A stretch of 64,000 bases of DNA. Source: an uncultured Brachyspira sp. (GTDB lineage: Bacteria > Spirochaetota > JAAYUW01). This document shows, one piece after another, positions 1-64,000 of this stretch. The stretch spans positions 102,836 through 166,835 of the forward strand of contig CAYVTU010000001.1 in NCBI GenBank assembly GCA_964454835.1, in the 5' to 3' direction. The notes beneath the pieces were generated by a model. The model saw only the letters and a list, made by a program, of their open reading frames with translations, was not told the origin of the DNA and ran no database searches. A program made the position numbers and the translations under genes. The number at the start of each line of letters is the position of its first letter. Positions within the stretch are counted from its first letter, which is position 1.

Positions 1-1202
1 ATAAACTTTTAATAAAATATGAAGAACTGGAAAAATCCAATCAAGAACTAGAAAATACATTAAAAATAATACAGGAAGTAAACCAAAAACTTATTTTACT
101 TAATAAGATGGAAGAAAATTTTGTAGCAATATCATCTCATGAATTGAGAACACCTGTCGTTGTTGTTAAAGGATTCATAGATTTAATAGCTGATGGTGCA
201 TTTGGAGAGTTAAATCCTAAACTTTCAGAAATATTGAAAGTTCTTCAAATAAACATAAATAGATTAATTAAGACAATTGAAGATATTACAAATTTTGCCA
301 ACTTAAAAGACGGAAGCTCTTCTACAACATTAACGGAAGTCAATATTATAGAATTTTTAAACTCAATTTTCAATCAATATGCTACAAAATTTGCTGAAAG
401 AAAACTTTCATATTATTTTGAACCTCATGTGACTAACCCAATTGTTGCTATTGAAACAACTTTATTTTCACAAGCCATCAATAATCTAATATCAAATGCA
501 ATTAAATACACTCAGGATTTAGGTTCAATTACACTTGGAATTGTTGAAGAAACATCGCAATATAAAATTTACATAAGAGATACTGGGATAGGAATTGAAA
601 AACAGTATCTTGAAAGAGTATTTGATAAATTTTTTACCATACAGGATTCATCACATTATTTTTCGGGTGAATATGAATTTATGGCAGGAGGGAAGGGACT
701 TGGTCTTTCTATAGTAAAAAATATTGCAAGAATCCATCAAGGAAACGCATGGGCTGAAAGTGAGGGCAAAAACAAGGGTTCGACCTTTTATATTACAATT
801 CCAAAGGATTTAAAAAGAAGATTGCAGGAAAAATCAAGCGTTCTTAGTGCTGAAAAAAAAGTATATGTAGTAGGATGGAAAGATGCTCTTGAATATATAA
901 ACTATGATATCTATGATGTCGAAATGATGTCAATACCCGATTTTATATTAAAATGCGATGCTTTACCAAAGGCATCTTTAATAATTTTATATATAGCGGA
1001 CTCTTCTGAAGACATAATATATGATATTGTTGGCAGAATAAAAACAAATGAAAAACTAAAAATGGTGCCTATATTAACTATCGATAAGGTTTTAAATAAT
1101 CATATGAAGGCAAAATTATACACACTTGGTGTGGAAGAATATCTTTTTGAGCCAATAGACAAGGAAAGATTTAACTCAGTTTTCCAGCTTTTTACAATAT
1201 AG
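1..1202 (+). CDS. Sensor histidine kinase with C-terminal degenerate receiver-like domain. Frame is open back to nt 3, so probably 5'-truncated by the window edge; first in-window ATG is at 108
   Basis: HisKA H-box SSHELRTPV; HATPase G-boxes GIGIEKQYLERVFDKF and GGKGLGLSIVKNIARIHQG; a coiled-coil precedes the H-box and continues upstream of nt 108. Confidence 0.8.
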   Translation, partial: KLLIKYEELEKSNQELENTLKIIQEVNQKLILLNKMEENFVAISSHELRTPVVVVKGFIDLIADGAFGELNPKLSEILKVLQININRLIKTIEDITNFANLKDGSSSTTLTEVNIIEFLNSIFNQYATKFAERKLSYYFEPHVTNPIVAIETTLFSQAINNLISNAIKYTQDLGSITLGIVEETSQYKIYIRDTGIGIEKQYLERVFDKFFTIQDSSHYFSGEYEFMAGGKGLGLSIVKNIARIHQGNAWAESEGKNKGSTFYITIPKDLKRRLQEKSSVLSAEKKVYVVGWKDALEYINYDIYDVEMMSIPDFILKCDALPKASLIILYIADSSEDIIYDIVGRIKTNEKLKMVPILTIDKVLNNHMKAKLYTLGVEEYLFEPIDKERFNSVFQLFTI

Positions 1203-2177
1203 AGTTTTTTTGTTTGCTAAGAGTTGTTTTAGCTCAACTAAATCTTCAATATTACTAATTTTAAAAAATTTTTCTTTTAAATCTCGAAAATCGGGCAATT
1301 TTTTGGAGAGAGTAAAAAAAATTTTCCTGCTTTCTATTATAGAGTTTTTTATTAATTTTATGGATAAGGCATCAGGTTTTTTTAAGAAAAATTCGAGATA
1401 TTTTAAAAGGTAATTTAAATATTTTATGCAGTTTTCTATTCTTGATATATTATCTAAATTTGTATAAGTCGAATTTTTTAAAAAATCATTTATCTGAGTA
1501 AAAATCTCTGGGCTTGATAAAGCTGCTCTTCCAATCATTATTCCTTTGCAATTATAATTGTCCAAGATAGTTTTAGCAAATTCTGGAGTCGTTATATCAC
1601 CATTTAAGATAATAGGAATGTCAAAATTATTTAGTAATTCAGCATATTCATAAAGGGCTTTACCAGAAAACATCATCTTTGCTGTTCTCATATGAATTGT
1701 TGTAAATGCTATCTTAGAATTTTTAATTGAATTTAATATATCTAATATTTCTATTTCTGAAAATCCAAGTCTTATTTTAATACTAACAATATTTGGAAAA
1801 TGCTCAGAAATCTGATATATTTTATTTGCAAATTTGTCCAAATCTTTAAGCCAGAAAGATCCTCCTTGAGCCTTAATTACCTTTTTTACCGGACAACCAC
1901 AATTTATATCTATACTATCACAGTAATTTAATGCAATTTCCCCTGCTTTTATAAAATCATCATCTATTGAGCCAAATAGCTGGATAGTAAATCTATATGG
2001 AACCTTTATAAGAGGTATTTGCTCGATTTGCCTATGAAGAATTTCTCTGACATGAATCATCTCCGAAAAAATTCTAAATGCCTTATATTCAGAAAAAAGC
2101 ATTCTCATTGGCCAGTTTGTATAACCTGCTATTGGGGCTGAAATAATGTTTTCATATTTGTTTTTAGATAAAATCAT
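1176..2177 (-). CDS. dus: tRNA-dihydrouridine synthase (Dus family)
   Basis: N-terminal APIAGYTNWPMR and catalytic-Cys region DINCGCPVKKV, both typical of DusB/Dus flavoenzymes. Confidence 0.85.
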   Translation of the reverse strand: MILSKNKYENIISAPIAGYTNWPMRMLFSEYKAFRIFSEMIHVREILHRQIEQIPLIKVPYRFTIQLFGSIDDDFIKAGEIALNYCDSIDINCGCPVKKVIKAQGGSFWLKDLDKFANKIYQISEHFPNIVSIKIRLGFSEIEILDILNSIKNSKIAFTTIHMRTAKMMFSGKALYEYAELLNNFDIPIILNGDITTPEFAKTILDNYNCKGIMIGRAALSSPEIFTQINDFLKNSTYTNLDNISRIENCIKYLNYLLKYLEFFLKKPDALSIKLIKNSIIESRKIFFTLSKKLPDFRDLKEKFFKISNIEDLVELKQLLANKKTLYCKKLEN

Positions 2178-3013
2178 AATTCGAACGCTTTTATAAAATT
2201 TTCTAAAACTATTTTTTGTAAATCCGATAAAGAAATTTGAGTTAGTTCAGAGATATATTTATAAGTTTCTATTATAAACCATGGCATATTATCTTTTCCT
2301 CTATAAGGAATAGGCGCTAAAAAAGGAGCATCTGTTTCAATAAGTATTTTATCTTTTGGAATAATTAGGAAACTTTTTCTTAAAAATTCTAGCTTTTTAT
2401 ATGTAATATTTCCTGAAAAAGAAAAAAAGATATTTTCAAAATTTGATAAAATTTTTTCTGTAATTTCAATATTTCCACTATAACAGTGAAATATAATTGG
2501 TTTTTTTATATCAAATGATTTTAATATACTGATTGCGTCGTCAAAAGCATCTCTTATATGGAGCATTGCAGGTAAATTGAATTCTTTTGCAAGTTTTAAC
2601 TGATTTTTAAATGCATCTATCTGGATTTCTTTTTCATAAAAATTATGAAAATAATCAAGTCCAATTTCACCTATTGCTACTAATATTTTTTCTTTAATAA
2701 AATTATTTATGAAATTATTGTTTAATTTTATCTCTAAAAAAAGTTTTTTTAATGTATCATATTTCAAGGTGCTTTCTGACAGATCGTTAGGAGATGCACC
2801 AAAGGTAAAATAAATTTCTGGTAATATTTTTTCTAATTTTTTTTCATTTAAAATACTTGAAAACAATGGCAAAAATTTACTAAAATCATCTAATGAAGCA
2901 CTTGCCTGAACAATTTTTGATATTTTAAAAGAAGTTGCATTTTGCAAAATATTTTTTATACTTATAGTGGATTCTGAAATTAAATTTAAATGACAATGAG
3001 AATCAATATACAT
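2174..3013 (-). CDS. tatD: TatD-family metal-dependent hydrolase/DNase
   Basis: Starts MYIDSHCHLN (TatD signature). HIRDA and ETDAPF motifs present. 4-bp overlap with dus. Confidence 0.85.
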   Translation of the reverse strand: MYIDSHCHLNLISESTISIKNILQNATSFKISKIVQASASLDDFSKFLPLFSSILNEKKLEKILPEIYFTFGASPNDLSESTLKYDTLKKLFLEIKLNNNFINNFIKEKILVAIGEIGLDYFHNFYEKEIQIDAFKNQLKLAKEFNLPAMLHIRDAFDDAISILKSFDIKKPIIFHCYSGNIEITEKILSNFENIFFSFSGNITYKKLEFLRKSFLIIPKDKILIETDAPFLAPIPYRGKDNMPWFIIETYKYISELTQISLSDLQKIVLENFIKAFEL

Positions 3014-3236
3014 TAATAATACCTCGCAAGTTATTTTTTGTTTTTAATTTAGGTAGATAGATTATATTTATTTTACTAAATGTAAAGAACTGTACTTTGA
3101 GAGTAAAAATAAAAAAGTTTAAAAAAATAAATTTTTTGATAAGTTTTTTTAGTTAGTTAATTTTGTATATTGAATTAAAATTAATTGTTCTTATTTCATA
3201 TTAAAAAAAGGTCGAAATAATTAAAGAGGAAAGGCA

Positions 3237-4220
3237 ATGAAAAGCTTTAAGAATTGGGAAAAAAGATTAGCCAGTTCTTTTGAAAAATTTTTAAGAATAA
3301 CATATGAATATCTTTCTGCTAAATGGAAACAATTCATAAAAAAAGGGAATGAAAAAGTTACTTTAATGCTTATTCCTCATAATCAAAAAAAGATATTTAA
3401 TGTTCATATGTCAATTTTCTCGATTGCCTTTTTTATTATTACCATTTCTCTTTTATTTATAGTTTTTTTTATCTCTATTTCTACCTTATCATCAACAGTT
3501 GACCAGTTATCTCATTTCAAACTTCAATATATGAAATATAGGGCAAATTATGATGATATGATTAATCAAATTGGTGAGATATATGATAAATTCTTGCAAA
3601 CAAAAATAGAAAGTACTAAACTTGCATATTTTTTTCTTGGCAAAAAGAGCTGGAATCAAGGAGGGATAGGAGGTCCAGATTTAGAGAAAGATAGAGTAAT
3701 GGACCCTTATGAACAACTTACACAGATAAAAGAAGATACTGAACTTTTTTATAAATTGTTTAAAGAATATAATGCTAGACAGCCATTTATTAAAGAACTA
3801 TCTCAGACATTCCCTTCAAGGTGGCCATTTGTAGATGGAAGTGGCGCTATAACATCAGGTTTTGGTTTTCGAAGACATCCAGTACTTGGTGGTGTAATGT
3901 TTCACACAGGTATAGATATAGCTGCCTTTCCAGGTGCATTGATTTGCGCTACAGCTGATGGTGTTGTAAAGTTTTCTGGTTGGAGAGAAGGTTATGGTAT
4001 TGCTGTAGTCATTGAACATCCAAGAGGTATAGAAACTTTGTACGCTCATCTTATGATGGCCCTTGTTAGACCGGGGGAGACAGTGAAAAAAGGGCAGGCC
4101 ATTGCGAAAGAGGGTTCTACTGGGCAGGTAACAGGACCTCATTTGCATTATGAAGTAAGAATAAATGGTCAATTTGTCAATCCCGAATATTTCCTGCATC
4201 TATATTTTGATTTATTTTAA
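3237..4220 (+). CDS. M23/LytM-family peptidoglycan endopeptidase with N-terminal membrane anchor
   Basis: FHTGIDIAA ... GPHLHYEVRINGQFVNP (M23 zinc-binding H/D and HxH motifs). N-terminal TM helix. Confidence 0.85.
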   Translation: MKSFKNWEKRLASSFEKFLRITYEYLSAKWKQFIKKGNEKVTLMLIPHNQKKIFNVHMSIFSIAFFIITISLLFIVFFISISTLSSTVDQLSHFKLQYMKYRANYDDMINQIGEIYDKFLQTKIESTKLAYFFLGKKSWNQGGIGGPDLEKDRVMDPYEQLTQIKEDTELFYKLFKEYNARQPFIKELSQTFPSRWPFVDGSGAITSGFGFRRHPVLGGVMFHTGIDIAAFPGALICATADGVVKFSGWREGYGIAVVIEHPRGIETLYAHLMMALVRPGETVKKGQAIAKEGSTGQVTGPHLHYEVRINGQFVNPEYFLHLYFDLF

Positions 4221-4401
4221 AAAACAATTTGAAAATTAAAAACAATAAAAAAAATAGAAATAAATAAAAACAATTAAAAAATTAGTTTTATAGTTTATTT
4301 TTTTATCTTAACTTTATTGTTATAATATTATGTAAAATTTTTAATATAATAAAAAGTATTTTTTTTTTCTTAAAATTTGAAAAATAGTAAGGGGAATTTA
4401 T

Positions 4402-4746
4402 ATGCCTTTAATTGAAAGCGGTACAATTGTATCGAACATAATTTCTGAAACTACCAAATTAAAAGGGGATTTTGATTTAGATAATGTTTTAAGAATTGAT
4501 GGTGAATTTTCGGGTTCAATAAAATCCAGTTCAAAAGTATTAGTCGGAGAAAAAGGAAAGGCATTTTGCAATATTGAAGCTGATGCAATAGAAATTGGTG
4601 GTGTCTGGGAAGGTTCTGCAAAAGCTAAAAGCTTAATTAAAGTTTATTCAACAGGAAAAGTCAAAGGTAATCTTGAAGCACCAAGAATTATTATAGAAGA
4701 AGGTGTATTATTAAATGGTTCTATAAAGGTTTTGCAAGCTAAATAG
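4402..4746 (+). CDS. Bactofilin (DUF583) cytoskeletal protein
   Basis: Size and beta-helical repeat pattern (GEFSGSIKSS.VLVGEKGKA...IEIGGVWEGS) typical of bactofilins. Confidence 0.7.
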   Translation: MPLIESGTIVSNIISETTKLKGDFDLDNVLRIDGEFSGSIKSSSKVLVGEKGKAFCNIEADAIEIGGVWEGSAKAKSLIKVYSTGKVKGNLEAPRIIIEEGVLLNGSIKVLQAK

Positions 4747-4774
4747 ATCTTAAGTTTTAACTTTATTTCTCTTT

Positions 4775-5476
4775 ATGAAAAAAAATAATAATGGATTATT
4801 TGTTATATTTGAAGGGTTAGATAAGACAGGTAAGACAACTCAACTCAATTTAGTTAAAGATGAATTTTTTAAAAATAATTTAAAAAATATTGTTACAACT
4901 TATGAACCTGGTGATTCAGTCATAGGTGAAAAAATAAGACCAATTTTGTTGAATGCCAATTTAAATCTTTCAAATTTGACAGAGTTTTTTCTATTTATTT
5001 CAGATAGATTAGAGCATTCTATTCAGTTTATATTAAAAAAACTTGAAGAAGGAAATGTTGTAATTGTCGATAGATTTCACTTTTCTACATTTTCATATCA
5101 GGTTTTTCCAGCAATAATGAAAATAAAAAAGAAAGAATACAAAGATAAGCAGGAATTATTCTTATTGAAAACTTTAATAAAAATGGATAAAATATTTGGA
5201 AACTATCTTTTTTCATTTATCCAACCTGATTTAATATTCTACTTTCATAATAATTCTTATTTTATTGATAAAAAACATAGCAAAAAGATAATACTTGAAA
5301 AAAATGATAGATTCGAGTCAAGAGGAGATATTTATTTAAAAAATGTAATAAAAGGTTATGAAAAAAGCTTTGAATATTATAGAAATTTTAATAAAATTCT
5401 CTATAAAATACCATTTTCTAATGGAATTGAGAAAAATAAAAAAATAATTTTTAATAAAATTTTAGAAAATTTGTAA
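4775..5476 (+). CDS. tmk: Thymidylate kinase (divergent, extended C-terminal half)
   Basis: N-terminal P-loop IVFEGLDKTGKTTQ and DRF motif of dTMP kinase. Sits in the tmk–yaaR–yaaT order conserved in many bacteria. Confidence 0.7.
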   Translation: MKKNNNGLFVIFEGLDKTGKTTQLNLVKDEFFKNNLKNIVTTYEPGDSVIGEKIRPILLNANLNLSNLTEFFLFISDRLEHSIQFILKKLEEGNVVIVDRFHFSTFSYQVFPAIMKIKKKEYKDKQELFLLKTLIKMDKIFGNYLFSFIQPDLIFYFHNNSYFIDKKHSKKIILEKNDRFESRGDIYLKNVIKGYEKSFEYYRNFNKILYKIPFSNGIEKNKKIIFNKILENL

Positions 5477-5530
5477 TTTTCTTAATAATAAAATTTGATA
5501 ATATAATTAAAAAAAAATAAGGAATACTGG

Positions 5531-6004
5531 ATGATTCCATCTATTTATAATATTCTTCAAAAGTTTTCTCCAAAAGATCAAAAAAAAAGTGGCAAATTAG
5601 AAAAAGCGGGTTTATCGAAGAAGGGTGAAAAAAATTTTGAGCAAATAATATTTGAAAAGAGAATAGAAGATCTGGTTTTAGAATATGAAAACCTTGAACC
5701 AGAAATCCTTATAACAAAGATAGATGAAGTTGGAAAAAACTATAAAAGGACAAGGAAAAATGAAGATCTAGAAAATTATAAAGAGCTCCTTGCTTCATTC
5801 ATTATCCTTGTTGAGAGAAAGGCATATAAAATTAAGATTATAAATAAGAAAAATTATTTACTCGATGAAGATGAACTGGATTACATAATTGTTGAAATTG
5901 AAAAAAGACTCTTAGCTTTGCTTGAAAGTTTTTTAATATCTCAAAAAGAGATTTTAAATATTATTGATGAATTAGAAGGACTAATATTTAAAATTTCTGT
6001 TTAA
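5531..6004 (+). CDS. YaaR/DUF327-family protein
   Basis: C-terminus LLALLESFLISQKEILNIIDELEGLIFKI resembles the YaaR C-terminal signature. Located between tmk and the PSP1 gene. Confidence 0.45.
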   Translation: MIPSIYNILQKFSPKDQKKSGKLEKAGLSKKGEKNFEQIIFEKRIEDLVLEYENLEPEILITKIDEVGKNYKRTRKNEDLENYKELLASFIILVERKAYKIKIINKKNYLLDEDELDYIIVEIEKRLLALLESFLISQKEILNIIDELEGLIFKISV

Positions 6005-6030
6005 TAATAAATTTTTAATAAAGGATTTTT

Positions 6031-7086
6031 ATGTATCTATATCGTTGTAGATTGTTATATTCTAAATCAATAATGGATTTTTATTCAACAGGATTATATA
6101 ATCTTACTAATTTGACAATTGTTAAAGTTGAGACAAAGCATGGAGTGGATCTTGCAATTTATCTTAATAAAACTACAAATATCGATGATAAGGAATTTGA
6201 TGAAATCATGAAATTACAGGCAACAAGTGCAGAAGAAAGCATCGATACAATAGAAAGTTCTCAGGAATATTTGAATGGAAATGGATTAAATGGAAATAAT
6301 ATTAATTTTGAAAATATAAGTGACTCAATAAATATAAGCTCAAACCAAACAACAAGCCTTGAAAAAAGTTCTAAAAAGAAACAAATGAAAATTGAGGGTA
6401 AATTTATTGGCGTTGCAACTTCTGAAGATTTAAAAATTTACAAAGAAAATGAAGAAAAAGCAAAAGAAGCCTTTAATGTTTTTAAGGAAGAAATAAAGGA
6501 ATGCAAACTTGAGCATGAGATGAAACCAATTGGAACACACTATTATTTAGATGGGATGAAAATTTTATTTGATTTTGTTGCAGACCATAGAATAGATTTT
6601 AGAGAGCTAGTAAAAAAACTAGCAGCTCGATATAGAAAGAGAATCGAACTTCATCAAATAGGCGTTAGAGATGAAGCAAGAATGATAGATGGACTTTTTA
6701 TATGTGGGCAGCAGCTTTGTTGCAGGAGATTTTTACATCAGCTAACCCCTATTTCTATAAAAATGGCAGAAGTACAGAATGCTCCTTTAAATACAATGAA
6801 AATTTCAGGGTATTGTGGAAGACTTTTATGTTGCCTTGCCTATGAAGCTGAACAATACGAAAAAGCAAAAGAAAATCTACCCGAGCTTGGCTCAACTCTT
6901 ATTTATAATAATGAAAAATACATAGTTTCAGAGGTCAATGTAATAAAACAATACTTAAAACTGAAAAAAAAAGATAGTTTAGAATATGTTCTTTTAAAAA
7001 ACGAAACATTAGTTTTTGATAAAGATATCGAAGGAAATAAATTATTATCAAAGGCAGAAATTTATACACCAGTAAATAAAAAATAA
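6031..7086 (+). CDS. PSP1 C-terminal domain protein (YaaT/RicT-like) with low-complexity Asn/Ser-rich insert
   Basis: Cys-containing PSP1 core: LFICGQQLCCRRFL ... GYCGRLLCCLAYE. Confidence 0.75.
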   Translation: MYLYRCRLLYSKSIMDFYSTGLYNLTNLTIVKVETKHGVDLAIYLNKTTNIDDKEFDEIMKLQATSAEESIDTIESSQEYLNGNGLNGNNINFENISDSINISSNQTTSLEKSSKKKQMKIEGKFIGVATSEDLKIYKENEEKAKEAFNVFKEEIKECKLEHEMKPIGTHYYLDGMKILFDFVADHRIDFRELVKKLAARYRKRIELHQIGVRDEARMIDGLFICGQQLCCRRFLHQLTPISIKMAEVQNAPLNTMKISGYCGRLLCCLAYEAEQYEKAKENLPELGSTLIYNNEKYIVSEVNVIKQYLKLKKKDSLEYVLLKNETLVFDKDIEGNKLLSKAEIYTPVNKK

Positions 7087-7121
7087 AATAACTAATAAAG
7101 TAAAAAAAATAAGAAGTAAAA

Positions 7122-8090
7122 TTAAAAGATGTAGCTAATGGTTAGAGAATAATAGAGTCTATTCATATTATTTAAGCTGGCAATATTTGAAGAATATACC
7201 GAATATATTAAGTATCCAAATGAAGGCTCAATCTTAAAAGAAGTTATAGTGAAGATAAGTTTAACCTTTGTATATAAAAATTGATGAATATAGTGAGCAG
7301 GGGTTTGAGTCAGTAAATCATTGTAAGAATATCCAATATTTACAATAAATCCAAATAGTGTAAAAGTTGGAACATATTTAATTACAAGGGCAATATCATA
7401 AGTTTCGAGTTTATCATAAACAAAAGGATCCTGCTCTATATCAAAATTATAAAGAATTTTATCATAATAAAAAGATAAGCCTATTGACATCTGGTAGATA
7501 TAAAAACCAGTTTCCAAATTTATCCTGAAATTTTCGAATGTTTCTTCTTTTGGTATATCTATTAGTGCTGAAAATAATGGTTGAATATATATGGGATTTT
7601 TAAATGAAATAAAGAAGAAAAATATTGGATAGAAATCCAATAGTATAGATGTTAAATTTTCAAAATAAGGAAAAATTGTACTGAAATCATCTGAAATTTC
7701 AACTTTTAGGCTATCTGAAATTGTAAAAAAATCTTTGTTAAAAGATAAAGAAAAAGATATAGAATTTGGTTGAAATGGGTTAAATGTGTTCCTTTGAATT
7801 AAAATACCAAAAGAGGTTGATTGAGAAATATTTAAATTCAGTAAAACAAAAGCATTGTAATAAATATTGTTTTTTATTTCATTGAATGTAGAAGAATAGC
7901 TAAATGGTAAAAAATCAGAACAAAAACCCACACTTATTTGCTGAGCCATGATTTGGGGAGAGAAAAATAGAATAAAAAAAATTGTTAAGGATAAAAGATT
8001 AAATATTAAAAATTTTAAAAATGAAAGTTTAAAAAATGAAAATATAGAATTTGTCTTAAAATTATATTTTTTAGTAAAATTAATTATCAT
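7122..8090 (-). CDS. Hypothetical secreted/outer-membrane protein (signal peptide; Phe/Tyr/Ser/Asn-rich)
   Basis: N-terminal hydrophobic signal-like segment ending AQQ; alternating aromatic/polar pattern suggests beta strands. Confidence 0.4.
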   Translation of the reverse strand: MIINFTKKYNFKTNSIFSFFKLSFLKFLIFNLLSLTIFFILFFSPQIMAQQISVGFCSDFLPFSYSSTFNEIKNNIYYNAFVLLNLNISQSTSFGILIQRNTFNPFQPNSISFSLSFNKDFFTISDSLKVEISDDFSTIFPYFENLTSILLDFYPIFFFFISFKNPIYIQPLFSALIDIPKEETFENFRINLETGFYIYQMSIGLSFYYDKILYNFDIEQDPFVYDKLETYDIALVIKYVPTFTLFGFIVNIGYSYNDLLTQTPAHYIHQFLYTKVKLIFTITSFKIEPSFGYLIYSVYSSNIASLNNMNRLYYSLTISYIF

Positions 8091-8294
8091 TTTTACAACT
8101 CCTTAATTAATCTCTATTGCCAATAAAAATATAGCATATAAAAAATAAAAATACAAAAAAGAAAGGTAAAATTTGTTAAATTGTATAAAAAAAATTTAAA
8201 AAAATATGAAAAATCACTTGACAATAAGAAAAAAGATATTATTTGTAAAGTAAGCACGTTAAGTGCATAAAAGAAAATATCGGAGGAAATTTCT

Positions 8295-9332
8295 ATGAAG
8301 AGAATTCTTTTAGTTATTGCTCTTATTCTTCTTATTGCGCTTCCTATTTTTGCGCAAGAAGTTACAGTTGAAGATCTCAACAAAAGATTAACCAAACTCG
8401 AAATGTGGAAGTTTGGTGGTCTCTATATTAACTGGATGTATGTTAGCATTCCTAATACTGGTTTTCAGTGGGGTTTCTTCTATACTCCAACAGATGGTGA
8501 TGGAATGCAAGTTTCTTTGATTCTTCCAAGATTTACAGCTCAGTACAGAAATGGAAATTTTGTCGCATATTTCAGATTAAGTGCTAGTAAAGGCGATGGT
8601 TCATTCCCAGCAGTTGCATGGGATAGATGGTATGTTCAATACAATTTGGGTTTCATGATTTTACAGGTTGGTAAATTTACAGTTGGTGATACACTTCAAC
8701 CTGAAATGTTCTATACTTTCGCTTATTCTGGTGCAAATATAAAAGACTGGGGTTCAAATGGTGCTAATGGTTTTGGACTTCATATCCCAGTAGGTCCAGC
8801 TACAATCCACCTCGTTATTCCTTCAAATCTTTCATGGGCAACTGGTGCAGAAGCTATCAATATCCATGGTTGGGTTGATGGAACAATAGCTGAAATGCTC
8901 AATTTCTTAGTTGGTTTTGATTTTGACATGAATGTTGCAACAGCTATTTGGGCTGGAATCAATGTTACTCCAATGGAAATGTTAACAATTGGTGCTAACT
9001 TTGCTATGAATATGCCAGAAGGCGCAGATTCAGCATGGGAACTTTTGTGGAATGTTTCTGTAACTCCAACAGAAGATATCGCAATTTACCATGAAGGTTT
9101 ATATGCAGATCAACTTTTAAAATTAGCTCTTTGCTTCTATTACACAAGCCTTTATGTAAAAGGTGCTTTCGAAATGGATATGGCTAATTCTACAAATACC
9201 ATTGGTGCAGAAGTTGGTTATGATTTCACTTTTGGAAGACTCTATTTCACACCTGCTTTCTATCTTGTACTCCCACCAGCTCCAGCTACTGCTGACTATG
9301 GTTTGAAACTCTTCTTCGTAGCTGTTTTCTAA
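8295..9332 (+). CDS. Major outer-membrane beta-barrel protein (porin-like), probably highly expressed
   Basis: Signal peptide MKRILLVIALILLIALPIFAQE; C-terminal ...FFVAVF with terminal Phe; GC content and codon usage (gct/ggt/ttc-rich) clearly differ from neighbours; strong intrinsic terminator follows. Confidence 0.6.
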   Translation: MKRILLVIALILLIALPIFAQEVTVEDLNKRLTKLEMWKFGGLYINWMYVSIPNTGFQWGFFYTPTDGDGMQVSLILPRFTAQYRNGNFVAYFRLSASKGDGSFPAVAWDRWYVQYNLGFMILQVGKFTVGDTLQPEMFYTFAYSGANIKDWGSNGANGFGLHIPVGPATIHLVIPSNLSWATGAEAINIHGWVDGTIAEMLNFLVGFDFDMNVATAIWAGINVTPMEMLTIGANFAMNMPEGADSAWELLWNVSVTPTEDIAIYHEGLYADQLLKLALCFYYTSLYVKGAFEMDMANSTNTIGAEVGYDFTFGRLYFTPAFYLVLPPAPATADYGLKLFFVAVF

Positions 9333-9358
9333 TTTAATTTTAATAATTAAATAATTTA

Positions 9359-9386
9359 GGGAGCCTGTGAAAGGCTCCCTTTTTTT
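9359..9386 (+). terminator. Rho-independent terminator of the OMP gene
   Basis: GGGAGCC-tgtgaaa-GGCTCCC perfect 7-bp stem followed by a run of T residues. Confidence 0.85.
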
Positions 9387-9447
9387 ATTGATAATAAAAA
9401 AAATTTTGTTATTGATATTATATCTTAATTTTAAAAGGGAACGTAAT

Positions 9448-10044
9448 ATGAAAAAATATTTATTAATTATTATAATTTTTCTTTTTTTTATTTCTTCTTT
9501 ATATTCCTGCGATACTACAAAAAACTCTATTAAGACTTCATGGGTTGAAAGATTAATACTTAAAACATCTGTTGAAAATGAATATTTATATGCTGAATGT
9601 GCTTATATTGACAGAGATTCAATGATAAAAAATATTTCATCAGAAGGATTAAACCCATTTTTATACAAAGATCCTATTATCACAAAACAGGAATCAATAA
9701 TGTTTTCACTTCTAATTATTCCAAAAATCGATTTTTTTATTAATTCTAATGAGATTTCAATTAAAACTGAATATGCTTCATATCCAGCAATATTTAAAGA
9801 ATATGTTCTTGAAAATAATCTGTATGAAACTGAATTAGATTCAGTGACAAAAGAGATGAAAAACTTTGTTCAAAAATATTTTATTTCTAAAAAAGAAAAT
9901 TATAAAACTGGTGAAAGAAAAGTAAGATTTATATATGCAATATTAAATTATGATTATAAAGGAGCCATTGTCAGGATACCTATTCATACCCTGGATGATA
10001 AAATATCTGTCTTGAATTTTATTTTCCCAGAAATAAAAAGATAG
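9448..10044 (+). CDS. Hypothetical lipoprotein
   Basis: MKKYLLIIIIFLFFISSLYSC lipobox. The ORF-track start at 9367 lies inside the upstream terminator, so the ATG at 9448 is preferred. Confidence 0.5.
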   Translation: MKKYLLIIIIFLFFISSLYSCDTTKNSIKTSWVERLILKTSVENEYLYAECAYIDRDSMIKNISSEGLNPFLYKDPIITKQESIMFSLLIIPKIDFFINSNEISIKTEYASYPAIFKEYVLENNLYETELDSVTKEMKNFVQKYFISKKENYKTGERKVRFIYAILNYDYKGAIVRIPIHTLDDKISVLNFIFPEIKR

Positions 10045-10276
10045 TTTATAGTAGAAACAATAATTAAATTATAAAAAAAAAACAAAACTATACAAAAAGA
10101 TTTAATTTCAGAAAAGATAATAAAATAAAAAAATCAATTTTATTTCACTTTTTCTTCATAATTTCTTCATAATTTATTGTTTTTTATTCAGTTGAAAAAA
10201 TAATACAACCTTGTATTTTATAAGAAAAAGCAACTAAAAGATTAATAAAAAATTATGTAAGTTAATAAGGCATGTT

Positions 10277-11596
10277 ATGAAGAAAAAAATATTTATAGTT
10301 TTTCTAATACTTATTTTATTTTGCTTCTTAGCACAAAATAAATTGGATGTTTACGATTTTGAAAAAGTAAGGCAACTTGCTTTAGAAAATAATTTAAGTT
10401 TAAAAAATTACGAAAATCAGATGAAACTTTCCGAGCTTTCATATAAACAAGCAGTTTCAAATCTATATTTTCCTTCTATATCTATTAATTCTTCAACAAA
10501 TATTCCTTTTAATCAGGATAAAAATAGCAATGCTTCAATAAACTTAAATATTTCCAAACCTATTTTTAATGGATTTACTTTACAGAAAGCAAAAGATTTA
10601 GCTTACTTAAACTTTCAATATAAAAAGAATATTTATGAAAGCAAAGTACTTGAGACAAAATATCTAGCATTTCAATATTACTACACATATCTTGTAAAGC
10701 TGCTTCAATACAATCTTTATAATGAAATATTAAAAATTGATACAAAAAGACTTAATGAATATGAAACAAAATATAAACTTGGTCTTATCACTGAGCTTGA
10801 CTATATTTCTCTAAAATTAACATTTTCTAAAGTAGAAATATCTTTCAAAAATGCTGAAAATGAAAAAGATCTTGCATATCTAACGCTAAAAAGCTTTCTT
10901 AATTTGAATAATGATTTTGCTATTTTAGAGCAGCAAAATTTCGATAAGATAGATTTTAATACATTGTTTAATAAAAAATCTACTGAAACAACTAATCTCC
11001 AAGCTGAAAATTATAAAGTCGAAACTTTTATTAATGATGCAAAAAAATATGATAGTACATATATCTCTGCTTTTTATTCTTATTTACAGGCACAAATTAA
11101 CTTAAAGTATTATATCGCATCACTTTTTCCTTCTTTATCATCTTCACTTGGTTTATCATATTCAGGTTTTTTTCAAGATGGACAATTTAACGATTCTGAA
11201 CCATCACTTTCAATATCTTTATCAATATCGATTGATTTGGATTCACTTATTCCTGGTTCATCAAAGAGTATTGAAAAAAAGGTATTGGAAAAGGAGGTTG
11301 AAAATACAAAATTAAATCTTGAAAAAGCGGAAAAAGAGCTTGTTTTAAATCTTGAAACAAAACTTAAAAATTTAATTTTAGGTTTAAAAAATAAAGAAAA
11401 TGCTTTAAATACATATGAATACGCAAATAAAGGGTATAAGCTAGCAACTGATGCATTTAATCTTGGGCAGATTTCTGTAAGTACTTTTTCTTCCTGGGAA
11501 GAAGATTATATAAATGCCAAAATTTCTCTTTATTCTGCGATATTAAATTATCAACTTTCAATTGAATCTTTATTGATGATGATAGGAAAGAATTAA
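10277..11596 (+). CDS. TolC-family outer-membrane efflux protein
   Basis: Signal peptide, ~440 aa, two repeated coiled-coil halves typical of the OEP family. Directly upstream of an adaptor/ABC operon. Confidence 0.7.
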   Translation: MKKKIFIVFLILILFCFLAQNKLDVYDFEKVRQLALENNLSLKNYENQMKLSELSYKQAVSNLYFPSISINSSTNIPFNQDKNSNASINLNISKPIFNGFTLQKAKDLAYLNFQYKKNIYESKVLETKYLAFQYYYTYLVKLLQYNLYNEILKIDTKRLNEYETKYKLGLITELDYISLKLTFSKVEISFKNAENEKDLAYLTLKSFLNLNNDFAILEQQNFDKIDFNTLFNKKSTETTNLQAENYKVETFINDAKKYDSTYISAFYSYLQAQINLKYYIASLFPSLSSSLGLSYSGFFQDGQFNDSEPSLSISLSISIDLDSLIPGSSKSIEKKVLEKEVENTKLNLEKAEKELVLNLETKLKNLILGLKNKENALNTYEYANKGYKLATDAFNLGQISVSTFSSWEEDYINAKISLYSAILNYQLSIESLLMMIGKN

Positions 11597-11654
11597 TCAA
11601 TTTAGTTAAAAAAGATAGTATAACAAAGAAAAATTAGTAATAAAAAGGAATTTT

Positions 11655-12893
11655 ATGAAAAAAAGACTAAGAAACATTATTATTATTATTTTATTAATAG
11701 TATTAATATCATTTATAAGTTTTTATTTTATAAGTAAAAAACAAACTAAAGATCAAAAGAATATAGTTTTTACCACAGCAATAGTTCAAAAAGGGAATAT
11801 AATAAGTTCTGTAAGTGCTTCTGGTAAAATTGAACCAATAGATTCATATCCTGTTATGGCTTCTATCTCAGGTAAAATAGATAAAATATATGTTGATTAT
11901 AATTCAAAAGTAGTTAAAGGTCAAATTCTTGCGATAATAAAGCAGGATGATTATATTTATGCGTTAAAACAGGCCCAGTTATCTTACCAAGAAGCTCAGA
12001 TAACTCTTTCTCAAAAAGAGCTTGATTATAAGAATAATTTAGAGCTATTTAAAAAAGGTTTTGCAACAGAACAGACATTAAAACAATCAGAAAATAGTCT
12101 GAAACTTGCTCAGATTGCTCTTGAATCTTCTAAAATAACACTTGAAAAGGCAAAATCAAATTTAGAAAATACTATTTTACGCTCACCAATCGATGGGTTT
12201 GTTTTAGAAAGAAATGTGGATGAAGGTGATTTTATAAGTACAAATGTTTCGCAAAAGTCACTTTTTATTGTATGTTCAGATTTAAGTAGACTTAAAATAA
12301 CAGCATCTGTAGATGAATCAGATATTAGCACAATAAGGGAGGGACAGAAAGTCTCTTTTACAGTTTTAGCTTACGATACATTGATTTTTAATGGATTTGT
12401 AAAACAAATTAGATTAAATTCAAGCGAAAGTTCAAATGTAGTTACATATGTAGTTGTTATAGAAACAAAAAATATAGATAATAAGCTATTGCCTGGAATG
12501 ACAGCTTCTATTGAATTTTTAAATGAAACAAAAGAAGTCGCATTTTTAGTACCCCAAACAGCGATATCGCTTAAAGGAATAGCCTTGATGAAAACACTTG
12601 GCCCTTATAATTTAGAAGTAAAAAATTCTGATAATAATAATCAAAAAGACAACAGTTCAAAAAATTTTCAGAATTTTCAGGGTAAAAATTTTAATAATAT
12701 AAAACTAATATGGGTAATTGATGAAAATCGAAAATTAATCTATCCAATTCCAGTAAAGGTTGGAAATAGTGATGGCAAAATGGTCGAGGTTTTTTCAGAT
12801 AAACTAGCAGAAGGGATGAAGATAATATCAAGTCTAATAAATACTGGTAAAAATCAAAACTCGAATTTTGGTATGCCACCAATAAGGTTTTAA
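11655..12893 (+). CDS. Periplasmic adaptor (HlyD/MacA family) of the tripartite efflux pump
   Basis: N-terminal TM anchor, long coiled-coil, barrel-sandwich/beta-barrel hallmarks (e.g. LRSPIDGFV). Confidence 0.8.
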   Translation: MKKRLRNIIIIILLIVLISFISFYFISKKQTKDQKNIVFTTAIVQKGNIISSVSASGKIEPIDSYPVMASISGKIDKIYVDYNSKVVKGQILAIIKQDDYIYALKQAQLSYQEAQITLSQKELDYKNNLELFKKGFATEQTLKQSENSLKLAQIALESSKITLEKAKSNLENTILRSPIDGFVLERNVDEGDFISTNVSQKSLFIVCSDLSRLKITASVDESDISTIREGQKVSFTVLAYDTLIFNGFVKQIRLNSSESSNVVTYVVVIETKNIDNKLLPGMTASIEFLNETKEVAFLVPQTAISLKGIALMKTLGPYNLEVKNSDNNNQKDNSSKNFQNFQGKNFNNIKLIWVIDENRKLIYPIPVKVGNSDGKMVEVFSDKLAEGMKIISSLINTGKNQNSNFGMPPIRF

Positions 12894-12949
12894 ATATATT
12901 AAAATTGACCTTTAAGAAAAGAATAAATAAATTAAAAAATAGTAAAAAT

Positions 12950-13696
12950 ATGGAAAACTATAACAATTCATTAATAGAAGTTATTAATTTAACCAAAATA
13001 TATGGAAGCGAGGATTCTGCTGTTGTTGCTCTTGATAATGTGAATTTAAAAATTAAAAAAGGTGAATTCATAGCTATAATGGGAGCATCTGGCTCTGGTA
13101 AAAGTACATTTATGAATATAATAGGGACTTTGGATGTTCCAACTTCCGGACAATACCTTTTTAAAAATGTTGATGTTGCAAAGATGGATGATGATCAGAG
13201 GTCAGAAATTAGAAATATGCATATAGGATTTGTTTTTCAAAGTTTTAATCTTGTAAAGACACTAAATGCAGTTGAAAATGTGGAATTGCCTTTATTTTAT
13301 GTGAAAACGGAGTCAAAAACCAAAAATAAACTAAGCAATAGTGCTGAAAATTACAATATAAGGAGAAAGATGATAAAGCAAAAGGCTATATCAGCATTGA
13401 AAGAGGTCGGTCTTGGAAATAGATTATATAATAGGACTAATCAACTTTCAGGTGGTCAACAACAGAGAATAGCAATAGCAAGAGCTCTTATCAATGACCC
13501 CGATATAATTTTAGCAGATGAACCTACTGGTAACCTTGATTCTAAAACTTCAATTGAAATAATGCAAATTTTTCAAAATCTTCATGAAAGAGGTAAAACT
13601 ATTGTCTTAGTGACACATGAACATGATATAGCAGCTTATGCAAAAAAGATTGTAGAATTTAAAGATGGGAAAATAATAGATATAAGAGAAAATTAA
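12950..13696 (+). CDS. ABC transporter ATP-binding protein (MacB/LolD-like)
   Basis: Walker A GASGSGKST, signature LSGGQQQRIAIARAL, Walker B ILADEPTGNLD. Track start 12905 is TTG; the ATG at 12950 gives a typical N-terminus. Confidence 0.85.
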   Translation: MENYNNSLIEVINLTKIYGSEDSAVVALDNVNLKIKKGEFIAIMGASGSGKSTFMNIIGTLDVPTSGQYLFKNVDVAKMDDDQRSEIRNMHIGFVFQSFNLVKTLNAVENVELPLFYVKTESKTKNKLSNSAENYNIRRKMIKQKAISALKEVGLGNRLYNRTNQLSGGQQQRIAIARALINDPDIILADEPTGNLDSKTSIEIMQIFQNLHERGKTIVLVTHEHDIAAYAKKIVEFKDGKIIDIREN

Positions 13697-13790
13697 AAAT
13701 AAAAAATAAAATTTTCAATGTTGAAAAAATAGTGCAAAAAAGGTGGAATACAAGATTAGAAATTGATATTTAAAAAAGGGAGTTTTAAAA

Positions 13791-15008
13791 TTGAAAATTC
13801 AGGTACTTTTAGATTTTTCTATAAAATCACTTTTACATAGCAAGTTAAGAACATTTTTAACTATGCTTGGTATAATAATTGGTCTTGCTGCAATTGTAGT
13901 TATGGTAGCAATTGGACAGGGAGTAACAAAACAGGTGCATGATCAAATATCTTCTTTTGGAAATAATCTTTTAACGGTAATGCCTGCTCCTCCATCAAGT
14001 TCTGGTGCAAGACTCTCGACAAGTTCAGGAACCAGAATAACAGAAGATGATTACAATGCGATAAAACAGAGGGCAACCTATATTAACGCTGTTTCACCTT
14101 TAGTACAAAATAGAGTTCAGGTTATTACTTCTGGTGGAAATTGGAATACTATCGTCTATGGTGGAAGTACAGACTACCTTTCGATTAGAAATCTTGTGCT
14201 TGAAAATGGTAGAAACTTTACTATTAATGAAGAAAAAGCAAAGGCAAAGGTATGTATAGTTGGTAAAACTATTGTAGAAGAATTATTTGATGGGGTAGAC
14301 CCTATTGGAGCTGAAATTAGGGTAAATAAAATAAATTTAAAGATAATCGGTGTACTTAAAGAAAAAGGAACTAATTCATTTGGTATGGATCAGGATGATG
14401 TCATTATAGTTCCATACACAACTTTATTATATAGATTAAGTAGATTTAGATATATTCAACAGATAATCTGTTCTGCAAGAAGTGAAGAAGAAATAAATTT
14501 AGCAGTTGGTGAGCTTGAACAGATTATGAGAGCATCTCATAGACTTTCTGAAGGCGAAGAAAATAATTTTAGAATAATGAATCAGGCAGATGTTCTTGAA
14601 GCCTCGATGAATACTACCCGTACTTTAACCCTGTTTTTAGCAGTTGTTGCTGGTATATCTTTACTTGTCGGTGGTATTGGGATTATGAACATAATGCTTG
14701 TTTCTGTTGTCGAGCGAACAAAGGAAATTGGTCTAAGAAGAGCAATTGGCGCTAGAAAAGCAGATATTGAGCAACAGTTTTTAATCGAAGCATTAATATT
14801 ATGCCTACTTGGAGGATTAGCAGGCATAATATTAGGAGTATCAATAGTTGTAATTTTAAAATTTATCTCAACTTTACCATTAAAAATTTCTGTGAATTCA
14901 ATAATAATTGGCTTTATTGTTTCTTTTGCGGTTGGAGTTTTTTTTGGCTATTATCCTGCAAAAAAGGCTTCAGAAATGAATCCAATAGATGCACTAAGGT
15001 ATGAGTAA
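13791..15008 (+). CDS. ABC transporter permease, FtsX/MacB-like
   Basis: N-terminal TM helix, large periplasmic domain, C-terminal FtsX 4-TM domain. TTG start with GGGAG Shine-Dalgarno 8 nt upstream. Confidence 0.85.
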   Translation: MKIQVLLDFSIKSLLHSKLRTFLTMLGIIIGLAAIVVMVAIGQGVTKQVHDQISSFGNNLLTVMPAPPSSSGARLSTSSGTRITEDDYNAIKQRATYINAVSPLVQNRVQVITSGGNWNTIVYGGSTDYLSIRNLVLENGRNFTINEEKAKAKVCIVGKTIVEELFDGVDPIGAEIRVNKINLKIIGVLKEKGTNSFGMDQDDVIIVPYTTLLYRLSRFRYIQQIICSARSEEEINLAVGELEQIMRASHRLSEGEENNFRIMNQADVLEASMNTTRTLTLFLAVVAGISLLVGGIGIMNIMLVSVVERTKEIGLRRAIGARKADIEQQFLIEALILCLLGGLAGIILGVSIVVILKFISTLPLKISVNSIIIGFIVSFAVGVFFGYYPAKKASEMNPIDALRYE

Positions 15009-15037
15009 AGTATGATTGAAATAAAAGATATAGAATT

Positions 15038-15877
15038 ATGTCAAATAAAAATTTAATTGTAAAATATTTAATCTTTTTGCTTTATTTGTTTATAATAGTT
15101 TTAACTTTTTCTTTTAGTAAGACTTTAGATAGCGAAAATGAATATGTTAGTTATCAACGAAAAATGTATTTTACTATCCAATCTTTTCAGTCTGAACAAT
15201 CCTTTTTACGATATCTTAATTTTATAAAAAAGTACAATATTACAGGTATAACTTTTTATGGTTTTCATAATAAGATTACTACCGATCCAAAGATTATTTT
15301 ATTAAGGCTAAGGCAGGAAATTTATAATCTTGAAATTTGTATTGCAGGGGAAAATTTTGAATTTTTTAATAATTTAGTTCAAAATCAAGAAATATTAGAT
15401 TTAATTGATGGTTTTCATATTGAATATGAATATTGGAATTATTATAAATATAAGAAAAAGGATAGAAATGATGCTTTCAATTTTTTTATATCAGAGTCCA
15501 GAAAGATAAAAGAATTGGCAATAAGTAAGAACAAGATGACAGAAGCCTATTTTGGCTGGTTTACAAATGAGGAATTTAATATATTTAAATCTTTTTTTGA
15601 CTTAATATTAATTCACGCCTATACAAAAAAAGAGGAAGATGTACCAAAATATATTTTTGAAAGACTTAATATAATTAAAAATTCCCAAATCCCTTTTTAT
15701 ATCCTTTGCTCAGCAGAAAAAGATTTTATGGAAGAAAGGATAAAACTTGATGGGATAAAAAAGATCGAGAAAAATATATTAGAAAATATAAGCTTCATAT
15801 TAAGCAAGGATTATATGAAAAATTTCAAAGGCTTTTATTGGTTTACAGGAGAATTAATAGAAAAAATTGTAAGATAG
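15038..15877 (+). CDS. Hypothetical membrane-anchored protein. Possibly a polysaccharide-modifying enzyme given its neighbours, but not demonstrable from sequence
   Basis: N-terminal TM anchor; no recognisable catalytic motif. Confidence 0.35.
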   Translation: MSNKNLIVKYLIFLLYLFIIVLTFSFSKTLDSENEYVSYQRKMYFTIQSFQSEQSFLRYLNFIKKYNITGITFYGFHNKITTDPKIILLRLRQEIYNLEICIAGENFEFFNNLVQNQEILDLIDGFHIEYEYWNYYKYKKKDRNDAFNFFISESRKIKELAISKNKMTEAYFGWFTNEEFNIFKSFFDLILIHAYTKKEEDVPKYIFERLNIIKNSQIPFYILCSAEKDFMEERIKLDGIKKIEKNILENISFILSKDYMKNFKGFYWFTGELIEKIVR

Positions 15878-15879
15878 AT

Positions 15880-18834
15880 TTATTTTGTTTTAAATCCTTT
15901 TCTTTTCATCATACCCCAGGAACTTTTACCTGTAATATAATTAAAAAATGCAATCAATCTTAGTATATTCATTATTTGTCTATAACCAAAGTTTTCTAAA
16001 AACCCAATTAATATTAAAATTATATCTTCCCACCAAGAAAAATAAATTACATTTTTTTCTGAAATTGCTAAAGAAATGATGGATATGGCTATGCCAAGTA
16101 AAATACTAGTGAAAAAAAGAAAAAGAAATAATGGAAAAGTAAAAATACCTAAAAATATTGCCAATATTGATAAGAAAAGTCCCAACACTTCATAAAAAGG
16201 TCCAAATGTTTCAAAAATAAGATAATAAGGAAGAGCAATCAACCCGACTCTACCATAGCTTTTATTAAAAATCATCTTTCTATGGTACAATAATATTTCT
16301 ATGAGACCTCTTTGCCATCTATCTCTTTGTTTACGAAGTATTTTAAAGGACTCTGGAACCTCTGTCCAACATGTAGCATTTATCGAATAATTGATCATTG
16401 CCTTTTCTTTTTTTTCTATCGAATTTCTTCTTAATCTAACTATAAGTTCCATGTCCTCGCCAACAGTATTTTGTTTTGATTTAGTTCGATAAGTCATATA
16501 TCCACCAATTTCAAGTACAGCTTTTCTGTGAAAAACTCCAAATGCACCTGAAATAATAAGTAAAGATTTAATAAATGACCACCCAAGTCTTCCAGTAAAG
16601 TAAGCCCTTAAATATTCCATAGTTTGAAATCTTGCTAGGATATTTTTACCAATTCCTATTTTTATTAAAGATCCATTTTCTACTGTACAACCATTTACCG
16701 GCATAATTTTACCACCAGTTGCTATAATCTTTTCATCACTTTCTATAATTGGAGAAATTGCATGTAAGAGAGCATCCTGTTCAAGAAGGCTATCTGCGTC
16801 AATGCCACAAATATATTCACAGTTCGCAATGTTGATTCCAGCATTAAGCGAATCTGCTTTACCACCATTAATTTTGTCTATTACAAAAAGATTTGAATGT
16901 ATCTTACTTTTATATACTCCGATAATAGGCGCAGTATCGATGTGTTGGCTCAGATGCATATATGGTATTCTTTCGAGTTCAAAGTTTTGTAGCAAAACAT
17001 TTAAAGTATTATCAGGTGAACCATCATTTATAACTATCACCTCAAAACTTGGATATTTTAAAGCTAAAAGACTACGCACATTTTGCACAATTGTCGCTTC
17101 TTCTCTGAATGCAGGTACTATAACAGAAATTGAGGGTAAAACACCTTTTTGAAAATAATTTAAATATGAGATAGAATCTTTTTGTCTATTTTGTTTCAAT
17201 ATTTCAGAATAGGCAAATATTAAAAAAAGAAATGAAATAAAATTTAAAGTTAATGCATAAAATCCAAAGAATTTTATAAAAAAAGATATAAATGATTTAA
17301 ACCAGGGTAGAAATGGGAAAAAACTTATTTTATGCCTTATGGAAAATATAAAAATTGGAGTTAAGAAGATAGCTGTAGCTAGAATTAGTAAAAAGGGTTT
17401 ATCTTTTTTAGAAGCAGTAGGTGCTTTTTGTGTTTCAATTCTTTTCTTTGGGGGAAAATTATGTCTTTGACAAATATCATCATTAAGCGAAGATATGAAT
17501 TCTTCAAAGATTTTAATTCTTTTTTCATAATCAGGTTTTTTAAAATTTAAAATATCAAGAGTATGAACAACTTTTAATATTAGAATTTCTTCAATATTAC
17601 TATCTATATTATTGTTTAAGTAAGAAATAAGATTGTAGATAAATCCATTTTGTACGCAATATTCTATTAAATCAATTATTTTCTGGTCTAAAAACCAGTC
17701 TTTTCTTTCTAAAAAGTAGAATAGGTAACTTTCTAGAATTGGTGCTATTTTGCCTTTGATTGAAGGCTCAATAGTCTTATAAAAGACTTCAAGTAATTTA
17801 TCTTTAAATTCATCTTTGTTTTTAATTACATTTTCTAATGCGGAAATGGCGAATAACTCATTATCTGGTTCTATCAGAAATTGTAATAATCTATCAAAAT
17901 TATCCAAATTATGAACTCTACCCAGTGCTCTAATGGCAAAACTTCTTATCTTTGTATTTCTGTTTCTTAAAAAAAATTGAGAATCAAGCATTGTAGGCAC
18001 AATATGATAAATTACATTTGCAGCCTCAGAAGACAAATCTTCATCGCTTGACATAAGTGATTCAACAAGTATTTTTTCTAATGAAGAAGAAGGAAAATAT
18101 CTACAAAGCTGAATTCCTATTATTGTTTCGGCTTTATTGTATGGATATCTTGAAGATATGACATTAGCGGTAATATCTGAATGCTCTTGCAAGATTGCAA
18201 TATATTGTGAAAATCTAACCATATTTCCATTTTCGTACTCTTTTGCAGCAGAATCCAAAATAAGAGGTATTAAATCAAAACTTTGAGCAAAAAGAAGAGA
18301 TTCACATATTTTAAATCTTATTGAACTCGATTTTTCTATTCCTAAAAATCCAGAAAGGATTTGCACTCCTTCAAATCCATAAAATCTTAAAGCAAAAGCA
18401 GCATTTGCCCTTTTAATTTTACTTTTTGATTTTATGTTGTGAATATAGTGCTTTAAAAGTTTTGACTTTCTTTTAATAAAGAATTCTATATTTTTCAAAT
18501 CTAATGGTAAGATAATTCTTTCACTACAAATATTTAAGGCAGAAATTAAAAATGTTTCTGAATATTTAGTAAAAATATTTATTTCTTTCTTTTTCTTTTT
18601 TTTATAATTCTGAATATTTGTTTCGTCTATTACAATAAGCTCTTCTTCTCTTTGCTCTTTATTTATGTATTCATAAGAAAGATTTGAAATTTTTTTTACA
18701 AGAAGATTAATAATTTTAGCTTTTTTATTTTCTCTATGTTTTATAAGAAAAAGCGAAATAATGATCAAAAAAATAAATATAGATAGTAAGTATATTAACA
18801 TATATAAAGTATTAATTGAATCTACTGTCTTCAT
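15880..18834 (-). CDS. Processive family-2 glycosyltransferase (PgaC/IcaA/BcsA-like) fused to an N-terminal TM helix plus HEAT (PBS-lyase-type) repeat domain
   Basis: GT2 motifs DGSPDNT, GGKADSLN, DADS, GED and the processive QRDRWQRG (QxxRW). TM helices flank the catalytic domain. N-terminal repeats match the HEAT/PBS-lyase pattern (e.g. AAFALRFYGFEGVQIL). Confidence 0.7.
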   Translation of the reverse strand: MKTVDSINTLYMLIYLLSIFIFLIIISLFLIKHRENKKAKIINLLVKKISNLSYEYINKEQREEELIVIDETNIQNYKKKKKKEINIFTKYSETFLISALNICSERIILPLDLKNIEFFIKRKSKLLKHYIHNIKSKSKIKRANAAFALRFYGFEGVQILSGFLGIEKSSSIRFKICESLLFAQSFDLIPLILDSAAKEYENGNMVRFSQYIAILQEHSDITANVISSRYPYNKAETIIGIQLCRYFPSSSLEKILVESLMSSDEDLSSEAANVIYHIVPTMLDSQFFLRNRNTKIRSFAIRALGRVHNLDNFDRLLQFLIEPDNELFAISALENVIKNKDEFKDKLLEVFYKTIEPSIKGKIAPILESYLFYFLERKDWFLDQKIIDLIEYCVQNGFIYNLISYLNNNIDSNIEEILILKVVHTLDILNFKKPDYEKRIKIFEEFISSLNDDICQRHNFPPKKRIETQKAPTASKKDKPFLLILATAIFLTPIFIFSIRHKISFFPFLPWFKSFISFFIKFFGFYALTLNFISFLFLIFAYSEILKQNRQKDSISYLNYFQKGVLPSISVIVPAFREEATIVQNVRSLLALKYPSFEVIVINDGSPDNTLNVLLQNFELERIPYMHLSQHIDTAPIIGVYKSKIHSNLFVIDKINGGKADSLNAGINIANCEYICGIDADSLLEQDALLHAISPIIESDEKIIATGGKIMPVNGCTVENGSLIKIGIGKNILARFQTMEYLRAYFTGRLGWSFIKSLLIISGAFGVFHRKAVLEIGGYMTYRTKSKQNTVGEDMELIVRLRRNSIEKKEKAMINYSINATCWTEVPESFKILRKQRDRWQRGLIEILLYHRKMIFNKSYGRVGLIALPYYLIFETFGPFYEVLGLFLSILAIFLGIFTFPLFLFLFFTSILLGIAISIISLAISEKNVIYFSWWEDIILILIGFLENFGYRQIMNILRLIAFFNYITGKSSWGMMKRKGFKTK

Positions 18835-18881
18835 TTTTTTTAATTAAAACTATTTGGTAGATAATTTTTTTATCTTTATTT

Positions 18882-19829
18882 TTAAATATTTGAACTAATA
18901 AAAATTCTAATTATGGAAAGCAATTCGTTAATATAATAAGGCTTTTTAATAAAATAAGTTATTCCTAAAAGAGAAGCAGTTTTCAATAAATCATCATTTT
19001 TTTGGGTACTTAAAATGATTAAAGGGATATTTAAATCACTTTCTATTAGTTTTTGTCTTAAATCAAATCCGCCAAAACCAGGTGCAGCAAGTTCTGAAAT
19101 AATACAAATAGGATGGGATGTTTTAAGTTTATCATAGGCAAGTTTACCATCTCTAAACCATACACAATTAATATTATTTTGCTTTAAAATATCTATCACT
19201 ATTGTAGCATTGAATGGATCTGGTTCAATAAGGAAGATTTCAGGTGTTTCATAGATTTCTTTAAAATTCACTAGAATGACTTTTGAATTTAAATCAAATT
19301 TCGCTTCATAAAGTAGTTTTTCAAATTTATTTATAAAATGCTCTTTTAATGTCTTATTATCATCTTTATTTAAAACATAGTTTTGAACTGAAAAGACAAA
19401 TATATTTGATTCTAAAATGGAAGATAATATAGATTGATTTAATTCATAAATAAATAAGTTTGACTTAGCCTTTATTTCAGAAATAGAGTCCGCAAATGAA
19501 AACAATATTATCCCTGTGCTATAAAAAAATAATGGTGAAAAAGGTTTTATGGTGTTTGAAGTTATTGAGCTAATTTCATTTTTGAATTCATCAAATTTAA
19601 TTTTATCTTTCATCTTATTAATAAATGAAATATATAGAAGATAAGCATCAATTTCATATTTTGTAAGAAGATTGATCAGTTGCTCGAGATAAGTAAAATT
19701 GTCTAAAAATGATATAAATTTATTTTTGTCAAATGATACAAAAATTTTATCAAGTTCAAAAGAGATAATGTTTTCTTTCAGAATCTGATTTTCTTTTTCA
19801 AGTTGAAAGATATTTTTTTGTTTTTTCAT
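18882..19829 (-). CDS. Protein with C-terminal receiver (REC) domain carrying Glu at the phospho-acceptor position; N-terminal ~190 aa unknown
   Basis: REC topology conserved: acidic pocket EPD, ICIISELAAPGFGGFDL (Glu where D57 is expected), IPLIILST (T87 position), YFIKKP (K109). Confidence 0.5.
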   Translation of the reverse strand: MKKQKNIFQLEKENQILKENIISFELDKIFVSFDKNKFISFLDNFTYLEQLINLLTKYEIDAYLLYISFINKMKDKIKFDEFKNEISSITSNTIKPFSPLFFYSTGIILFSFADSISEIKAKSNLFIYELNQSILSSILESNIFVFSVQNYVLNKDDNKTLKEHFINKFEKLLYEAKFDLNSKVILVNFKEIYETPEIFLIEPDPFNATIVIDILKQNNINCVWFRDGKLAYDKLKTSHPICIISELAAPGFGGFDLRQKLIESDLNIPLIILSTQKNDDLLKTASLLGITYFIKKPYYINELLSIIRIFISSNI

Positions 19830-20551
19830 AGTTTTACGACGAATGAAAAACCTATATCAGAAACTCCTGCTTTGTTTAAAATGTACGGCTGCCAGTAGGC
19901 ACCGATTGAAAATATTGGGAAACTAAATTTTATTCCAAGAATAAGAGAAAGATTAAAAAGGCTTTGCTCAATGGCAAAACTAGCTCCTAAATCGATTCCA
20001 AAAAATGGGAAAAAAGAAAGAAAAGATTTGACCCATAGAGCATAAGATATTCCCTTCTCACTTTCATATCCTATAGCAGAATTAACTGAAAAATTGTAAC
20101 CATTGGAAAAAGTATAAATTGAGTAAATGTAACTAATAGAAGTAAATGAATCTATGTTAAATTTAAATATCTGCCTGAAAGCCAGATACCATTCATCCTT
20201 TTCAAAATTAACACCTAGAAGTATTTCATGTTTTGTAATATTATCGATAAAATAAAAACCATACATAAAATCAATATACCAATTTTTAGGAAAAATAAAT
20301 GTTCCTCCCAGCATTACTTTATAACCGCTATCAGCTTCATAGTAATATGAATATCCAAACAATGCAGATAAAGAGAAAAATTTAGTTATAGGAAAAGAAA
20401 TTGTCTGCTCTAATCTCCATTGAGATATACTAAAAATATTTAAATTCATATCAAAAGATGTAGAAATCCAGATCTTAGAATTTGCTAAAACAGATGTTGA
20501 GAAAAATATTATACCTAAAAGTAATAAAATTAATAATTTTTGCATCTTCAT
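19826..20551 (-). CDS. Small outer-membrane beta-barrel protein, putative first gene of the GT2 operon
   Basis: Signal peptide MKMQKLLILLLLGIIFFSTSVLA; alternating aromatic beta-strand pattern; 241 aa. Confidence 0.45.
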   Translation of the reverse strand: MKMQKLLILLLLGIIFFSTSVLANSKIWISTSFDMNLNIFSISQWRLEQTISFPITKFFSLSALFGYSYYYEADSGYKVMLGGTFIFPKNWYIDFMYGFYFIDNITKHEILLGVNFEKDEWYLAFRQIFKFNIDSFTSISYIYSIYTFSNGYNFSVNSAIGYESEKGISYALWVKSFLSFFPFFGIDLGASFAIEQSLFNLSLILGIKFSFPIFSIGAYWQPYILNKAGVSDIGFSFVVKL

Positions 20552-20620
20552 GGCTATAATGTAATAGAAATAAGAGAATTTGTCAAATTTATGAAATTCT
20601 TTGACATTTGTTAAGAAAAA

Positions 20621-20693
20621 TCGGAAAGAGGAGATTTGAACTCCTGACCCCCTGGTCCCGAACCAGGTGCGCTGCCAACTGCGCTACTTTCCG
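20621..20693 (-). tRNA. tRNA-Pro (anticodon CGG)
   Basis: Cloverleaf folds by hand: acceptor CGGAAAG/CTTTCCG with the C1-G72 pair typical of tRNA-Pro, D-stem GCGC/GCGC, anticodon stem CCTGG/CCAGG, loop TTCGGGA, T-loop TTCAAAT, discriminator A. CCA not encoded. Confidence 0.85.
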
Positions 20694-20765
20694 ACATTAA
20701 ATTTTTTATAAGTCTACTTTTTAATAGAAAATATATAAAAAAATTATCAAATTAAGTATATTAAA

Positions 20766-22745
20766 CTAAGATTTATCGGTAAGTTGTTTAATTTTATCTC
20801 TAAGAACAGCGGCTTCTTCAAATTCCCATTTTTTTGCGGCTTGCATCATCTGATTTGTAAGGATTTTAATAAGTTTTTCCTTTTCCTTTGGATTTAGTGG
20901 ATTATATTTCTTTATTAAAAATTCGTAGGCAAGGTTTGTTCCATCTTCTTTCGATTTTTCTTCCCTTTCTATAAAGGTTTTTACCTCTTTTTTAATGCTA
21001 ACTGGAACAATATTATGAGTTTTATTAAATTCAATCTGTAATTGTCTTCTTTTTCGAGTTATTTCGATTGCCTGTTTCATAGAATCAGAAATCTGATCTG
21101 CATACATAATTATTGTACCATTGACATTTCTTGCAGCACGCCCCATCATCTGAATTAAAGATCTTTCAGAACGTAAAAATCCTACTTTATCGGCATCTAA
21201 AATTGCGACAAGGGTAACTTCTGGCAAATCCAATCCTTCTCTTAAAAGATTAATACCAACAAGAATTTTGCAATCACCTTTTCTGAATTTTGTTATAATA
21301 TCTATTCTATCGAGAGAATCAATTTCAGAATGAAGATATAAAGCGGGATATTTTTGTTTTTCTAAATAATCTGCAAGATCTTCTGCATTTTTCTTAGTGA
21401 GAACAAGAACTAGTATCCTTTCATCATTTATTAGCCTTTTATCAATTTCGCCAATTAAGTCTTTTACCTGATTTTCAGCAGGTCTAACTATTATTTCGGG
21501 GTCAAGCAGTCCTGTTGGTCTTATCCACTGCTCAACTACAACACTACTTTTTAGTTCATATTCAGCCGGTGTTGCACTGACAAATAAAACCTTCTTAAAA
21601 TAATTTTCAACCTCGTTAAATTTTAATGGTCTGTGGTCATAGGCAGAAGGAAGTCTAAAACCATAATCAATAAGCGATTTTTTTCTGGATAAATCTCCTC
21701 CATACATTGCATGAAGTTGTGGGATCGTAACATGAGACTCATCAATTACGATAAGATAATCTTTTGGGAAGTAATCTAGTAGTGTAGCAGGAGGCTGACC
21801 TGGCAATCTTCCACTAAAATGTCTGCTATAATTTTCTATGCCTTTTACAAAGCCAAGTTCGTTGATCATAGTAATATCATAACTTGTTCTTGAAAGAAGT
21901 CTTTCTGCTTCAAGGTTTTTACCCAATTCCTTTAATTCTTTATATCTTTCATTCAATTCATGCTCTATGGATATTAATGCTCTTTTCCTTTCTTCAAGAT
22001 TTGTGACAAAATGCTTTGCGGGATATATGGTAAATTGTTCAACTTCTGAAATAACATCAGTAGTTATTGGATGAATTAAGATTAATTTTTCGATTATATC
22101 ATCAAAAAAAATTATTCTTAATGCATGCTCGGTGTAAGCTGGGAAAATATCTACTATGTCGCCTTTAATTCTAAATTTACCAGGGGTGAACTCAATATCT
22201 GATCTTTCGTAGAAAATAGAAACCAGAAGCATGGTAAGTTGTTCTGTTGAAATTTTTTGATTTAAGGTTAATGGTATTCTTTGATTTTTATATTCATCTG
22301 GGTTACCTATTCCATAGATACAACTTACCGTTGCAATTACTATCGTATCATTTCTTGATAAAAGAGCCTCTGTCGCTTTTAATCTTAATCTTTCTATTTC
22401 TTCGTTAATATCGGAGTCTTTTTCTATATATAAATCTCTCGTTGGAAGATATGCTTCTGGTTGGTAGTAATCAAAATATGATACAAAATACTCTACTGCA
22501 TTTTCAGGGAAAAATGATTTTAATTCACTATATAGCTGTCCAGCAAGTGTTTTATTATGAGAAATAACTAGAGTAGGTAATTGAAGTTGTTCTATTATAT
22601 GTGCTACTGTATAAGTTTTACCTGAACCTGTTACACCATAAAGAGTTACCCTTTCTTTGTTAGAATTGAAGGCATTAACTATTTTTTTTATTGCCTCTGG
22701 TTGGTCGCCTGCGGGAGCAAAATTTGAATGCAATTTGAATTTCAT
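20766..22745 (-). CDS. uvrB: Excinuclease ABC subunit B
   Basis: Full-length UvrB: N-terminal helicase motifs, GVTGSGKT Walker A, C-terminal UVR coiled-coil. Confidence 0.95.
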   Translation of the reverse strand: MKFKLHSNFAPAGDQPEAIKKIVNAFNSNKERVTLYGVTGSGKTYTVAHIIEQLQLPTLVISHNKTLAGQLYSELKSFFPENAVEYFVSYFDYYQPEAYLPTRDLYIEKDSDINEEIERLRLKATEALLSRNDTIVIATVSCIYGIGNPDEYKNQRIPLTLNQKISTEQLTMLLVSIFYERSDIEFTPGKFRIKGDIVDIFPAYTEHALRIIFFDDIIEKLILIHPITTDVISEVEQFTIYPAKHFVTNLEERKRALISIEHELNERYKELKELGKNLEAERLLSRTSYDITMINELGFVKGIENYSRHFSGRLPGQPPATLLDYFPKDYLIVIDESHVTIPQLHAMYGGDLSRKKSLIDYGFRLPSAYDHRPLKFNEVENYFKKVLFVSATPAEYELKSSVVVEQWIRPTGLLDPEIIVRPAENQVKDLIGEIDKRLINDERILVLVLTKKNAEDLADYLEKQKYPALYLHSEIDSLDRIDIITKFRKGDCKILVGINLLREGLDLPEVTLVAILDADKVGFLRSERSLIQMMGRAARNVNGTIIMYADQISDSMKQAIEITRKRRQLQIEFNKTHNIVPVSIKKEVKTFIEREEKSKEDGTNLAYEFLIKKYNPLNPKEKEKLIKILTNQMMQAAKKWEFEEAAVLRDKIKQLTDKS

Positions 22746-22773
22746 CTTATTCTATTTTCTTGTTTTTTATTTT

Positions 22774-23949
22774 TTATTCGAAATTTAAGTTTAAATTCCC
22801 CATATTTACATCAAGATTAATATTTAATAAATTTTTTGCATCAGATTTATTTTTATTTGAACTCAGCTCAAAACCACCGGAAAATTTATGGATTTCTCCA
22901 TTGTACTTGATTGATATATTACCAGCATTTAATTTTGATTTTACATAGAAATCTTTGCAGTTTTTAACTGTAAAAGAAGAATCTGTCATATTAGCTTTAT
23001 AGGTAAAAATAGATGGAAAACTCAAAAATCTTTCGCAGTTGACAATATATTTTCCAGCATTTTCTTTTATGTTTATTTCAGAAGAAATGTTAAAATCATA
23101 TGCATCTATAAGAGAATCAGAAGCATTAAAGTCAAAAACAAGATTTTTTGATTTGATTAGTTTAGATTTTATTTGAGATTTTGAGGCATTTATTTTAATA
23201 GATAAAGTTTCCTCAAAAATCATCAATTCTGAATTTATATAACTATCTGAAGCCGAAATTTCTATTTGACCATTTAAAGCTTTTAATTTTAAAAGATTTG
23301 CGTCTATACTTGAAGCATTTTGACTTAATTTAAAAATTTTTGAAACATCAAGATTATCTGCCCAAATCTGAATATTAGAAATATTTATGTCAAAATCCAG
23401 GTTTTCGTATTTTGTTGGTAAAATCATAAATACAAATAAGTAAATATCATCATTAATTTTATAATTTTTTGAAAAACTTTCATCTAAAATACCTATTTTA
23501 TTATTTATAATTTGAACAGGATTTTTTATGGAAAGGTCATTTGTATAAAGTTTATATGAAATTTTTGGGGTAGCTTTGTCAGAAAAGATACAGATTCCTT
23601 TTGTTAGATTGATATTGATTTTGTTTATATTATTAAGTGAATTAACTTGATATTCAGTTTTATCTTTTAATTTAAACTGAGTATTGTTGGTAATAAATTC
23701 ATCTGCTTGATTGAAGAACTTGTTTTCGATTGAAGTTAAATTTGATAAATCTGAGATATCTGTTTTAAATTTCAGTTTATCATTAAATAGATTTTCACCA
23801 TTTGAAAAAAGATTTTTATTTATAATAACTGATGGAAATTTTACTCCACTTTTACTGTCCAAATAGGCTTTGACTACAAATAAAAAGATTAAAGAAATTA
23901 TTAGAATTGAAACAAGGAAAATTCCAAGAAGTTTTGTGCTATTTTTCAT
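22774..23949 (-). CDS. Membrane-anchored hypothetical protein, possibly DUF4097/LiaG-like beta-repeat
   Basis: N-terminal TM helix, Asn/Ser-rich beta-repeat body. Last gene of the GntR–ABC operon. Confidence 0.35.
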   Translation of the reverse strand: MKNSTKLLGIFLVSILIISLIFLFVVKAYLDSKSGVKFPSVIINKNLFSNGENLFNDKLKFKTDISDLSNLTSIENKFFNQADEFITNNTQFKLKDKTEYQVNSLNNINKININLTKGICIFSDKATPKISYKLYTNDLSIKNPVQIINNKIGILDESFSKNYKINDDIYLFVFMILPTKYENLDFDINISNIQIWADNLDVSKIFKLSQNASSIDANLLKLKALNGQIEISASDSYINSELMIFEETLSIKINASKSQIKSKLIKSKNLVFDFNASDSLIDAYDFNISSEINIKENAGKYIVNCERFLSFPSIFTYKANMTDSSFTVKNCKDFYVKSKLNAGNISIKYNGEIHKFSGGFELSSNKNKSDAKNLLNINLDVNMGNLNLNFE

Positions 23950-23984
23950 TTAGTTCTCCTGTATTTTATTTTTTAATTTTAATA

Positions 23985-24362
23985 TTAAATATTTTCTATA
24001 TGCTTATTATTGCATTTTTCAAGTAAATTGACAAATTCATTGAAAGAAATATTTAAAATATTAAGTTCTTTTAATATCTTTGGGATATCGTTTTTAATAA
24101 ACAGATTTTTTTTATATTCAAGAACTTTAGCATAGGCATCCTTATCTAAGAAATAACCCTTACCTCTCAAATTGTAGATAATCCCTATATTTTCACATTC
24201 AGTGTAGGCTTTCGCTATTGTATTTGGATTAACTTCAAGCTCTGATGCCAACTCTCTTATGCTTGGTATCCTTGAATCCTGCTGCCACTTTTTTTTAAGA
24301 ATAAGTTCAAAGATAAGTTCAATTATCTGCAGATATATTGGTTTTGATTCATCAAATTTCAT
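23985..24362 (-). CDS. GntR-family (YtrA-like) transcriptional regulator
   Basis: wHTH IPSIRELASELEVNPNTIAKAY; small size typical of YtrA-subfamily GntR preceding ABC genes. Confidence 0.7.
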   Translation of the reverse strand: MKFDESKPIYLQIIELIFELILKKKWQQDSRIPSIRELASELEVNPNTIAKAYTECENIGIIYNLRGKGYFLDKDAYAKVLEYKKNLFIKNDIPKILKELNILNISFNEFVNLLEKCNNKHIENI

Positions 24363-24365
24363 ATT

Positions 24366-25175
24366 TTATTCTCCTTTAACATCGTATTCTACGATGCGAA
24401 GGTATGAAAGAAAATAAAAGAAAATAGCAAGTGCTATTTTAATTATTTCACTCAAAATTTTATAAGTTTTGAAATTAATACCAAATTTTTCCAAGATCGA
24501 ATAAATATTAATATTAAAATTATAATAGCTATTTCGAAAGCTAAAATAAGTAATTATAAAAATAATAGTGGAATATATAAAACTAATGGCAAGAATTGTC
24601 AGAATTGTCTTAAAAAAACTATTTTTTTTGAAATAAGATGAACCAAGAATAAAAATTGAACATAGAAAAAAATAGGTAGAAATAATTTGATAATTAAACA
24701 ATTTTGATATCTCTGAAATATTTATTGTTGTTTTGGTAAAAAAAGATATAAATATACTATTAATTACAAATGCAATAGCCGTTGTTGCAATGCTTACTAT
24801 TAGGTAAAAAAATACATAGTATAACCATATAGAAGCAAACTTCTCAAACTGAGTTTTAGGAAGCATGTAAAAAGATATGGCTTTTTCTTCTGAATGAATG
24901 TGTTTCAAACTATTAGAGGAAATAATAATGCCAATAATTAAAGAAACAATATAAAAAAGAATTATGTTCATAGAACTTGTTATTCTTGAATAAAATGGGA
25001 AAAGAATGGCAGATATAATTTTGAATAAAACAAGAAATATAAATACAATATTAACAATTATTGGCGCAAGAAAAATTTGCTTTCCATAAAGATTAAAATC
25101 AAGTTTTAATAATGAAAAAAAGTTTTCCATCTTGTTTAAAAATGGGCTTTTAATTTTGTATATGTTGTCAGACAT
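24366..25175 (-). CDS. ABC-2-type transporter membrane protein
   Basis: Six predicted TM helices. Immediately follows the ABC ATPase. Confidence 0.5.
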   Translation of the reverse strand: MSDNIYKIKSPFLNKMENFFSLLKLDFNLYGKQIFLAPIIVNIVFIFLVLFKIISAILFPFYSRITSSMNIILFYIVSLIIGIIISSNSLKHIHSEEKAISFYMLPKTQFEKFASIWLYYVFFYLIVSIATTAIAFVINSIFISFFTKTTINISEISKLFNYQIISTYFFLCSIFILGSSYFKKNSFFKTILTILAISFIYSTIIFIITYFSFRNSYYNFNINIYSILEKFGINFKTYKILSEIIKIALAIFFYFLSYLRIVEYDVKGE

Positions 25176-25220
25176 TTTATACTCCTGTTTTTGATATTTT
25201 AATAAATTAAAATTTTCATT

Positions 25221-26078
25221 TTACTGAAATTTTTTTGGATCTGTTATCACAGCATTAAAAAAGAATTCAATATCTACCGTGGTTTGATTTTTATTTTCAT
25301 TTATTAGAAAAATTTTCCCAGCAGCTGATTCTTCAAAATAAATGATCTTGTTAGATGATAGATTATTTATAGATTCAATTTTTTCATCTTGCAAATAATC
25401 TTTAATATTTAATTCAGAAACTACTGAATAATTTTGGGAAATAAAATCTATAGAATTATTAAATACAATTTTGCCATTATGAAGGATAATGACATAGTCG
25501 AAAAGTTGAGATAAATCTCTTACCTGATGAGTTGAAATAATGAAAACTTGATTTTCTGTCAAACTTTCAGCTATTTTTTTTCTTACAGAAACTTTTGAAG
25601 GTATATCTAATCCATTTGTTGGCTCATCTAAAAGCATTATCTTAGCAAAGGTAGAAAGCCCAAAGGCAAGAATAAACTTTTTCTTTTGACCAAATGATAA
25701 TGTTCTGAGGTTTTTATTTAGGGGGATTTCAAATTCATCGCATGTTCTTAAAAAATACTCTTCGTTAAAACTTGGGTAAAACTGTTTATAGAGTTTATAA
25801 TACTTTTGACCATCAAAAGAAGGTAAATAGAGGTTTTCAGGGAAAAAGAAAATATCTTCAAGAATTTTTGGATCTCTTTTAATTGATATTTTATCCAGTA
25901 TTTTTATTTCTCCACCTTTGTAATGTAATAGACCCGTCATACATTTTAAAAGACTTGTTTTTCCCGCACCATTTTTACCTAAAAGACCGTAAATATGCCC
26001 TGAATTAAAATTTGCAGATAAGTTATCAAATAGTAAGTTGTTTGAATAACCAAAAAATAGATTTTTACATTCAACCAT
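25221..26078 (-). CDS. ABC transporter ATP-binding protein
   Basis: Walker A GKNGAGKTSLLK, signature LSFGQKKK, Walker B LLDEPTNGLD. Confidence 0.85.
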   Translation of the reverse strand: MVECKNLFFGYSNNLLFDNLSANFNSGHIYGLLGKNGAGKTSLLKCMTGLLHYKGGEIKILDKISIKRDPKILEDIFFFPENLYLPSFDGQKYYKLYKQFYPSFNEEYFLRTCDEFEIPLNKNLRTLSFGQKKKFILAFGLSTFAKIMLLDEPTNGLDIPSKVSVRKKIAESLTENQVFIISTHQVRDLSQLFDYVIILHNGKIVFNNSIDFISQNYSVVSELNIKDYLQDEKIESINNLSSNKIIYFEESAAGKIFLINENKNQTTVDIEFFFNAVITDPKKFQ

Positions 26079-26227
26079 TTTTTCTCCTTCTTATGTTATA
26101 GTGTAATAAATAACTAATACACCAGATAAATAGAGCAATAAATTTAAATGTCAACTAAAATTTTAAAAATTTCATTTAATTTTCATTTTATTTTTGATTA
26201 AAACAAAAAAAAAAGTATTTTTTATAT

Positions 26228-27946
26228 ATGAAGCAAAAAAACATATACATCTTATTTTTACTTTTAGTGTTACTATCTTTTTTGTCATTTCAAAATCAAG
26301 ATAATAATGAAAGAATATTAAGTGATGTAGATATTTTAATAAAAGAAGGAAATTATTCAAAGGCATTATCTTTGCTTCTTGCTGAGTTTAATAAGAATCC
26401 ACAATCTTCAGCAATTTCTGAAAAAATTGCATCGATATTCTTTTCTCAACAAGTTTTTGATTTAGCATTAAAATACTATTTAATTTCATACAAAAACGGA
26501 ATTGTCGATGTCCAGGTAATTGAAAAGATAGGTGAATGCTATGCATATCTTAATAATAATAAAAAAGCCATAGAATATCTTAAAAAAGCCTTTTTTATGG
26601 GAAATTCTGATCCTTATTATCTCTATTCTTTAATTTGGGTATTATTAAAAGAAAAGAAATTTGATGAAGCAAACAGCTATCTGGAATTTGGGAATTCAAT
26701 GTATCCGAATCTATCATATTTTGTAGGTGCTAAAGCATTGTTTTATGCTAACACTTTTGATATTGAGCAAGCTCGTAAAGAATATGAAAAAGCTATTCTT
26801 TTAACTGCGTCTTATTCTCCTATATATTTTTATAACTGGGGAGTAATGGAATTTCAGTTAAGAAACTATGCAAAAGCAGAAGAATTATTTTTAGGAGCTG
26901 CTTCTTTTAATAATTTTGGAGAAGCCTTTCTTGCACTTGGAGAAATTTCGCTAGGAAAGGCTGATTTAAATTTGGCTGAAAAGTATTTCTTAAGAGGGAA
27001 ACCCTTACTAAAATCGCCTTTTATATTATATGACCTGATTTATCTTTATGGTATTAAAGGGGAGAAAGATAAGCTAATTTCAGTATATAAAAGCATAATT
27101 AAGTTTCCCAATAAATGGTGGATTTATCAATATAACCTGAATCTTTATGAACAACTTATGAATTTTTATGAGTTAGAGAATCAATACTATAAAACTCTTT
27201 ATAATCTTGAGAAAAAAACATTTTATTCAAAAACTAAAGATAAAATAAAATCTCAATATCTAGCGGCGACCTATATAATTTATGGCTTTATATCTAAAGT
27301 TAAGTTTAAATTTTATTCAATTTTACATCTTGGTAGCATAAACAAAAATATAGAAACATTAAATTATTATAATGTGTCGAGAAAAGCCTTATCTGATTTT
27401 CGCTTTATAGAAAATAAACTGATATTGAACGAGAAAGAAACTTATACAAAAATAACAAATAAAGAAGGTTATATTTATAATCTTTATTTTGCACAAAATA
27501 TTAAAAATAGAAAAGAAAAAATAAGGTTAGCACAGTTATTTATTGAAAAAGCAGATTCTTCATATGAAAGATTAGATATTATTAATGCACTAGAGTTAAT
27601 GGCAAAAGCAAATAAAGGGAATATAGATACCTATATTGAAATTCTTGGAAAAATAGCGAAGATTTTACCTTATTATTTTAATAGTAGTAGATTAAAGATA
27701 CCGGTATATATTAAATACTCAGGAAATAGTGAATCGATAAATATATTGAAAAAATACTTAAAAACTAAGGGAATTATAAATAATAAAGCTTCAAAATTGA
27801 AGGTAAATATTAGTTGTTCTGATATTTATACTTTTGTTATTGAATATGAGAATAAGACTAATTTCTTTTCATTTACTAAAGAAGATATCTTGAATGATAG
27901 AATATCTATTTATTATAATCTTTTCAGTGCTTTTTACGAAGATTAG
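26228..27946 (+). CDS. Secreted TPR-repeat protein
   Basis: Signal peptide plus multiple 34-aa TPR-like repeats (A/Y/L spacing). Confidence 0.55.
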   Translation: MKQKNIYILFLLLVLLSFLSFQNQDNNERILSDVDILIKEGNYSKALSLLLAEFNKNPQSSAISEKIASIFFSQQVFDLALKYYLISYKNGIVDVQVIEKIGECYAYLNNNKKAIEYLKKAFFMGNSDPYYLYSLIWVLLKEKKFDEANSYLEFGNSMYPNLSYFVGAKALFYANTFDIEQARKEYEKAILLTASYSPIYFYNWGVMEFQLRNYAKAEELFLGAASFNNFGEAFLALGEISLGKADLNLAEKYFLRGKPLLKSPFILYDLIYLYGIKGEKDKLISVYKSIIKFPNKWWIYQYNLNLYEQLMNFYELENQYYKTLYNLEKKTFYSKTKDKIKSQYLAATYIIYGFISKVKFKFYSILHLGSINKNIETLNYYNVSRKALSDFRFIENKLILNEKETYTKITNKEGYIYNLYFAQNIKNRKEKIRLAQLFIEKADSSYERLDIINALELMAKANKGNIDTYIEILGKIAKILPYYFNSSRLKIPVYIKYSGNSESINILKKYLKTKGIINNKASKLKVNISCSDIYTFVIEYENKTNFFSFTKEDILNDRISIYYNLFSAFYED

Positions 27947-27964
27947 GTATTTATTATTAAATTA

Positions 27965-29791
27965 TTATTCTTCAATATTAAGTTTTAATCCTGATAAATC
28001 TGTTTTTTCAAGTCTGAAAAGAAAGGCTTTAGTAAAATAATATGCCCTTGTAAAAACATAAATTATTGGTTTACCATTGAATTTTTTGACACCATGAAGT
28101 TTCTCATCGACAAATAGTTTTTCATCAGGATTATCTATTATATAAAAATTTTTATCTGTATAATCTTTTATTACTTTCATTGTTATAATTAGAAATGATT
28201 GAAGAATTTCAAATAATTTATTGCGAATTGATACAGAGAGCTTTACCATATTTTCTTTATCAGCTGTCAGTGTATCATCATAAAAACTCTGGTCAGATTT
28301 TATTTTTACTTTTAATGAAATTTCAGCATAGGATTCAAAATCTTGATAAAGAAGATTCAATGAATTTAGTACATTATTTAATTCTGATTTGATATCTACT
28401 TTTTTATGCTCCTCAAATTTAATCTTGTAACCCACTTCTCTTAATGTCATAAATGTTGTATATTGTTCATTAAGTTCTTTATAAAAAATATAGGTTAAGG
28501 TGATTTTATCATCAGGATTTAATCTTTGAAGAATCCTATCATTCTGCATTATCTCTTCTTTATGCTTGTTAAAGGTATTTTGAATTTCATCCATGAATTC
28601 AAAACCTTTTTTTATATCTTCTGGAATTTTAGCTACTTCTTTCTTCTCAATATCTTCTTCAATCATCTTTTTTTTATCATCAGAGCTATTTTTTAATGCA
28701 GCCAAATATTCTGCTTCTTCTTTTTTTTCTTTTTGAAAATAATAACCAACTGCATCTGTTTCATCAAATTTTAAATAATCTTTTATCAATGGAGAATTAA
28801 ATGAAAGATATTTGCAAATATTTCTGCAAAATAAAATGTGAAATTTTTCATAGGCAGTAGTTATTATGAAAGAAATATCATTAATAAGTTCTTGCTCAGA
28901 TATGTTTAGTCTATAATATTGGAGATAAATATTTCTGGCTGTGAGCATGGCTATCTCAAAAACTCCAGAATGATCCTTTATAAATAATAGTTTTTTAAAA
29001 TAAAAAGAAAATTTTTCCAAATCTTCAAAATTTAAAATTGCAGAAAAATTTTCAAATGCTTTTTCATAAAAATAAGATAGATAATCATCGTCTGTTAAAT
29101 TCAAAAATTGGTGAATAATATCATAATGAAGAGGGCTCAGTTTCCCAAGAGTATCTCTTACCTTTTTCTTTATTACTGGGGTATTAAAGCAACCTCTTAT
29201 AAAATAACCCAGTTTTGATATTATAGAAGCATAATGAGGGAAGAAATTGACTAAAAAATCTTGATGAATCTTAGAAATTTTATATGAAAGAACTTTCAAT
29301 AAATATCCATTAATCATAAAAAGTATTCTATCTGCAAGGGATAGTGAATTTTTAGAAGCTTCAGATGAATCAGATTTTACCTCTTTTGTTTCTTTATAAC
29401 TTGATGGTCTAAGATTTGTTTGCTTTTTCTCTTGTTTAATATTTAAATTTGAGCTATCTTTTTTTATAATTTTTTTTTCTGTTTCAAGTTTTTTTTCTAA
29501 AGTTTTGAAATTTTTATATGTTTCTTCTCTTTTTCTGTTGATATCTGCATTATCTACTCTTCTTCTTTTTTTATAACCATCAATCATTATATCTGATGTG
29601 ATGTTTGGTGCATTTTTCCTCTGGAATATTCCATATGGATTATGTGTGTCTTTTTTATCGAAGAGAGAAAAATCGACCTTTCCTCCTGCTTTTTTAAGCT
29701 TTTCAAGCATCTGTTTTCTGGCTTGTTCATCAAGTTGATCGACACCTAGCTTATCTCTAAGATTATTATATTTATCATTTATAGGTGACAT
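27965..29791 (-). CDS. Hypothetical protein, Lys/Glu-rich N-terminus, no recognisable domain
   Basis: Long ORF with coding-like composition and no opposing ORF. Confidence 0.45.
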   Translation of the reverse strand: MSPINDKYNNLRDKLGVDQLDEQARKQMLEKLKKAGGKVDFSLFDKKDTHNPYGIFQRKNAPNITSDIMIDGYKKRRRVDNADINRKREETYKNFKTLEKKLETEKKIIKKDSSNLNIKQEKKQTNLRPSSYKETKEVKSDSSEASKNSLSLADRILFMINGYLLKVLSYKISKIHQDFLVNFFPHYASIISKLGYFIRGCFNTPVIKKKVRDTLGKLSPLHYDIIHQFLNLTDDDYLSYFYEKAFENFSAILNFEDLEKFSFYFKKLLFIKDHSGVFEIAMLTARNIYLQYYRLNISEQELINDISFIITTAYEKFHILFCRNICKYLSFNSPLIKDYLKFDETDAVGYYFQKEKKEEAEYLAALKNSSDDKKKMIEEDIEKKEVAKIPEDIKKGFEFMDEIQNTFNKHKEEIMQNDRILQRLNPDDKITLTYIFYKELNEQYTTFMTLREVGYKIKFEEHKKVDIKSELNNVLNSLNLLYQDFESYAEISLKVKIKSDQSFYDDTLTADKENMVKLSVSIRNKLFEILQSFLIITMKVIKDYTDKNFYIIDNPDEKLFVDEKLHGVKKFNGKPIIYVFTRAYYFTKAFLFRLEKTDLSGLKLNIEE

Positions 29792-29801
29792 TGTTTTATT
29801 T

Positions 29802-30443
29802 TCACCTCTTTATATATTTGATGATTATTTCCAATACCTCTTCTATTGTATAACTTGTTGTATCAATTTCAATAGCATCTTCTGCTTTTTTTAAAGGATT
29901 TTCTTTTCTTGTAGAATCGTAATTGTCTCTTCTTATTAAGTCCTCTATAATATAATTGATATCTTTATCTTTGCTTTCCTGTAACCATCTTCTTTTAGCC
30001 CTTTCTTTAATGTCAGCATTAAGAAAAAACTTATAATCAGCATCAGGAAAAACATTAGTTCCAATATCTCTTCCTTCTAAAATAGAATCATATTTTCTAC
30101 CTAATTTCCTTTGTAATTCAACAAGATATTTTCTAACTTCACTTAATGCAGATACATAAGATACTTCAAGTGTTACTTCGGAGCTTCTGATTCTTTCACT
30201 TACATCTTCACCATTTAAAATAATTTTATCATCAATTAGTTCAATATTTATTTTCTTTAATATTTCATTTATTTTTTCTTCGCTTTCTTTAATTATATTT
30301 AATAAATTTTCTCTTATTAAATAAAATGTAACTGCTCTATACATAGCTCCGGTATTAATATATGTAAAGTTAAGTTTTTGTGCAAGAAGTTTGGCTATTG
30401 TGCTTTTTCCACTACCTGCTGGACCATCAATAGCTATTATCAT
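29802..30443 (-). CDS. cmk: Cytidylate kinase
   Basis: MIIAIDGPAGSGKSTIAKLLAQKL P-loop, typical CMP kinase N-terminus. Start chosen at the internal Met (MIIAIDG), giving a 17-bp overlap with the upstream gene. Confidence 0.8.
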   Translation of the reverse strand: MIIAIDGPAGSGKSTIAKLLAQKLNFTYINTGAMYRAVTFYLIRENLLNIIKESEEKINEILKKINIELIDDKIILNGEDVSERIRSSEVTLEVSYVSALSEVRKYLVELQRKLGRKYDSILEGRDIGTNVFPDADYKFFLNADIKERAKRRWLQESKDKDINYIIEDLIRRDNYDSTRKENPLKKAEDAIEIDTTSYTIEEVLEIIIKYIKR

Positions 30444-31182
30444 AATCATCCTCATCATTTTTTTCAATTTTAGGTCTTGAAATTTTCTTTTTCGAGACAG
30501 ATAGTAGTGGTTCAACTAAAGATAAAGGAACTTGCTTTTTCTCGCCAGGCTTTAAATTTCCAATTTTCAATGGACCAATTCTAACTCTTAAAAGTCTAGC
30601 AATAGGCTGCTTAAAAGTTGCAAAGACATTTCGAATTTCCCTGTTTTTCCCTTCTTTCAGGACTATTCTAGCCACAGTTTCTCTTATTAAATCTATATTT
30701 TCAGCCTTGTAGAACTCGCCATCTATATTAATACCTTTTTTAAAACTTGATAGCAATTCTTTTTTTATTGGTTGGTATGAAAAAACAAGATATTCTTTCT
30801 CTATTTGGTAAGATGGATGAGTGAGGATGTTTATTAGCTCAGTATGATTTGTGACAATAAGTATTCCTTCTGAAAAATAATCCAATCTTCCAGCTATTTT
30901 CAAGTTACTCTTATTTTGAAAAAACTCTTTTAACCCTTTTTGTCCCTTTTGATCATAAAAAGAAGAAAGAAATCCAGAAGGTTTATAAAAAACATAGCAA
31001 ATTAACTCTTTATTATATGTAATTTTCTTACCTTTCACAAAAACAGTATCAGTCTCTTTTACATCATAATAAGGGATATTTACTATTTCTTTATTGACTT
31101 TAACAAGACCTTCCTTAATAAGTTGCTCAGCTTTTCTTCTTGATATAGATGAATAATTTGAAATGAATTTTTGTAATCTCAA
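30427..31182 (-). CDS. Pseudouridine synthase, RsuA/RluB family, with S4 domain
   Basis: N-terminal S4 (RLQKFISNYSSISRRKAEQLI); catalytic Asp region GRLDYFSEGILIVTN. Confidence 0.85.
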   Translation of the reverse strand: MRLQKFISNYSSISRRKAEQLIKEGLVKVNKEIVNIPYYDVKETDTVFVKGKKITYNKELICYVFYKPSGFLSSFYDQKGQKGLKEFFQNKSNLKIAGRLDYFSEGILIVTNHTELINILTHPSYQIEKEYLVFSYQPIKKELLSSFKKGINIDGEFYKAENIDLIRETVARIVLKEGKNREIRNVFATFKQPIARLLRVRIGPLKIGNLKPGEKKQVPLSLVEPLLSVSKKKISRPKIEKNDEDDYDNSY

Positions 31183-31184
31183 AA

Positions 31185-31745
31185 TTAATCTCCAAAAAAT
31201 TTAATATTTGAAAGAAGTTCTTCAGGCTTTGGAAGTTGATCTAATGAGCTAATCTTAAAAATCTGAAGAAATCTGGTAGTTGTACCATAAAGAGATGGTT
31301 TCCCTGGTAAATCTTTTTTACCTTTTATTTCGATTAATTCTAGTTCAAGTAGTCTTTTTATTGAATAACCCGAATCAAGACCTCTAATTGAATCAATTTC
31401 AATTTTGGTAATCGGTTGTTTGAAAGCTATAATAGAAAGAACTTCTCTTAAAGATTCGGTTAATTTAGGTTTATTTTCTTTTAGTTTATAGATTTTAATA
31501 AAATTATCTTTAATTTTTGGATTAACAATATAAAAAAAAGTATCATCTTTTTGCTCAATGAGTATACCCCTATCGGCAAATAAAAGTTCTTTTTTTAAAT
31601 CTAAAAGAAGTTGAAGACAGGTATCAGAATCAATCTGGCACATTTCAGCAATTTCTTTCACAGATACTGGTTTGCCTTCATAAAAAAGTATTGTCTCAAT
31701 TAATTGTAAATATAGTTTTTTCTGTTCATTAGTTATTAACATCAT
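31185..31745 (-). CDS. scpB: Segregation and condensation protein B
   Basis: Conserved ScpB winged-helix motifs; directly follows scpA. Confidence 0.85.
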   Translation of the reverse strand: MMLITNEQKKLYLQLIETILFYEGKPVSVKEIAEMCQIDSDTCLQLLLDLKKELLFADRGILIEQKDDTFFYIVNPKIKDNFIKIYKLKENKPKLTESLREVLSIIAFKQPITKIEIDSIRGLDSGYSIKRLLELELIEIKGKKDLPGKPSLYGTTTRFLQIFKISSLDQLPKPEELLSNIKFFGD

Positions 31746-31761
31746 ATTTTATAAATAAATA

Positions 31762-32484
31762 TCATATTTTTGAAATTTTTATATCCTTAAAATGATCTAT
31801 TTGTGAAATTCTGATATGCTTGCTTTTCGCTAATTCCAATAGGGCAAGAAAAAGACAAATAAACTCGATTCTACTGTTATATTTTTCAGCTATATTTGAA
31901 AATAATAAAAAATCACAGTTATTCAATAAATCTTTTATCTTAATAATCATTTCATCTACTGTTATATATGTCCTTGATATTATAAAATCTTTTTGTTTTG
32001 GTATTTTGGAAATAATTTGTTCAAAATGTTTGAATAAATCTATGACAGATATAGATTCCCATTTTTCCTCATTGTCCTGAATAATTTCAGCAGATTTCTT
32101 TGAAAATATTGGTATTATATCTTTTTCTTCATCACTACTTAATTTCTCAAAAGCATCTTTTAATGATTTATATTCCAAGATTTTTTCAGCAATAGGAGCA
32201 TTTAATTTCTCAAAATTTTCTTCGAAGAAATTATCAGAATCATCTTCGGATTTTATTAAAATTTTTGATTTTATATTTAATAGCTCAGATGTTATTGATA
32301 TAAAATTACCAGTAATTTCTATTGGGAACTTTGTAAATGCTTTAATAAAATTAAAGTACTGATTTATTATGAAAAAAAGAGGAATTTCTGATATATCAAC
32401 TTTTTTTTCTTTTACTAAAAAAAGTAAGAGTTCAATAGGTCCTTCAAATATATTGTCTATAACATAGATAAATTGTTCCATCAA
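31762..32484 (-). CDS. scpA: Segregation and condensation protein A
   Basis: Size and position upstream of scpB; N-terminus typical of ScpA kleisin. Confidence 0.75.
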   Translation of the reverse strand: MMEQFIYVIDNIFEGPIELLLFLVKEKKVDISEIPLFFIINQYFNFIKAFTKFPIEITGNFISITSELLNIKSKILIKSEDDSDNFFEENFEKLNAPIAEKILEYKSLKDAFEKLSSDEEKDIIPIFSKKSAEIIQDNEEKWESISVIDLFKHFEQIISKIPKQKDFIISRTYITVDEMIIKIKDLLNNCDFLLFSNIAEKYNSRIEFICLFLALLELAKSKHIRISQIDHFKDIKISKI

Positions 32485-32695
32485 ATTAGAATAAAGAACA
32501 AAAAATAAAAGGTGTCAACTTATTTAATTTATAAAAAAATAAAATAATTAAAAATATATAATTAATTTATAAAAATTTAAGTTTGGCATAAAATATGAAG
32601 CAAAAAGTGATTGCAAAAAAACTAAATAAAAAAGCGGTATCACCCAAAATTTCACTAAAAAAGTAAACACCGCTTTTAAATATAAAAACTATATT

Positions 32696-33346
32696 TTATT
32701 CACCTAATTTATTAGTTATAAATAAATCATAACTTCCAGTATTAGTTTGCCCATCAAGATTACCATCGGTGGATCCAGTTACATATATATTATTAGTAGA
32801 ATCTATTGCTATACCATAAGATGTAGTTTGAGCACCACTTACCCCAAGCAATCTTGTCCATTGTTTATCTCCACTGGAATTGTATTTGACAACAAATAAA
32901 TCCGGATTTCCAGTTATAGTTAGTCCATCAAGATTACCAGTAGTGTATCCAGTTACATATATATTATTAGCTGAATCTATTGCTATACCATAAGATGTAG
33001 TTTCAGCACCACTTGCCCCAAGTAATCTTGTCCATTTTTCTATAGGATTTATGGTATATTTAGCAGTTGCAATATCAGAATTATCCAGCCATGCTTTATA
33101 AGCCATGACTTTTATTGTGGTGGTTGTACTTATTATTATAGGAGATAAATAAGTTGTACCATGAGTAGGAGATGGTTCACTGCTATCTATTGTGTATTTT
33201 ATTGTAGCACCATCAGTTGCACAGGTTATGGTCACTACAATTTCATTGGTATATGTTCCTTCTTCTAGTTCGAAAATAGGTGTAGAAACTTTTTGAAAAA
33301 GAAAACAAGATGTGAATAAAAGGAAGAAAGAAAATAAGCAAATCAT
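32696..33346 (-). CDS. Short secreted protein with chitobiase/hexosaminidase-C-like Ig domain and two SBBP beta-propeller repeats
   Basis: Signal peptide; duplicated module WTRLLG.SGA.TTSYGIAIDS.NNIYVTG.T.GNLDG.T; stem-loop follows the stop. Confidence 0.45.
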   Translation of the reverse strand: MICLFSFFLLFTSCFLFQKVSTPIFELEEGTYTNEIVVTITCATDGATIKYTIDSSEPSPTHGTTYLSPIIISTTTTIKVMAYKAWLDNSDIATAKYTINPIEKWTRLLGASGAETTSYGIAIDSANNIYVTGYTTGNLDGLTITGNPDLFVVKYNSSGDKQWTRLLGVSGAQTTSYGIAIDSTNNIYVTGSTDGNLDGQTNTGSYDLFITNKLGE

Positions 33347-33523
33347 AAATATTAGTTTGTTTTTCGTTTTTTCTTTTAATCCTTTAATATTTTATTTTAA
33401 ATACATTATTTAAAAATAATAATTTATTTTTTAATTATTACAATTTTTAATTTCAGATAAAAATAATTTATTTTATGAAGATTTTATAGAAAAAAGCAAA
33501 GTATGATATAAAAAATCAAGTTA

Positions 33524-36457
33524 CTACTTATTGATATTGAAAAAAAAATTGATAACTTGATTTAATTTTTTATAGGTAAATGGTTTATCAATGGATATTT
33601 TAAAATCTATAGATTTTGCATTCACATCATTTACTATTATAGTCGGAATATTTTGAAATTTGTCCCCCAGCCTATTAAAATAATTTTCCTGAATAATAAC
33701 ACCGATGATATTCTTGTTTATATTCCTTATTTTATTTTGTTCTATTAATTCATGATAATGAATTTCAAAATCATAAGAAATATATTTCAACTTTAAATAA
33801 TTTAATAAGGATATTATTTTTTCAACTAAAAATTTATCTTCAATACAAATTAATATATTATTTTCTTTCTTTATTTTTTCTTTTGGTAGATTTATTAAAG
33901 CAAAAATCTCTTTAAAAGATTCGAAATTATTTTCAATATAGTTTTTTAAATCTTCCTCCTCACACGAATAATAAGGTTTGTAAGGAATTTTAACAATAAA
34001 CTTAGTGCCTTTTCCTTTTATACTGCTTACTGAAATCTTCCCTTTCATCAATTCAACTAAATTTTTAGTTATAGAAAGTCCTAAACCTGTACCGCCATAT
34101 TTAGCAAATATCTCTTTATTCCCTTGTTTAAATGGTTTAAAAATATTCAATAATTCTTCATTTGAAATTCCTACTCCAGTATCTTCAGCTTCAAATACTA
34201 TTGCTGATTCGCTTATATAATTGCTTGTTGATTTATAGACTAATAGCTTTACATGACCTTTATCAGTAAATTTTAAGGCATTTCCAATAAGATTCATCAA
34301 TATTTGACGAACTCTTATTTCATCAAGGATCAGATTATCTTCTAAATTTTTATCTATAAGACAAAAAAATTCCAAGTTTTTTTCCTGAGCAATAAAATAA
34401 TAATAATCTTCTATTTTATCTATAAAACTTCTAATAGATAAAAGATTACTTTTGATTTCTACATTTTTTGATTCTAATTTTGAAAAATCAAGTATGTCGT
34501 TAATCATTTCAAGAACTTGATTTGTTCCTTTTTTTATTATTTGACTAAGTTTTTCCTCCTCTTTTCCTTTAAGTTTCTCATTTAAAATTGCAGATATACC
34601 TGATATTGCAGTCATCATATTTCTTAATTCATGGCTTAGAAAAGCAAGAAAATTAGATTTTGCTTCACTTGCATCCAAAGCTAATTTTTTTGCTTTTTCT
34701 AATTCTTTTATATTTTTTATTAATTCATCTTCGAGTTTTTTCTGGTCAGTTATATCTAAAACAACTACAATTAATGTGTTTTCAAATACTTTTCCATTAA
34801 AAGATAAATATTTTAAACTCCCGCTTTTTTGTAAAATTGGGATTGTACATTTTGAAGAATAAGTTTTATTAATCTTGTTATAAAATCTAATTAATTTTCT
34901 TTTGGTATTTTTATCCATAAATGATAAAAAAAGCTTTCTTGTGCATTTAACATTTTTAGGAATAGGCAATAGATGATTGAAGTACTTTGAAAACGTCATC
35001 TCGTGATTCTTTATATTTTCAGTCCAAAAAGCAATATCAATTGTTTGCTGTATTAATTCAATATCCCAGAAATATTCTTTTAATATTAACTCTTCTTTTT
35101 TCTTTTCAATTAAATCATATAAAAAATATGAAAATATTGATATAGCCTTTTTTTGTGAAATAGAGAACTCAAAAAATTTATTAAATATATCAATCTCCCC
35201 CTTAAAATAATCAGGGAAATCACTTTTTAATGAGAATAAAATAAGAAAAGATTTAACATCTTTATTATGTATTACCGGGAAAATTATTAAAATTATTTCC
35301 TTTTGTTCATCTATTATTAAATTGTTAAAGAATAGATTAATAGTATTCAGCATCTCCTTTTTTATATTGATATATTTTTCATTTTTAAGTTTTTTCTTTA
35401 ATTCATAATCCATTTCTTTAAAATTTACTTCATTTTTCCATATAATATTTAATTTAAACATATTGGTGGTGTAAAATGAATTTAATGTAAAGTTATTCTT
35501 TTTTTCCTGCCATTTAGTGTAAAAGGCTATTGATATTAAATTTAAACTTTCGCATATTAATTTTAAAGAATTTTTTAATGAACTATTCATATCATTTGAT
35601 TCAAAAACTATAAACATAGCTTGTTCAATGGATTTGAAAAGATAAATATTGGATTTTGCCTCTAATATTTTAAATTGATTTGCTGTTATATCTTTAGAAA
35701 TACCTATTAAACCAATAGTCTGACCATTGTCAGAAATTATTGGGCTTTTGATTGTATTAAAGCAGAATATTTCATCATTGAAATTCGATTTTAAATTATG
35801 AAATTTTCTCCATTGAATCTCAGATGTTGTAAGATTTTGAGATAAAACATATTGATCACTTTTTATATAATCTTTAGCTTCTTCTTTATTGAAAATATCA
35901 TAATCAGTCTTATTTATTATTTCTTCTTTTGAGATTCCAAATAGATTTTCAAAATGCTTATTAATGATAATATATTTTTTATCTTTATCTTTGATAAATA
36001 TAGGGTCTGTAATTAAATTTATCAATGAATAAAAATAATTGGTATGCATATCGAGAATATCTATCATTTCGTTGACTTCGCCATAACTTCTTAAAAACAC
36101 TAAGATATAATCTTTAATCTTACCTTTACTTTTAATATAATGCATTTCAATTTCATATATATTCCCATAATAAGATTTTGAAAAAATTATTCTGGTTTTA
36201 ATACGAAGATTGATAAGTTTTTTATCTTTTATTTCAGTAAATGAATTTTTTATTACATCCTTTTCTTCAAATATATCAAAGAAGAAAAAATGTTTATTTA
36301 TATCAATATCAAAGTTTCTTTTAGCGGTATCATTAATTTCTATAATATTGCCTTCTGTGTTGCAAACAAATATTGAATATGGAGAATACATAAAACATGG
36401 ATTATTCTTAAATTTGGGAAAATTAATAATTCCATTATTTAAAATCTTCATTTTCAT
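33524..36457 (-). CDS. Multi-PAS sensor histidine kinase with degenerate C-terminal receiver-like domain
   Basis: H-box LSHELRNMMTAISG, N/G boxes NLIGNALKFT and GGTGLGLSITKNLVELMKG; several PAS-like modules upstream; C-terminal REC-like domain lacks the Asp acceptor (IIQEN). Confidence 0.85.
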   Translation of the reverse strand: MKMKILNNGIINFPKFKNNPCFMYSPYSIFVCNTEGNIIEINDTAKRNFDIDINKHFFFFDIFEEKDVIKNSFTEIKDKKLINLRIKTRIIFSKSYYGNIYEIEMHYIKSKGKIKDYILVFLRSYGEVNEMIDILDMHTNYFYSLINLITDPIFIKDKDKKYIIINKHFENLFGISKEEIINKTDYDIFNKEEAKDYIKSDQYVLSQNLTTSEIQWRKFHNLKSNFNDEIFCFNTIKSPIISDNGQTIGLIGISKDITANQFKILEAKSNIYLFKSIEQAMFIVFESNDMNSSLKNSLKLICESLNLISIAFYTKWQEKKNNFTLNSFYTTNMFKLNIIWKNEVNFKEMDYELKKKLKNEKYINIKKEMLNTINLFFNNLIIDEQKEIILIIFPVIHNKDVKSFLILFSLKSDFPDYFKGEIDIFNKFFEFSISQKKAISIFSYFLYDLIEKKKEELILKEYFWDIELIQQTIDIAFWTENIKNHEMTFSKYFNHLLPIPKNVKCTRKLFLSFMDKNTKRKLIRFYNKINKTYSSKCTIPILQKSGSLKYLSFNGKVFENTLIVVVLDITDQKKLEDELIKNIKELEKAKKLALDASEAKSNFLAFLSHELRNMMTAISGISAILNEKLKGKEEEKLSQIIKKGTNQVLEMINDILDFSKLESKNVEIKSNLLSIRSFIDKIEDYYYFIAQEKNLEFFCLIDKNLEDNLILDEIRVRQILMNLIGNALKFTDKGHVKLLVYKSTSNYISESAIVFEAEDTGVGISNEELLNIFKPFKQGNKEIFAKYGGTGLGLSITKNLVELMKGKISVSSIKGKGTKFIVKIPYKPYYSCEEEDLKNYIENNFESFKEIFALINLPKEKIKKENNILICIEDKFLVEKIISLLNYLKLKYISYDFEIHYHELIEQNKIRNINKNIIGVIIQENYFNRLGDKFQNIPTIIVNDVNAKSIDFKISIDKPFTYKKLNQVINFFFNINK

Positions 36458-36572
36458 AATAATAATAGATTATAATTTGTTAAAATCAAAATTATAGTTA
36501 TTTAGATTTTTATAAATTATGTGCTATAATGATTGAAAGTGAATTTACAAAATATTTTATAATGAGGTATTT

Positions 36573-38735
36573 GTGCAGAAAATACAGAGTCTGACAAAAC
36601 TAGAAAATGTAATTACCTCTTTACCTAGAGGTGGATATCTTATAAATACTTCAATTGGATATATTCAATTTGGTTCACCACCAGAAACTTTGAAAGATAC
36701 TATTTTTTTACCACTCGGTGTTCCTAAGATTTTTATTTTACCAATTGAGCATTTTGATCCTAAACAGGGTATGAGTGTAGCCGAAATAGAATTCCCTATT
36801 TATTATAACTTTTTTCTTAAAAAACAAAAAACAAGGGTATATGTAAGTAAGGACCATATTCAAAATTTAAATATAGTATTAAATGAGGCAGTATTTGGTC
36901 CTAAAGATGTAGATGTTAAAGATGAAATAGTGATGACTGAAAATGCGTATATCCCGGATATTAAATCTGAAATGATCTTTTTTAGAAATAATAGAGAATT
37001 GACCGATATGGTAGATATTTTGCCTCTAGAAGATAGTATAAATATTGAGAATATCACTATTCAAAGGCAGGAAGATGGTGGGTTTAAGCTATATGAAAAC
37101 AATAAATTTTTAGTCGATGTTCCAGCAAAAGTAGAGTTCTCAGCTGTATATAACCTGGGTTCTGTATTGAAAGAACCTTTCCAGCCGCCACAATTTGGCA
37201 TAACTTGCCTTGGACCATCTCATGGATTTGATCCATATCAAAATACTTCTGGTTTCATAATATGGATAAATAAAGCTGGTATAATGGTTGACCCTCCAGC
37301 AAATTCAACCTTATGGTTAAAAGATTCTAATGTTAATCCAAAACTTATAGATTCTGTAATTTTAACTCATTGTCATGCTGATCATGATTCTGGAACATTT
37401 CAAAAAATTCTTGAAGAAACAAGAATAACTATATATACAACACCTACAGTAATGGCAAGTTTTATAAGGAAATATTCTGCTTTGACTAGAATTTTACCAA
37501 ATAAACTAAGGGAGATGTTTAATTTTTATCCTGTTAAAATAAATCAACAGTACAATATTCATGGAGCTATTTTTTCATTTTTCTATACTCTGCATTCAAT
37601 CCCAACTATTGGATTTCAATTTAATTATAGGAATAAAACTTTTATATATTCTTCTGATCATTTAAATGAACCAAATATAATAAAAGAACTTTATGAGAAA
37701 GGTGTAATTAATGAAAATAGGTATAAAAACCTGATTAATTTCCCCTGGAATAAAGATATAATATATCATGAAGCTGGAATTCCACCACTTCATACACCTG
37801 TAAGTTACTTAAATTCTCTTCCACCTGAAATACAGAAAAAAATAACTGTTTATCATATTGCAGAAAAAGATTTTCCGAAAGAAACAAACTTAAAACTTGC
37901 TAAATTTGGAATAGCTGAAACTTATTATCCCGATATTGAAAAGCATAAATATGAAGAAGCATATCAGATATTGGATGTTTTTAGTCGAATAGAAATATTT
38001 AAAGATTTACCATTCGAAAGGGTAAAAGATTTACTGTTGATAGTAAAAAAAATGAATTTTAAAAAGGGTGAATATATTATCAAAAAAGATACTCAACCCG
38101 ATTACTTTTATGTAATTGTCTCTGGAAATGTTTCTATTTCTGGTTTGGCAGATAATGAGATAAAAGATAAAATCTATACAACATTTGAATATTTTGGCGA
38201 AGCAGCCATATTAAATAATGAAAAAAGAAAAGCAGATGTCATTGCCTTAACATCGGTAGAAGCTTATGCAATAGATAAAGCATCATTTTTAAGATTAATT
38301 CAGGATACAGCAGTAGAAAGAAATATGATTCAGGTAGCTAAGGTAAGAAATGAATTGTCCTGGAAGGTCATAAAGTCCAATATCTTTTTTAATGATATTT
38401 CCTCTTCTCAAATAACTCAACTTGAAGGTCTATGTAAACTTAGAGATTTTAAGAAAGGAGAAAAAATTATATTTTCGGGTGAATTACAGAAAAGCATTTT
38501 CTTGCTTATTGAAGGAGTAGTGAAGGTAAATAATGGAAAGGAAATATCAGATATAGGTGAGTTTATAGGGGATATATGCGCTTTATATGAAAATAAGGTA
38601 ACTTTATTTGAATATACAGCATTTACAGATATAAAAGTATATGAACTTAAAAGAGAAGAAATAATGAAATTTTTGGTAGAAAATCCTGGTATTACGATGA
38701 ATATATTATTCTCAAAATCAGATAAATGTAATTAA
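36573..38735 (+). CDS. Metallo-beta-lactamase-fold hydrolase (RNase Z / class-II PDE-like) fused to two CAP-type cyclic-nucleotide-binding domains
   Basis: GTG start with GAGG Shine-Dalgarno. MBL motif VILTHCHADHDSG (HxHxDH) plus downstream His/Asp ligands. Two cNMP-binding modules (FGEAAILNNEKRKADVIA; GEFIGDICALYENKVTLFEYTA). Confidence 0.75.
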   Translation: MQKIQSLTKLENVITSLPRGGYLINTSIGYIQFGSPPETLKDTIFLPLGVPKIFILPIEHFDPKQGMSVAEIEFPIYYNFFLKKQKTRVYVSKDHIQNLNIVLNEAVFGPKDVDVKDEIVMTENAYIPDIKSEMIFFRNNRELTDMVDILPLEDSINIENITIQRQEDGGFKLYENNKFLVDVPAKVEFSAVYNLGSVLKEPFQPPQFGITCLGPSHGFDPYQNTSGFIIWINKAGIMVDPPANSTLWLKDSNVNPKLIDSVILTHCHADHDSGTFQKILEETRITIYTTPTVMASFIRKYSALTRILPNKLREMFNFYPVKINQQYNIHGAIFSFFYTLHSIPTIGFQFNYRNKTFIYSSDHLNEPNIIKELYEKGVINENRYKNLINFPWNKDIIYHEAGIPPLHTPVSYLNSLPPEIQKKITVYHIAEKDFPKETNLKLAKFGIAETYYPDIEKHKYEEAYQILDVFSRIEIFKDLPFERVKDLLLIVKKMNFKKGEYIIKKDTQPDYFYVIVSGNVSISGLADNEIKDKIYTTFEYFGEAAILNNEKRKADVIALTSVEAYAIDKASFLRLIQDTAVERNMIQVAKVRNELSWKVIKSNIFFNDISSSQITQLEGLCKLRDFKKGEKIIFSGELQKSIFLLIEGVVKVNNGKEISDIGEFIGDICALYENKVTLFEYTAFTDIKVYELKREEIMKFLVENPGITMNILFSKSDKCN

Positions 38736-40015
38736 ATTATATGTGTAAACATTGTATCAATATTCATTTTGCTTATTTTATTATCCTTATCATCTTCCAT
38801 CAACAAAAGTTTTTTTAAAATTAATAGTAGAATTAACCATTTGTAAGTTGATGCCCTTTTATTATCATAAAAAACCCTATAAAGTTTGTTATTATAATAA
38901 AACTCAAGAACTTCTTTATTCTGAACATTAATCCCTTCCATCTTATTTATTTCAAAAGAATGAAGTAATTTATCTTCAGTGGAATAAATTTCAAAAAATT
39001 CTTTTTTAAGAATAATGGAACCTTTGCATAGAATCTCAGTTTTATTATATCTATAACCAATATGGACATTTGCTATTTCAAGATCAGATAAAATTATATA
39101 ATTTTTATCAATTTTTTTTGAAAAAAGATTTTTAATAAATTCGAAAGAATACTTTATCTGCCAGGTATTCCAGGAAGAAATAGTATTCTTTTCAATTTCG
39201 GGTAGGTTACCTTCTAATCTAGCATTTTCATTATATTTCAAATCCAGATTACAATTTTTACATTTGATTCTATCATTTTCTGAATATAGTGAAACCATGC
39301 TTTTACAGGATGGACAAATATATAGTATTTGTTCAAGGTAATGTGCCAGATTTTCACCAATATACTTAAAATTAAATTTTTCTTCAAATTCATCATCTGA
39401 ATGTTTTATCCATTTTAAAATAATATCATTAATCTGTTCAGGGGATAAAGAAAGGACATCTTCTTTTTTCAATATAGTTGAAAATTCTATTATTACCTTA
39501 CCTTTTCTCTTTTTTTCAGCCCATCGGGGTAAACTAAGGTAAGCTCCTTGGATTTTTGCTCCAATCAAAGGTGAGCCAAGAATTTTTATTAATTTGCCCG
39601 TACTTTCAACTATACTTAAATTATTACCATCCCAGCTTCTATTAGCTTCTGGAAATACCCCAATAGAAGCACCTTTTTTAATAGTTTTAAGTGCTAATCT
39701 TATGGTTTGAGTATCGGGAATAAATTTAGATTTCGGGATTGAACCAAAAAGCTTCATAAAATGTTTGAATATAGGGTCTCTAAAAATATTATCAGATGTA
39801 ATATAATGTATTTCTTGTTTTAAATAGGCACTTATAAAAAATGGATCCCAGAAATTTACATGATTTCCAATAATTACAAAAGGACATTTTAATTTAATTA
39901 TTTTATCTGGATCAATAAATTCTATATTATAATATTTTCTGAGAAAAACTCCAAATGTGGCTCTTAAAATTGAAATTAAAGGTTTTGGGTACCATAATTT
40001 TTTAATTGGTTTCAC
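38732..40015 (-). CDS. PlsC-family (lysophospholipid) acyltransferase with long C-terminal extension containing a CxxC..CxxC zinc ribbon
   Basis: Motif I GNHVNFWD (HX4D), motif III FPEANRS, then CPSCKSM...CKNCNL. Confidence 0.75.
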   Translation of the reverse strand: MKPIKKLWYPKPLISILRATFGVFLRKYYNIEFIDPDKIIKLKCPFVIIGNHVNFWDPFFISAYLKQEIHYITSDNIFRDPIFKHFMKLFGSIPKSKFIPDTQTIRLALKTIKKGASIGVFPEANRSWDGNNLSIVESTGKLIKILGSPLIGAKIQGAYLSLPRWAEKKRKGKVIIEFSTILKKEDVLSLSPEQINDIILKWIKHSDDEFEEKFNFKYIGENLAHYLEQILYICPSCKSMVSLYSENDRIKCKNCNLDLKYNENARLEGNLPEIEKNTISSWNTWQIKYSFEFIKNLFSKKIDKNYIILSDLEIANVHIGYRYNKTEILCKGSIILKKEFFEIYSTEDKLLHSFEINKMEGINVQNKEVLEFYYNNKLYRVFYDNKRASTYKWLILLLILKKLLLMEDDKDNKISKMNIDTMFTHII

Positions 40016-40041
40016 AAAAATTTCTCCAAATAAAACTTAGA

Positions 40042-40758
40042 TTATTGAGGAATTAAAACATAGTCTTTAATAAGATTTTTATTAACATTATTAAAAACCT
40101 GAAAATATAAAGATTTTACTATTGGTGATAGATTTTTATTTTCAAGTATTTTAGGGAGAAATAAATATCCGATAGTAGATTCCATATTGTTTAAACTTTC
40201 ATCTATAAATACATGATTAATTGTATCATAATCAAAACCAAATCTTTTACGCCAATTTATGTCTTTTGAAACATTTCTTGAAACCTGCCAGAAATGTTTT
40301 TTCCCGAGCAAAACAGCAATGATTACTGTTACAAGAAAAAGATTCAATGAAACTCTAGCAGATCTAAACTGATTAATTATAGATAATTTAGTTATCTCTA
40401 AAAGCTCTGCAGAATGAAAAGCGGGATGTTGTAAAACAACTTTTTTTTCCATTTCCATAGCCATTTTAGGGAATTTATCTGTTAAGGTATTTAATGTCAC
40501 TGTTCCAAGAAGTTTATTGAACGCGCTATAAAGTCCTAATATTATAGAATCACTGTCCCGCTCCAATTTCATGCATTCTTTTGTAAAAGTGTTTTTATCT
40601 ATGAAACCAGATTCTCCAAGTCCATTATATCTTAAATCTATGATTTTTTCGTATTCCTTTGAGTCAGTATAGATTCTTTTAATCGAAAAATTAATTGAGG
40701 TAATAAATTTTTTGATGATAGGGTCCCAGTCTTTTTCATTTATTGTATACCAATTCAT
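40042..40758 (-). CDS. Hypothetical protein; candidate N-acyltransferase partner (OlsB/GlsB-like) of the downstream PlsC-like enzyme
   Basis: Context only: 26-bp spacing, same strand, ~240 aa as for aminolipid N-acyltransferases; no motif confirmed by eye. Confidence 0.3.
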   Translation of the reverse strand: MNWYTINEKDWDPIIKKFITSINFSIKRIYTDSKEYEKIIDLRYNGLGESGFIDKNTFTKECMKLERDSDSIILGLYSAFNKLLGTVTLNTLTDKFPKMAMEMEKKVVLQHPAFHSAELLEITKLSIINQFRSARVSLNLFLVTVIIAVLLGKKHFWQVSRNVSKDINWRKRFGFDYDTINHVFIDESLNNMESTIGYLFLPKILENKNLSPIVKSLYFQVFNNVNKNLIKDYVLIPQ

Positions 40759-40929
40759 CGTTATTCCTTAAAATATAAGATTTATTTTTGAAAAAAGAGA
40801 AAAATATGATATAAAACTTAAAAAATAGAACTTAAATATCTCAATCATCGAATTAATAACTAAAAATTAAATTTTATGTAATACAATTTAAAAGATATGA
40901 AAATTTGAAAAAATCAAGGGAAATTATTT

Positions 40930-42177
40930 ATGAATTCTGTAAAAACTATTTTTAAAATTGGTAAAGGGCCTTCTTCCAGCCATACCATGGGACCTCATAA
41001 GGCTTCAATCGAATTTAAAAAATATTTAAATTTTAAAAAATTAATTCCAATGAAAATAATTGCTACTCTTTATGGTTCACTTGCTTTGACCGGTAAAGGA
41101 CATCTTACAGATGTCGCAATTGAAGAAGTTTTCAGACCAACCGAAGTCGAAGTTGTATTTGAATATGATAAAGCTATGGAATACCATCCAAATAGTATGA
41201 CTCTTATGGCAATATCGACTGATGGCTCAATATTATTGAAATGGGAAGTTTATAGCATTGGAGGAGGTGAAATTAAAATAAAAGAAATTAATGAAGATGA
41301 ACAAAATTTGAAAACAATTGGTTCTAATAATGAAAAAGAAATATTATACCCATATTCAACTATGAAAGAAATTTTAACTTATCTTTCAAAATCGGGTAAG
41401 AATTTCTGGGAATTCATAGAAGAAAATGAAGGACCTGATATCTGGAATTATTTGAATGATGTTTGGTCTACAATGAAAAATGAAATAGAAAGGGGTTTAA
41501 TAAATGAAGGAGTTTTGCCTGGGAGTTTAGCTCTTCAAAGAAAGGCATCTTCATATTATGTCAAGGCAAGTAGTTTTTCAGGTTTATTAAAGAAGCAGAC
41601 TCTTATTTTTTCATATGCCCTTGCAGTTGCTGAAGAAAATGCAGCAGGAGGTATTATAGTTACTGCTCCAACATGTGGCTCTGCCGGGGTATTACCCGCA
41701 GTCCTGTTTTTTTTAAAAAAGGAGTTTAATTTACCTGAACAAAAAATCTTAAAAGCGCTTGCAACAGCTGGCTTGATTGGGAAACTGATTCAAAACAATG
41801 CAAGCATTTCTGGAGCAGAAGTTGGATGCCAGGGTGAAATTGGTGCTGCCTGTTCAATGTCAGCAGCAGCAGCTGCTCAGCTTATGGGAGCAACTCCTAA
41901 TCAGATAGAATATGCAGCAGAAATAGGTCTTGAACATCATTTGGGTTTAACCTGTGACCCACTTGGTGGTTATGTTCAAATACCCTGTATCGAAAGAAAT
42001 GCATTTGCTGCTTCCCGTGCTTATGATGCAGCTGTTTATGCTATACTTTCAGATGGCAATCATAAAATCTCTTTTGACTCAATTGTCGATACAATGAAAA
42101 GAACAGGTAAAGATTTACCTCATATATATAAAGAAACTTCGCTGGGTGGAATCGCAAAAATAGATACTACTATATAA
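40930..42177 (+). CDS. sdaA: L-serine dehydratase (iron-sulfur type, single chain)
   Basis: N-terminus IFKIGKGPSSSHTMGP matches the SdaA signature GIGPSSSHT.GP; Gly/Ala-rich alpha-domain motifs. Confidence 0.75.
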   Translation: MNSVKTIFKIGKGPSSSHTMGPHKASIEFKKYLNFKKLIPMKIIATLYGSLALTGKGHLTDVAIEEVFRPTEVEVVFEYDKAMEYHPNSMTLMAISTDGSILLKWEVYSIGGGEIKIKEINEDEQNLKTIGSNNEKEILYPYSTMKEILTYLSKSGKNFWEFIEENEGPDIWNYLNDVWSTMKNEIERGLINEGVLPGSLALQRKASSYYVKASSFSGLLKKQTLIFSYALAVAEENAAGGIIVTAPTCGSAGVLPAVLFFLKKEFNLPEQKILKALATAGLIGKLIQNNASISGAEVGCQGEIGAACSMSAAAAAQLMGATPNQIEYAAEIGLEHHLGLTCDPLGGYVQIPCIERNAFAASRAYDAAVYAILSDGNHKISFDSIVDTMKRTGKDLPHIYKETSLGGIAKIDTTI

Positions 42178-42621
42178 ATAAGTGTATTTTCAATTTTTAA
42201 TAATTTCAATTTTTAAGTTAAAGTTTAATTATTAATTTAATAAAAATTTAAAATTTATAATAAATATTTTTCCCTGGAATTAATTGAAAAAATCACAGAA
42301 ATTTTAAAGAAAAAATATAAAAAAAATTGACAAATTTAAATTATGTATTATTAAATTTTTGTTTGGAATAAATAAGGGGTTTTATGAGTTGAAAAAGAAT
42401 ATAAATTTTATCAAAAAGGTTTTCTTTCAGCTTATTCTGAGCTTATGGACCTATCAATGGTTCTTAATTATTTTGAAGCTCAAGCTGATTAAATATCATT
42501 ATTCATTCAGTATGTAAATCAAATAATTTTTCATATTTATCTGTAAGCAATATTTTTTATATAAATTAAATAACCTTCTATTAAATTTTATTGTAGAAGG
42601 AATTATTAAAAAGGAGGAAAA

Positions 42622-43014
42622 ATGCAAGCTCTTGGAAGACATATTTTGGTTGAAATGTATGAATGCAATTCATCATTATTAAATGATGTTCAATATATAG
42701 AAAAAAGCATGATTGAAGGTACACGAAAAGCTAACGCTACAATAATACAATCTTCCTTTCATAAGTTTTCTCCTCATGGAGTTTCAGGAGTAATAGTAAT
42801 AGCTGAATCGCATGTAGCAATACACACATGGCCCGAATACAGTTATGCAGCAGTTGATATTTTCACCTGTGGCGAAACTATAGATCCATGGGTTATTTTT
42901 GATTACTTAAAAGAAAAGTTTGAATGTACATGGGCTTCTCGACTTGAATTAAAAAGAGGACAGGTAGAAGTACCAGAAGGAATCCAGTTAAAACATAAAC
43001 CTTCTGTTGTTTGA
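42622..43014 (+). CDS. speH: S-adenosylmethionine decarboxylase proenzyme (class 1B, SpeH/SpeD type)
   Basis: GRHILVEMYECN ... VIAESHVAIHTWPE (processing Ser in ESH). Confidence 0.85.
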   Translation: MQALGRHILVEMYECNSSLLNDVQYIEKSMIEGTRKANATIIQSSFHKFSPHGVSGVIVIAESHVAIHTWPEYSYAAVDIFTCGETIDPWVIFDYLKEKFECTWASRLELKRGQVEVPEGIQLKHKPSVV

Positions 43015-43030
43015 AATTTTTGGGGGCAAG

Positions 43031-43879
43031 GTGAAGAGCTATTTTCAATTTTCAGATATAAATAAAACTGACGGAACTTTTTATAATATAATTGAAGAGT
43101 TATACTATAAAGAATCTAAATTTCAAAAAATTAGTGTTTTTAAAAGTATTTCTCATGGTCTTATTTTTACTCTTGATGAAATTGTGCAATTTACCGAAAA
43201 AGATGAATTTTTTTACCATGAGATGATGTCTCATCCCGCGATATGCGTTCACCCCAACCCCAAAAATATTTTGATTGTCGGTGGAGGAGACCTTGCAATT
43301 CTTTCTCATTTTTTAAATTATGAAAATATAGAATCAATCACTTTATGTGAAATAGATGAAGAAGTCATTGAAATGACTAAAAAGTTTTTCCCAAAATTTG
43401 CAAATTCATTGAATGATAAGAGGGTGGTGCTAAAAATAGATGATGGATTCAAATTTTTATCACAGCAGAAAAACATATATGATATCGTTATTGTGGATTC
43501 AACTGATCCTGAAACGATAGCTAATGATCTGTTTGTTGGAGATTTTTATGAATCAGCATTTAACGCATTAAAAGAAGATGGTATATTTATAGCACAATCT
43601 GAAACTCCACTTTTAGAATGTTATAAAAACACTAGAAAAGAAATATATAAGAAACTAAAATCATTATTTTGCTTTGTAAATTTTATGTATTATCCTATGC
43701 CCTGCTATCCAACTGGTTTTTTTTCGTCTATTATGGCAAGCAAAAAGTATAATCCTTTGGAAGTAAAAAAAGAAGAAATAAACAATAAAATTTCTAAATT
43801 AAATTTAAAATATTTTTCAGCCGATATTTATTTTTCATCTTTATCAATCCCTCCTTTTGAGATGAAGATTATCCAATAA
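43031..43879 (+). CDS. speE: Spermidine synthase
   Basis: YHEMMSHP, ILIVGGGDLAIL, DSTDP motifs. GTG at 43031 has a GGGGG Shine-Dalgarno; the track's TTG at 43007 is less likely. Confidence 0.8.
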   Translation: MKSYFQFSDINKTDGTFYNIIEELYYKESKFQKISVFKSISHGLIFTLDEIVQFTEKDEFFYHEMMSHPAICVHPNPKNILIVGGGDLAILSHFLNYENIESITLCEIDEEVIEMTKKFFPKFANSLNDKRVVLKIDDGFKFLSQQKNIYDIVIVDSTDPETIANDLFVGDFYESAFNALKEDGIFIAQSETPLLECYKNTRKEIYKKLKSLFCFVNFMYYPMPCYPTGFFSSIMASKKYNPLEVKKEEINNKISKLNLKYFSADIYFSSLSIPPFEMKIIQ

Positions 43880-44576
43880 TTTCATGGTAATTATATCTTT
43901 TTATTTTATTTTTTTAAATCTTTTCATTAATTGTTCCGTTTTATCATTTTATTATTAAAATATCTTCTGTAATCTTGAATTTTTTTAATGATAGTAAAAT
44001 TTTAGTGTAAAAAAGTCGATATTTCCTCTTTTTTCATAATATTTTATATTTTTATTTTTATACTATTTAAAGAGAAAATGTACAACCCCCAAAAACTACC
44101 CAAAAAGAAGTGAATAAGTTGAAAATAAAATTAGGGAGAACAAGAAGTAAGAGACTACAAACCAGAAAAGCTGCTTATCCAAATCATATATGGGTTTTAA
44201 ACTTTATATTTTTTTCTAATTCTTTTATATCTTTTCTTAATAATAATAGAATAATTCATGATAGAATAAGTCGAGGTTCTTCTTACCTAAAAAGAATAGA
44301 TGAAGGAATTAATAAAACAAAAAAAAATGTAAGCTTTATTTTGTGCAATATATAAGTAATTTAATTGAACATAGAGAATTGACAGAAAGGTATTTAATAT
44401 TATATAATAAGAATAGACCTTATCAAAGTCTTAATAATAAAACTCTATCAACTTTTTAAGGAAGAAAACATTGAGGTCATGGATGAATATCCCCCACTAA
44501 AAATAGATGATTTTATGACTCCGCTTGATAATGGCTAAAATATGACTAAGATATGACTAGAATTTATGAGGTAAAA

Positions 44577-45434
44577 ATGGGAAAAAATATAAGGATAATT
44601 AAATATGATGATATAGTTACAAATGTTTATGATATGATATTAAAAGCCTCTTTTGTCTTGCCTTCTGATGTTTATTGCTCTATTAAAGATAGTATCGATA
44701 AGGAAGAATCCAGTATAGGGAAATCAATTATATCTAAAATAATAGAAAATTCCGAAATTGCAAAAAATGAAAGAAAACCAATCTGTCAGGATACGGGTAC
44801 TGCTGTGTTTTTTGTTGAAATTGGAGATAATGTGCTAGTTGATGGAGGATTTATAAAAGATGCTATCTTTGAAGCCACAAAAAAGGCCTATGAAGATGGA
44901 TACCTTAGAAAATCTATGGTAAAAGATCCTTTATATGAAAGGGTTAATACAAAGACAAATCTTCCTCCAATAATTCATTATGATTATGTAAAGGGTGATA
45001 AAATAAAGATATACTTTTCTGCTAAAGGCGGTGGTGCTGAAAATATGAGTGTAATTAAGATGTTAAAGCCGCTTGAAAATGAAGATGCAATAGTAAAGCT
45101 TGTTGTAGATACTGTTTTTAATGCGGGAGGAAATCAATGCCCACCAGTAGTTGTTGGGGTTGGTATAGGTGGAAATTTTGAATACTGTGCAATTATGGCA
45201 AAAAAGGCACTACTACGAGAAGTTGGAAAAAGAAATAGCAATGAAAACTATTCAGAACTCGAAGAAAGGTTGATAGAAGAAATAAATAAAACTGGCTTAG
45301 GTCCTCAGGCACTTGGTGGAAGGATTACATGTCTTGATGTTCATGTAGAATATTTCCCATGCCATATTGCATCTTTACCAGTTGCAGTGAATATAAATTG
45401 CCATGCAAATAGGCATATAGAGATTGAGATTTAA
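44577..45434 (+). CDS. Class I fumarate hydratase / L(+)-tartrate dehydratase alpha subunit (Fe-S hydro-lyase)
   Basis: Signature CQDTGT, GGGAEN, VGIGGNFE. ATG at 44577 is preceded by GAGGT; alternative start 44553. Confidence 0.8.
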   Translation: MGKNIRIIKYDDIVTNVYDMILKASFVLPSDVYCSIKDSIDKEESSIGKSIISKIIENSEIAKNERKPICQDTGTAVFFVEIGDNVLVDGGFIKDAIFEATKKAYEDGYLRKSMVKDPLYERVNTKTNLPPIIHYDYVKGDKIKIYFSAKGGGAENMSVIKMLKPLENEDAIVKLVVDTVFNAGGNQCPPVVVGVGIGGNFEYCAIMAKKALLREVGKRNSNENYSELEERLIEEINKTGLGPQALGGRITCLDVHVEYFPCHIASLPVAVNINCHANRHIEIEI

Positions 45435-45584
45435 CCCATTTTTAAAATTAATAGAAAAAATAAAAATTAAATGAAGATAAATAAAGACAAAAAGTAGCAA
45501 ATAAGGATTATAATAAAATAAATATAAAATAAGAAAAATAATTGATAAAATTAAAATAATTTTATAAAATACAGGGAAATTCAG

Positions 45585-46130
45585 ATGAAAAAAATAACTA
45601 CACCATTAACAGAAGATAAGATTAAAGATTTAAAAGTCTTTGATGAAGTCTTAATAAGTGGGATAATCTATACAGCAAGGGATATGGCACAAAAAAGATT
45701 GGTTGAAATTATAGATAAAAATCAGTCTCTTCCTTTTGAACTAAAAGAAAATATTATTTTTTATGCTGGACCGACTCCTGCAAAGCCTGGTGAAACCATT
45801 GGAAGTGTTGGTCCAACTACAAGTGGAAGAATGGATATATATACACCAAAACTTTTAGATTGTGGTTTAAAAGGAATTATAGGTAAAGGAAATAGAAATA
45901 GACAAGTTGTTGAAAGTATAGTAAAAAATAAGGCAGTATATTTTGTTGCAATAGGAGGTATTGCTGCTTTTTTATCAAAAAGCGTAAAAGAATCACAAAT
46001 GGTTTGCTGGGAAGATTTAGGAACCGAGGCTATATATAAGCTAGCAGTGGAAGATTTTCCAGCTATTGTCGCAATTGATAGTTCGGGCAATAATATTTAT
46101 GAAATAGGATTTAAAAAGTATAAAAAGTAA
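45585..46130 (+). CDS. Class I fumarate hydratase / tartrate dehydratase beta subunit
   Basis: GPTPAKPG...GKG motifs of the beta-subunit family; follows the alpha subunit. Confidence 0.8.
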   Translation: MKKITTPLTEDKIKDLKVFDEVLISGIIYTARDMAQKRLVEIIDKNQSLPFELKENIIFYAGPTPAKPGETIGSVGPTTSGRMDIYTPKLLDCGLKGIIGKGNRNRQVVESIVKNKAVYFVAIGGIAAFLSKSVKESQMVCWEDLGTEAIYKLAVEDFPAIVAIDSSGNNIYEIGFKKYKK

Positions 46131-46135
46131 TATTT

Positions 46136-46732
46136 TTAAATAAAATCAAGATAGTTAAATATTGGAAAATCATACTTAAAGTCTGAAATATTTTTATTTA
46201 CTATTTCTTCAACTTCATAAGAAAGATGCTGATAATTTTCAAACTCATATTCAAGATTTGATAATAGAGCATCAAGAGTATCGGTTAATTTAACTTTATT
46301 TTTTTTTAGTAATTTCAAACAAAAAAATGGATCAATTTTGGAAAGATAGAGGCAAAAATTATTGGCAAATACCACATCATCATTATTAAGTAAAGATATT
46401 GTAATACTTTTTATTTCATCATTAAAGATTGTTAAAATATCCATTTCAAAACAATTTAGTAAAGTTGATAAAGTTTTACATTTCATACTCAATGAATTTA
46501 GGATTTCTTTCTTTGTTTTTTCCAATTCTATTTTAATTGTTTCGTAAGTATTCAAATGTTCAAGATAATTATTATAACAAGAAGTAAATGAAATTAATAA
46601 AATATCTAATGCAAAATCTGTCTTAGTGTTTTTTATATAGTCTACAAGGCGGTAAAAATCATAATCGCTAATATTGCAAACATTATTAGCAAGATCTTTA
46701 AATACCAATTGAGGAATTATTTGTGACATCAT
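46136..46732 (-). CDS. Hypothetical alpha-helical protein (operon with the two upstream unknowns)
   Basis: ORF with coding-like composition; 35-bp overlap with the upstream TPR-like gene. Confidence 0.4.
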   Translation of the reverse strand: MMSQIIPQLVFKDLANNVCNISDYDFYRLVDYIKNTKTDFALDILLISFTSCYNNYLEHLNTYETIKIELEKTKKEILNSLSMKCKTLSTLLNCFEMDILTIFNDEIKSITISLLNNDDVVFANNFCLYLSKIDPFFCLKLLKKNKVKLTDTLDALLSNLEYEFENYQHLSYEVEEIVNKNISDFKYDFPIFNYLDFI

Positions 46733-47732
46733 TCCACCTTTTTTTTATTTCAAGAAATCTAATTATCTTCATTGTATCGGTATCCGAAAATCTTTTTGAT
46801 ATTTCTTCTTTTAGGTATTTTATTGCTTCATCTGTTTTTCCAAGCTGAAAAAATATTAGACCTTTCATTTTATTTATTGGAAATTTTGTATCATCTATTT
46901 TTTCATATATCTCAAAAGCCTCATCAAGAAGTCCTATAATATGGTACAATCTTGCTAACAGGAATAGTTCTTCATCTGTTTTAGCTTCTTTTCTTAAAAA
47001 ACTTATTGCTTTATCATATTGTCTAGATTCGATCAAATTATATAAAAAAAGTGTTCTTTCTTTATAATTAACTATTTTAATTTTGTTCTTTAAAAAATAC
47101 TTTTGAGCAGATAGAATTTCCCCTTTTCTTAAAAGATAGTAAATATAAAGTTTTTTCAGTGAGTTATTGTTTTTATTTATATTAAATAACAATTCGAATA
47201 TATTTTCGGATTCTTCAAATAGTCCTTTTTCAATAGCACAATGAAGATAGAGTAATTCTTTTAAATATGACAATCTATTGATGCTGTTTATTTCTATTAA
47301 CAAATTGTATGCTTTGTCAAAATCATTGTGTTTTATAAAGTAAAATGCTTTTAACAAATTTGCATAATATTGATCATCTAAATCAAAATATGAATCAATA
47401 TCAAGGTTTTCTTTAACACCAAATAACAGAGTAAGAAGGAAAAATTCATCAAATATTTCATTATTTATAAAATTTTCTATATACAGTATAGCCTTATTAT
47501 GTTCTCCTTTATAAAGAGAATTATAAAACCTTAAAAATATAATTAATGATTCGAATTTTTTTATTGAGGAAGGAATCTTGCTATAGCTTTCTATTATATC
47601 AGGGTTATATTTAAAAATTTGCCAGAATTTATTTAATTCTGGCAATGCTTTGGTAAATGGAAAAATATCAAGTATAAAATAACAAATCTCTTCCTTTTCT
47701 GTATGAAGAGACTCTGTGACTTTTTGACTCAT
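46698..47732 (-). CDS. Hypothetical TPR-like repeat protein
   Basis: Degenerate 34-aa helical repeats. Confidence 0.45.
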   Translation of the reverse strand: MSQKVTESLHTEKEEICYFILDIFPFTKALPELNKFWQIFKYNPDIIESYSKIPSSIKKFESLIIFLRFYNSLYKGEHNKAILYIENFINNEIFDEFFLLTLLFGVKENLDIDSYFDLDDQYYANLLKAFYFIKHNDFDKAYNLLIEINSINRLSYLKELLYLHCAIEKGLFEESENIFELLFNINKNNNSLKKLYIYYLLRKGEILSAQKYFLKNKIKIVNYKERTLFLYNLIESRQYDKAISFLRKEAKTDEELFLLARLYHIIGLLDEAFEIYEKIDDTKFPINKMKGLIFFQLGKTDEAIKYLKEEISKRFSDTDTMKIIRFLEIKKRWNDVTNNSSIGI

Positions 47733-47748
47733 AAGATGCTCTTTAATT

Positions 47749-48537
47749 TTATTTTTCCTGATCTTTTTTGAACTTTTCAGACCATATTTGAATTGTTCTT
47801 TTTATTTTATCCAATTCAGTTCTTTTATTTTCCGCTATATACATTCTTGCAAGGGCTCTTAAAAAGTCTAATGCTTTTTTCATATCTTCTTTGTTATGGC
47901 CTGATACTTCATATCTTTCTCTGTATTCCTTGGCAGATTGAATTAATTTCTGTTCAACGATTTCTCTTAATTTTCTTCTTTCATTAAAACCTTCTTCTCT
48001 GGGATCGTTTTTTGCTCTTAATGCAATATAATCCAGTAAATTTTTAGCTACAACCGTTGCTCTAGCTCTAATATCTATAAATGTCATAATCCATTTTGAA
48101 TTTTCTCCATACCCCTTTTCTATCTGTTCAATAAGAAAACAAGCTCTTTGGACAAATTCCAATCTCTGAGAATCTTTATATAGAGCAAAGGTTTTTTGTT
48201 TTTTGACAACTTCTGATAATTCCAAGTCTATTATATTAGAAGTCAAAGCCTCGATTCTAATAAATATTTCCATAATTTTTTTTCTTGCTTCATCAAGGCT
48301 ATTTTCATGCTTTAATCCAATTATTTTCAAGTGGGTATCATGAATTTTTAAGTAAAGTTCTACTATATCTAAAAGTTTTTCGCATATAGAAAACTGAATA
48401 TAAGGTATTTCGAATTCTTCCTTTTCAGATAATGATTGCTCAATGTTTTTAATTTCTTCTAATATTTGATTTATTTGCCCTTGAATTATAGCAGATTCGT
48501 TAGTGAATTTATCTCTTTGTTCTTTTGTTATAGGCAT
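47749..48537 (-). CDS. Hypothetical alpha-helical protein
   Basis: ORF with coding-like composition; first gene of a 3-gene operon. Confidence 0.45.
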   Translation of the reverse strand: MPITKEQRDKFTNESAIIQGQINQILEEIKNIEQSLSEKEEFEIPYIQFSICEKLLDIVELYLKIHDTHLKIIGLKHENSLDEARKKIMEIFIRIEALTSNIIDLELSEVVKKQKTFALYKDSQRLEFVQRACFLIEQIEKGYGENSKWIMTFIDIRARATVVAKNLLDYIALRAKNDPREEGFNERRKLREIVEQKLIQSAKEYRERYEVSGHNKEDMKKALDFLRALARMYIAENKRTELDKIKRTIQIWSEKFKKDQEK

Positions 48538-48686
48538 TAGATTCCCCTTTACATGATAATAGAAGAAAACAATTATATCATATTTCGATTATCGGTTATA
48601 ATTGTATTATATTATATCTGATTGAAAAAAACATTTTCTTGAAAATAAAAATAAAGATATTAAAATATATCTAAAAAGGAAAGAAA

Positions 48687-50195
48687 ATGAAAAAATCATA
48701 TTCTTCCAAATTAATCCCTTTTCTATATTTTATTTTTTTCTCTCTTATTATTTTAAATTTTTCTATTGTCTGTTTTTCTCAAGTTAAAACATTGACAACA
48801 TTAAATTTAAGTGAAAATGAAAAAGTATTTAATTTATATACAGATCAATCACAAACAAATTATGCTATAGTCATATCAAGTGTTATTGAAGGAATGGTTT
48901 CTACTGTTACTGAATATTATGTTATTACACCTAATTCAAAAATAGGTCCTTTTGAAAGAGTTATAGATGTGGCTTTTTTTGATAAAGGAAAGCAGATGCT
49001 TATTTCAGTAAAGAAAGAAGGTCAGTATTATGTATATAAGAATAATCAGATAAGTGGTCCGTTCAGTAATATTGGGCGGTTTTTTGTAATTTATTCAAGT
49101 ACCGCCTATGTATATTGGGTAAAAGAAAATGATAGTATTTTTGTTATTTATATGGATAAAAAATTAGGACCATATTCTGAAACATCATCTTTTGTAGTAG
49201 ATCAAAAAACCCAAAAAATAGTCTGGACTGCAAAGACTGACAAAAGTGAACTTTTTATAAATGGAGTTTCTTCTGCCAAAGCAGATAAAGTTGTAATTTT
49301 TGGCTTTTATACTGAACAAAGGATTTTATGCTATGTAACAGGTGTATCTGGCTCTTATAGTATAGTTGTTGGTACAAAAACATATGGACCATATGAAAAT
49401 ATTGGACTTGACCTTGCTGTTAAAGATGAAAATCTTGCTTCTTTCTTTGCGAAGATTGAAGGGAAATGGTATCTTATAGCAGGGAAAGAAAAGACCGGAC
49501 CTTTTGATTCAACAGGTCATGTGGCTATTTCCCCTGATGGTAAGAAGATTGCATATGCTGCATATAAAGAAAGCGAAGGTTGGGGGCTTTATTTAGGAGC
49601 AAAGTTATTAAAATATATTGGCGCACCATATTTTTCTTATTTAGATTTTGTAAAAATCGATGCAACAAATTATGACATTATCTACCTTACAGGTAATTTA
49701 AATGATGAGGGGGGATATACTTTTTCTATTTTTATTGGAGCTAATGATAATCCAATTCATGAGTATAGTTTTGATTCTGATTATCCATATGTTGGACAAT
49801 TAAATCTTTTCTATTATGGAGTTGATTTTATGTTAGAACAAGAAGGGTATATAGGTCTACTTGAATATCAAGATGGACAGTATAATATTGTAATATATTC
49901 TTTGATAGATAATATTTTTGGTGTATTTGGTCCTGGTGAAGATTATGATTCGACATTTATTCTTGATATTGCTAAAAATGTAATTTTCTTTGTATTAGAT
50001 GGCGAATTTTTCATAGGAATCCCTTCTTCAACTGGTATTGATCTTTTACCAGGATACAAAACATGTGGTAGAATTATTTATGGCTTTGATGGTAAAAAAA
50101 TTGGTGTAATTTACTATGATACAAAAACAAATACGATATGCTATGTAGATTTAAACAATGTTAATAGCGCTATAAGTAATATTTTTTCAAATTAA
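48687..50195 (+). CDS. Secreted repeat protein with ~45-aa modules carrying a GP[FY] motif (WG/KWG-like beta-propeller candidate)
   Basis: Signal peptide; repeats ISGPFSNIG / KLGPYSETS / TYGPYENIG / KTGPFDSTG at regular spacing. Confidence 0.5.
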   Translation: MKKSYSSKLIPFLYFIFFSLIILNFSIVCFSQVKTLTTLNLSENEKVFNLYTDQSQTNYAIVISSVIEGMVSTVTEYYVITPNSKIGPFERVIDVAFFDKGKQMLISVKKEGQYYVYKNNQISGPFSNIGRFFVIYSSTAYVYWVKENDSIFVIYMDKKLGPYSETSSFVVDQKTQKIVWTAKTDKSELFINGVSSAKADKVVIFGFYTEQRILCYVTGVSGSYSIVVGTKTYGPYENIGLDLAVKDENLASFFAKIEGKWYLIAGKEKTGPFDSTGHVAISPDGKKIAYAAYKESEGWGLYLGAKLLKYIGAPYFSYLDFVKIDATNYDIIYLTGNLNDEGGYTFSIFIGANDNPIHEYSFDSDYPYVGQLNLFYYGVDFMLEQEGYIGLLEYQDGQYNIVIYSLIDNIFGVFGPGEDYDSTFILDIAKNVIFFVLDGEFFIGIPSSTGIDLLPGYKTCGRIIYGFDGKKIGVIYYDTKTNTICYVDLNNVNSAISNIFSN

Positions 50196-50207
50196 TTTTA
50201 ATGTTTT

Positions 50208-50948
50208 ATGAACTTAGATTATGAGGTAGAAACAAGGTTTTATTTCAATTGTAAAGATGATATATTAAAAATTTTTCCAAAACTTAATAATCTTTATTTT
50301 AATAGAATTTGCTGGAAAACAAATATACTTAAAGAAGAACTTTTTAAAAAAGATATACAATTTAGGATTTCAGAGATTTTACTCAATAGCAAAGCTTTTT
50401 ATTATCTTGGTTATAAAGAAGTGGATGTCGGTTCTTTTTGCAATATTAGAAAAGAAATAGACGAACAAATTATAGATTTAAATAAATTTTATAGAAAGAG
50501 CATTATCTTAAATAAAATATTAAGAAATAAAGTAAATTTAAAATCTTCAAAAGAGTCATTTAAATTTGAAGAAAAGGGGATAGTGAATAGTTTTATTTCA
50601 AAGATGAATTATGATGTTTTTCTTTTTTTTGAAGGTGAAAGTGAAGTAATTTCACTTAAATTAAAGGATTTTATAGAAAATCACTTTATAGATAAAATAA
50701 AAGAAAAACTAGATATTAAAAATATAGACAATCTTATTGACAATTTGAAAGTTAATTTAAAAATTATGTACTGCAATTATATTAATTATCCAGTTATTTT
50801 TGAAGTTGAAATGATTTCAGATGAATTTAAAAAAGCTTTGATATTGGAAAAAATAATTAAAGAAATAGTGTATATATATAATATTAATAATTTTTATCTC
50901 AAAAAAGAACCACCATCTCTGATGCTTGAGAATAAATATTATGTATAA
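50208..50948 (+). CDS. Hypothetical protein
   Basis: ORF with coding-like composition; 12-bp gap from the upstream gene. Confidence 0.4.
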   Translation: MNLDYEVETRFYFNCKDDILKIFPKLNNLYFNRICWKTNILKEELFKKDIQFRISEILLNSKAFYYLGYKEVDVGSFCNIRKEIDEQIIDLNKFYRKSIILNKILRNKVNLKSSKESFKFEEKGIVNSFISKMNYDVFLFFEGESEVISLKLKDFIENHFIDKIKEKLDIKNIDNLIDNLKVNLKIMYCNYINYPVIFEVEMISDEFKKALILEKIIKEIVYIYNINNFYLKKEPPSLMLENKYYV

Positions 50949-51003
50949 AGTATAATTTTTTTTAATTTCCTTTTTTTTAAATTTAAGACCAAAAATTCAT
51001 TAA

Positions 51004-52044
51004 CTATTTTAAAACACTGCAAAAATAATCAATAAAATCATCTATGTCTTTTTGAGTTGTGTCAAAGCTGGTCATTAATCTTATTATGTTTTCTTTTTCA
51101 TCCCATATATAAAAAAAATATTTTTTTAAAAGTTTTTCTATTAGTACTTTCTCTAATTTTATAAATAGAGCATTCGCCTCAACAGGATAAACAAATTTGA
51201 TTGATTTTATTTCTTTTAATTTTGTTTCAAGTAATTTTGCCATATTATTTGCATGTTTTGCATTTATTTTCCATAAATCTTTTTCTAAATAGGCTATAAA
51301 TTGAGCTGAAAAATATCTCATTTTAGACGCAAGTTGAAGTCCAGTTTTATGCAAAAATTGAAATCCATCGGCAATTTTTTTATTGTTAAAAATAAGTAAT
51401 TCTCCTGCAAGCAATCCATTTTTTGTACCACCAATAGTAAATATATCTAAATTAGCATCAATAGTTATATCTTTTATATCACAGTCAAGTGATGCAGCAG
51501 CATTAGCAAGTCTCGCGCCATCACAGTACAAAATAAGTCCATTTTTATGACAAAATTCAGATAGTTTAATTAATTCTTCCTTTGTATACACTGTACCCAA
51601 TTCTGTTGTATTTGAAATCGATACAACTTTTGGTTGACTATGATGAATATCTCCTTTTACAGATAAAAAAGGCTTGATATCTTCAATAGTTAATTTCCCG
51701 TTTTTTGTTTTGACTGGTAAAAGTTTACATCCCGTTAGATTTTCAGGAGCAGAAGTTTCATCAACATTTATATGAGCTGTTTCAGCACAAATAACTGAAT
51801 TATAAGGTCTAACAATCTGCTTTATTGCTAATGTATTGGCACCAGTGCCATTAAAGGTTATAAATGGTACGATAGAGTTTCCTAGCTTATCTTTAATTAG
51901 TTTAAATAGGTTTTTAGTACATATATCATCCCCATAACCAATTGCATGGTTGGCATTTGCTTCTACTATTGCTTTTAAGATATTTTTATCTATAGGTGAA
52001 TTGTTATCACTGGCAAAACTTCTAAAATTATTTTTCAAGTTCAT
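51004..52044 (-). CDS. PLP-dependent threonine-aldolase / beta-eliminating-lyase family enzyme
   Basis: N-terminal FASDNNSP...AIGYGDDICT pattern resembles threonine aldolase (SDTVT...YGDD); candidate PLP-lysine in TIGGTKNG. Confidence 0.55.
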   Translation of the reverse strand: MNLKNNFRSFASDNNSPIDKNILKAIVEANANHAIGYGDDICTKNLFKLIKDKLGNSIVPFITFNGTGANTLAIKQIVRPYNSVICAETAHINVDETSAPENLTGCKLLPVKTKNGKLTIEDIKPFLSVKGDIHHSQPKVVSISNTTELGTVYTKEELIKLSEFCHKNGLILYCDGARLANAAASLDCDIKDITIDANLDIFTIGGTKNGLLAGELLIFNNKKIADGFQFLHKTGLQLASKMRYFSAQFIAYLEKDLWKINAKHANNMAKLLETKLKEIKSIKFVYPVEANALFIKLEKVLIEKLLKKYFFYIWDEKENIIRLMTSFDTTQKDIDDFIDYFCSVLK

Positions 52045-52046
52045 AG

Positions 52047-52913
52047 CTACTCCAGATATTTTATTAAGTAATCTTTAATAAATGGGTATAAAATTTCTCT
52101 ATCATATTTTTTTAATATGTTTAGCGAATCATTTGAATAATTTTTTATGAGTTTTTTTGTATCTTTAATTCCAAAATTATTTGCAAAGGAAAACGAGTTT
52201 TCTTTTTTTTCTTTTTCTAAATCAATAATATCATCAATAAGTTGAAAAGCCATACCAAATAGAAGACCTGCTTTATATAGCTGATTAAATATATCTTGTT
52301 TTTCCTTAATCAAAGCACCTGTGCTTAAACTTAAAGCAAAAAATGATGCTGTTTTTTTTTCATACATTTTAAGTAATTCTTCTTTTGAGCTTTTTTTTGA
52401 AGTTAAATAAAGGTCAAAAATCTGTCCATCTATCAACGAAAATACAGAGGAAGAGGAAAAAAAGTTGATAAAATTTAGTATTCCTACATATAAATTATAT
52501 TTTATTATTTGTTCAATATTTCTAGTAAAAATATTAAAGGAAAGAAGAGCAAGCGCATCACCTATCAAAATTGCATTTGCTTCATCAGTCTTTTTATGAA
52601 GAGAAGGTTTGCCTCTTCTAAAATCATCATTATCCAAAGAAGGTAGATCGTCGTGAATTAATGTAAAAGATTGAAATAATTCGATGCCTACTGCCAGGTT
52701 TTCTTTAATAGGTGAGGGTATTTGGAAAAGATCACAACTTCTATATGTAAAAAAACTTCTTAAAAGTTTTCCTTTAGAATCAGGGGTATAAAATAGAAAT
52801 TCATTTAATGTTTTAGAAATATTTTTTGTTAGAATTTCACTTTTTATTTCTTGATAATGATTTTCAAAAGTTTTATAAAAATTGCTATAATAATTTAATA
52901 TTATATCATCCAT
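52047..52913 (-). CDS. Polyprenyl (farnesyl/geranylgeranyl) diphosphate synthase
   Basis: First Asp-rich motif LIHDDLPSLDNDDFRRG; second FQLIDDIIDL. Confidence 0.8.
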   Translation of the reverse strand: MDDIILNYYSNFYKTFENHYQEIKSEILTKNISKTLNEFLFYTPDSKGKLLRSFFTYRSCDLFQIPSPIKENLAVGIELFQSFTLIHDDLPSLDNDDFRRGKPSLHKKTDEANAILIGDALALLSFNIFTRNIEQIIKYNLYVGILNFINFFSSSSVFSLIDGQIFDLYLTSKKSSKEELLKMYEKKTASFFALSLSTGALIKEKQDIFNQLYKAGLLFGMAFQLIDDIIDLEKEKKENSFSFANNFGIKDTKKLIKNYSNDSLNILKKYDREILYPFIKDYLIKYLE

Positions 52914-52991
52914 ACTATTTAGGCTAAATAAAATGCTTTAATATAAATAAAATAATTTTATGAAATAATAATTTGTTAAAATAAGACATCT

Positions 52992-53516
52992 TTAATAATT
53001 AGTTACTGTTTCAAATTTGCCATCAAAATCTTTATCTTGTTCTATTTTGTAAATATAGTTATCCTGAATATAGATAATTATATCTACTCTACCATCAAAG
53101 TTTGAATCAATTTCCTGTCTGACAAGTTTACCATTCTCAAAATAATAAAAATCATCGAATTTACCATCGAAATTTGTATCAAATTGTTGAAATTGTGGAA
53201 TACTTCCATATTCAGTTATTGCATACCTGTATTCAGCATCGGGGATTCCATCGTAGTTCAAATCCATTAAAACTTTCTGTTCAAAACCATTATAAAGCCA
53301 TATCCATCTATCTACTTTACCATCTCCATTTGTATCGTATTCTTTATATGTTGTCTGACCTAAAATAATATTTGATTGGAAAAACAAGGTCAAGATGATA
53401 ATTAAGGATAAAAAGATAAATTTTTTATAATAATATAGTCCTGGGATATTGATATTTTTTTTCATAGTAGAATTAAAATAATCGTTAAATAGATTAGATA
53501 GAATAAAATTAATCAT
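52992..53516 (-). CDS. Secreted protein with five EF-hand/dockerin-like DxNxDGxxD calcium-binding repeats
   Basis: Signal anchor; repeats DTNGDGKVD, DLNYDGIPD, DTNFDGKFD, DSNFDGRVD, DKDFDGKFE. Confidence 0.5.
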   Translation of the reverse strand: MINFILSNLFNDYFNSTMKKNINIPGLYYYKKFIFLSLIIILTLFFQSNIILGQTTYKEYDTNGDGKVDRWIWLYNGFEQKVLMDLNYDGIPDAEYRYAITEYGSIPQFQQFDTNFDGKFDDFYYFENGKLVRQEIDSNFDGRVDIIIYIQDNYIYKIEQDKDFDGKFETVTNY

Positions 53517-53563
53517 AAAATTATCTTCAAATTTTTATTTAATATCGGATATAAATTATTTTT

Positions 53564-53740
53564 TTAATTTATATTTTTTAAATCTTCTTTTTCTTTTAAT
53601 TTAGATAATTTATATTTTTTAATCATCTGATCGACAGCATCATTTACTGCTTCAGCTCTTGAATTGTAATACCCATTGCTAATCATCTCGTCGATTTCTT
53701 TTAATAAAATTTCAGATACTTCTATTAGTTCTTTTCCCAT
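53564..53740 (-). CDS. Ribbon-helix-helix (CopG/Arc/MetJ family) DNA-binding protein, 57 aa. Absent from the ORF track
   Basis: Hand translation: MGKELIEVSEILLKEIDEMISNGYYNSRAEAVNDAVDQMIKKYKLSKLKEKEDLKNIN. Beta-strand then helix pattern ...GYYNSRAEAVNDAV matches the RHH consensus (GYSSRSE.IREAL). Confidence 0.55.
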   Translation of the reverse strand: MGKELIEVSEILLKEIDEMISNGYYNSRAEAVNDAVDQMIKKYKLSKLKEKEDLKNIN

Positions 53741-53993
53741 TATTTTCTCCTTTCTATTTTTATTGTCGAAAAAGAGTATATGTTAATTTTTATTTAATGT
53801 CAAATTAATATTTGTTTAACCATAATGGTAAAATTTTAAATTGTAAATTATTCGAGTTTTTAACTTAATTAAAACTTCTATTGATAAAAGTAATAATTGA
53901 CAAAAGCAAATTATACTGATAATTTATTTAAGCAAGAAAACACAGAATATCATTTTATATACTTTATTTAAATAAAAGGTTGATAATAGAAAA

Positions 53994-54329
53994 GTGAATA
54001 AGAAAAAAAGCAAATATATAAATTTAATTTTTAAGAAAAAAGGCGAAATTTCGATAAAAATATCTGATGATATTGATATCGAAGAGTTTGAATATTCTAT
54101 TATTTCAATGATCGCAATAATTAGAAATAGACTTGAAAATTCTATGGATAAGATGGAAGATCTTTCTCCTTTTTTAAATATTCTGATTAAACTTTTAGAT
54201 GAGTTCGAGTTCCCAAAAAATAAAAACACAGATATTTATGAAAAAACAGATTTGACTGAAGAGCAAAAGGTTATGGCTGAGGCATTTAAAAATCATTTTG
54301 CTCTTAAATATAGTGATTTTTTTAAATAA
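53994..54329 (+). CDS. Small hypothetical protein immediately upstream of the radical SAM gene
   Basis: GTG-initiated ORF (alternative internal ATG) ending 6 bp before the radical SAM start; no Cys residues. Confidence 0.35.
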   Translation: MNKKKSKYINLIFKKKGEISIKISDDIDIEEFEYSIISMIAIIRNRLENSMDKMEDLSPFLNILIKLLDEFEFPKNKNTDIYEKTDLTEEQKVMAEAFKNHFALKYSDFFK

Positions 54330-54335
54330 ACAGAA

Positions 54336-56231
54336 TTGTTCAATTTATTTTTTACAATGATTCATAATAAATATAAAATAAAAGCTCTTTTTGTTATCCC
54401 ACCATTTTCAGATTTTTATTCAAGTGCTGATAGACTTTACCCAGCAAATGCAGCAGTTATATCAAAATTGTTAGAAAAAAATGGAATTAGAACAAATATT
54501 CTAGATTTACGTATTGGGTTAAAAAAGAAGATAGAAATTCCAGAAAATTTAACTTATCTTAAAAAATATTATTTAAAAGATTACTCAAAATTCTCATTAT
54601 TTAATCTTTATTATAATTTTGGATTTACAGAAAATAAACAGCAAATTAAAATTCTGAAAGATTACTATAAAATTTTTGGAATTCCAGATTTAATATTAAT
54701 TACATCCAATTTTACCGCATATAGGAGCCATACAATTAATATGATTAAATCTATTATTGATTCGGGTGCTAATAAGAGCTTTATATTTATTGGTGGAAAT
54801 GACGTAATAATAAATGAAAATTGGTACAAAAGTAAATTAGAAAAAGAAATTAATCAAAATAATATTGCCTCTTATAATTTAATTATTTATAATCAGGATA
54901 ACTTAAATGATTTTAATATAAGAGTTAAGGAGATAATATCAAAATTTGGGAAAAGTGAAGAAAAAATAGAAAATAATATTCAAAAAGAAAATTTTGATGA
55001 TTTACCATATTCCATAGAAGGAAAAGAAATTAATATATTAAATAGAACTATTTCTTACTATTTTATAAAGAAAATTTATTATTATGATGTAAAGAACGAA
55101 AGGATTACCTTTTCAAATCCTAAAAAATTGTACATGACTGGTTCAATAATGTTTTCAAAAGGTTGTACTTATAGATGCTCATATTGTTTTTATTCTGCTA
55201 AGAAATTTAATAAATTTAGTTATAAAAGCATTTCAAATATCTTAAAAGACCTTTTATCATTAAAAGAAGAAGGTTTTGAGGAAATTCATGTTGAAGATGA
55301 TAGTTTTACTATAGATAAAAATAGATCTATTATAATATTGAAATTATTAATCTGGTTCAATAAAAACATTTACCGTTTTTTATTTGATTATCCCAACGGT
55401 TTGAATTATCACAAAATTGATTACAAAGTTTTAAATTATTTAGAAAAAGCTAATACTACTAAATTATCAATATCGCTAGGAACATTAAATAATAATATTC
55501 TTAAAAACGAACAAAGACCATCATATATTGAAGATATATATAGTTTTATTAGTATTGCAAGTAAAACAAAAATAAAGATACAAGCATATATTATCGCCGG
55601 GTTTCCAGGACAATCTTTAAAAGAAGTTATAGATTCCTTTCTTTTTCTTTTTGAAAATAATCTAAAAATTGGCTTCTCGCCATATTATCCTGTAATTAAT
55701 TCACAGGATTTTATCAAATTTAAATTAAATAATCAAATTATAGAAAAAGGAGATGATGAAAAATATTTTGCTTCAAGCTCTCTTTTTGAATTTGAAAATT
55801 GCTTAAAAACATCAGAAAAAGCAATGCTTTTTAAAATATATAGAATATTATCTTTTTTACAAAACAGAAAAGAATACTTAGAGCTAAATAAAAGTAACAT
55901 GCTAAAATCAATTTATGAAGAATATTTAAGTTTTCTGTTAAATAATAATTTAAATATTGACCAGTTAGATTTTTATATAAATTTAAATAAATTTGAAATT
56001 TATATTAAAAAAGATTGTTTTAAATTTATTGAATCTTTTTTGTTTATTTTGTTTTTAAAAACAAAAAAAATATTTATTTTAAATCAAAAAGTTCAAAAAT
56101 TAGATATTAAAAAAAAGAATGTTAATAATAAAGAAATATATCTATGTAAATTTGTTGAATTTCCAGTAAATCAGGAAATAGAGTATTTCCATTTAAAAAT
56201 ATATAGAATTTTTTCGGATTTTATAAAATAA
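54336..56231 (+). CDS. B12-binding-domain radical SAM enzyme
   Basis: N-terminal Rossmann-like B12-binding region (KALFVIPPFSDF ... GIPDLILITS) then CX3CX2C cluster FSKGCTYRCSYCFY; no SPASM C-terminus. Confidence 0.8.
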   Translation: MFNLFFTMIHNKYKIKALFVIPPFSDFYSSADRLYPANAAVISKLLEKNGIRTNILDLRIGLKKKIEIPENLTYLKKYYLKDYSKFSLFNLYYNFGFTENKQQIKILKDYYKIFGIPDLILITSNFTAYRSHTINMIKSIIDSGANKSFIFIGGNDVIINENWYKSKLEKEINQNNIASYNLIIYNQDNLNDFNIRVKEIISKFGKSEEKIENNIQKENFDDLPYSIEGKEINILNRTISYYFIKKIYYYDVKNERITFSNPKKLYMTGSIMFSKGCTYRCSYCFYSAKKFNKFSYKSISNILKDLLSLKEEGFEEIHVEDDSFTIDKNRSIIILKLLIWFNKNIYRFLFDYPNGLNYHKIDYKVLNYLEKANTTKLSISLGTLNNNILKNEQRPSYIEDIYSFISIASKTKIKIQAYIIAGFPGQSLKEVIDSFLFLFENNLKIGFSPYYPVINSQDFIKFKLNNQIIEKGDDEKYFASSSLFEFENCLKTSEKAMLFKIYRILSFLQNRKEYLELNKSNMLKSIYEEYLSFLLNNNLNIDQLDFYINLNKFEIYIKKDCFKFIESFLFILFLKTKKIFILNQKVQKLDIKKKNVNNKEIYLCKFVEFPVNQEIEYFHLKIYRIFSDFIK

Positions 56232-56663
56232 AAAAATTTAATATTTTTTTGCTTTATCTAAATATATATTAAATGTCAAATGTTATTAAAATATGTTAAG
56301 TATCAGAAATTTTTATTTGAAACTTTACCTTTTACTTTCAATGGTTTTTAAAAAATATACTGAATTTTCATTTAAGATTAAGGTACATTTTTTTTTTTAT
56401 TAAAAATTTCCAATTTTTGAAAGGAGAAAAAAATAAAAAAAAAGTAAAATTATTTTATAAAAAGCTTTTATAGGGAAAAAGTCTGACAAACATTATAAAT
56501 AAAGGAGTTTTAAGATGTATTTTTGTTTGTAAAATCTTTTTTTATAAAAAAAAAATGTAAAAAATTGAAAAAAATATTTAAAAAATACTTGACAAACAGA
56601 TTTTATAACTTATGAAGTAACTATAGAGGTTATGAAATATAGAAAAAAAAGGAAGGAGAGATT

Positions 56664-56942
56664 ATGAACAAAGCAGAACTCATTGATGCTATTGCAAAAG
56701 ACACCAAACTAAAAAAGAAAGACATTGAAATGTTTCTTGGCTCATTCATGAAAAATGTTAAAGAAACTGTTAAGAAAGGTCAGAATGTTCAATTAATTGG
56801 TTTTGGTACTTTCTCAAGAGCTGAAAGAGCAGCTAGAGCTGGTAGAAACCCAAGAACTGGTGCTGCTATTAAAATCCCTGCTACAAAATATCCAAAATTC
56901 ACACCAGGTTCAGATTTCAAAGGAATGGTAAAAGGAAAATAA
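56664..56942 (+). CDS. hup: DNA-binding protein HU
   Basis: MNKAELIDAIA ... GFGTFSRAERAARAGRNPRTGAAIKIPA: canonical HU. Confidence 0.92.
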   Translation: MNKAELIDAIAKDTKLKKKDIEMFLGSFMKNVKETVKKGQNVQLIGFGTFSRAERAARAGRNPRTGAAIKIPATKYPKFTPGSDFKGMVKGK

Positions 56943-56966
56943 TTTTACCAAAATTTGACTTAAAGA

Positions 56967-56999
56967 AGCTGTCCATAAAAAATGGACAGCTCTTTTTTT
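56967..56999 (+). terminator. Rho-independent terminator after hup. It overlaps the lexA stop codon on the opposite strand
   Basis: AGCTGTCCAT-aaaaa-ATGGACAGCT 10-bp stem followed by TTTTTTT. Confidence 0.8.
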
Positions 57000-57612
57000 A
57001 TTCTAGATATCTTTGAACTCCGACAACTACTCCAAGACACTTAAAAGTCTCTGGACTTACTATAAGATCAGAAAACATTATGTTTTCAGGATGTAAAATT
57101 ATCATATGATGGTTATAATCATAGAAAAGTCTTTTTAGTGTTACATCTCCATCTATTAAAGCGACAACAATATCTCCATCTTTTGCCAATTCAGTTTTTT
57201 TGACTATCACATAATCTTGATCAAAAATTCCAGCTTCTTTCATCGAATCACCACGAACTATAAGGGCAAAATATTCTCCATCGGAAAATCTTCTCTTATC
57301 TATGACAATTTCTCCTTTTATATCTTCAATTGCTTCAATTGGTTTACCTGCTGCTGTGGTACCATAAATAGGTATTTTTCGTTGATTTATTTCTGATATG
57401 GCTTTATCAGTCAAAAGTAAGCATCGAGCCATTCTTTTTTCTTTAATTATATAACCTTTATTTGCCAGTCTATCTAAAAATTCATGTGCTGTTTTTAAGT
57501 TTATTGAAAAAGTTTCAGCAATCTCGGTAAGTGAAGGTGGATATTGATTTGTTTCAATATATTTTGCTATAAAATCAAGAACTTGCTTTTGTCTTTTAGT
57601 TATTTGTTCCAA
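56998..57612 (-). CDS. lexA: LexA repressor (S24 peptidase)
   Basis: N-terminal wHTH TKRQKQVLDFI; cleavage/catalytic region ALIVRGDSM (Ser) and VALIDGDVTLKRL (Lys). TTG start preceded by AAGGGGG. Confidence 0.9.
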   Translation of the reverse strand: MEQITKRQKQVLDFIAKYIETNQYPPSLTEIAETFSINLKTAHEFLDRLANKGYIIKEKRMARCLLLTDKAISEINQRKIPIYGTTAAGKPIEAIEDIKGEIVIDKRRFSDGEYFALIVRGDSMKEAGIFDQDYVIVKKTELAKDGDIVVALIDGDVTLKRLFYDYNHHMIILHPENIMFSDLIVSPETFKCLGVVVGVQRYLE

Positions 57613-60600
57613 AGTTCCCCCTTTTTAATCTTTCGAAAAAATCAGGTAAGAATAAGTTTAATTCGGTTAATAAAAAAGAATTTGATGTGTTTTGCTGAAT
57701 TTCCAGTGAAATCTCAAAAAAATTATAGTATTTTAATAGATTATAATAATTTGAATAAACATCTGGAAATAAAGTCGTTTCAATAAAGGAATTTCCATCA
57801 AAAAAAGTTGCAAATCCCATCAATTTTCCATTTTTCGTGGCAGTACTTCGATATATTATAAGCCAACCCAATTTTTTTATCTTATTGTTATCATAAATTT
57901 TTTGAGTTCTGTAATTTTCAATAATATTTATCTCGGAATCATTTAAATAGCCCGATTCCAGCATTTGTTGCAAAATCTCAAATGGATGTGTAGTAACAAA
58001 CAATCCAAAATACTTGTATCTATAATAGTATAAATTGAAGATATTTTCTGTAAAGTAAATTTTTAATTTTGTAAATTCTTTTTCTTTTAAGATTAAATTG
58101 TTTAAAGTACGGTTTTTTTCAAGAAACAAAGTTTCACATAAAATTTTTGCAAAAAATATTGATTTATAAAATTTTAAAAAATAACCAACTTCAATAAGTT
58201 TAATAATTTTATTTTTATCTAAATTTGAAAAAGCTATAAATTTGGCCATTATATATTCTTTTTCACTATTAAAACTATGAGATATAGAAATAAGTAAATC
58301 TTTTTCATTTTCACTTAAAAAAAAGAAGTTTACTAAACCAATTATTATTTTACTACCATTAAAAGTAGTTTGCTTCTGAGGATTTAATAAATCACAAATA
58401 TCTAGAGTAATCCCTTCTTGAATAGCAAGTATATTGTAGGCCAATGAAGGGTAATATCCACCGAAATTATTGAGTAAAGCGGCATAAAAATAAGGGGTAA
58501 AATGAGTTCTTATATAAGCAAGTTTTACTGACAATACAGCATAAGATGCAGAATGAGCTTTGCAAAAAGCATATCCTGCGAAAGACTCTATTTGAGACCA
58601 GATTTTTTCTAGACTTTGAGCAGAAAATTTTTGTGAAATACCTCCATTTATGAATTTTTCTTTCAATTTTATTATTTCAGATTTACTTCTACTTTTACCA
58701 CTCATGGCTTTTCTAAGTAAATCAGCTTCCGATAAAGATAATTTTCCAACTGCACTTGCAACTTTTAAAACATCCTCTTGATATATCATTATTCCAAAAG
58801 TTTCTTTTAAAACCTCTTTTAATAAAGGTATTTCATAGCTAGCTTTTTTTGAACCTGTTTTTCTTAAAATATACTCATCTTTCATACCAGAATCTGAAAC
58901 TCCCGGACGAATAACCGAGGAAGCAGCAACAAGTTCTAAAAAATTGCTTACATGCAAATCTTTCAGTAGATTTACCATTGCAGCAGATTCAATATAAAAA
59001 CAACCACGACAATCACCATTTCGAATCTTTTCCCATGTTTTTTTATCATTATTAGCAGTTTCAAAATCAATTTTAAGATTAATATTAAGAATTTTATTTA
59101 TATTTTCAATTGAATCTTGCAAGACCTGTAATGCTCGTTGAGAAAGTATATCTATCTTAATAAGACCAGATTTTTCAATATAGTTTAAATCAAAATGAGA
59201 TATTGGTACTCCCTTTGTTGCAAAAAGATATGGGGTAGAACTAAAAATATCGGGTGCTGAAAGAACTATTCCACCCGGGTGGACACCCTTTGCAAAGGGG
59301 AGATTTAATAATTTTATTGTCATACTAATAATATTTTCAGGCAATCCAAGTTCAGAAAGGATTGATAATATTTTATTTTTATCTTTTGTATAAAAAAGTG
59401 AAGGTATAAGTTTTGAATATTTTGTAATTGCTTTTGAATCCATTCCATAAAATTTGGCACTATTTCTAAATGCTCCTTTCAAATTCATTTTTAATGTTGT
59501 TGAGACCATGCAACAATTTAAGGGATATTTATTAAGTACATACAGAATAATATTATCTCTTTCTTTCCATGAAAAATCTATATCAATATCGGGAAAAGAT
59601 TGCCTTTGAGGATTTAAAAATCTTTCGAAATAAAGGTTTAAGTTTATTGGATCAACTTCTGTGATATCAAGAAGATAAGAGACTAAAGACGAGGCAGCAG
59701 AGCCTCTTCCTATATATATTATGCCATTTTTTTTTGCATAGCAGATAATTTCATATACAAATAAAAAATATTGCGAAAAGTCTTTTTTTGAAATAATATT
59801 CAATTCATATTCCAATCTTGAAATATAAGAAGGATTGTTGTCTAGTTTTTTCTTTTTTAATTTAGAAAAACAAATATTTCTTAGTAAAATATCAGCATTA
59901 TCATAAAACATTGGGAAAATGGATTTTTTTTCTTTTATTTCATTAAACATAGATGGGAATTTCTTAAGATTTTCAATTGATTGAAATATTTTAAGCCTAA
60001 TAGATTCTGGTAAAATATGATATGGATTCATAGTTTCTTTTATGAATTTGCTATCTTCTGTTAAATTATAATATTTACATATAGATGTGAATTTTTCAGT
60101 GAGTGGTTTTCTTTTTTTATAAATATTATCATTTTTAGAAGATTTTCTTTTTATTAATTCATTAAATCTACATGTGAAAAGAATATCAATAAACTCGTTA
60201 TCCAGTGGTTTCGAATAAAATATCTTAGAAAGAAAAATTGGATTTGGAAAATCGAAATTTTCAAAGAATCTAATTAATGAAGGCACAAGAAAAGGTTTAT
60301 TGGAAAAAATATCTTCAATAAGACCAAAATATAAGCTTTTTTCTGGTATTGACAGTTGTTTTAATATATTGTAAACACCTGTTGTTAAAGATATGAAGAT
60401 AATATCTTCGAGTTCATTTCTTATAGATAATCGAGAAATTGTATCATATATCTCGGTAAAAGATTTTTTATTGGTGGAGCTACTTATTATTGAATTGAAA
60501 GAGTGAAAACCCTCAGCTGATTTCAAAAAAAGTAAAAATCCTCCATTACTATAAATCTGATTTTTTAATTTTGGAGCAATATGAACTCCTACTATTGGGA

Positions 60601-60769
60601 AAATACTTTTTTGCTTTGCTAAATTGATAAATTCCCACATGCCATATATATTGTTTTTATCTGTTATAGCAGCATATTTTTGGTTAATTTCAGATATTTC
60701 ATCTATGTATTTTTCTATAGATAGATTACTTTCATAGAAAGAATATGATGTATGAACAAAAAGTTGCAT
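57596..60769 (-). CDS. DnaE-family DNA polymerase III alpha-like protein with degenerate PHP domain; probable error-prone DnaE2/ImuC
   Basis: Polymerase active site PDIDIDF. The PHP N-terminus FVHTSYSFYES has lost the His ligands of the canonical HxHxHS. 1057 aa; 17-bp overlap with lexA. Confidence 0.75.
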   Translation of the reverse strand: MQLFVHTSYSFYESNLSIEKYIDEISEINQKYAAITDKNNIYGMWEFINLAKQKSIFPIVGVHIAPKLKNQIYSNGGFLLFLKSAEGFHSFNSIISSSTNKKSFTEIYDTISRLSIRNELEDIIFISLTTGVYNILKQLSIPEKSLYFGLIEDIFSNKPFLVPSLIRFFENFDFPNPIFLSKIFYSKPLDNEFIDILFTCRFNELIKRKSSKNDNIYKKRKPLTEKFTSICKYYNLTEDSKFIKETMNPYHILPESIRLKIFQSIENLKKFPSMFNEIKEKKSIFPMFYDNADILLRNICFSKLKKKKLDNNPSYISRLEYELNIISKKDFSQYFLFVYEIICYAKKNGIIYIGRGSAASSLVSYLLDITEVDPINLNLYFERFLNPQRQSFPDIDIDFSWKERDNIILYVLNKYPLNCCMVSTTLKMNLKGAFRNSAKFYGMDSKAITKYSKLIPSLFYTKDKNKILSILSELGLPENIISMTIKLLNLPFAKGVHPGGIVLSAPDIFSSTPYLFATKGVPISHFDLNYIEKSGLIKIDILSQRALQVLQDSIENINKILNINLKIDFETANNDKKTWEKIRNGDCRGCFYIESAAMVNLLKDLHVSNFLELVAASSVIRPGVSDSGMKDEYILRKTGSKKASYEIPLLKEVLKETFGIMIYQEDVLKVASAVGKLSLSEADLLRKAMSGKSRSKSEIIKLKEKFINGGISQKFSAQSLEKIWSQIESFAGYAFCKAHSASYAVLSVKLAYIRTHFTPYFYAALLNNFGGYYPSLAYNILAIQEGITLDICDLLNPQKQTTFNGSKIIIGLVNFFFLSENEKDLLISISHSFNSEKEYIMAKFIAFSNLDKNKIIKLIEVGYFLKFYKSIFFAKILCETLFLEKNRTLNNLILKEKEFTKLKIYFTENIFNLYYYRYKYFGLFVTTHPFEILQQMLESGYLNDSEINIIENYRTQKIYDNNKIKKLGWLIIYRSTATKNGKLMGFATFFDGNSFIETTLFPDVYSNYYNLLKYYNFFEISLEIQQNTSNSFLLTELNLFLPDFFERLKRGNFGTNN

Positions 60770-60772
60770 ATA

Positions 60773-62026
60773 TTAACCCGCCAGATGAATTTTTTCATCC
60801 CCAAATTTTTGAATAAGATTATCGAAAAGGTTTAGTAATTTTTCATCAAAATCTTTATCATAATCGTTAAAAAGTGCTTCACATGAAGTTTTATCAAATT
60901 CAAGTATAATTGAAGATATAGCCGACTTCCCTTTTAGTTTTATTACAATGTCTTGAGCTATTGAGTATAAAAAGGAAAGAATATTATGATTATCATAGAA
61001 TAGATTAAATTTATCAAGAAACTGATTGGTATATTCAACTATTACAGAAATTTGAGGAGATTTAGACTTTATCCAATAATTTTTAAAAAAAAATGATTCT
61101 AGATATAACTTTTCCCTTATTTTAGTGTAGATTAAATCTTTATTATTGGTCGGTGGAGAGAATGTTAAAACAATTTCATAAGTAGAATTATGATTTTTAC
61201 CAAATAATTTTTTGATAAGAGAGAAAATAAAAATATCAAGAGCTTCCTTTTTTATGCTTGATTGGAAAATGGCTGTTAATGGCTTTAATCTATTGGCAAG
61301 TTTAATGCGCAAAGAAAGCGGCGAAGACAAAATTGCTAAGTTTAAAAGTTTATCTTGAAAATCAAGAGGAATTTTAGCAAAGTCAGAAAACCAGAAAATG
61401 CCGCTTTCTTCACAAAATTTAAGGGGGGAGAGAATATTGGATAAGTTTATAAAATTAAAAAACTGATTTGAATTAAAAAATGTAAAATAAGTATTTTTAT
61501 TGGGATTAATATTTAATCCTGTTGGTACAAATAGAGAAAAAGAAAATGAATTAGATGTAAAAAAAGATAGATAAAGTTTTCTATCGATTTTCAGCAAAGA
61601 TTTAAATATAGAATCAAGAAATACAAATATTGGCTTATAAACCAACTGGCAGCCGGAAAAATCTGCAATCAATGAAAAAGAATCAAAGGAAAGTGAATTA
61701 GTGGTAAAAAAGGGAATGTCATATACTTCGAAGGCATAATTTTTCAGTTCATTAATAAGTATTTTTTTAAAATTGTCCTTTTCTTTTATAAAATCATTAC
61801 AAGGAAGCAAGAAGAAATTATCTGTTATTTTTTTTACAAAGTTTATCGATAAACCAGGTTTTATTCCATAATAAGATAAAGACTTTGAACAAGAATATAC
61901 AAACTTGTTATCCTGGTTTTCATAAAAAAGCAATATGTCATTTCTTTTATGTTTTTTCTCAGCTAAAGATAGAGAAAAAGAAGGATTGTAAATGTTTGTA
62001 AAAATAGGAAAACTTTTATATCTCAT
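60773..62026 (-). CDS. ImuB-like Y-family polymerase homologue, catalytically inactive
   Basis: N-terminal pattern ILLFYEN...VYSCSKSLSYYGIKPGLS parallels UmuC/ImuB (A.AR..GV.PGM) but lacks the DxD/E catalytic acids. Start placed at the ATG at 62026; the track's TTG at 62092 would encode the promoter region as protein. Confidence 0.55.
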   Translation of the reverse strand: MRYKSFPIFTNIYNPSFSLSLAEKKHKRNDILLFYENQDNKFVYSCSKSLSYYGIKPGLSINFVKKITDNFFLLPCNDFIKEKDNFKKILINELKNYAFEVYDIPFFTTNSLSFDSFSLIADFSGCQLVYKPIFVFLDSIFKSLLKIDRKLYLSFFTSNSFSFSLFVPTGLNINPNKNTYFTFFNSNQFFNFINLSNILSPLKFCEESGIFWFSDFAKIPLDFQDKLLNLAILSSPLSLRIKLANRLKPLTAIFQSSIKKEALDIFIFSLIKKLFGKNHNSTYEIVLTFSPPTNNKDLIYTKIREKLYLESFFFKNYWIKSKSPQISVIVEYTNQFLDKFNLFYDNHNILSFLYSIAQDIVIKLKGKSAISSIILEFDKTSCEALFNDYDKDFDEKLLNLFDNLIQKFGDEKIHLAG

Positions 62027-62039
62027 ATTCTCTAAAATT

Positions 62040-62068
62040 AGTATAACCCAAAATATTTTGGGTGTCAA
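62040..62068 (-). promoter_or_regulatory. Sigma70 promoter of the imuB–dnaE2–lexA operon with embedded 16-bp perfect palindrome (candidate LexA operator)
   Basis: Minus strand reads TTGACA-cccaaaatattttgggt-TATACT: consensus -35, 17-bp spacer, near-consensus -10. Spacer contains CCCAAAATATTTTGGG (62047..62062). ATG lies 13 nt downstream of the -10. Confidence 0.6.
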
Positions 62069-62121
62069 TAGAAAAATGATAAAAAGTTGCAAAAAATTTC
62101 CCCTGGTATATATGGACAGTA

Positions 62122-62415
62122 ATGATAGTACTATTTGGTTATATAGAACTTCATATTGAAGAAGCTAAATCTCTTAAAGACAGAAGAAGCGTTGTTCATT
62201 CAATAATTTCATCTTTAAGAAATAGATTCAATGTATCTGTTTCAGAATTAATTGTAGAAGATTTTCATTTTGCTAAAATTGGTATTTCTGCTATAACAAC
62301 TAAAAGAGCATTATCCAATACAATGAAGGAAAATATTATTAATTTCATAGAAACTTATTATCCTGGCAGAGTATGTGATTATCTTTTTCAGGTAGAAGAT
62401 GTTGGTGTTGTTTAA
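62122..62415 (+). CDS. DUF503 (YlxP-like) protein
   Basis: IELHIEEAKSLKDRRSVVHSIISSLRNRFNVSVSEL closely parallels B. subtilis YlxP (IELHLPG.HSLKEKRSVVKSLIERLRSRFNVSVAE). Confidence 0.75.
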   Translation: MIVLFGYIELHIEEAKSLKDRRSVVHSIISSLRNRFNVSVSELIVEDFHFAKIGISAITTKRALSNTMKENIINFIETYYPGRVCDYLFQVEDVGVV

Positions 62416-62425
62416 ATAAATAAAG

Positions 62426-63526
62426 TTGAAATTGAAAGATATGCAAATTCCATATAAAATCGGTAAATATTTGGCAAAAAAATTTATTTTCCCTTTCCTC
62501 GTGATTTCAATTCTTGTCATATTTTTATATATAATGCAAGAGTTTATATTCAACATTAATAAATATTTGAAGATGGATTTAAAATCACTTGTTAACTATT
62601 TTATATTTTGGTCTCCATATATATATTTTCAAATGTTTGGTGTTGCAATGTTGTTTAGTACAATATATGTCATTTCATCATTGAATAATACTTCTGAATT
62701 ACTCGCAATTCATACCAATGGAGTTTCAACTTTTTCAATGTCATTAATATTAATAATTCTAATTTTTTTCATAAGTATATTCATCATTTTTACTCAAGAT
62801 TATTTTGTAATTGATAATTATAAAAAGAAGGTTGAGATTGAAAAAAAATATTTTCCAAAGGAAGTTATAAAAGATAATTATAATATATCACTTGTGGGTA
62901 CAAAAGGTTATATTTATTATGTTAATCAATATATAGATAGAGAAAAAGAATTAGTTGAAGTAAGAATAATTCAATATTCTAAGAGTATTGGAATAAAAAC
63001 TGAGATTATAGCAAAGCATGCAAAATATGTTTCAAAAGGGAAATGGTTGCTTTATGATGTATATGAATATAAGTATGATTTAAAAAATCAAGAAATACTT
63101 AAATCATATTATGATGAAAAAACATACGTTTTATATGATGAACCAGAATTATTTGAAAGAGCCATTTATGATATGGAACTATTGCATATTAAAGAAGGAT
63201 GGCAAATAATTAGGTTGATGAGAAAATACAAGATCTATAACTATATTGAAGAATTTAATTTTTGGGCAAAATTTGTTTTTCCAATTTCCGGATTATTGAT
63301 TTCTCTTTTTGGAATTGCGGCGGGTTCTTTTTTTAGAAAAAATACCCTGATTATGGGTTTAATTACATGCATTGTGGTATATGGTTCTTATTATTTTATT
63401 ATCAGTACCTTATATATTTTAGGCAAAAGAGGTGTAGGTAATGCTTTTCTTTCTTCTTTATTGGGACCTATAATATTTTTAGTACTTGGAATATTTTCCT
63501 TAATTAAGGTAGATAAAATATATTAA
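62426..63526 (+). CDS. LptF/LptG-family (YjgP/YjgQ) permease
   Basis: N-terminus IGKYLAKKFIFPFLVISILV and SELLAIHTNGVS match LptF/G motifs (ILDRYIGKEF...; SELTAMRAAGIS). TM – periplasmic beta-jellyroll – 3 TM topology. Confidence 0.7.
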   Translation: MKLKDMQIPYKIGKYLAKKFIFPFLVISILVIFLYIMQEFIFNINKYLKMDLKSLVNYFIFWSPYIYFQMFGVAMLFSTIYVISSLNNTSELLAIHTNGVSTFSMSLILIILIFFISIFIIFTQDYFVIDNYKKKVEIEKKYFPKEVIKDNYNISLVGTKGYIYYVNQYIDREKELVEVRIIQYSKSIGIKTEIIAKHAKYVSKGKWLLYDVYEYKYDLKNQEILKSYYDEKTYVLYDEPELFERAIYDMELLHIKEGWQIIRLMRKYKIYNYIEEFNFWAKFVFPISGLLISLFGIAAGSFFRKNTLIMGLITCIVVYGSYYFIISTLYILGKRGVGNAFLSSLLGPIIFLVLGIFSLIKVDKIY

Positions 63527-63551
63527 ATTAATGATAAAGAGATGAATTGGC

Positions 63552-64000
63552 ATGAATTTAAAGATAAAAAATTCCGAAATTAAATTTACAGTATTTAATA
63601 AAGACGAAATTCCACAGATTGATTTACCCTCTATATGTATAATTGGAAGGTCAAACGCAGGTAAATCTTCTTTTATAAATACCATTGTTGAAAAAAAAAG
63701 ATTTGCATATACATCTTCTACTCCAGGAAAAACAAGAAGCTTAAATTTTTATTTAATAAATAAATCATTTTATCTGGTTGATTTCCCAGGATATGGATAT
63801 GGTGCAATTAGTGATTTGACAAAAAAAGGTTGGAATGAAATGATTGATTCATTTTTCAGACTGAATAATAACAAAAAATATATATTTTTTTTAATCGATT
63901 GTAGGAGAAAAATAGATTTACTTGATGAAAAGTTAATTGAGTATTTAAAACTAATTAATTTGCCTATTCTTTATATTTTGACAAAGATAGATAAAATTCC
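63552..64000 (+). CDS. engB: Ribosome biogenesis GTPase YihA/EngB (3'-truncated by window end)
   Basis: G1 IIGRSNAGKSSFIN, G3 DFPGYGY, G4 TKID. Not in the ORF track because it runs off the window. Confidence 0.85.
   Translation, partial: MNLKIKNSEIKFTVFNKDEIPQIDLPSICIIGRSNAGKSSFINTIVEKKRFAYTSSTPGKTRSLNFYLINKSFYLVDFPGYGYGAISDLTKKGWNEMIDSFFRLNNNKKYIFFLIDCRRKIDLLDEKLIEYLKLINLPILYILTKIDKI

What the first reader, a model, noticed from the sequence alone, without database searches (positions are those of the whole stretch)
15880..20551. Undescribed exopolysaccharide synthase module: outer-membrane barrel – receiver(D→E) protein – HEAT-repeat::processive GT2 fusion
The 984-aa protein has every hallmark of a processive membrane-embedded beta-glycosyltransferase (DGSPD, GGKADSLN, DADS, GED, QRDRWQRG; compare PgaC/IcaA/NodC/BcsA). 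It carries a ~450-aa N-terminal extension made of a TM helix plus PBS-lyase-type HEAT repeats, an architecture I do not recognise from characterised synthases. BcsA uses a C-terminal PilZ domain and PgaC uses PgaD. Immediately upstream, overlapping by 4 bp, is a protein whose C-terminal receiver domain has Glu at the phospho-acceptor position (ICIISELAAPG) plus an unknown N-domain. Before that is a 241-aa signal-peptide beta-barrel. Together these look like export porin + regulatory/activator subunit + synthase. A Glu at the acceptor position often mimics a constitutively phosphorylated receiver, suggesting a protein–protein activator rather than a two-component output. The convergent anchored protein at 15038..15877 could be an associated modifying enzyme.
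Basis: partly seen in the sequence, partly recalled or inferred. Interest (0 to 1): 0.65.

Follow-up and report, generated by a model that had tools for sequence, protein, structure and literature searches.

The report
Receiver-gated HEAT-fused polysaccharide synthase operon
This spirochaete (Exilispira) operon encodes a membrane sugar-polymer synthase fused to a HEAT-repeat docking domain, a signalling-type partner whose phosphorylation site is permanently replaced by glutamate, and an outer-membrane barrel; it is the fused form of a receiver + HEAT + synthase gene trio found from Bacillus to haloarchaea, for which I found no functional study.

Summary
The ORFs, motifs and coordinates are real. 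One detail is wrong: the 4-bp ATGA overlap joins the barrel and receiver genes, while receiver and synthase are 47 bp apart.

The 984-aa protein has an N-terminal TM helix, cytoplasmic PBS-type HEAT repeats, two TM helices, and an intact processive GT2 core (DGS, DADS, GEDME, QRDRW). It scores best against PgaC/IcaA but far below that family's cutoff.

The fusion is not a frameshift. About 27 cluster representatives share the architecture. In 40 of 54 loci with an unfused relative, the HEAT part is a separate TM-anchored gene directly upstream of the GT2.

The gene before the HEAT module nearly always ends in a C-terminal receiver. Its acceptor is Glu in 20 of 23 fused-type loci and Asp in 23 of 28 split-type loci.

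The window's 315-aa protein is a decayed GGDEF domain plus a Glu pseudo-receiver. Its orthologues are ODP(di-iron sensor)–degenerate GGDEF–REC proteins.

The 241-aa protein models as a 14-strand barrel whose best PDB hit is the PgaA porin. It and the convergent 279-aa protein occur only in Exilispira, but move with the synthase between genomic contexts.

Best reading: a synthase-dependent exopolysaccharide system gated by receiver–HEAT contact. This is a new variant of a known kind. I found no paper describing it.

The parts
19826..20551 (-). BB241: 241-aa predicted outer-membrane beta-barrel with an N-terminal signal-like helix. [quoted passage not shown]
   Evidence: ORF. AF2 model has pLDDT 80.3, helix 2-17 plus 14 beta strands. 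The best Foldseek PDB hit is the PgaA polysaccharide porin 4y25 (E 4e-5, TMq 0.61); all other hits are outer-membrane barrels. No Pfam or NCBIfam hit. No relation to YaiO was detected. Homologues occur only in the Exilispira lineage.
18882..19829 (-). REC315: cytoplasmic 315-aa regulator made of a degenerate GGDEF-like domain plus a C-terminal pseudo-receiver.
   Evidence: ORF. No TM segment. The proteins at the same position in related loci are ODP-GGDEF-REC or GGDEF-REC.
19260..19829 (-). REC315 residues 1-190: coiled-coil stalk plus a decayed GGDEF (nucleotidyl-cyclase palm) domain, with no GG(D/E)EF motif and no RxxD site.
   Evidence: It aligns colinearly with the GGDEF region of partner proteins. 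hhalign gives P = 4e-4 over 129 columns. The AF2 topology is beta-alpha-beta-beta-alpha-beta-alpha-beta. Foldseek hits soluble adenylyl cyclase 5iv4 and the DosC GGDEF domain 4zve, TMt 0.58. Pfam GGDEF does not hit it.
18891..19247 (-). REC315 residues 195-313: receiver domain with Glu246 (GAA, 19092-19094) in place of the phospho-acceptor Asp. The Thr87-like Ser and the Lys109 equivalent are kept.
   Evidence: Pfam Response_reg 51.7 bits. Column mapping to CheY gives the pattern E-P-E-S-K for positions D12, D13, D57, T87, K109.
15880..18834 (-). GT984: 984-aa inner-membrane synthase, a fusion of the TM-anchored HEAT subunit with a processive GT2.
   Evidence: One uninterrupted ORF. The same architecture occurs in about 27 representative clusters and 28 genome loci.
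18742..18798 (-). TM1 (residues 13-31), followed by a stretch of net charge +6. This places the HEAT domain in the cytoplasm.
   Evidence: Hydropathy and charge count. Split-form HEAT proteins have the same N-terminal TM in 34 of 40 cases. The relative P0006 has a cytoplasmic receiver fused directly to the HEAT domain without TM1.
17425..18567 (-). Cytoplasmic PBS-lyase-type HEAT-repeat solenoid (about residues 90-470), homologous to the separate HEAT protein of split-form loci.
   Evidence: An HMM built from 44 split-form HEAT proteins hits residues 9-69 and 126-329 with E = 6e-10. Pfam HEAT_2 hits 48 of 49 relatives. A PDB profile search hits alphaRep, DOHH, CpcE/F and YibA.
17200..17394 (-). 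TM2-TM3 hairpin (about residues 481-545) that returns the chain to the cytoplasm before the GT domain.
   Evidence: Hydropathy scan.
16300..17142 (-). GT2 catalytic domain (residues 565-845) with DGS (604), GGKADSLN (657), DADS (679), ISGAFG (761), GEDME (792), CWTEVPE (822) and QRDRW (836).
   Evidence: Pfam GT2 families. The motifs are invariant across 27 family members. Positions.
15883..16299 (-). C-terminal membrane region (residues 846-984), the presumed translocation channel helices, ending in the conserved GWGxMxRKGF tail.
   Evidence: Hydropathy peak at 902-920 and the conserved hydrophobic block in the family alignment.
15038..15877 (+). P279: convergent 279-aa N-terminally anchored protein of unknown fold. 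It is linked to the synthase in two different genomic contexts.
   Evidence: ORF. Homologues sit downstream of the synthase in L005, L006 and L001-L003. No significant Pfam, NCBIfam or PDB match. No homologue in the 80 non-Exilispira loci.
20558..20586 (-). Best sigma-70-like match (TTGACA-17-TACATT) in the 68-bp gap between tRNA-Pro and the barrel gene; a candidate operon promoter.
   Evidence: The total number of promoter-like sites in the region is not above the shuffle expectation, so this is only a candidate.

Best explanation
The three co-directional genes form the Exilispira version of a synthase-dependent exopolysaccharide secretion system, probably together with the convergent 279-aa gene.

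GT984 polymerises a nucleotide sugar at a cytoplasmic GT2 site and threads the chain through its own C-terminal membrane helices, as PgaC and BcsA do. The sugar is most plausibly a HexNAc such as UDP-GlcNAc.

Its N-terminal half is a TM-anchored cytoplasmic HEAT solenoid. In most other phyla this is a separate subunit encoded just upstream of the GT2. I propose that the solenoid is the docking platform for a receiver domain.

In split-form systems the partner ends in a phosphorylatable receiver fed by a neighbouring histidine kinase or Hpt relay. In the fused-form lineage (Spirochaetota, Bacillota, Mollicutes) the acceptor Asp has become Glu. The partner there is a degenerate GGDEF + pseudo-receiver, usually headed by an ODP di-iron O2/Fe(II)-sensor domain.

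In Exilispira the sensor is lost and the GGDEF domain has decayed further. REC315 therefore probably acts as a phosphorylation-independent, more or less constitutive activating subunit that binds the HEAT domain.

BB241, translationally coupled to REC315, would be the outer-membrane exit pore. It would take the place of the TPR-YaiO barrel found in other diderms.

Shown: domain identities, motif integrity, fused/split homology, gene order, the acceptor-residue pattern, and the barrel fold. Inferred: REC-HEAT contact, activation, polymer chemistry, and the pore role.
For: GT2 core. It is intact and invariant across the family. Its nearest curated model is PgaC/IcaA, and Chitin_synth_2 hits occur in 12 relatives.

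Fused/split homology. An exhaustive search with the N-terminal 495 aa found only 50 representative proteins, about 27 of them HEAT + GT2 of 920-1000 aa whose GT2 halves are 44-54% identical to the window. An HMM of split HEAT proteins hits the window N-domain at E = 6e-10. The HEAT gene lies directly upstream of the GT2 in 40 of 54 split loci, mostly with a 4-bp or 1-bp overlap.

Receiver linkage. A protein ending in a C-terminal receiver lies directly upstream in 23 of 28 fused loci, and directly upstream of the HEAT gene in 25 of the 40 split loci that have one. The acceptor is E 20 / D 3 in fused loci and D 23 / E 5 in split loci. Independent gene fusions join the receiver to the synthase: P0006 is REC-HEAT-GT2 with a Glu acceptor, and P0028 is HEAT-GT2-REC with a Gln acceptor.

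Signalling neighbours. HK, Hpt and RR genes flank split loci in Mesorhizobium and Bacillus infantis.

Topology. TM1 is followed by a +6 charge cluster.

Export. TPR-YaiO barrels occur in 29 diderm loci. The BB241 model is a 14-strand barrel with PgaA as top hit.

Linkage of all four genes. The four-gene block is kept in two unrelated genomic contexts.

Substrate hint. UDP-GlcNAc supply genes (glmS, a sugar-phosphate nucleotidyltransferase) sit next to the haloarchaeal pair.
Against: There is no experiment, and no structural model of the complex. REC-HEAT binding rests only on gene order and fusions.

The REC::HEAT::GT2 fusion P0006 sits in a locus where the barrel is truncated and two neighbours carry in-frame stops. 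It could therefore be a by-product of decay.

Many split-form partners contain an active GGEEF with an I-site, so c-di-GMP rather than receiver docking may be the real signal.

BB241 and P279 have no homologues outside Exilispira, and BB241 has no TPR domain. Other diderm spirochaete loci were not shown to carry any barrel.

The polymer is unknown. The PgaC score is far below its cutoff (122.6 against 422), no deacetylase is present, and glmS linkage was seen in only 2 of about 87 loci.

Glu at the acceptor does not always mimic phosphorylation (general knowledge of response regulators).
Confidence: 0.55

Rival explanations
1. The system is controlled locally by c-di-GMP. The C-terminal receiver only tethers a diguanylate cyclase (or its degenerate descendant) to the HEAT platform, and the real activator is c-di-GMP bound by the synthase/HEAT module or by the degenerate GGDEF. 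This would resemble DgcJ-NfrB, PelD, PssE or YdaK.
For: Split-form partners in Bacillus infantis, B. fengqiuensis, Rossellomorea, L031, L055, L044 and L065 carry GGEEF or GGDEF together with an RxxD I-site. The fused-form partners keep a recognisable GGDEF domain, with Pfam hits of 20-73 bits. Precedents are the locally c-di-GMP-controlled NfrB (PMC8669469) and the Listeria PssE receptor (PMC4125290).
Against: In all 21 fused-form partners aligned, the GG(D/E)EF motif is degenerate and there is no RxxD at the I-site position. REC315 has decayed beyond Pfam detection. Many split loci have only a single-domain receiver and no GGDEF. No PilZ or MshEN domain, and no GGDEF motif, occurs anywhere in the 64-kb window.
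Confidence: 0.2
2. GT984 is not an exopolysaccharide exporter. It would instead make a short oligosaccharide, a glycolipid or another cell-envelope glycan. BB241 and P279 would be unrelated neighbours (a general porin and an anchored protein).
For: BB241 and P279 are lineage-specific with no family assignment. The system also occurs in wall-less Mollicutes and in archaea, which have no outer membrane. NodC-type enzymes share the same motifs but make oligomers (general knowledge; NodC model 39.5 bits).
Against: The QRDRW motif and a conserved multi-helix C-terminal membrane block are typical of processive, translocating synthases. The barrel gene overlaps REC315 by ATGA. The four genes travel together between two genomic contexts. 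29 diderm relatives have a TPR + barrel gene in the operon, as in the Pga, Bcs, Alg and Pel systems.
Confidence: 0.15
3. The locus is a decaying or silent remnant. The Glu acceptor, the ruined GGDEF and the lost ODP sensor would be stages of regulatory degeneration rather than a working constitutive activator.
For: In the 57%-identical relative the barrel lacks its N-terminus, and the receiver and P279 homologues carry in-frame TAG and TAA codons. This is seen in four samples. L005 shows a split synthase and a truncated barrel. The REC315 N-domain is far more degenerate than its orthologues.
Against: In the window all four ORFs are intact, despite 26% GC where random stop codons are frequent. 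REC315 homologues are 70-87% identical, with 100-plus invariant positions that include the N-domain. The catalytic motifs are invariant. The Glu acceptor is conserved across three phyla together with the Ser/Thr and Lys switch residues, which argues for selection.
Confidence: 0.1

Closest known systems
PgaABCD / IcaADBC poly-beta-1,6-GlcNAc system (PgaC/IcaA synthase, PgaA TPR-porin)
   Same: PgaC/IcaA is the best-scoring curated model for the GT2 core. Both are membrane-embedded processive GT2 enzymes with D, DxD, (G/T)ED and QxxRW motifs. Both have an outer-membrane barrel in the operon, and the top PDB structural hit for BB241 is the PgaA barrel.
   Different: The score is 122.6 bits against a cutoff of 422. 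There is no PgaD/IcaD partner, no PgaB/IcaB deacetylase, and no TPR domain on the barrel. Regulation is by a HEAT + receiver module rather than c-di-GMP at a PgaC-PgaD interface (the Pga mechanism is cited from general knowledge).
BcsA cellulose synthase with C-terminal PilZ
   Same: Synthase-dependent logic: a processive GT2 carrying an attached cytoplasmic regulatory domain.
   Different: The CelA model scores only 32.9 bits against 699. There is no PilZ domain. The regulatory domain is N-terminal, made of HEAT repeats, and anchored by its own TM helix.
NfrB-DgcJ (E. coli N4 receptor polysaccharide; PMC8669469)
   Same: A GT2 synthase controlled post-translationally by a signalling protein that is thought to act locally on it, with an outer-membrane partner in the operon.
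   Different: NfrB uses a C-terminal c-di-GMP-binding domain and an active cyclase. Here the GGDEF is dead, the receiver is the conserved element, and HEAT is the candidate receptor.
EpsW-EpsZ of Myxococcus xanthus (PMC12802240)
   Same: A receiver-domain protein that activates polysaccharide synthesis by direct contact with a biosynthetic enzyme rather than through transcription.
   Different: That is a Wzx/Wzy pathway with a phosphoglycosyl transferase target and a phosphorylatable single-domain receiver. There is no HEAT module and no homology to this system.
Degenerate-GGDEF exopolysaccharide regulators: PelD, PssE (Listeria, PMC4125290), YdaK (B. subtilis)
   Same: A catalytically dead GGDEF protein encoded beside, and needed for, an EPS glycosyltransferase.
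   Different: Those proteins bind c-di-GMP at a retained RxxD I-site. The partners here lack RxxD and always end in a receiver domain.
Natural pseudo-receivers with Glu at the acceptor (plant PRR/TOC1 clock proteins; engineered D-to-E response regulators)
   Same: A receiver fold in which Asp is replaced by Glu and which works through protein-protein contacts without phosphotransfer (own knowledge).
   Different: The context and partners are unrelated. Whether Glu is activating here has not been tested.
Xanthomonas xagABCD biofilm glycosyltransferase operon (PMC3609779, PMC3826837)
   Same: A genetically characterised operon whose first gene (xagA) and PgaC-like GT2 (xagB) are both needed for biofilm. 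The gene order would fit HEAT-GT2-barrel.
   Different: Membership could not be tested. This is a lead only.
Clostridium perfringens NELoc-2 genes CP4_0467/0468 (PMC2879425)
   Same: A 377-aa 'HEAT repeat domain protein' immediately followed by a 466-aa membrane GT2 annotated as 'chitin synthase'. The sizes and order match the split form.
   Different: This is annotation only. The sequences were not compared here, and no function is known.

Membership tests
Processive membrane-embedded GT2 synthases (BcsA/PgaC/NodC/HAS/chitin synthase class) | GT-A domain with the D, DxD, (T/G)ED and Q(R/Q)xRW motifs | tested here: met
   DGS 604, DADS 679, GEDME 792 and QRDRW 836 are present and invariant in 27 relatives. 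Pfam GT2 families score 43-76 bits.
Processive membrane-embedded GT2 synthases (BcsA/PgaC/NodC/HAS/chitin synthase class) | TM helices flanking the catalytic domain that form the translocation channel | tested here: inconclusive
   A hydropathy scan finds TM segments at 481-499 and 515-533, and a C-terminal hydrophobic block at 902-920. No structure of the synthase was predicted.
PgaC/IcaA PNAG synthase (TIGR03937) | Whole-protein score at or above the curated cutoff (422.3 bits) | tested here: not met
   122.6 bits.
PgaC/IcaA PNAG synthase (TIGR03937) | Operon partners: PgaD/IcaD small membrane protein, PgaB/IcaB CE4 deacetylase, PgaA TPR-porin | tested here: not met
   No Polysacc_deac_1 hit and no TPR hit among the four cluster proteins. 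Only a bare barrel is present, whose structural similarity to PgaA is generic.
BcsA cellulose synthase | CelA model score at or above 699 bits and a C-terminal PilZ domain | tested here: not met
   32.9 bits and no PilZ hit.
Response-regulator receiver domain (PF00072) | Receiver fold and HMM match | tested here: met
   51.7 bits against a cutoff of 30.2, residues 198-307. Foldseek hits many receiver structures.
Response-regulator receiver domain (PF00072) | Phospho-acceptor Asp (CheY D57 position) | tested here: not met
   Glu246. This makes it a pseudo-receiver. The T87-like Ser and the K109 equivalent are kept.
GGDEF diguanylate cyclase domain (PF00990) | HMM match to the domain | tested here: inconclusive
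   No Pfam hit for REC315. However, the proteins at the same position in related loci do hit, at 20-73 bits. REC315 aligns colinearly with them, hhalign gives P = 4e-4, and the AF2 model (pLDDT 65) matches GGDEF/cyclase palm folds weakly.
GGDEF diguanylate cyclase domain (PF00990) | GG(D/E)EF active site and RxxD inhibitory/receptor site | tested here: not met
   Both are absent in REC315 and in all 21 aligned fused-form partners.
YaiO family outer-membrane beta-barrel (PF19413 / TIGR04390) | HMM or profile match to the YaiO domain | tested here: not met
   No Pfam or NCBIfam hit. An HMM of the TPR-YaiO neighbours finds nothing in the window. hhalign probability is 1%.
PBS-lyase-type HEAT repeats (PF13646 HEAT_2) | HMM match at or above the gathering score | tested here: inconclusive
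   The window protein alone scores 23.1 bits against 27.7. 48 of 49 relatives match, and the family profile hits alphaRep, DOHH and CpcE/F with E down to 1e-109.
REC - HEAT - GT2 triad (uncharacterised; defined here) | A GT2 core at least 40% identical with the DKxNGGKAD and IISGAFG motifs; a TM-anchored HEAT module N-terminal to it or encoded just upstream; and a preceding gene that ends in a receiver domain | tested here: met
   All three elements are present in the window. The pattern is seen in 23 of 28 fused and 25 of 40 split loci and in RefSeq records of Mesorhizobium, Emticicia and Halosolutus.
Xanthomonas XagABCD | Sequence homology of XagA to the HEAT module and of XagB to this GT2 clade | not testable with these tools

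The most novel reading that the evidence does not exclude
Receiver + TM-anchored HEAT solenoid + PgaC-like GT2 would be a previously unrecognised class of polysaccharide synthase spanning many phyla of Bacteria and also Archaea. Activity would be switched post-translationally by a two-component receiver docking on the HEAT subunit, a phosphorylation-gated alternative to c-di-GMP control. In anaerobic Spirochaetota, Bacillota and Mollicutes the switch would have been rewired: HEAT and GT2 fused, the acceptor Asp fixed as Glu, and control handed to an ODP di-iron O2/Fe(II) sensor. That would amount to an oxygen-triggered matrix response. Exilispira would be the stripped-down end point, with a lineage-specific non-YaiO export barrel.
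Probability: 0.35. Interest if true: 0.8.

Novelty: new variant of a known kind. Interest (0 to 1): 0.6.

Why it matters
Synthase-dependent exopolysaccharide systems (cellulose, PNAG, alginate, Pel) are the backbone of bacterial biofilms. All well-studied examples are switched by c-di-GMP.

The locus examined here points to a different control logic. A receiver domain, phosphorylatable in most phyla and permanently Glu-substituted in this lineage, is paired with a dedicated HEAT-repeat subunit.

The module is widespread. At least 596 of the 600 pattern matches in about 186,000 species genomes encode a relative, and it occurs in gut Bacteroides, rhizobial symbiosis plasmids, Bacillus, possibly a Clostridium perfringens disease-associated locus, and haloarchaea. 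I nevertheless found no functional study of it.

If the mechanism holds, it would directly link two-component signalling, and in anaerobes an O2/Fe(II) sensor, to matrix production. It would also give a tractable test bed in cultivable hosts such as Mesorhizobium ciceri or Bacillus infantis.

Tried and rejected
(1) Frameshift or mis-assembly origin of the HEAT::GT2 ORF. Rejected: the same fused architecture appears in about 27 representative clusters and 28 genome loci.

(2) BB241 as a divergent YaiO barrel. Rejected at the sequence level: the HMM finds no hit, hhalign gives 1% probability, and jackhmmer finds only Exilispira homologues.

(3) An alternative genetic code in the 57% relative as the explanation for its in-frame stops. 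Rejected: TAG and TAA also end normal genes there.

(4) P279 as a recognisable hydrolase or deacetylase. Pfam, NCBIfam, a PDB profile search and jackhmmer over all loci gave nothing.

(5) The roughly 1000-aa conserved neighbour of 25 related loci, and the ODP sensor domain. Neither is present anywhere in the window.

(6) A sequence search of PDB for a solved close relative of the synthase. Only the first GT-A strand-helix matched, and no BcsA, HAS or chitin-synthase hit appeared.

(7) Literature searches on HEAT + GT2 + GGDEF/receiver, YaiO + glycosyltransferase, ODP + GGDEF, synthase-dependent + HEAT, and Exilispira. No description of the module was found. The original ODP paper could not be read.

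(9) glmS linkage as a general indicator of substrate. It was found in only 2 loci, so it is only a weak hint.

Full report
OBSERVATION. The window is AT-rich (about 26% GC). Its closest named relatives are Exilispira sp. MAG proteins. The four ORFs exist exactly as reported: BB241 at 19826..20551(-), REC315 at 18882..19829(-), GT984 at 15880..18834(-), and the convergent P279 at 15038..15877(+). One detail is wrong. The 4-bp ATGA overlap joins BB241 and REC315. REC315 and GT984 are 47 bp apart and in different frames. A tRNA-Pro at 20620..20694 separates the cluster from uvrB. The best promoter-like site lies in the 68-bp gap before BB241, and no terminator-like site separates the three genes.

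THE SYNTHASE. Pfam finds GT2 families in residues 570-909 and a sub-threshold HEAT_2 hit. NCBIfam ranks PgaC/IcaA (122.6 bits) above XrtG-associated GT (83), NodC (39.5) and CelA (32.9). All are far below their curated cutoffs, so the protein is PgaC-like but belongs to none of these families. The motifs DGS604, GGKADSLN657, DADS679, GEDME792 and QRDRW836 are present and invariant in a 27-member alignment. Hydropathy places TM1 at residues 13-31, followed by a net +6 charge, then a TM hairpin at about 481-545 and a hydrophobic C-terminal block. Both the HEAT domain and the GT domain therefore face the cytoplasm. PDB sequence searches find no solved close relative of the membrane synthase. The N-domain profile strongly matches PBS-lyase-type HEAT repeats.

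FUSED AND SPLIT FORMS. An exhaustive HMMER search of 1.84 billion representatives with the N-terminal 495 residues gave only 50 hits. About 27 of these are 920-1000-aa proteins with the same TM-HEAT-GT2 layout, and their GT2 halves are 44-54% identical to the window. The best 80 fall into two groups. The fused form occurs in Spirochaetota (Treponemataceae, Rectinemataceae, Sphaerochaeta), Bacillota and Mollicutes. A roughly 470-aa stand-alone GT2 that is 40-46% identical occurs in Gemmatimonadota, Acidobacteriota, Nitrospirota, Bacillus, Alphaproteobacteria and others. In 40 of 54 stand-alone loci the gene directly upstream is a 340-410-aa HEAT-repeat protein, mostly overlapping the GT2 gene by 4 or 1 bp, and 34 of those 40 have an N-terminal TM helix. 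An HMM of these proteins hits the window's N-domain, including TM1, at E = 6e-10. GT984 is therefore a gene fusion of a conserved two-subunit synthase. It is neither a frameshift artefact nor a one-off. RefSeq records show the same pair, annotated only generically, in Mesorhizobium ciceri, Emticicia, Bacteroides finegoldii, Deinococcus radiophilus and the haloarchaeon Halosolutus. A HEAT (377 aa) + 'chitin synthase' GT2 (466 aa) pair listed in Clostridium perfringens NELoc-2 looks like another instance, but I did not compare the sequences (PMC2879425).

THE RECEIVER PARTNER. In 23 of 28 fused-form loci the gene immediately upstream, often overlapping by 4 bp, ends in a receiver domain homologous to that of REC315. 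Most of the remaining loci lack upstream sequence or are themselves receiver fusions. Ten of these partner proteins were scanned. Eight are ODP (di-iron metallo-beta-lactamase-fold sensor, PF19583) - GGDEF - REC proteins of 546-1079 aa. Two are GGDEF-REC proteins of 324-333 aa, the same size as REC315. Alignment shows that the GG(D/E)EF motif is degenerate and the RxxD I-site absent in all of them. REC315's own N-domain gets no Pfam hit. It does align colinearly with these GGDEF domains, gives hhalign P = 4e-4, adopts the expected stalk + beta-alpha-beta-beta-alpha-beta topology in an AF2 model (pLDDT 65), and finds adenylyl-cyclase and DosC GGDEF structures among weak Foldseek hits. I conclude with moderate confidence that it is a decayed GGDEF domain.

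THE D-TO-E PATTERN. I mapped every receiver that directly precedes the HEAT module onto CheY. The acceptor is Glu in 20 and Asp in 3 fused-form loci, and Asp in 23 and Glu in 5 split-form loci. The Ser/Thr87 and Lys109 equivalents are retained throughout (examples). In every case the receiver is the last domain of its protein. Split-form partners include single-domain receivers and REC-GGEEF-REC proteins with intact active and I-sites. Histidine kinases and Hpt proteins lie nearby. Two independent fusions tie the receiver physically to the synthase. P0006 (57% identical, seen on 10 contigs) is degenerate GGDEF-REC(E)-HEAT-GT2 without TM1. P0028 is HEAT-GT2-REC with Gln at the acceptor.

THE BARREL AND P279. 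BB241 models as a signal helix plus 14 antiparallel strands (pLDDT 80). The top Foldseek PDB hit is the PgaA polysaccharide porin 4y25 (E 4e-5, TMq 0.61), followed only by other outer-membrane barrels. It has no detectable relationship to the TPR-YaiO barrels found in 29 diderm relatives, and its homologues are confined to the Exilispira lineage. P279 is likewise lineage-specific and unassignable. Both genes nevertheless stay with the synthase in two unrelated genomic contexts. One is uvrB/tRNA ... MacB in the window, L005 and L006. The other is DUF1576 ... CLC channel in L001-L004, whose flanking genes have no counterpart near the window cluster. That is the main argument for treating all four genes as one functional unit.

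MECHANISM. Three things are shown: an intact processive PgaC-like GT2, a homologous HEAT module that is either fused or encoded as a separate upstream gene, and an almost obligatory preceding C-terminal receiver whose acceptor chemistry tracks the fused or split state. The rest is inferred. I propose that the receiver docks on the cytoplasmic HEAT solenoid and gates polymerisation. In split systems phosphorylation would drive this. In the fused lineage Glu would replace phospho-Asp and control would pass to the upstream sensor (ODP, an O2/Fe(II) sensor according to the work cited as ref. 41 in PMC10653840). Exilispira has lost that sensor, so REC315 would behave as a constitutive or otherwise-regulated activating subunit. 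BB241 would be the exit pore. A GlcNAc-type polymer is suggested by the PgaC/NodC/chitin-synthase affinities and by glmS plus a nucleotidyltransferase next to the haloarchaeal pair. The glmS linkage is rare, so this is only a hint.

RIVALS. (a) Local c-di-GMP control. This is plausible for split loci with active GGEEF partners. It is weakened here by the loss of both the active site and the I-site and by loci that have only single-domain receivers. (b) A non-exported glycan, with unrelated neighbours. The processive motifs, translational coupling, block synteny and TPR-barrel genes in relatives argue against it. (c) A decaying locus. This is suggested by the disrupted accessory genes in L001-L004 and L005. 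All four window ORFs are intact, and REC315 and BB241 are strongly conserved.

COMPARISON AND NOVELTY. The system works like the Pga, Bcs and Nfr synthase-dependent systems, but it fails the membership tests for PgaC, BcsA, YaiO and active GGDEF. The closest mechanistic precedent for a receiver acting directly on a polysaccharide enzyme is EpsW-EpsZ (PMC12802240), which is not homologous. Seven full-text searches aimed at this module, and the papers followed up from them, gave no description of a REC-HEAT-GT2 module. Xanthomonas xagABCD could be a characterised relative, but I could not test that. I rate the locus a new variant of a known kind.

Noticed in passing
L001 9160-10711 and 13578-14459 (same in L002-L004): In the 57%-identical relative, the barrel homologue lacks its N-terminal 57 or so residues and signal peptide. 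The receiver N-part carries an in-frame TAG and the P279 homologue an in-frame TAA, while the 1185-aa REC::HEAT::GT2 ORF is intact. The same sequence was recovered from four independent samples. TAG and TAA are also used as ordinary stops there, so this is not a recoding signal.
   Followed up: partly
L007 9253-12420, L011 9106-12243, L061 8377-11631, L008 6631-9930 and others: A conserved protein of about 900-1100 aa with no Pfam or NCBIfam hit lies next to the HEAT/GT2 genes in 25 of 82 related loci, both monoderm and diderm. Gemmatimonadota versions carry TPR repeats. It looks like a further unknown subunit of the system. There is no homologue in the window.
   Followed up: partly
L013 4279-6324, L007 4206-6230, L011 4132-6135, L009 3354-6593 and others: ODP di-iron sensor domain (PF19583) fused to a catalytically dead GGDEF and a Glu-acceptor receiver, always directly upstream of the HEAT::GT2 gene, in anaerobic Spirochaetota, Bacillota and Mollicutes. 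This suggests O2/Fe(II)-responsive control of polysaccharide synthesis.
   Followed up: partly
L089 (Halosolutus gelatinilyticus plasmid NZ_CP095493.1) 4468-10517: The response regulator - HEAT - GT2 trio also occurs in a haloarchaeon, followed by a sugar-phosphate nucleotidyltransferase and glmS (UDP-GlcNAc supply). This is either cross-domain distribution or horizontal transfer.
   Followed up: partly
L088 (Emticicia oligotrophica pEMTOL05) 8550-10517: An LTA-synthase-family (alkaline-phosphatase superfamily) gene follows the GT2 and YaiO barrel. By analogy with BcsG, this hints at phospho-substituent modification of the polymer in some lineages.
   Followed up: no
window 20620-20694 (-): tRNA-Pro (CGG) lies between uvrB and the barrel gene and marks the upstream boundary of the operon. 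Together with the cluster's presence in a different context in a relative, this could indicate that the block is mobile.
   Followed up: partly
window 11655-15008 (+): A MacA-like periplasmic adaptor, an ABC ATPase and a MacB/FtsX permease lie convergent to the synthase cluster. L005 and L006 additionally have an OEP (TolC-like) gene. The synteny with the synthase block is conserved within Exilispira but absent in L001, so a functional link is doubtful.
   Followed up: partly
window 32720-33036: A 174-bp tandem repeat, 1.8 copies at 88% identity (score 515), was not examined further.
   Followed up: no
window 22774-26078 (-): A GntR-family regulator, a multi-TM protein and an ABC ATPase, plus a 391-aa N-terminally anchored Asn/Ser-rich protein, lie upstream of uvrB. 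The order is conserved in L005 and L006. Unrelated to the finding as far as can be seen.
   Followed up: no
L005 9796-12742 and 8212-8700 (GCA_964581895.1): In this 80%-identical MAG the synthase is called as 86 + 913 aa and the barrel as 162 aa. This could be frameshifts or assembly errors in an AT-rich genome, and it means gene calls for this family in MAGs are unreliable.
   Followed up: no

Follow-up and report, generated by a model that had tools for sequence, protein, structure and literature searches.

The 64-kb stretch of DNA analyzed here (the window) carries three tightly packed genes that very probably constitute a LexA-autoregulated, DNA-damage-inducible operon for translesion synthesis (mutagenesis) in an Exilispira-like spirochaete. 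In order of transcription they encode a homolog of Y-family polymerases that appears to be inactive (iPolY), a DnaE-family polymerase related to the error-prone DnaE2 group, and LexA. The features of the locus, from promoter to terminator, are as follows.

62063..62068, minus strand: -35 hexamer TTGACA of the operon promoter, the best promoter-like site in 56500..62400
62047..62062, no strand assigned: palindrome CCCAAAATATTTTGGG, perfect over 16 bp, candidate LexA operator (SOS box) filling the promoter spacer
62040..62045, minus strand: -10 hexamer TATACT, 13 nt from the ATG at 62026
60773..62026, minus strand: iPolY, predicted ImuB-like inactive Y-family polymerase homolog, 417 aa (Foldseek, IMS, hhalign, MAFFT)
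57596..60769, minus strand: predicted error-prone polymerase of the C family, DnaE2 type, 1057 aa (Pfam domains PHP, DNA_pol3_alpha and finger)
56998..57612, minus strand: lexA, 204 aa, with a TTG start overlapping the 3' end of dnaE2 by 17 nt (TIGR00498 and Pfam)
56967..56991, no strand assigned: G+C-rich hairpin 6 nt past the lexA stop, common to the operon and the convergent HU gene

Organization of the operon

The order iPolY–dnaE2–lexA, all on the minus strand, had been noticed in a sequence-only reading of this DNA, and the open reading frames and their junctions were recovered as described there: 3 nt separate the iPolY stop from the polymerase start, and the 3' end of the polymerase gene overlaps lexA by 17 nt. 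Given this gap and this overlap, the cassette has no room for an imuA gene. It is flanked by DUF503/LptFG and HU/radical SAM genes. The same three-gene order is present in every relative locus that covers the cassette, and since these loci come from two spirochaete lineages in which the flanking genes differ, the arrangement is more than chance. Downstream, the hairpin at 56967..56991 is likely a bidirectional terminator. The T-run that follows its stem is poor on the lexA strand (TCTTTAAG), so that the operon presumably, rather than evidently, ends there.

A scan of 56500..62400 gave a single strong promoter for the operon, at 62068..62040. It is a near-consensus sigma-70 promoter, with 11 of 12 matches and a 17-nt spacer. 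Its position bears on the start of the first gene, which had been placed at a TTG at 62092. That TTG is upstream of the promoter, and because the 22 extra codons it would supply are missing in most relatives and overlap the conserved promoter, the start was corrected to the ATG at 62026, 66 nt downstream. As only 13 nt lie between the -10 hexamer and this ATG, the leader is very short.

The promoter with its palindrome-filled spacer is a new addition to the earlier description of the locus. The -35 hexamer is kept in all 10 of the relatives' loci that cover it (as TTGACG in one), and a CC(C)A-W8-TGG(G) element occurs between -35 and -10 at the same place in every cassette locus. This includes two distant loci, L002 and L011, whose upstream genes differ. 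The palindrome is absent from the non-spirochaete DnaE2 loci that were compared, and CCCAAAATATTTTGGG is not the same as CTnnACnnnnGTnnAG, the LexA1 box of Leptospira. Position and conservation point to binding of the palindrome by LexA and to autoregulation of the operon; the recurrence of gene order, promoter and palindrome in all relatives that could be checked, across two spirochaete lineages, suggests the same.

The LexA protein

Judged by its sequence, the third gene is a bona fide lexA. Its product scores 178.7 bits against TIGR00498 (cut-off 110.95) over residues 1-202 of 204, and it carries both of the Pfam domains LexA_DNA_bind and Peptidase_S24. An Ala88-Gly89 cleavage site, Ser123 and Lys160 can be read from the sequence; we take these to be the counterparts of E. 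coli A84-G85, S119 and K156. The earlier placing of lexA at the end of the operon, with a TTG start inside the polymerase gene, holds: the overlap is real, and the start is supported by a Shine-Dalgarno sequence (AAGGGGG) within dnaE2, 4 nt upstream of the TTG, by an ATG at the same position in relatives, and by LexA profiles that align from residue 1. The coupling of lexA to dnaE2 is not universal, since 30-70 nt separate the two genes in L002 and L011.

Does this LexA have targets beyond its own operon? It is possible, though on the whole rather unlikely, that it is a second repressor dedicated to the cassette, like the LexA2 proteins of Pseudomonas and Leptospira, acting on its own operon only while the global SOS regulator is elsewhere or absent. 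The mechanism proposed below would be kept, and the module would become self-contained. The palindrome has one exact occurrence in the 64-kb window, and within the window none is found near or upstream of the classic SOS gene uvrB, so the regulon may be small. Moreover, the two spirochaete lineages carry the cassette, together with a promoter and operator of its own, in different genomic surroundings, and horizontally acquired lexA2 genes that act only on their own island are known from the literature. That said, at equivalog level the protein is LexA over its full length, lexA is the most conserved of the three genes, and 64 kb is a small sample in which to count palindromes.

A different role for the protein, as LexA or as its self-cleaved S24 fragment doubling as a UmuD'-like subunit of the polymerase complex, strikes us as improbable. 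It would explain why lexA is co-translated with dnaE2 and why ImuA and ImuB-C are missing. In its favor, in the Exilispira clade the translation of lexA is coupled to that of dnaE2, the gene order is fixed in all loci, the cassette has no other accessory gene, and the UmuD profile NF007621 picks up the S24 domain (E=9e-19). The score of that match, however, is 67.6 bits against a cut-off of 110, L002 and L011 show the separation noted above, and membership of the LexA family already fully explains the gene. The two ideas can be combined into a self-contained minimal mutasome, in which a dedicated LexA would use a lineage-specific operator found essentially only here, and its cleaved S24 fragment would be the UmuD'-like third subunit. 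This would account for the invariant last position of lexA as well as for the translational coupling, but we give it little credence.

The DnaE-family polymerase

The second gene had been read as a DnaE-family polymerase of 1057 aa with an intact PDIDIDF motif, and both its domains and its aligned catalytic residues bear this out: the counterparts of E. coli D401, D403 and D555 are D394 and D396, both within PDIDIDF, and D540. The PHP motif is degenerate, as had also been seen: HxHxH has become QxFxH, and in TDH the His is replaced by Lys. HhH and OB domains were not detected with Pfam. Beyond the part of the alignment that corresponds to the E. coli OB domain the protein has 33 more residues and the E. 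coli protein 106; a tau-binding C-terminal domain is therefore lacking.

The comparison with DnaE1 and DnaE2 profiles that had been proposed as a check was run, as was a phylogeny. Against NF004226 (DnaE1) the polymerase scores 502 bits, half the cut-off of 1002, and it reaches none of the DnaE equivalog cut-offs. Among the NCBIfam models DnaE1 outscores DnaE2, but DnaE2B proteins that are linked to a PolY show the same sub-threshold pattern with the same order of models. In a neighbor-joining tree, which has long branches, includes two DnaE1 references and is without DnaE2A or DnaE2X, the clade of the polymerase is sister to Bacteroidetes DnaE2B (88% bootstrap), with the DnaE1 proteins of E. 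coli and Thermus apart (96%). The best database matches outside the clade are DnaE homologs of 970-1060 aa, and in the three such relatives for which the neighborhood was checked the gene is directly downstream of a Y-family gene. Together, this limited tree, the profiles, a PHP degeneracy also seen in DnaE2B, the linkage to PolY and a rate of evolution above that of LexA support an affiliation of the polymerase with DnaE2.

The earlier reading had asked whether the cell has any alpha subunit besides this one. That it is the replicative Pol III alpha, linked to lexA by accident, is very improbable. The catalytic triad is intact, the DnaE1 model does score above the DnaE2 model, the polymerase core shows 35% identity to E. 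coli DnaE1, as much as to DnaE2B (31-36%), and a second dnaE or polC was not found within the 64-kb window. Set against this are the halved DnaE1 score, a model order that is common to PolY-linked DnaE2B proteins, the place in the tree, the degenerate PHP motif and the missing tau-binding domain. The gene also lies behind an operator-bearing promoter and next to a dead PolY, and it evolves faster than lexA: identities between the window and Exilispira-type loci are 62-69% for DnaE2 and 75-89% for LexA (52-63% for iPolY). Furthermore, relatives of the polymerase are named 'PHP domain-containing protein' or 'hypothetical protein' by NCBI, and DnaE1 or DnaE3 was present in every species of a published survey (PMC12926913).

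The inactive Y-family homolog

The product of the first gene is hard to recognize. It has no Pfam or NCBIfam match above threshold, the Pfam IMS match of the window protein (residues 37-119) reaching 13.8 bits, below the gathering threshold of 23.2. Public data contain about a dozen members of its family. Among 1.84 billion representatives a profile search recovered only three, all from the family itself, and a search of PDB sequences with the profile gave only spurious septin matches. With an AF2 model of low confidence (pLDDT 58) as the query, Foldseek returned 75 PDB matches at E<=1e-3 (best E=5.4e-8), and every one of the 50 listed is a Y-family polymerase (Dpo4, Dbh, DinB, Rev1), with a probability of 0.97-1.00. 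Taken one by one, 7 of 10 family members match IMS at E<=1 (best 0.0019). In hhalign, 310 columns align colinearly with a PolY profile (E=0.0068, probability 5.6%), and hhalign and MAFFT agree in a colinear alignment that recovers the motifs SYEAR-GV-GM, SLD-Y-D-TG, KP and, at the C-terminus, LF...FG. A Y-family homolog is thus supported by fold and by weak profile-profile evidence, in keeping with the Y-family resemblance claimed earlier. An unrelated lineage-specific protein with a spurious likeness to the family is very hard to credit: the sub-threshold Pfam and NCBIfam matches, the profile search confined to its own family and the low-confidence model would fit it, but the uniform Foldseek result, the independent IMS matches, the colinear alignments with their Y-family motifs, and a place directly upstream of DnaE2 that is the rule in relatives all speak against it.

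The claim that no catalytic acidic residues remain was almost correct. Three of the four conserved acidic residues are lost, since in the joint MAFFT alignment the two N-terminal catalytic D are replaced by Y and P and the E by S in all ten family members, whereas the Asp that matches Dpo4 D105 is retained and invariant across the family. The protein closes with ...KFGDEKIHLAG, which in the alignment falls on the FG motif at the C-terminus of PolYs, and nothing follows it. An ImuB-C domain was not found in iPolY, nor a standalone small ORF in the cassette. Pfam DUF4113 (RecA-NT) matches at the right C-terminal position but weakly (E=0.33), and searches of iPolY for the RecA-NT motif by hhalign against E. 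coli RecA and by a motif HMM were both negative.

Proposed function

In the undamaged cell a LexA dimer on the palindrome between -35 and -10 would block RNA polymerase. Upon DNA damage, RecA-ssDNA filaments would stimulate self-cleavage of LexA, for which it has both the Ala-Gly site and the Ser/Lys dyad, and all three genes would then be expressed from one transcript. DnaE2 would carry out error-prone synthesis, as expected from its family, with iPolY most likely serving as a scaffold or adaptor, as is thought for ImuB and other inactive PolYs. Since neither ImuA nor ImuB-C is encoded, cellular RecA may fill the role of third subunit, as has been proposed for DnaE2B-iPolY-RecA modules. Because lexA is last and translationally coupled to dnaE2, repressor would be made in step with polymerase, and fresh LexA would close the mutagenic window once activation of RecA ends.

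Comparison with known systems

E. coli umuDC (Pol V) shares with the cassette SOS repression (predicted here) and the co-transcription of an S24-family protein with a Y-family protein, and the UmuC C-terminus, QLNLFDD...LNAKEGRGTLYFAG, bears what we take to be a resemblance to the LF...K-F-G...L-A-G segment at the C-terminus of iPolY. In Pol V, however, the Y-family protein is an active polymerase and UmuD is without a DNA-binding domain; here the Y-family protein is apparently dead, synthesis would fall to the C-family polymerase, and a full LexA stands as the S24 protein.

The ImuABC systems of Mycobacterium, Caulobacter, Pseudomonas and Myxococcus likewise place a dead Y-family protein and a second DnaE-type polymerase under LexA control (predicted for the cassette) and serve damage-induced mutagenesis. 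In Pseudomonas-type cassettes lexA is first, whereas it is last here. The sequence-only reading had seen in the locus the logic of an ImuA'/ImuB/DnaE2 mutasome. This stands for the inactive Y-family protein, the DnaE2-like polymerase and the terminal lexA, on which fold search, profiles, residue mapping, phylogeny, conserved synteny and the operator-like palindrome agree, but not for the remaining parts: imuA was not found in the cassette, its flanks or the flanks of relatives, in agreement with the earlier remark that a RecA-like ImuA is missing, and iPolY ends at K-F-G...LAG without the ImuB-C beta-barrel, a domain that, according to published work, ImuB keeps even where its structure is most reduced. 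With ImuA and ImuB-C absent, this is not a canonical ImuA–ImuB–DnaE2 cassette.

In the tree, the DnaE2 clade nearest to the cassette is that of the Bacteroidetes PolY2-DnaE2B pairs (for example Cellulophaga, Sphingobacterium), which are similarly tight, the PolY stop overlapping the DnaE2 start in one locus (L003). Unlike iPolY, the Bacteroidetes PolY keeps the catalytic D, D, DE, and the Sphingobacterium locus that was examined has no lexA.

A better match is offered by the ImuA-less operons of inactive PolY and DnaE2, or DnaE2B-iPolY-RecA modules, to which DinB2-DnaE2 of Streptomyces coelicolor and the DinB2-like group of Geobacter bemidjiensis belong (Timinskas & Venclovas 2019, PMC6511836; Timinskas et al. 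2026, PMC12926913). These share with the cassette an inactive PolY directly upstream of DnaE2, a degenerate PHP motif and the lack of both imuA and ImuB-C; ImuA-less operons of inactive PolY and DnaE2 often include lexA (PMC6511836); and on the limited tree the DnaE2 of the cassette is sister to DnaE2B of Bacteroidetes. Spirochaetes are not mentioned in the main text of either paper. Several features nevertheless set the cassette apart: its PolY is too divergent to be recognized by sequence profiles, for the RecA-NT motif that defines the modules the searches gave nothing beyond the weak DUF4113 match mentioned above, lexA is last and overlaps dnaE2, and the host belongs to a spirochaete lineage. 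The cassette is therefore best regarded as a probable divergent lineage version of the ImuA-less inactive PolY–DnaE2(–RecA) modules already described.

Gene order and boundaries of the cassette

Three minus-strand ORFs were located where the sequence-only reading had placed them, with one revised boundary:

60773..62026, minus strand: iPolY, a predicted inactive homologue of Y-family polymerases (PolYs), ImuB-like
57596..60769, minus strand: dnaE2
56998..57612, minus strand: lexA

The last ORF encodes a genuine LexA, with 178.7 bits against TIGR00498 (cut-off 110.95) and both Pfam domains; Ala88-Gly89, Ser123 and Lys160 can be read in its sequence. Its proposed position, last and with a TTG start overlapping the polymerase stop by 17 nt, holds: AAGGGGG precedes the TTG, and in the lexA genes of relatives an ATG stands at exactly this position, making both this start and translational coupling credible. 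A hairpin lies 3' of lexA. The gap between the first gene and the polymerase gene is 3 nt. The start first assigned to iPolY, TTG 62092, had to be replaced. In an alignment of 10 homologues most start at the Met equivalent to ATG 62026, and the 22 codons between the two sites run across a conserved promoter; the first gene is therefore 60773..62026, encoding 417 aa.

Conservation and host

The order iPolY-DnaE2-LexA is kept wherever it could be checked, that is, in nine loci with all three genes; a tenth, L007, ends within the first gene.

Loci with the full cassette
Exilispira-type: 7 loci, from GTDB genomes and JGI and ENA metagenomes
Second spirochaete lineage: L002 and L011; DnaE2 35% and LexA 46% identical to those of the window

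In the Exilispira clade lexA overlaps dnaE2, and in the second lineage it lies 30-70 nt downstream. Directly downstream of lexA in L011 is an ORF of 121 aa with no Pfam match (6180-6545, plus strand); neither L002 nor any Exilispira-type locus has it.

The window has a G+C content of about 26% and ordinary chromosomal housekeeping genes (uvrB, scpA/scpB, cmk, tmk, fumarase, spermidine synthase, ABC/efflux genes). The MAGs that hold close relatives of the three cassette genes are labelled Exilispira sp., apart from two labelled Brachyspira. Because these relatives sit in Exilispira-labelled MAGs, the host is taken to be an Exilispira-like spirochaete. The two exceptions, L006 (DYJT01000006.1) and L008 (CAZOPR010000002.1), are public MAGs named 'Brachyspira murdochii' or 'uncultured Brachyspira sp.' that carry an Exilispira-type cassette, with flanks that either match JGI contig L001 or show synteny with the window; these genomes appear to be Exilispira-like and taxonomically misnamed. 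Assemblies with the cassette include DAOOKC01 (Exilispira sp.), CAZOPR01, DYJT01 and GCA_026415295.1.

Elsewhere in the window (4775-7086, plus strand), DUF327 and PSP1 genes come after a tmk-like ORF of 233 aa, whose match to the thymidylate kinase profile is limited to positions 1-100 of 185. In Firmicutes a neighbourhood of this type also includes holB (Pol III delta'); no holB-like gene was recognised in this stretch of the window.

The polymerase

In the 1057-aa product of the middle gene Pfam recognises PHP, Pol III alpha and finger domains. Alignment bears out both an intact polymerase site and the loss of PHP histidines: D394, D396 and D540 align with the catalytic D401, D403 and D555 of E. 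coli DnaE, the N-terminal HxHxH of the PHP domain has become QxFxH, and Lys has replaced His in the TDH motif. The NCBIfam models give 502 bits for DnaE1 (cut-off 1002) and 356 for DnaE2 (cut-off 939). This comparison was rejected as a classifier because genuine PolY-linked DnaE2B proteins give the same pattern, scoring higher with DnaE1 than with DnaE2 and falling under every cut-off.

Outside the spirochaete clade, the best matches from 5.8 billion clustered proteins are DnaE homologues of 970-1060 aa, and all three whose neighbourhood was checked are encoded immediately downstream of a Y-family gene. A neighbor-joining tree of 576 polymerase-core columns (200 bootstraps, our own NJ/bootstrap script) makes the spirochaete clade (100%) sister to the Bacteroidetes PolY-linked DnaE2 group (88%), and E. 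coli and Thermus DnaE1, its sole DnaE1 references, are placed elsewhere (96%). Tree and neighbourhoods agree with the DnaE2-like polymerase first proposed.

Could this protein nevertheless be the cell's only alpha subunit? Its core is as close to E. coli DnaE1 (35% identity) as to DnaE2B, and the tree has but two DnaE1 references; even so, we consider a sole replicase very improbable, given the grouping with PolY-linked DnaE2 apart from DnaE1. The tau-binding C-terminal domain is also missing, the chain ending 33 residues past a segment weakly aligned to the E. coli OB domain. Furthermore, the polymerase is less conserved than LexA (identities between the window and Exilispira-type relatives are LexA 75-89%, polymerase 62-69%, iPolY 52-63%), and such faster evolution is not as expected of an essential replicase. 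Finally, a published generalisation places DnaE1 or DnaE3 in every bacterium (PMC12926913). An Exilispira DnaE1 was not found among the cluster names of long DnaE matches. All that could be tested favours an accessory DnaE2.

In the precomputed Pfam domains of homologues P0011-P0019, neither HHH_6 (PF14579; window residues ~770-920) nor the OB-fold is detected in the spirochaete DnaE2 clade; HHH_6 is present in nearly all other matches. Published models place this region in contact with the ImuB thumb; it may have diverged here in step with iPolY, itself very divergent. Outside the spirochaetes the closest DnaE2 is P0020, and the gene ahead of it (L009 1689-2189, plus strand) encodes a 166-aa protein whose sole domain is IMS_C (little-finger), perhaps what is left of a PolY partner after drastic reduction.

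The first gene product

Searches at the sequence level hardly pick up a Y-family relationship: Pfam IMS matches the window iPolY at E=0.056, and 7 of 10 iPolY homologues at E<=1 (best 0.0019). A search of 1.84 billion representatives with an HMM of the iPolY family returned 3 sequences, all of its own family, with no bridge to the Y-family; against PDB sequences the family profile found no real match, only spurious septins at E>0.08. Profile-profile comparison (hhalign) matched the family over 32 columns to a single Bacteroidetes PolY (E=0.028), and colinearly over 310 columns to 23 bona fide PolYs (E=0.0068, low probability). The AlphaFold model, built from the ten-sequence alignment, is poor (pLDDT 58). 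Foldseek gave it 75 PDB matches at E<=1e-3 (best E=5.4e-8), and the best 50 of the 75 are all Y-family polymerases (Dpo4, Dbh, DinB, MsDpo4, Rev1). In a joint MAFFT alignment SYEAR-GV-GM of PolYs lines up with CSKS-SYYGIKPG of iPolY, and SLD(D/E)AY-D-TG with SFDSFSLIADFSG; the KP motif and the C-terminal LF...(R/K)FG segment align as well.

The fold matches, the colinear profiles and these hallmarks uphold the Y-family likeness seen in the sequence-only reading. Its statement that no catalytic acidic residues remain is close to correct. By the MAFFT alignment the two N-terminal catalytic aspartates are replaced by Tyr and Pro throughout the family, and the catalytic Glu by Ser, but one Asp, equivalent to Dpo4 D105, is retained. 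We conclude, from alignment and model, that the first protein is probably a catalytically dead Y-family homologue.

The C-terminal KLLxLFDxLxxKFGxxKIHLAG of iPolY aligns with the C-terminal motif of PolYs, and because the chain stops immediately past the K-F-G...L-A-G segment there is no ImuB-C domain. A DUF4113 match at the right place in the C-terminus is not significant (E=0.33), and two further tests for a RecA-NT motif in iPolY were negative, so that none of the three is significant; by analogy with its family, iPolY may bind RecA. In the second lineage (L002, L011) the first protein, of 372-382 aa, is no longer aligned with the window iPolY by BLAST, yet its match to the PolY profile persists over the little finger and C-terminal part (E=0.0011).

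Promoter and candidate operator

Features around the start of the operon are:

62068..62040, minus strand: TTGACA-17 nt-TATACT, best sigma-70-like site of the region
62047..62062: perfect palindrome CCCAAAATATTTTGGG, occupying 16 of the 17 spacer bases
62087-62114, plus strand: second promoter-like element, TTGCAA-16 nt-TATATG
62122..62415, divergent: DUF503 gene
62426..63526: LptF/LptG-family permease gene, after the DUF503 gene

The layout TTGAC(A/G)-CC(C)A-W8-TGG(G)-TAxxxT stands upstream of the first gene in 10/10 relatives' loci fetched (some are copies of the same contig), including the distant L002/L011 lineage despite its different upstream genes, and is absent from the non-spirochaete DnaE2 loci checked. 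Autoregulated SOS operators classically have this arrangement, a palindrome set between the -35 and -10 hexamers of an operon that contains lexA, and we infer from sequence that LexA would bind here. A second CCA-W8-TGG match, inside L008 dnaE2, was taken as chance, as it is no palindrome and is not conserved.

The palindrome is the single such site in the window; no candidate operator was found elsewhere in it, near uvrB included. That gene (20766-22745, minus strand; tRNA-Pro(CGG) is at 20620-20694) starts 28 nt past the preceding co-directional ORF and so may be without its own promoter. The second promoter-like element, also conserved, stands back-to-back with the operon promoter and ends 7 nt upstream of the DUF503 gene; in its region the stretches TTTTTGCAACTTTTAT and GGTATATATGG are conserved in Exilispira-type loci.

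Annotation and significance

In relatives (P0004, P0019 and members of the P0018 cluster) the polymerase is named 'PHP domain-containing protein' or 'hypothetical protein' by NCBI, once 'DNA polymerase III subunit alpha', and the Y-family protein 'hypothetical protein'. Because of these generic names automated annotation misses the mutasome. With the present cassette, the family of ImuA-less PolY-DnaE2 mutagenesis modules reaches an Exilispira-like, low-GC spirochaete lineage. The lineage also gains a candidate SOS box, CCCA-N8-TGGG, that is testable and could serve regulon mapping, and the coupled lexA-last layout is a case from nature in which a repressor and the error-prone polymerase that it controls would be produced at a constant ratio. 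Nothing is overturned: both the overall scheme and a lack of ImuA had been described in the literature before.

Comparison with known systems

PolY-dnaE2 operons without imuA 'often, but not universally' include lexA, and RecA has been proposed to stand in for ImuA via a RecA-NT motif on PolY (Timinskas and Venclovas, PMC6511836). Their 2026 survey defines DnaE2B-iPolY-RecA modules; according to it, DnaE2 proteins occur together with a DnaE1 and their PHP sites are degenerate (PMC12926913). The window cassette works like these ImuA-less modules; of what defines the canonical ImuA-ImuB-DnaE2 system it lacks both ImuA and ImuB-C. The imuA'/imuB/dnaE2 logic suggested at the outset, already without ImuA, survives for the probably dead Y-family protein, DnaE2 and lexA. 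The candidate operator is unlike the Leptospira LexA1 box CTnnACnnnnGTnnAG in sequence, although that too is 16 nt long. The iPolY-DnaE2 operon with its linked lexA is real and conserved, and represents a known class in a spirochaete form that has diverged strongly.
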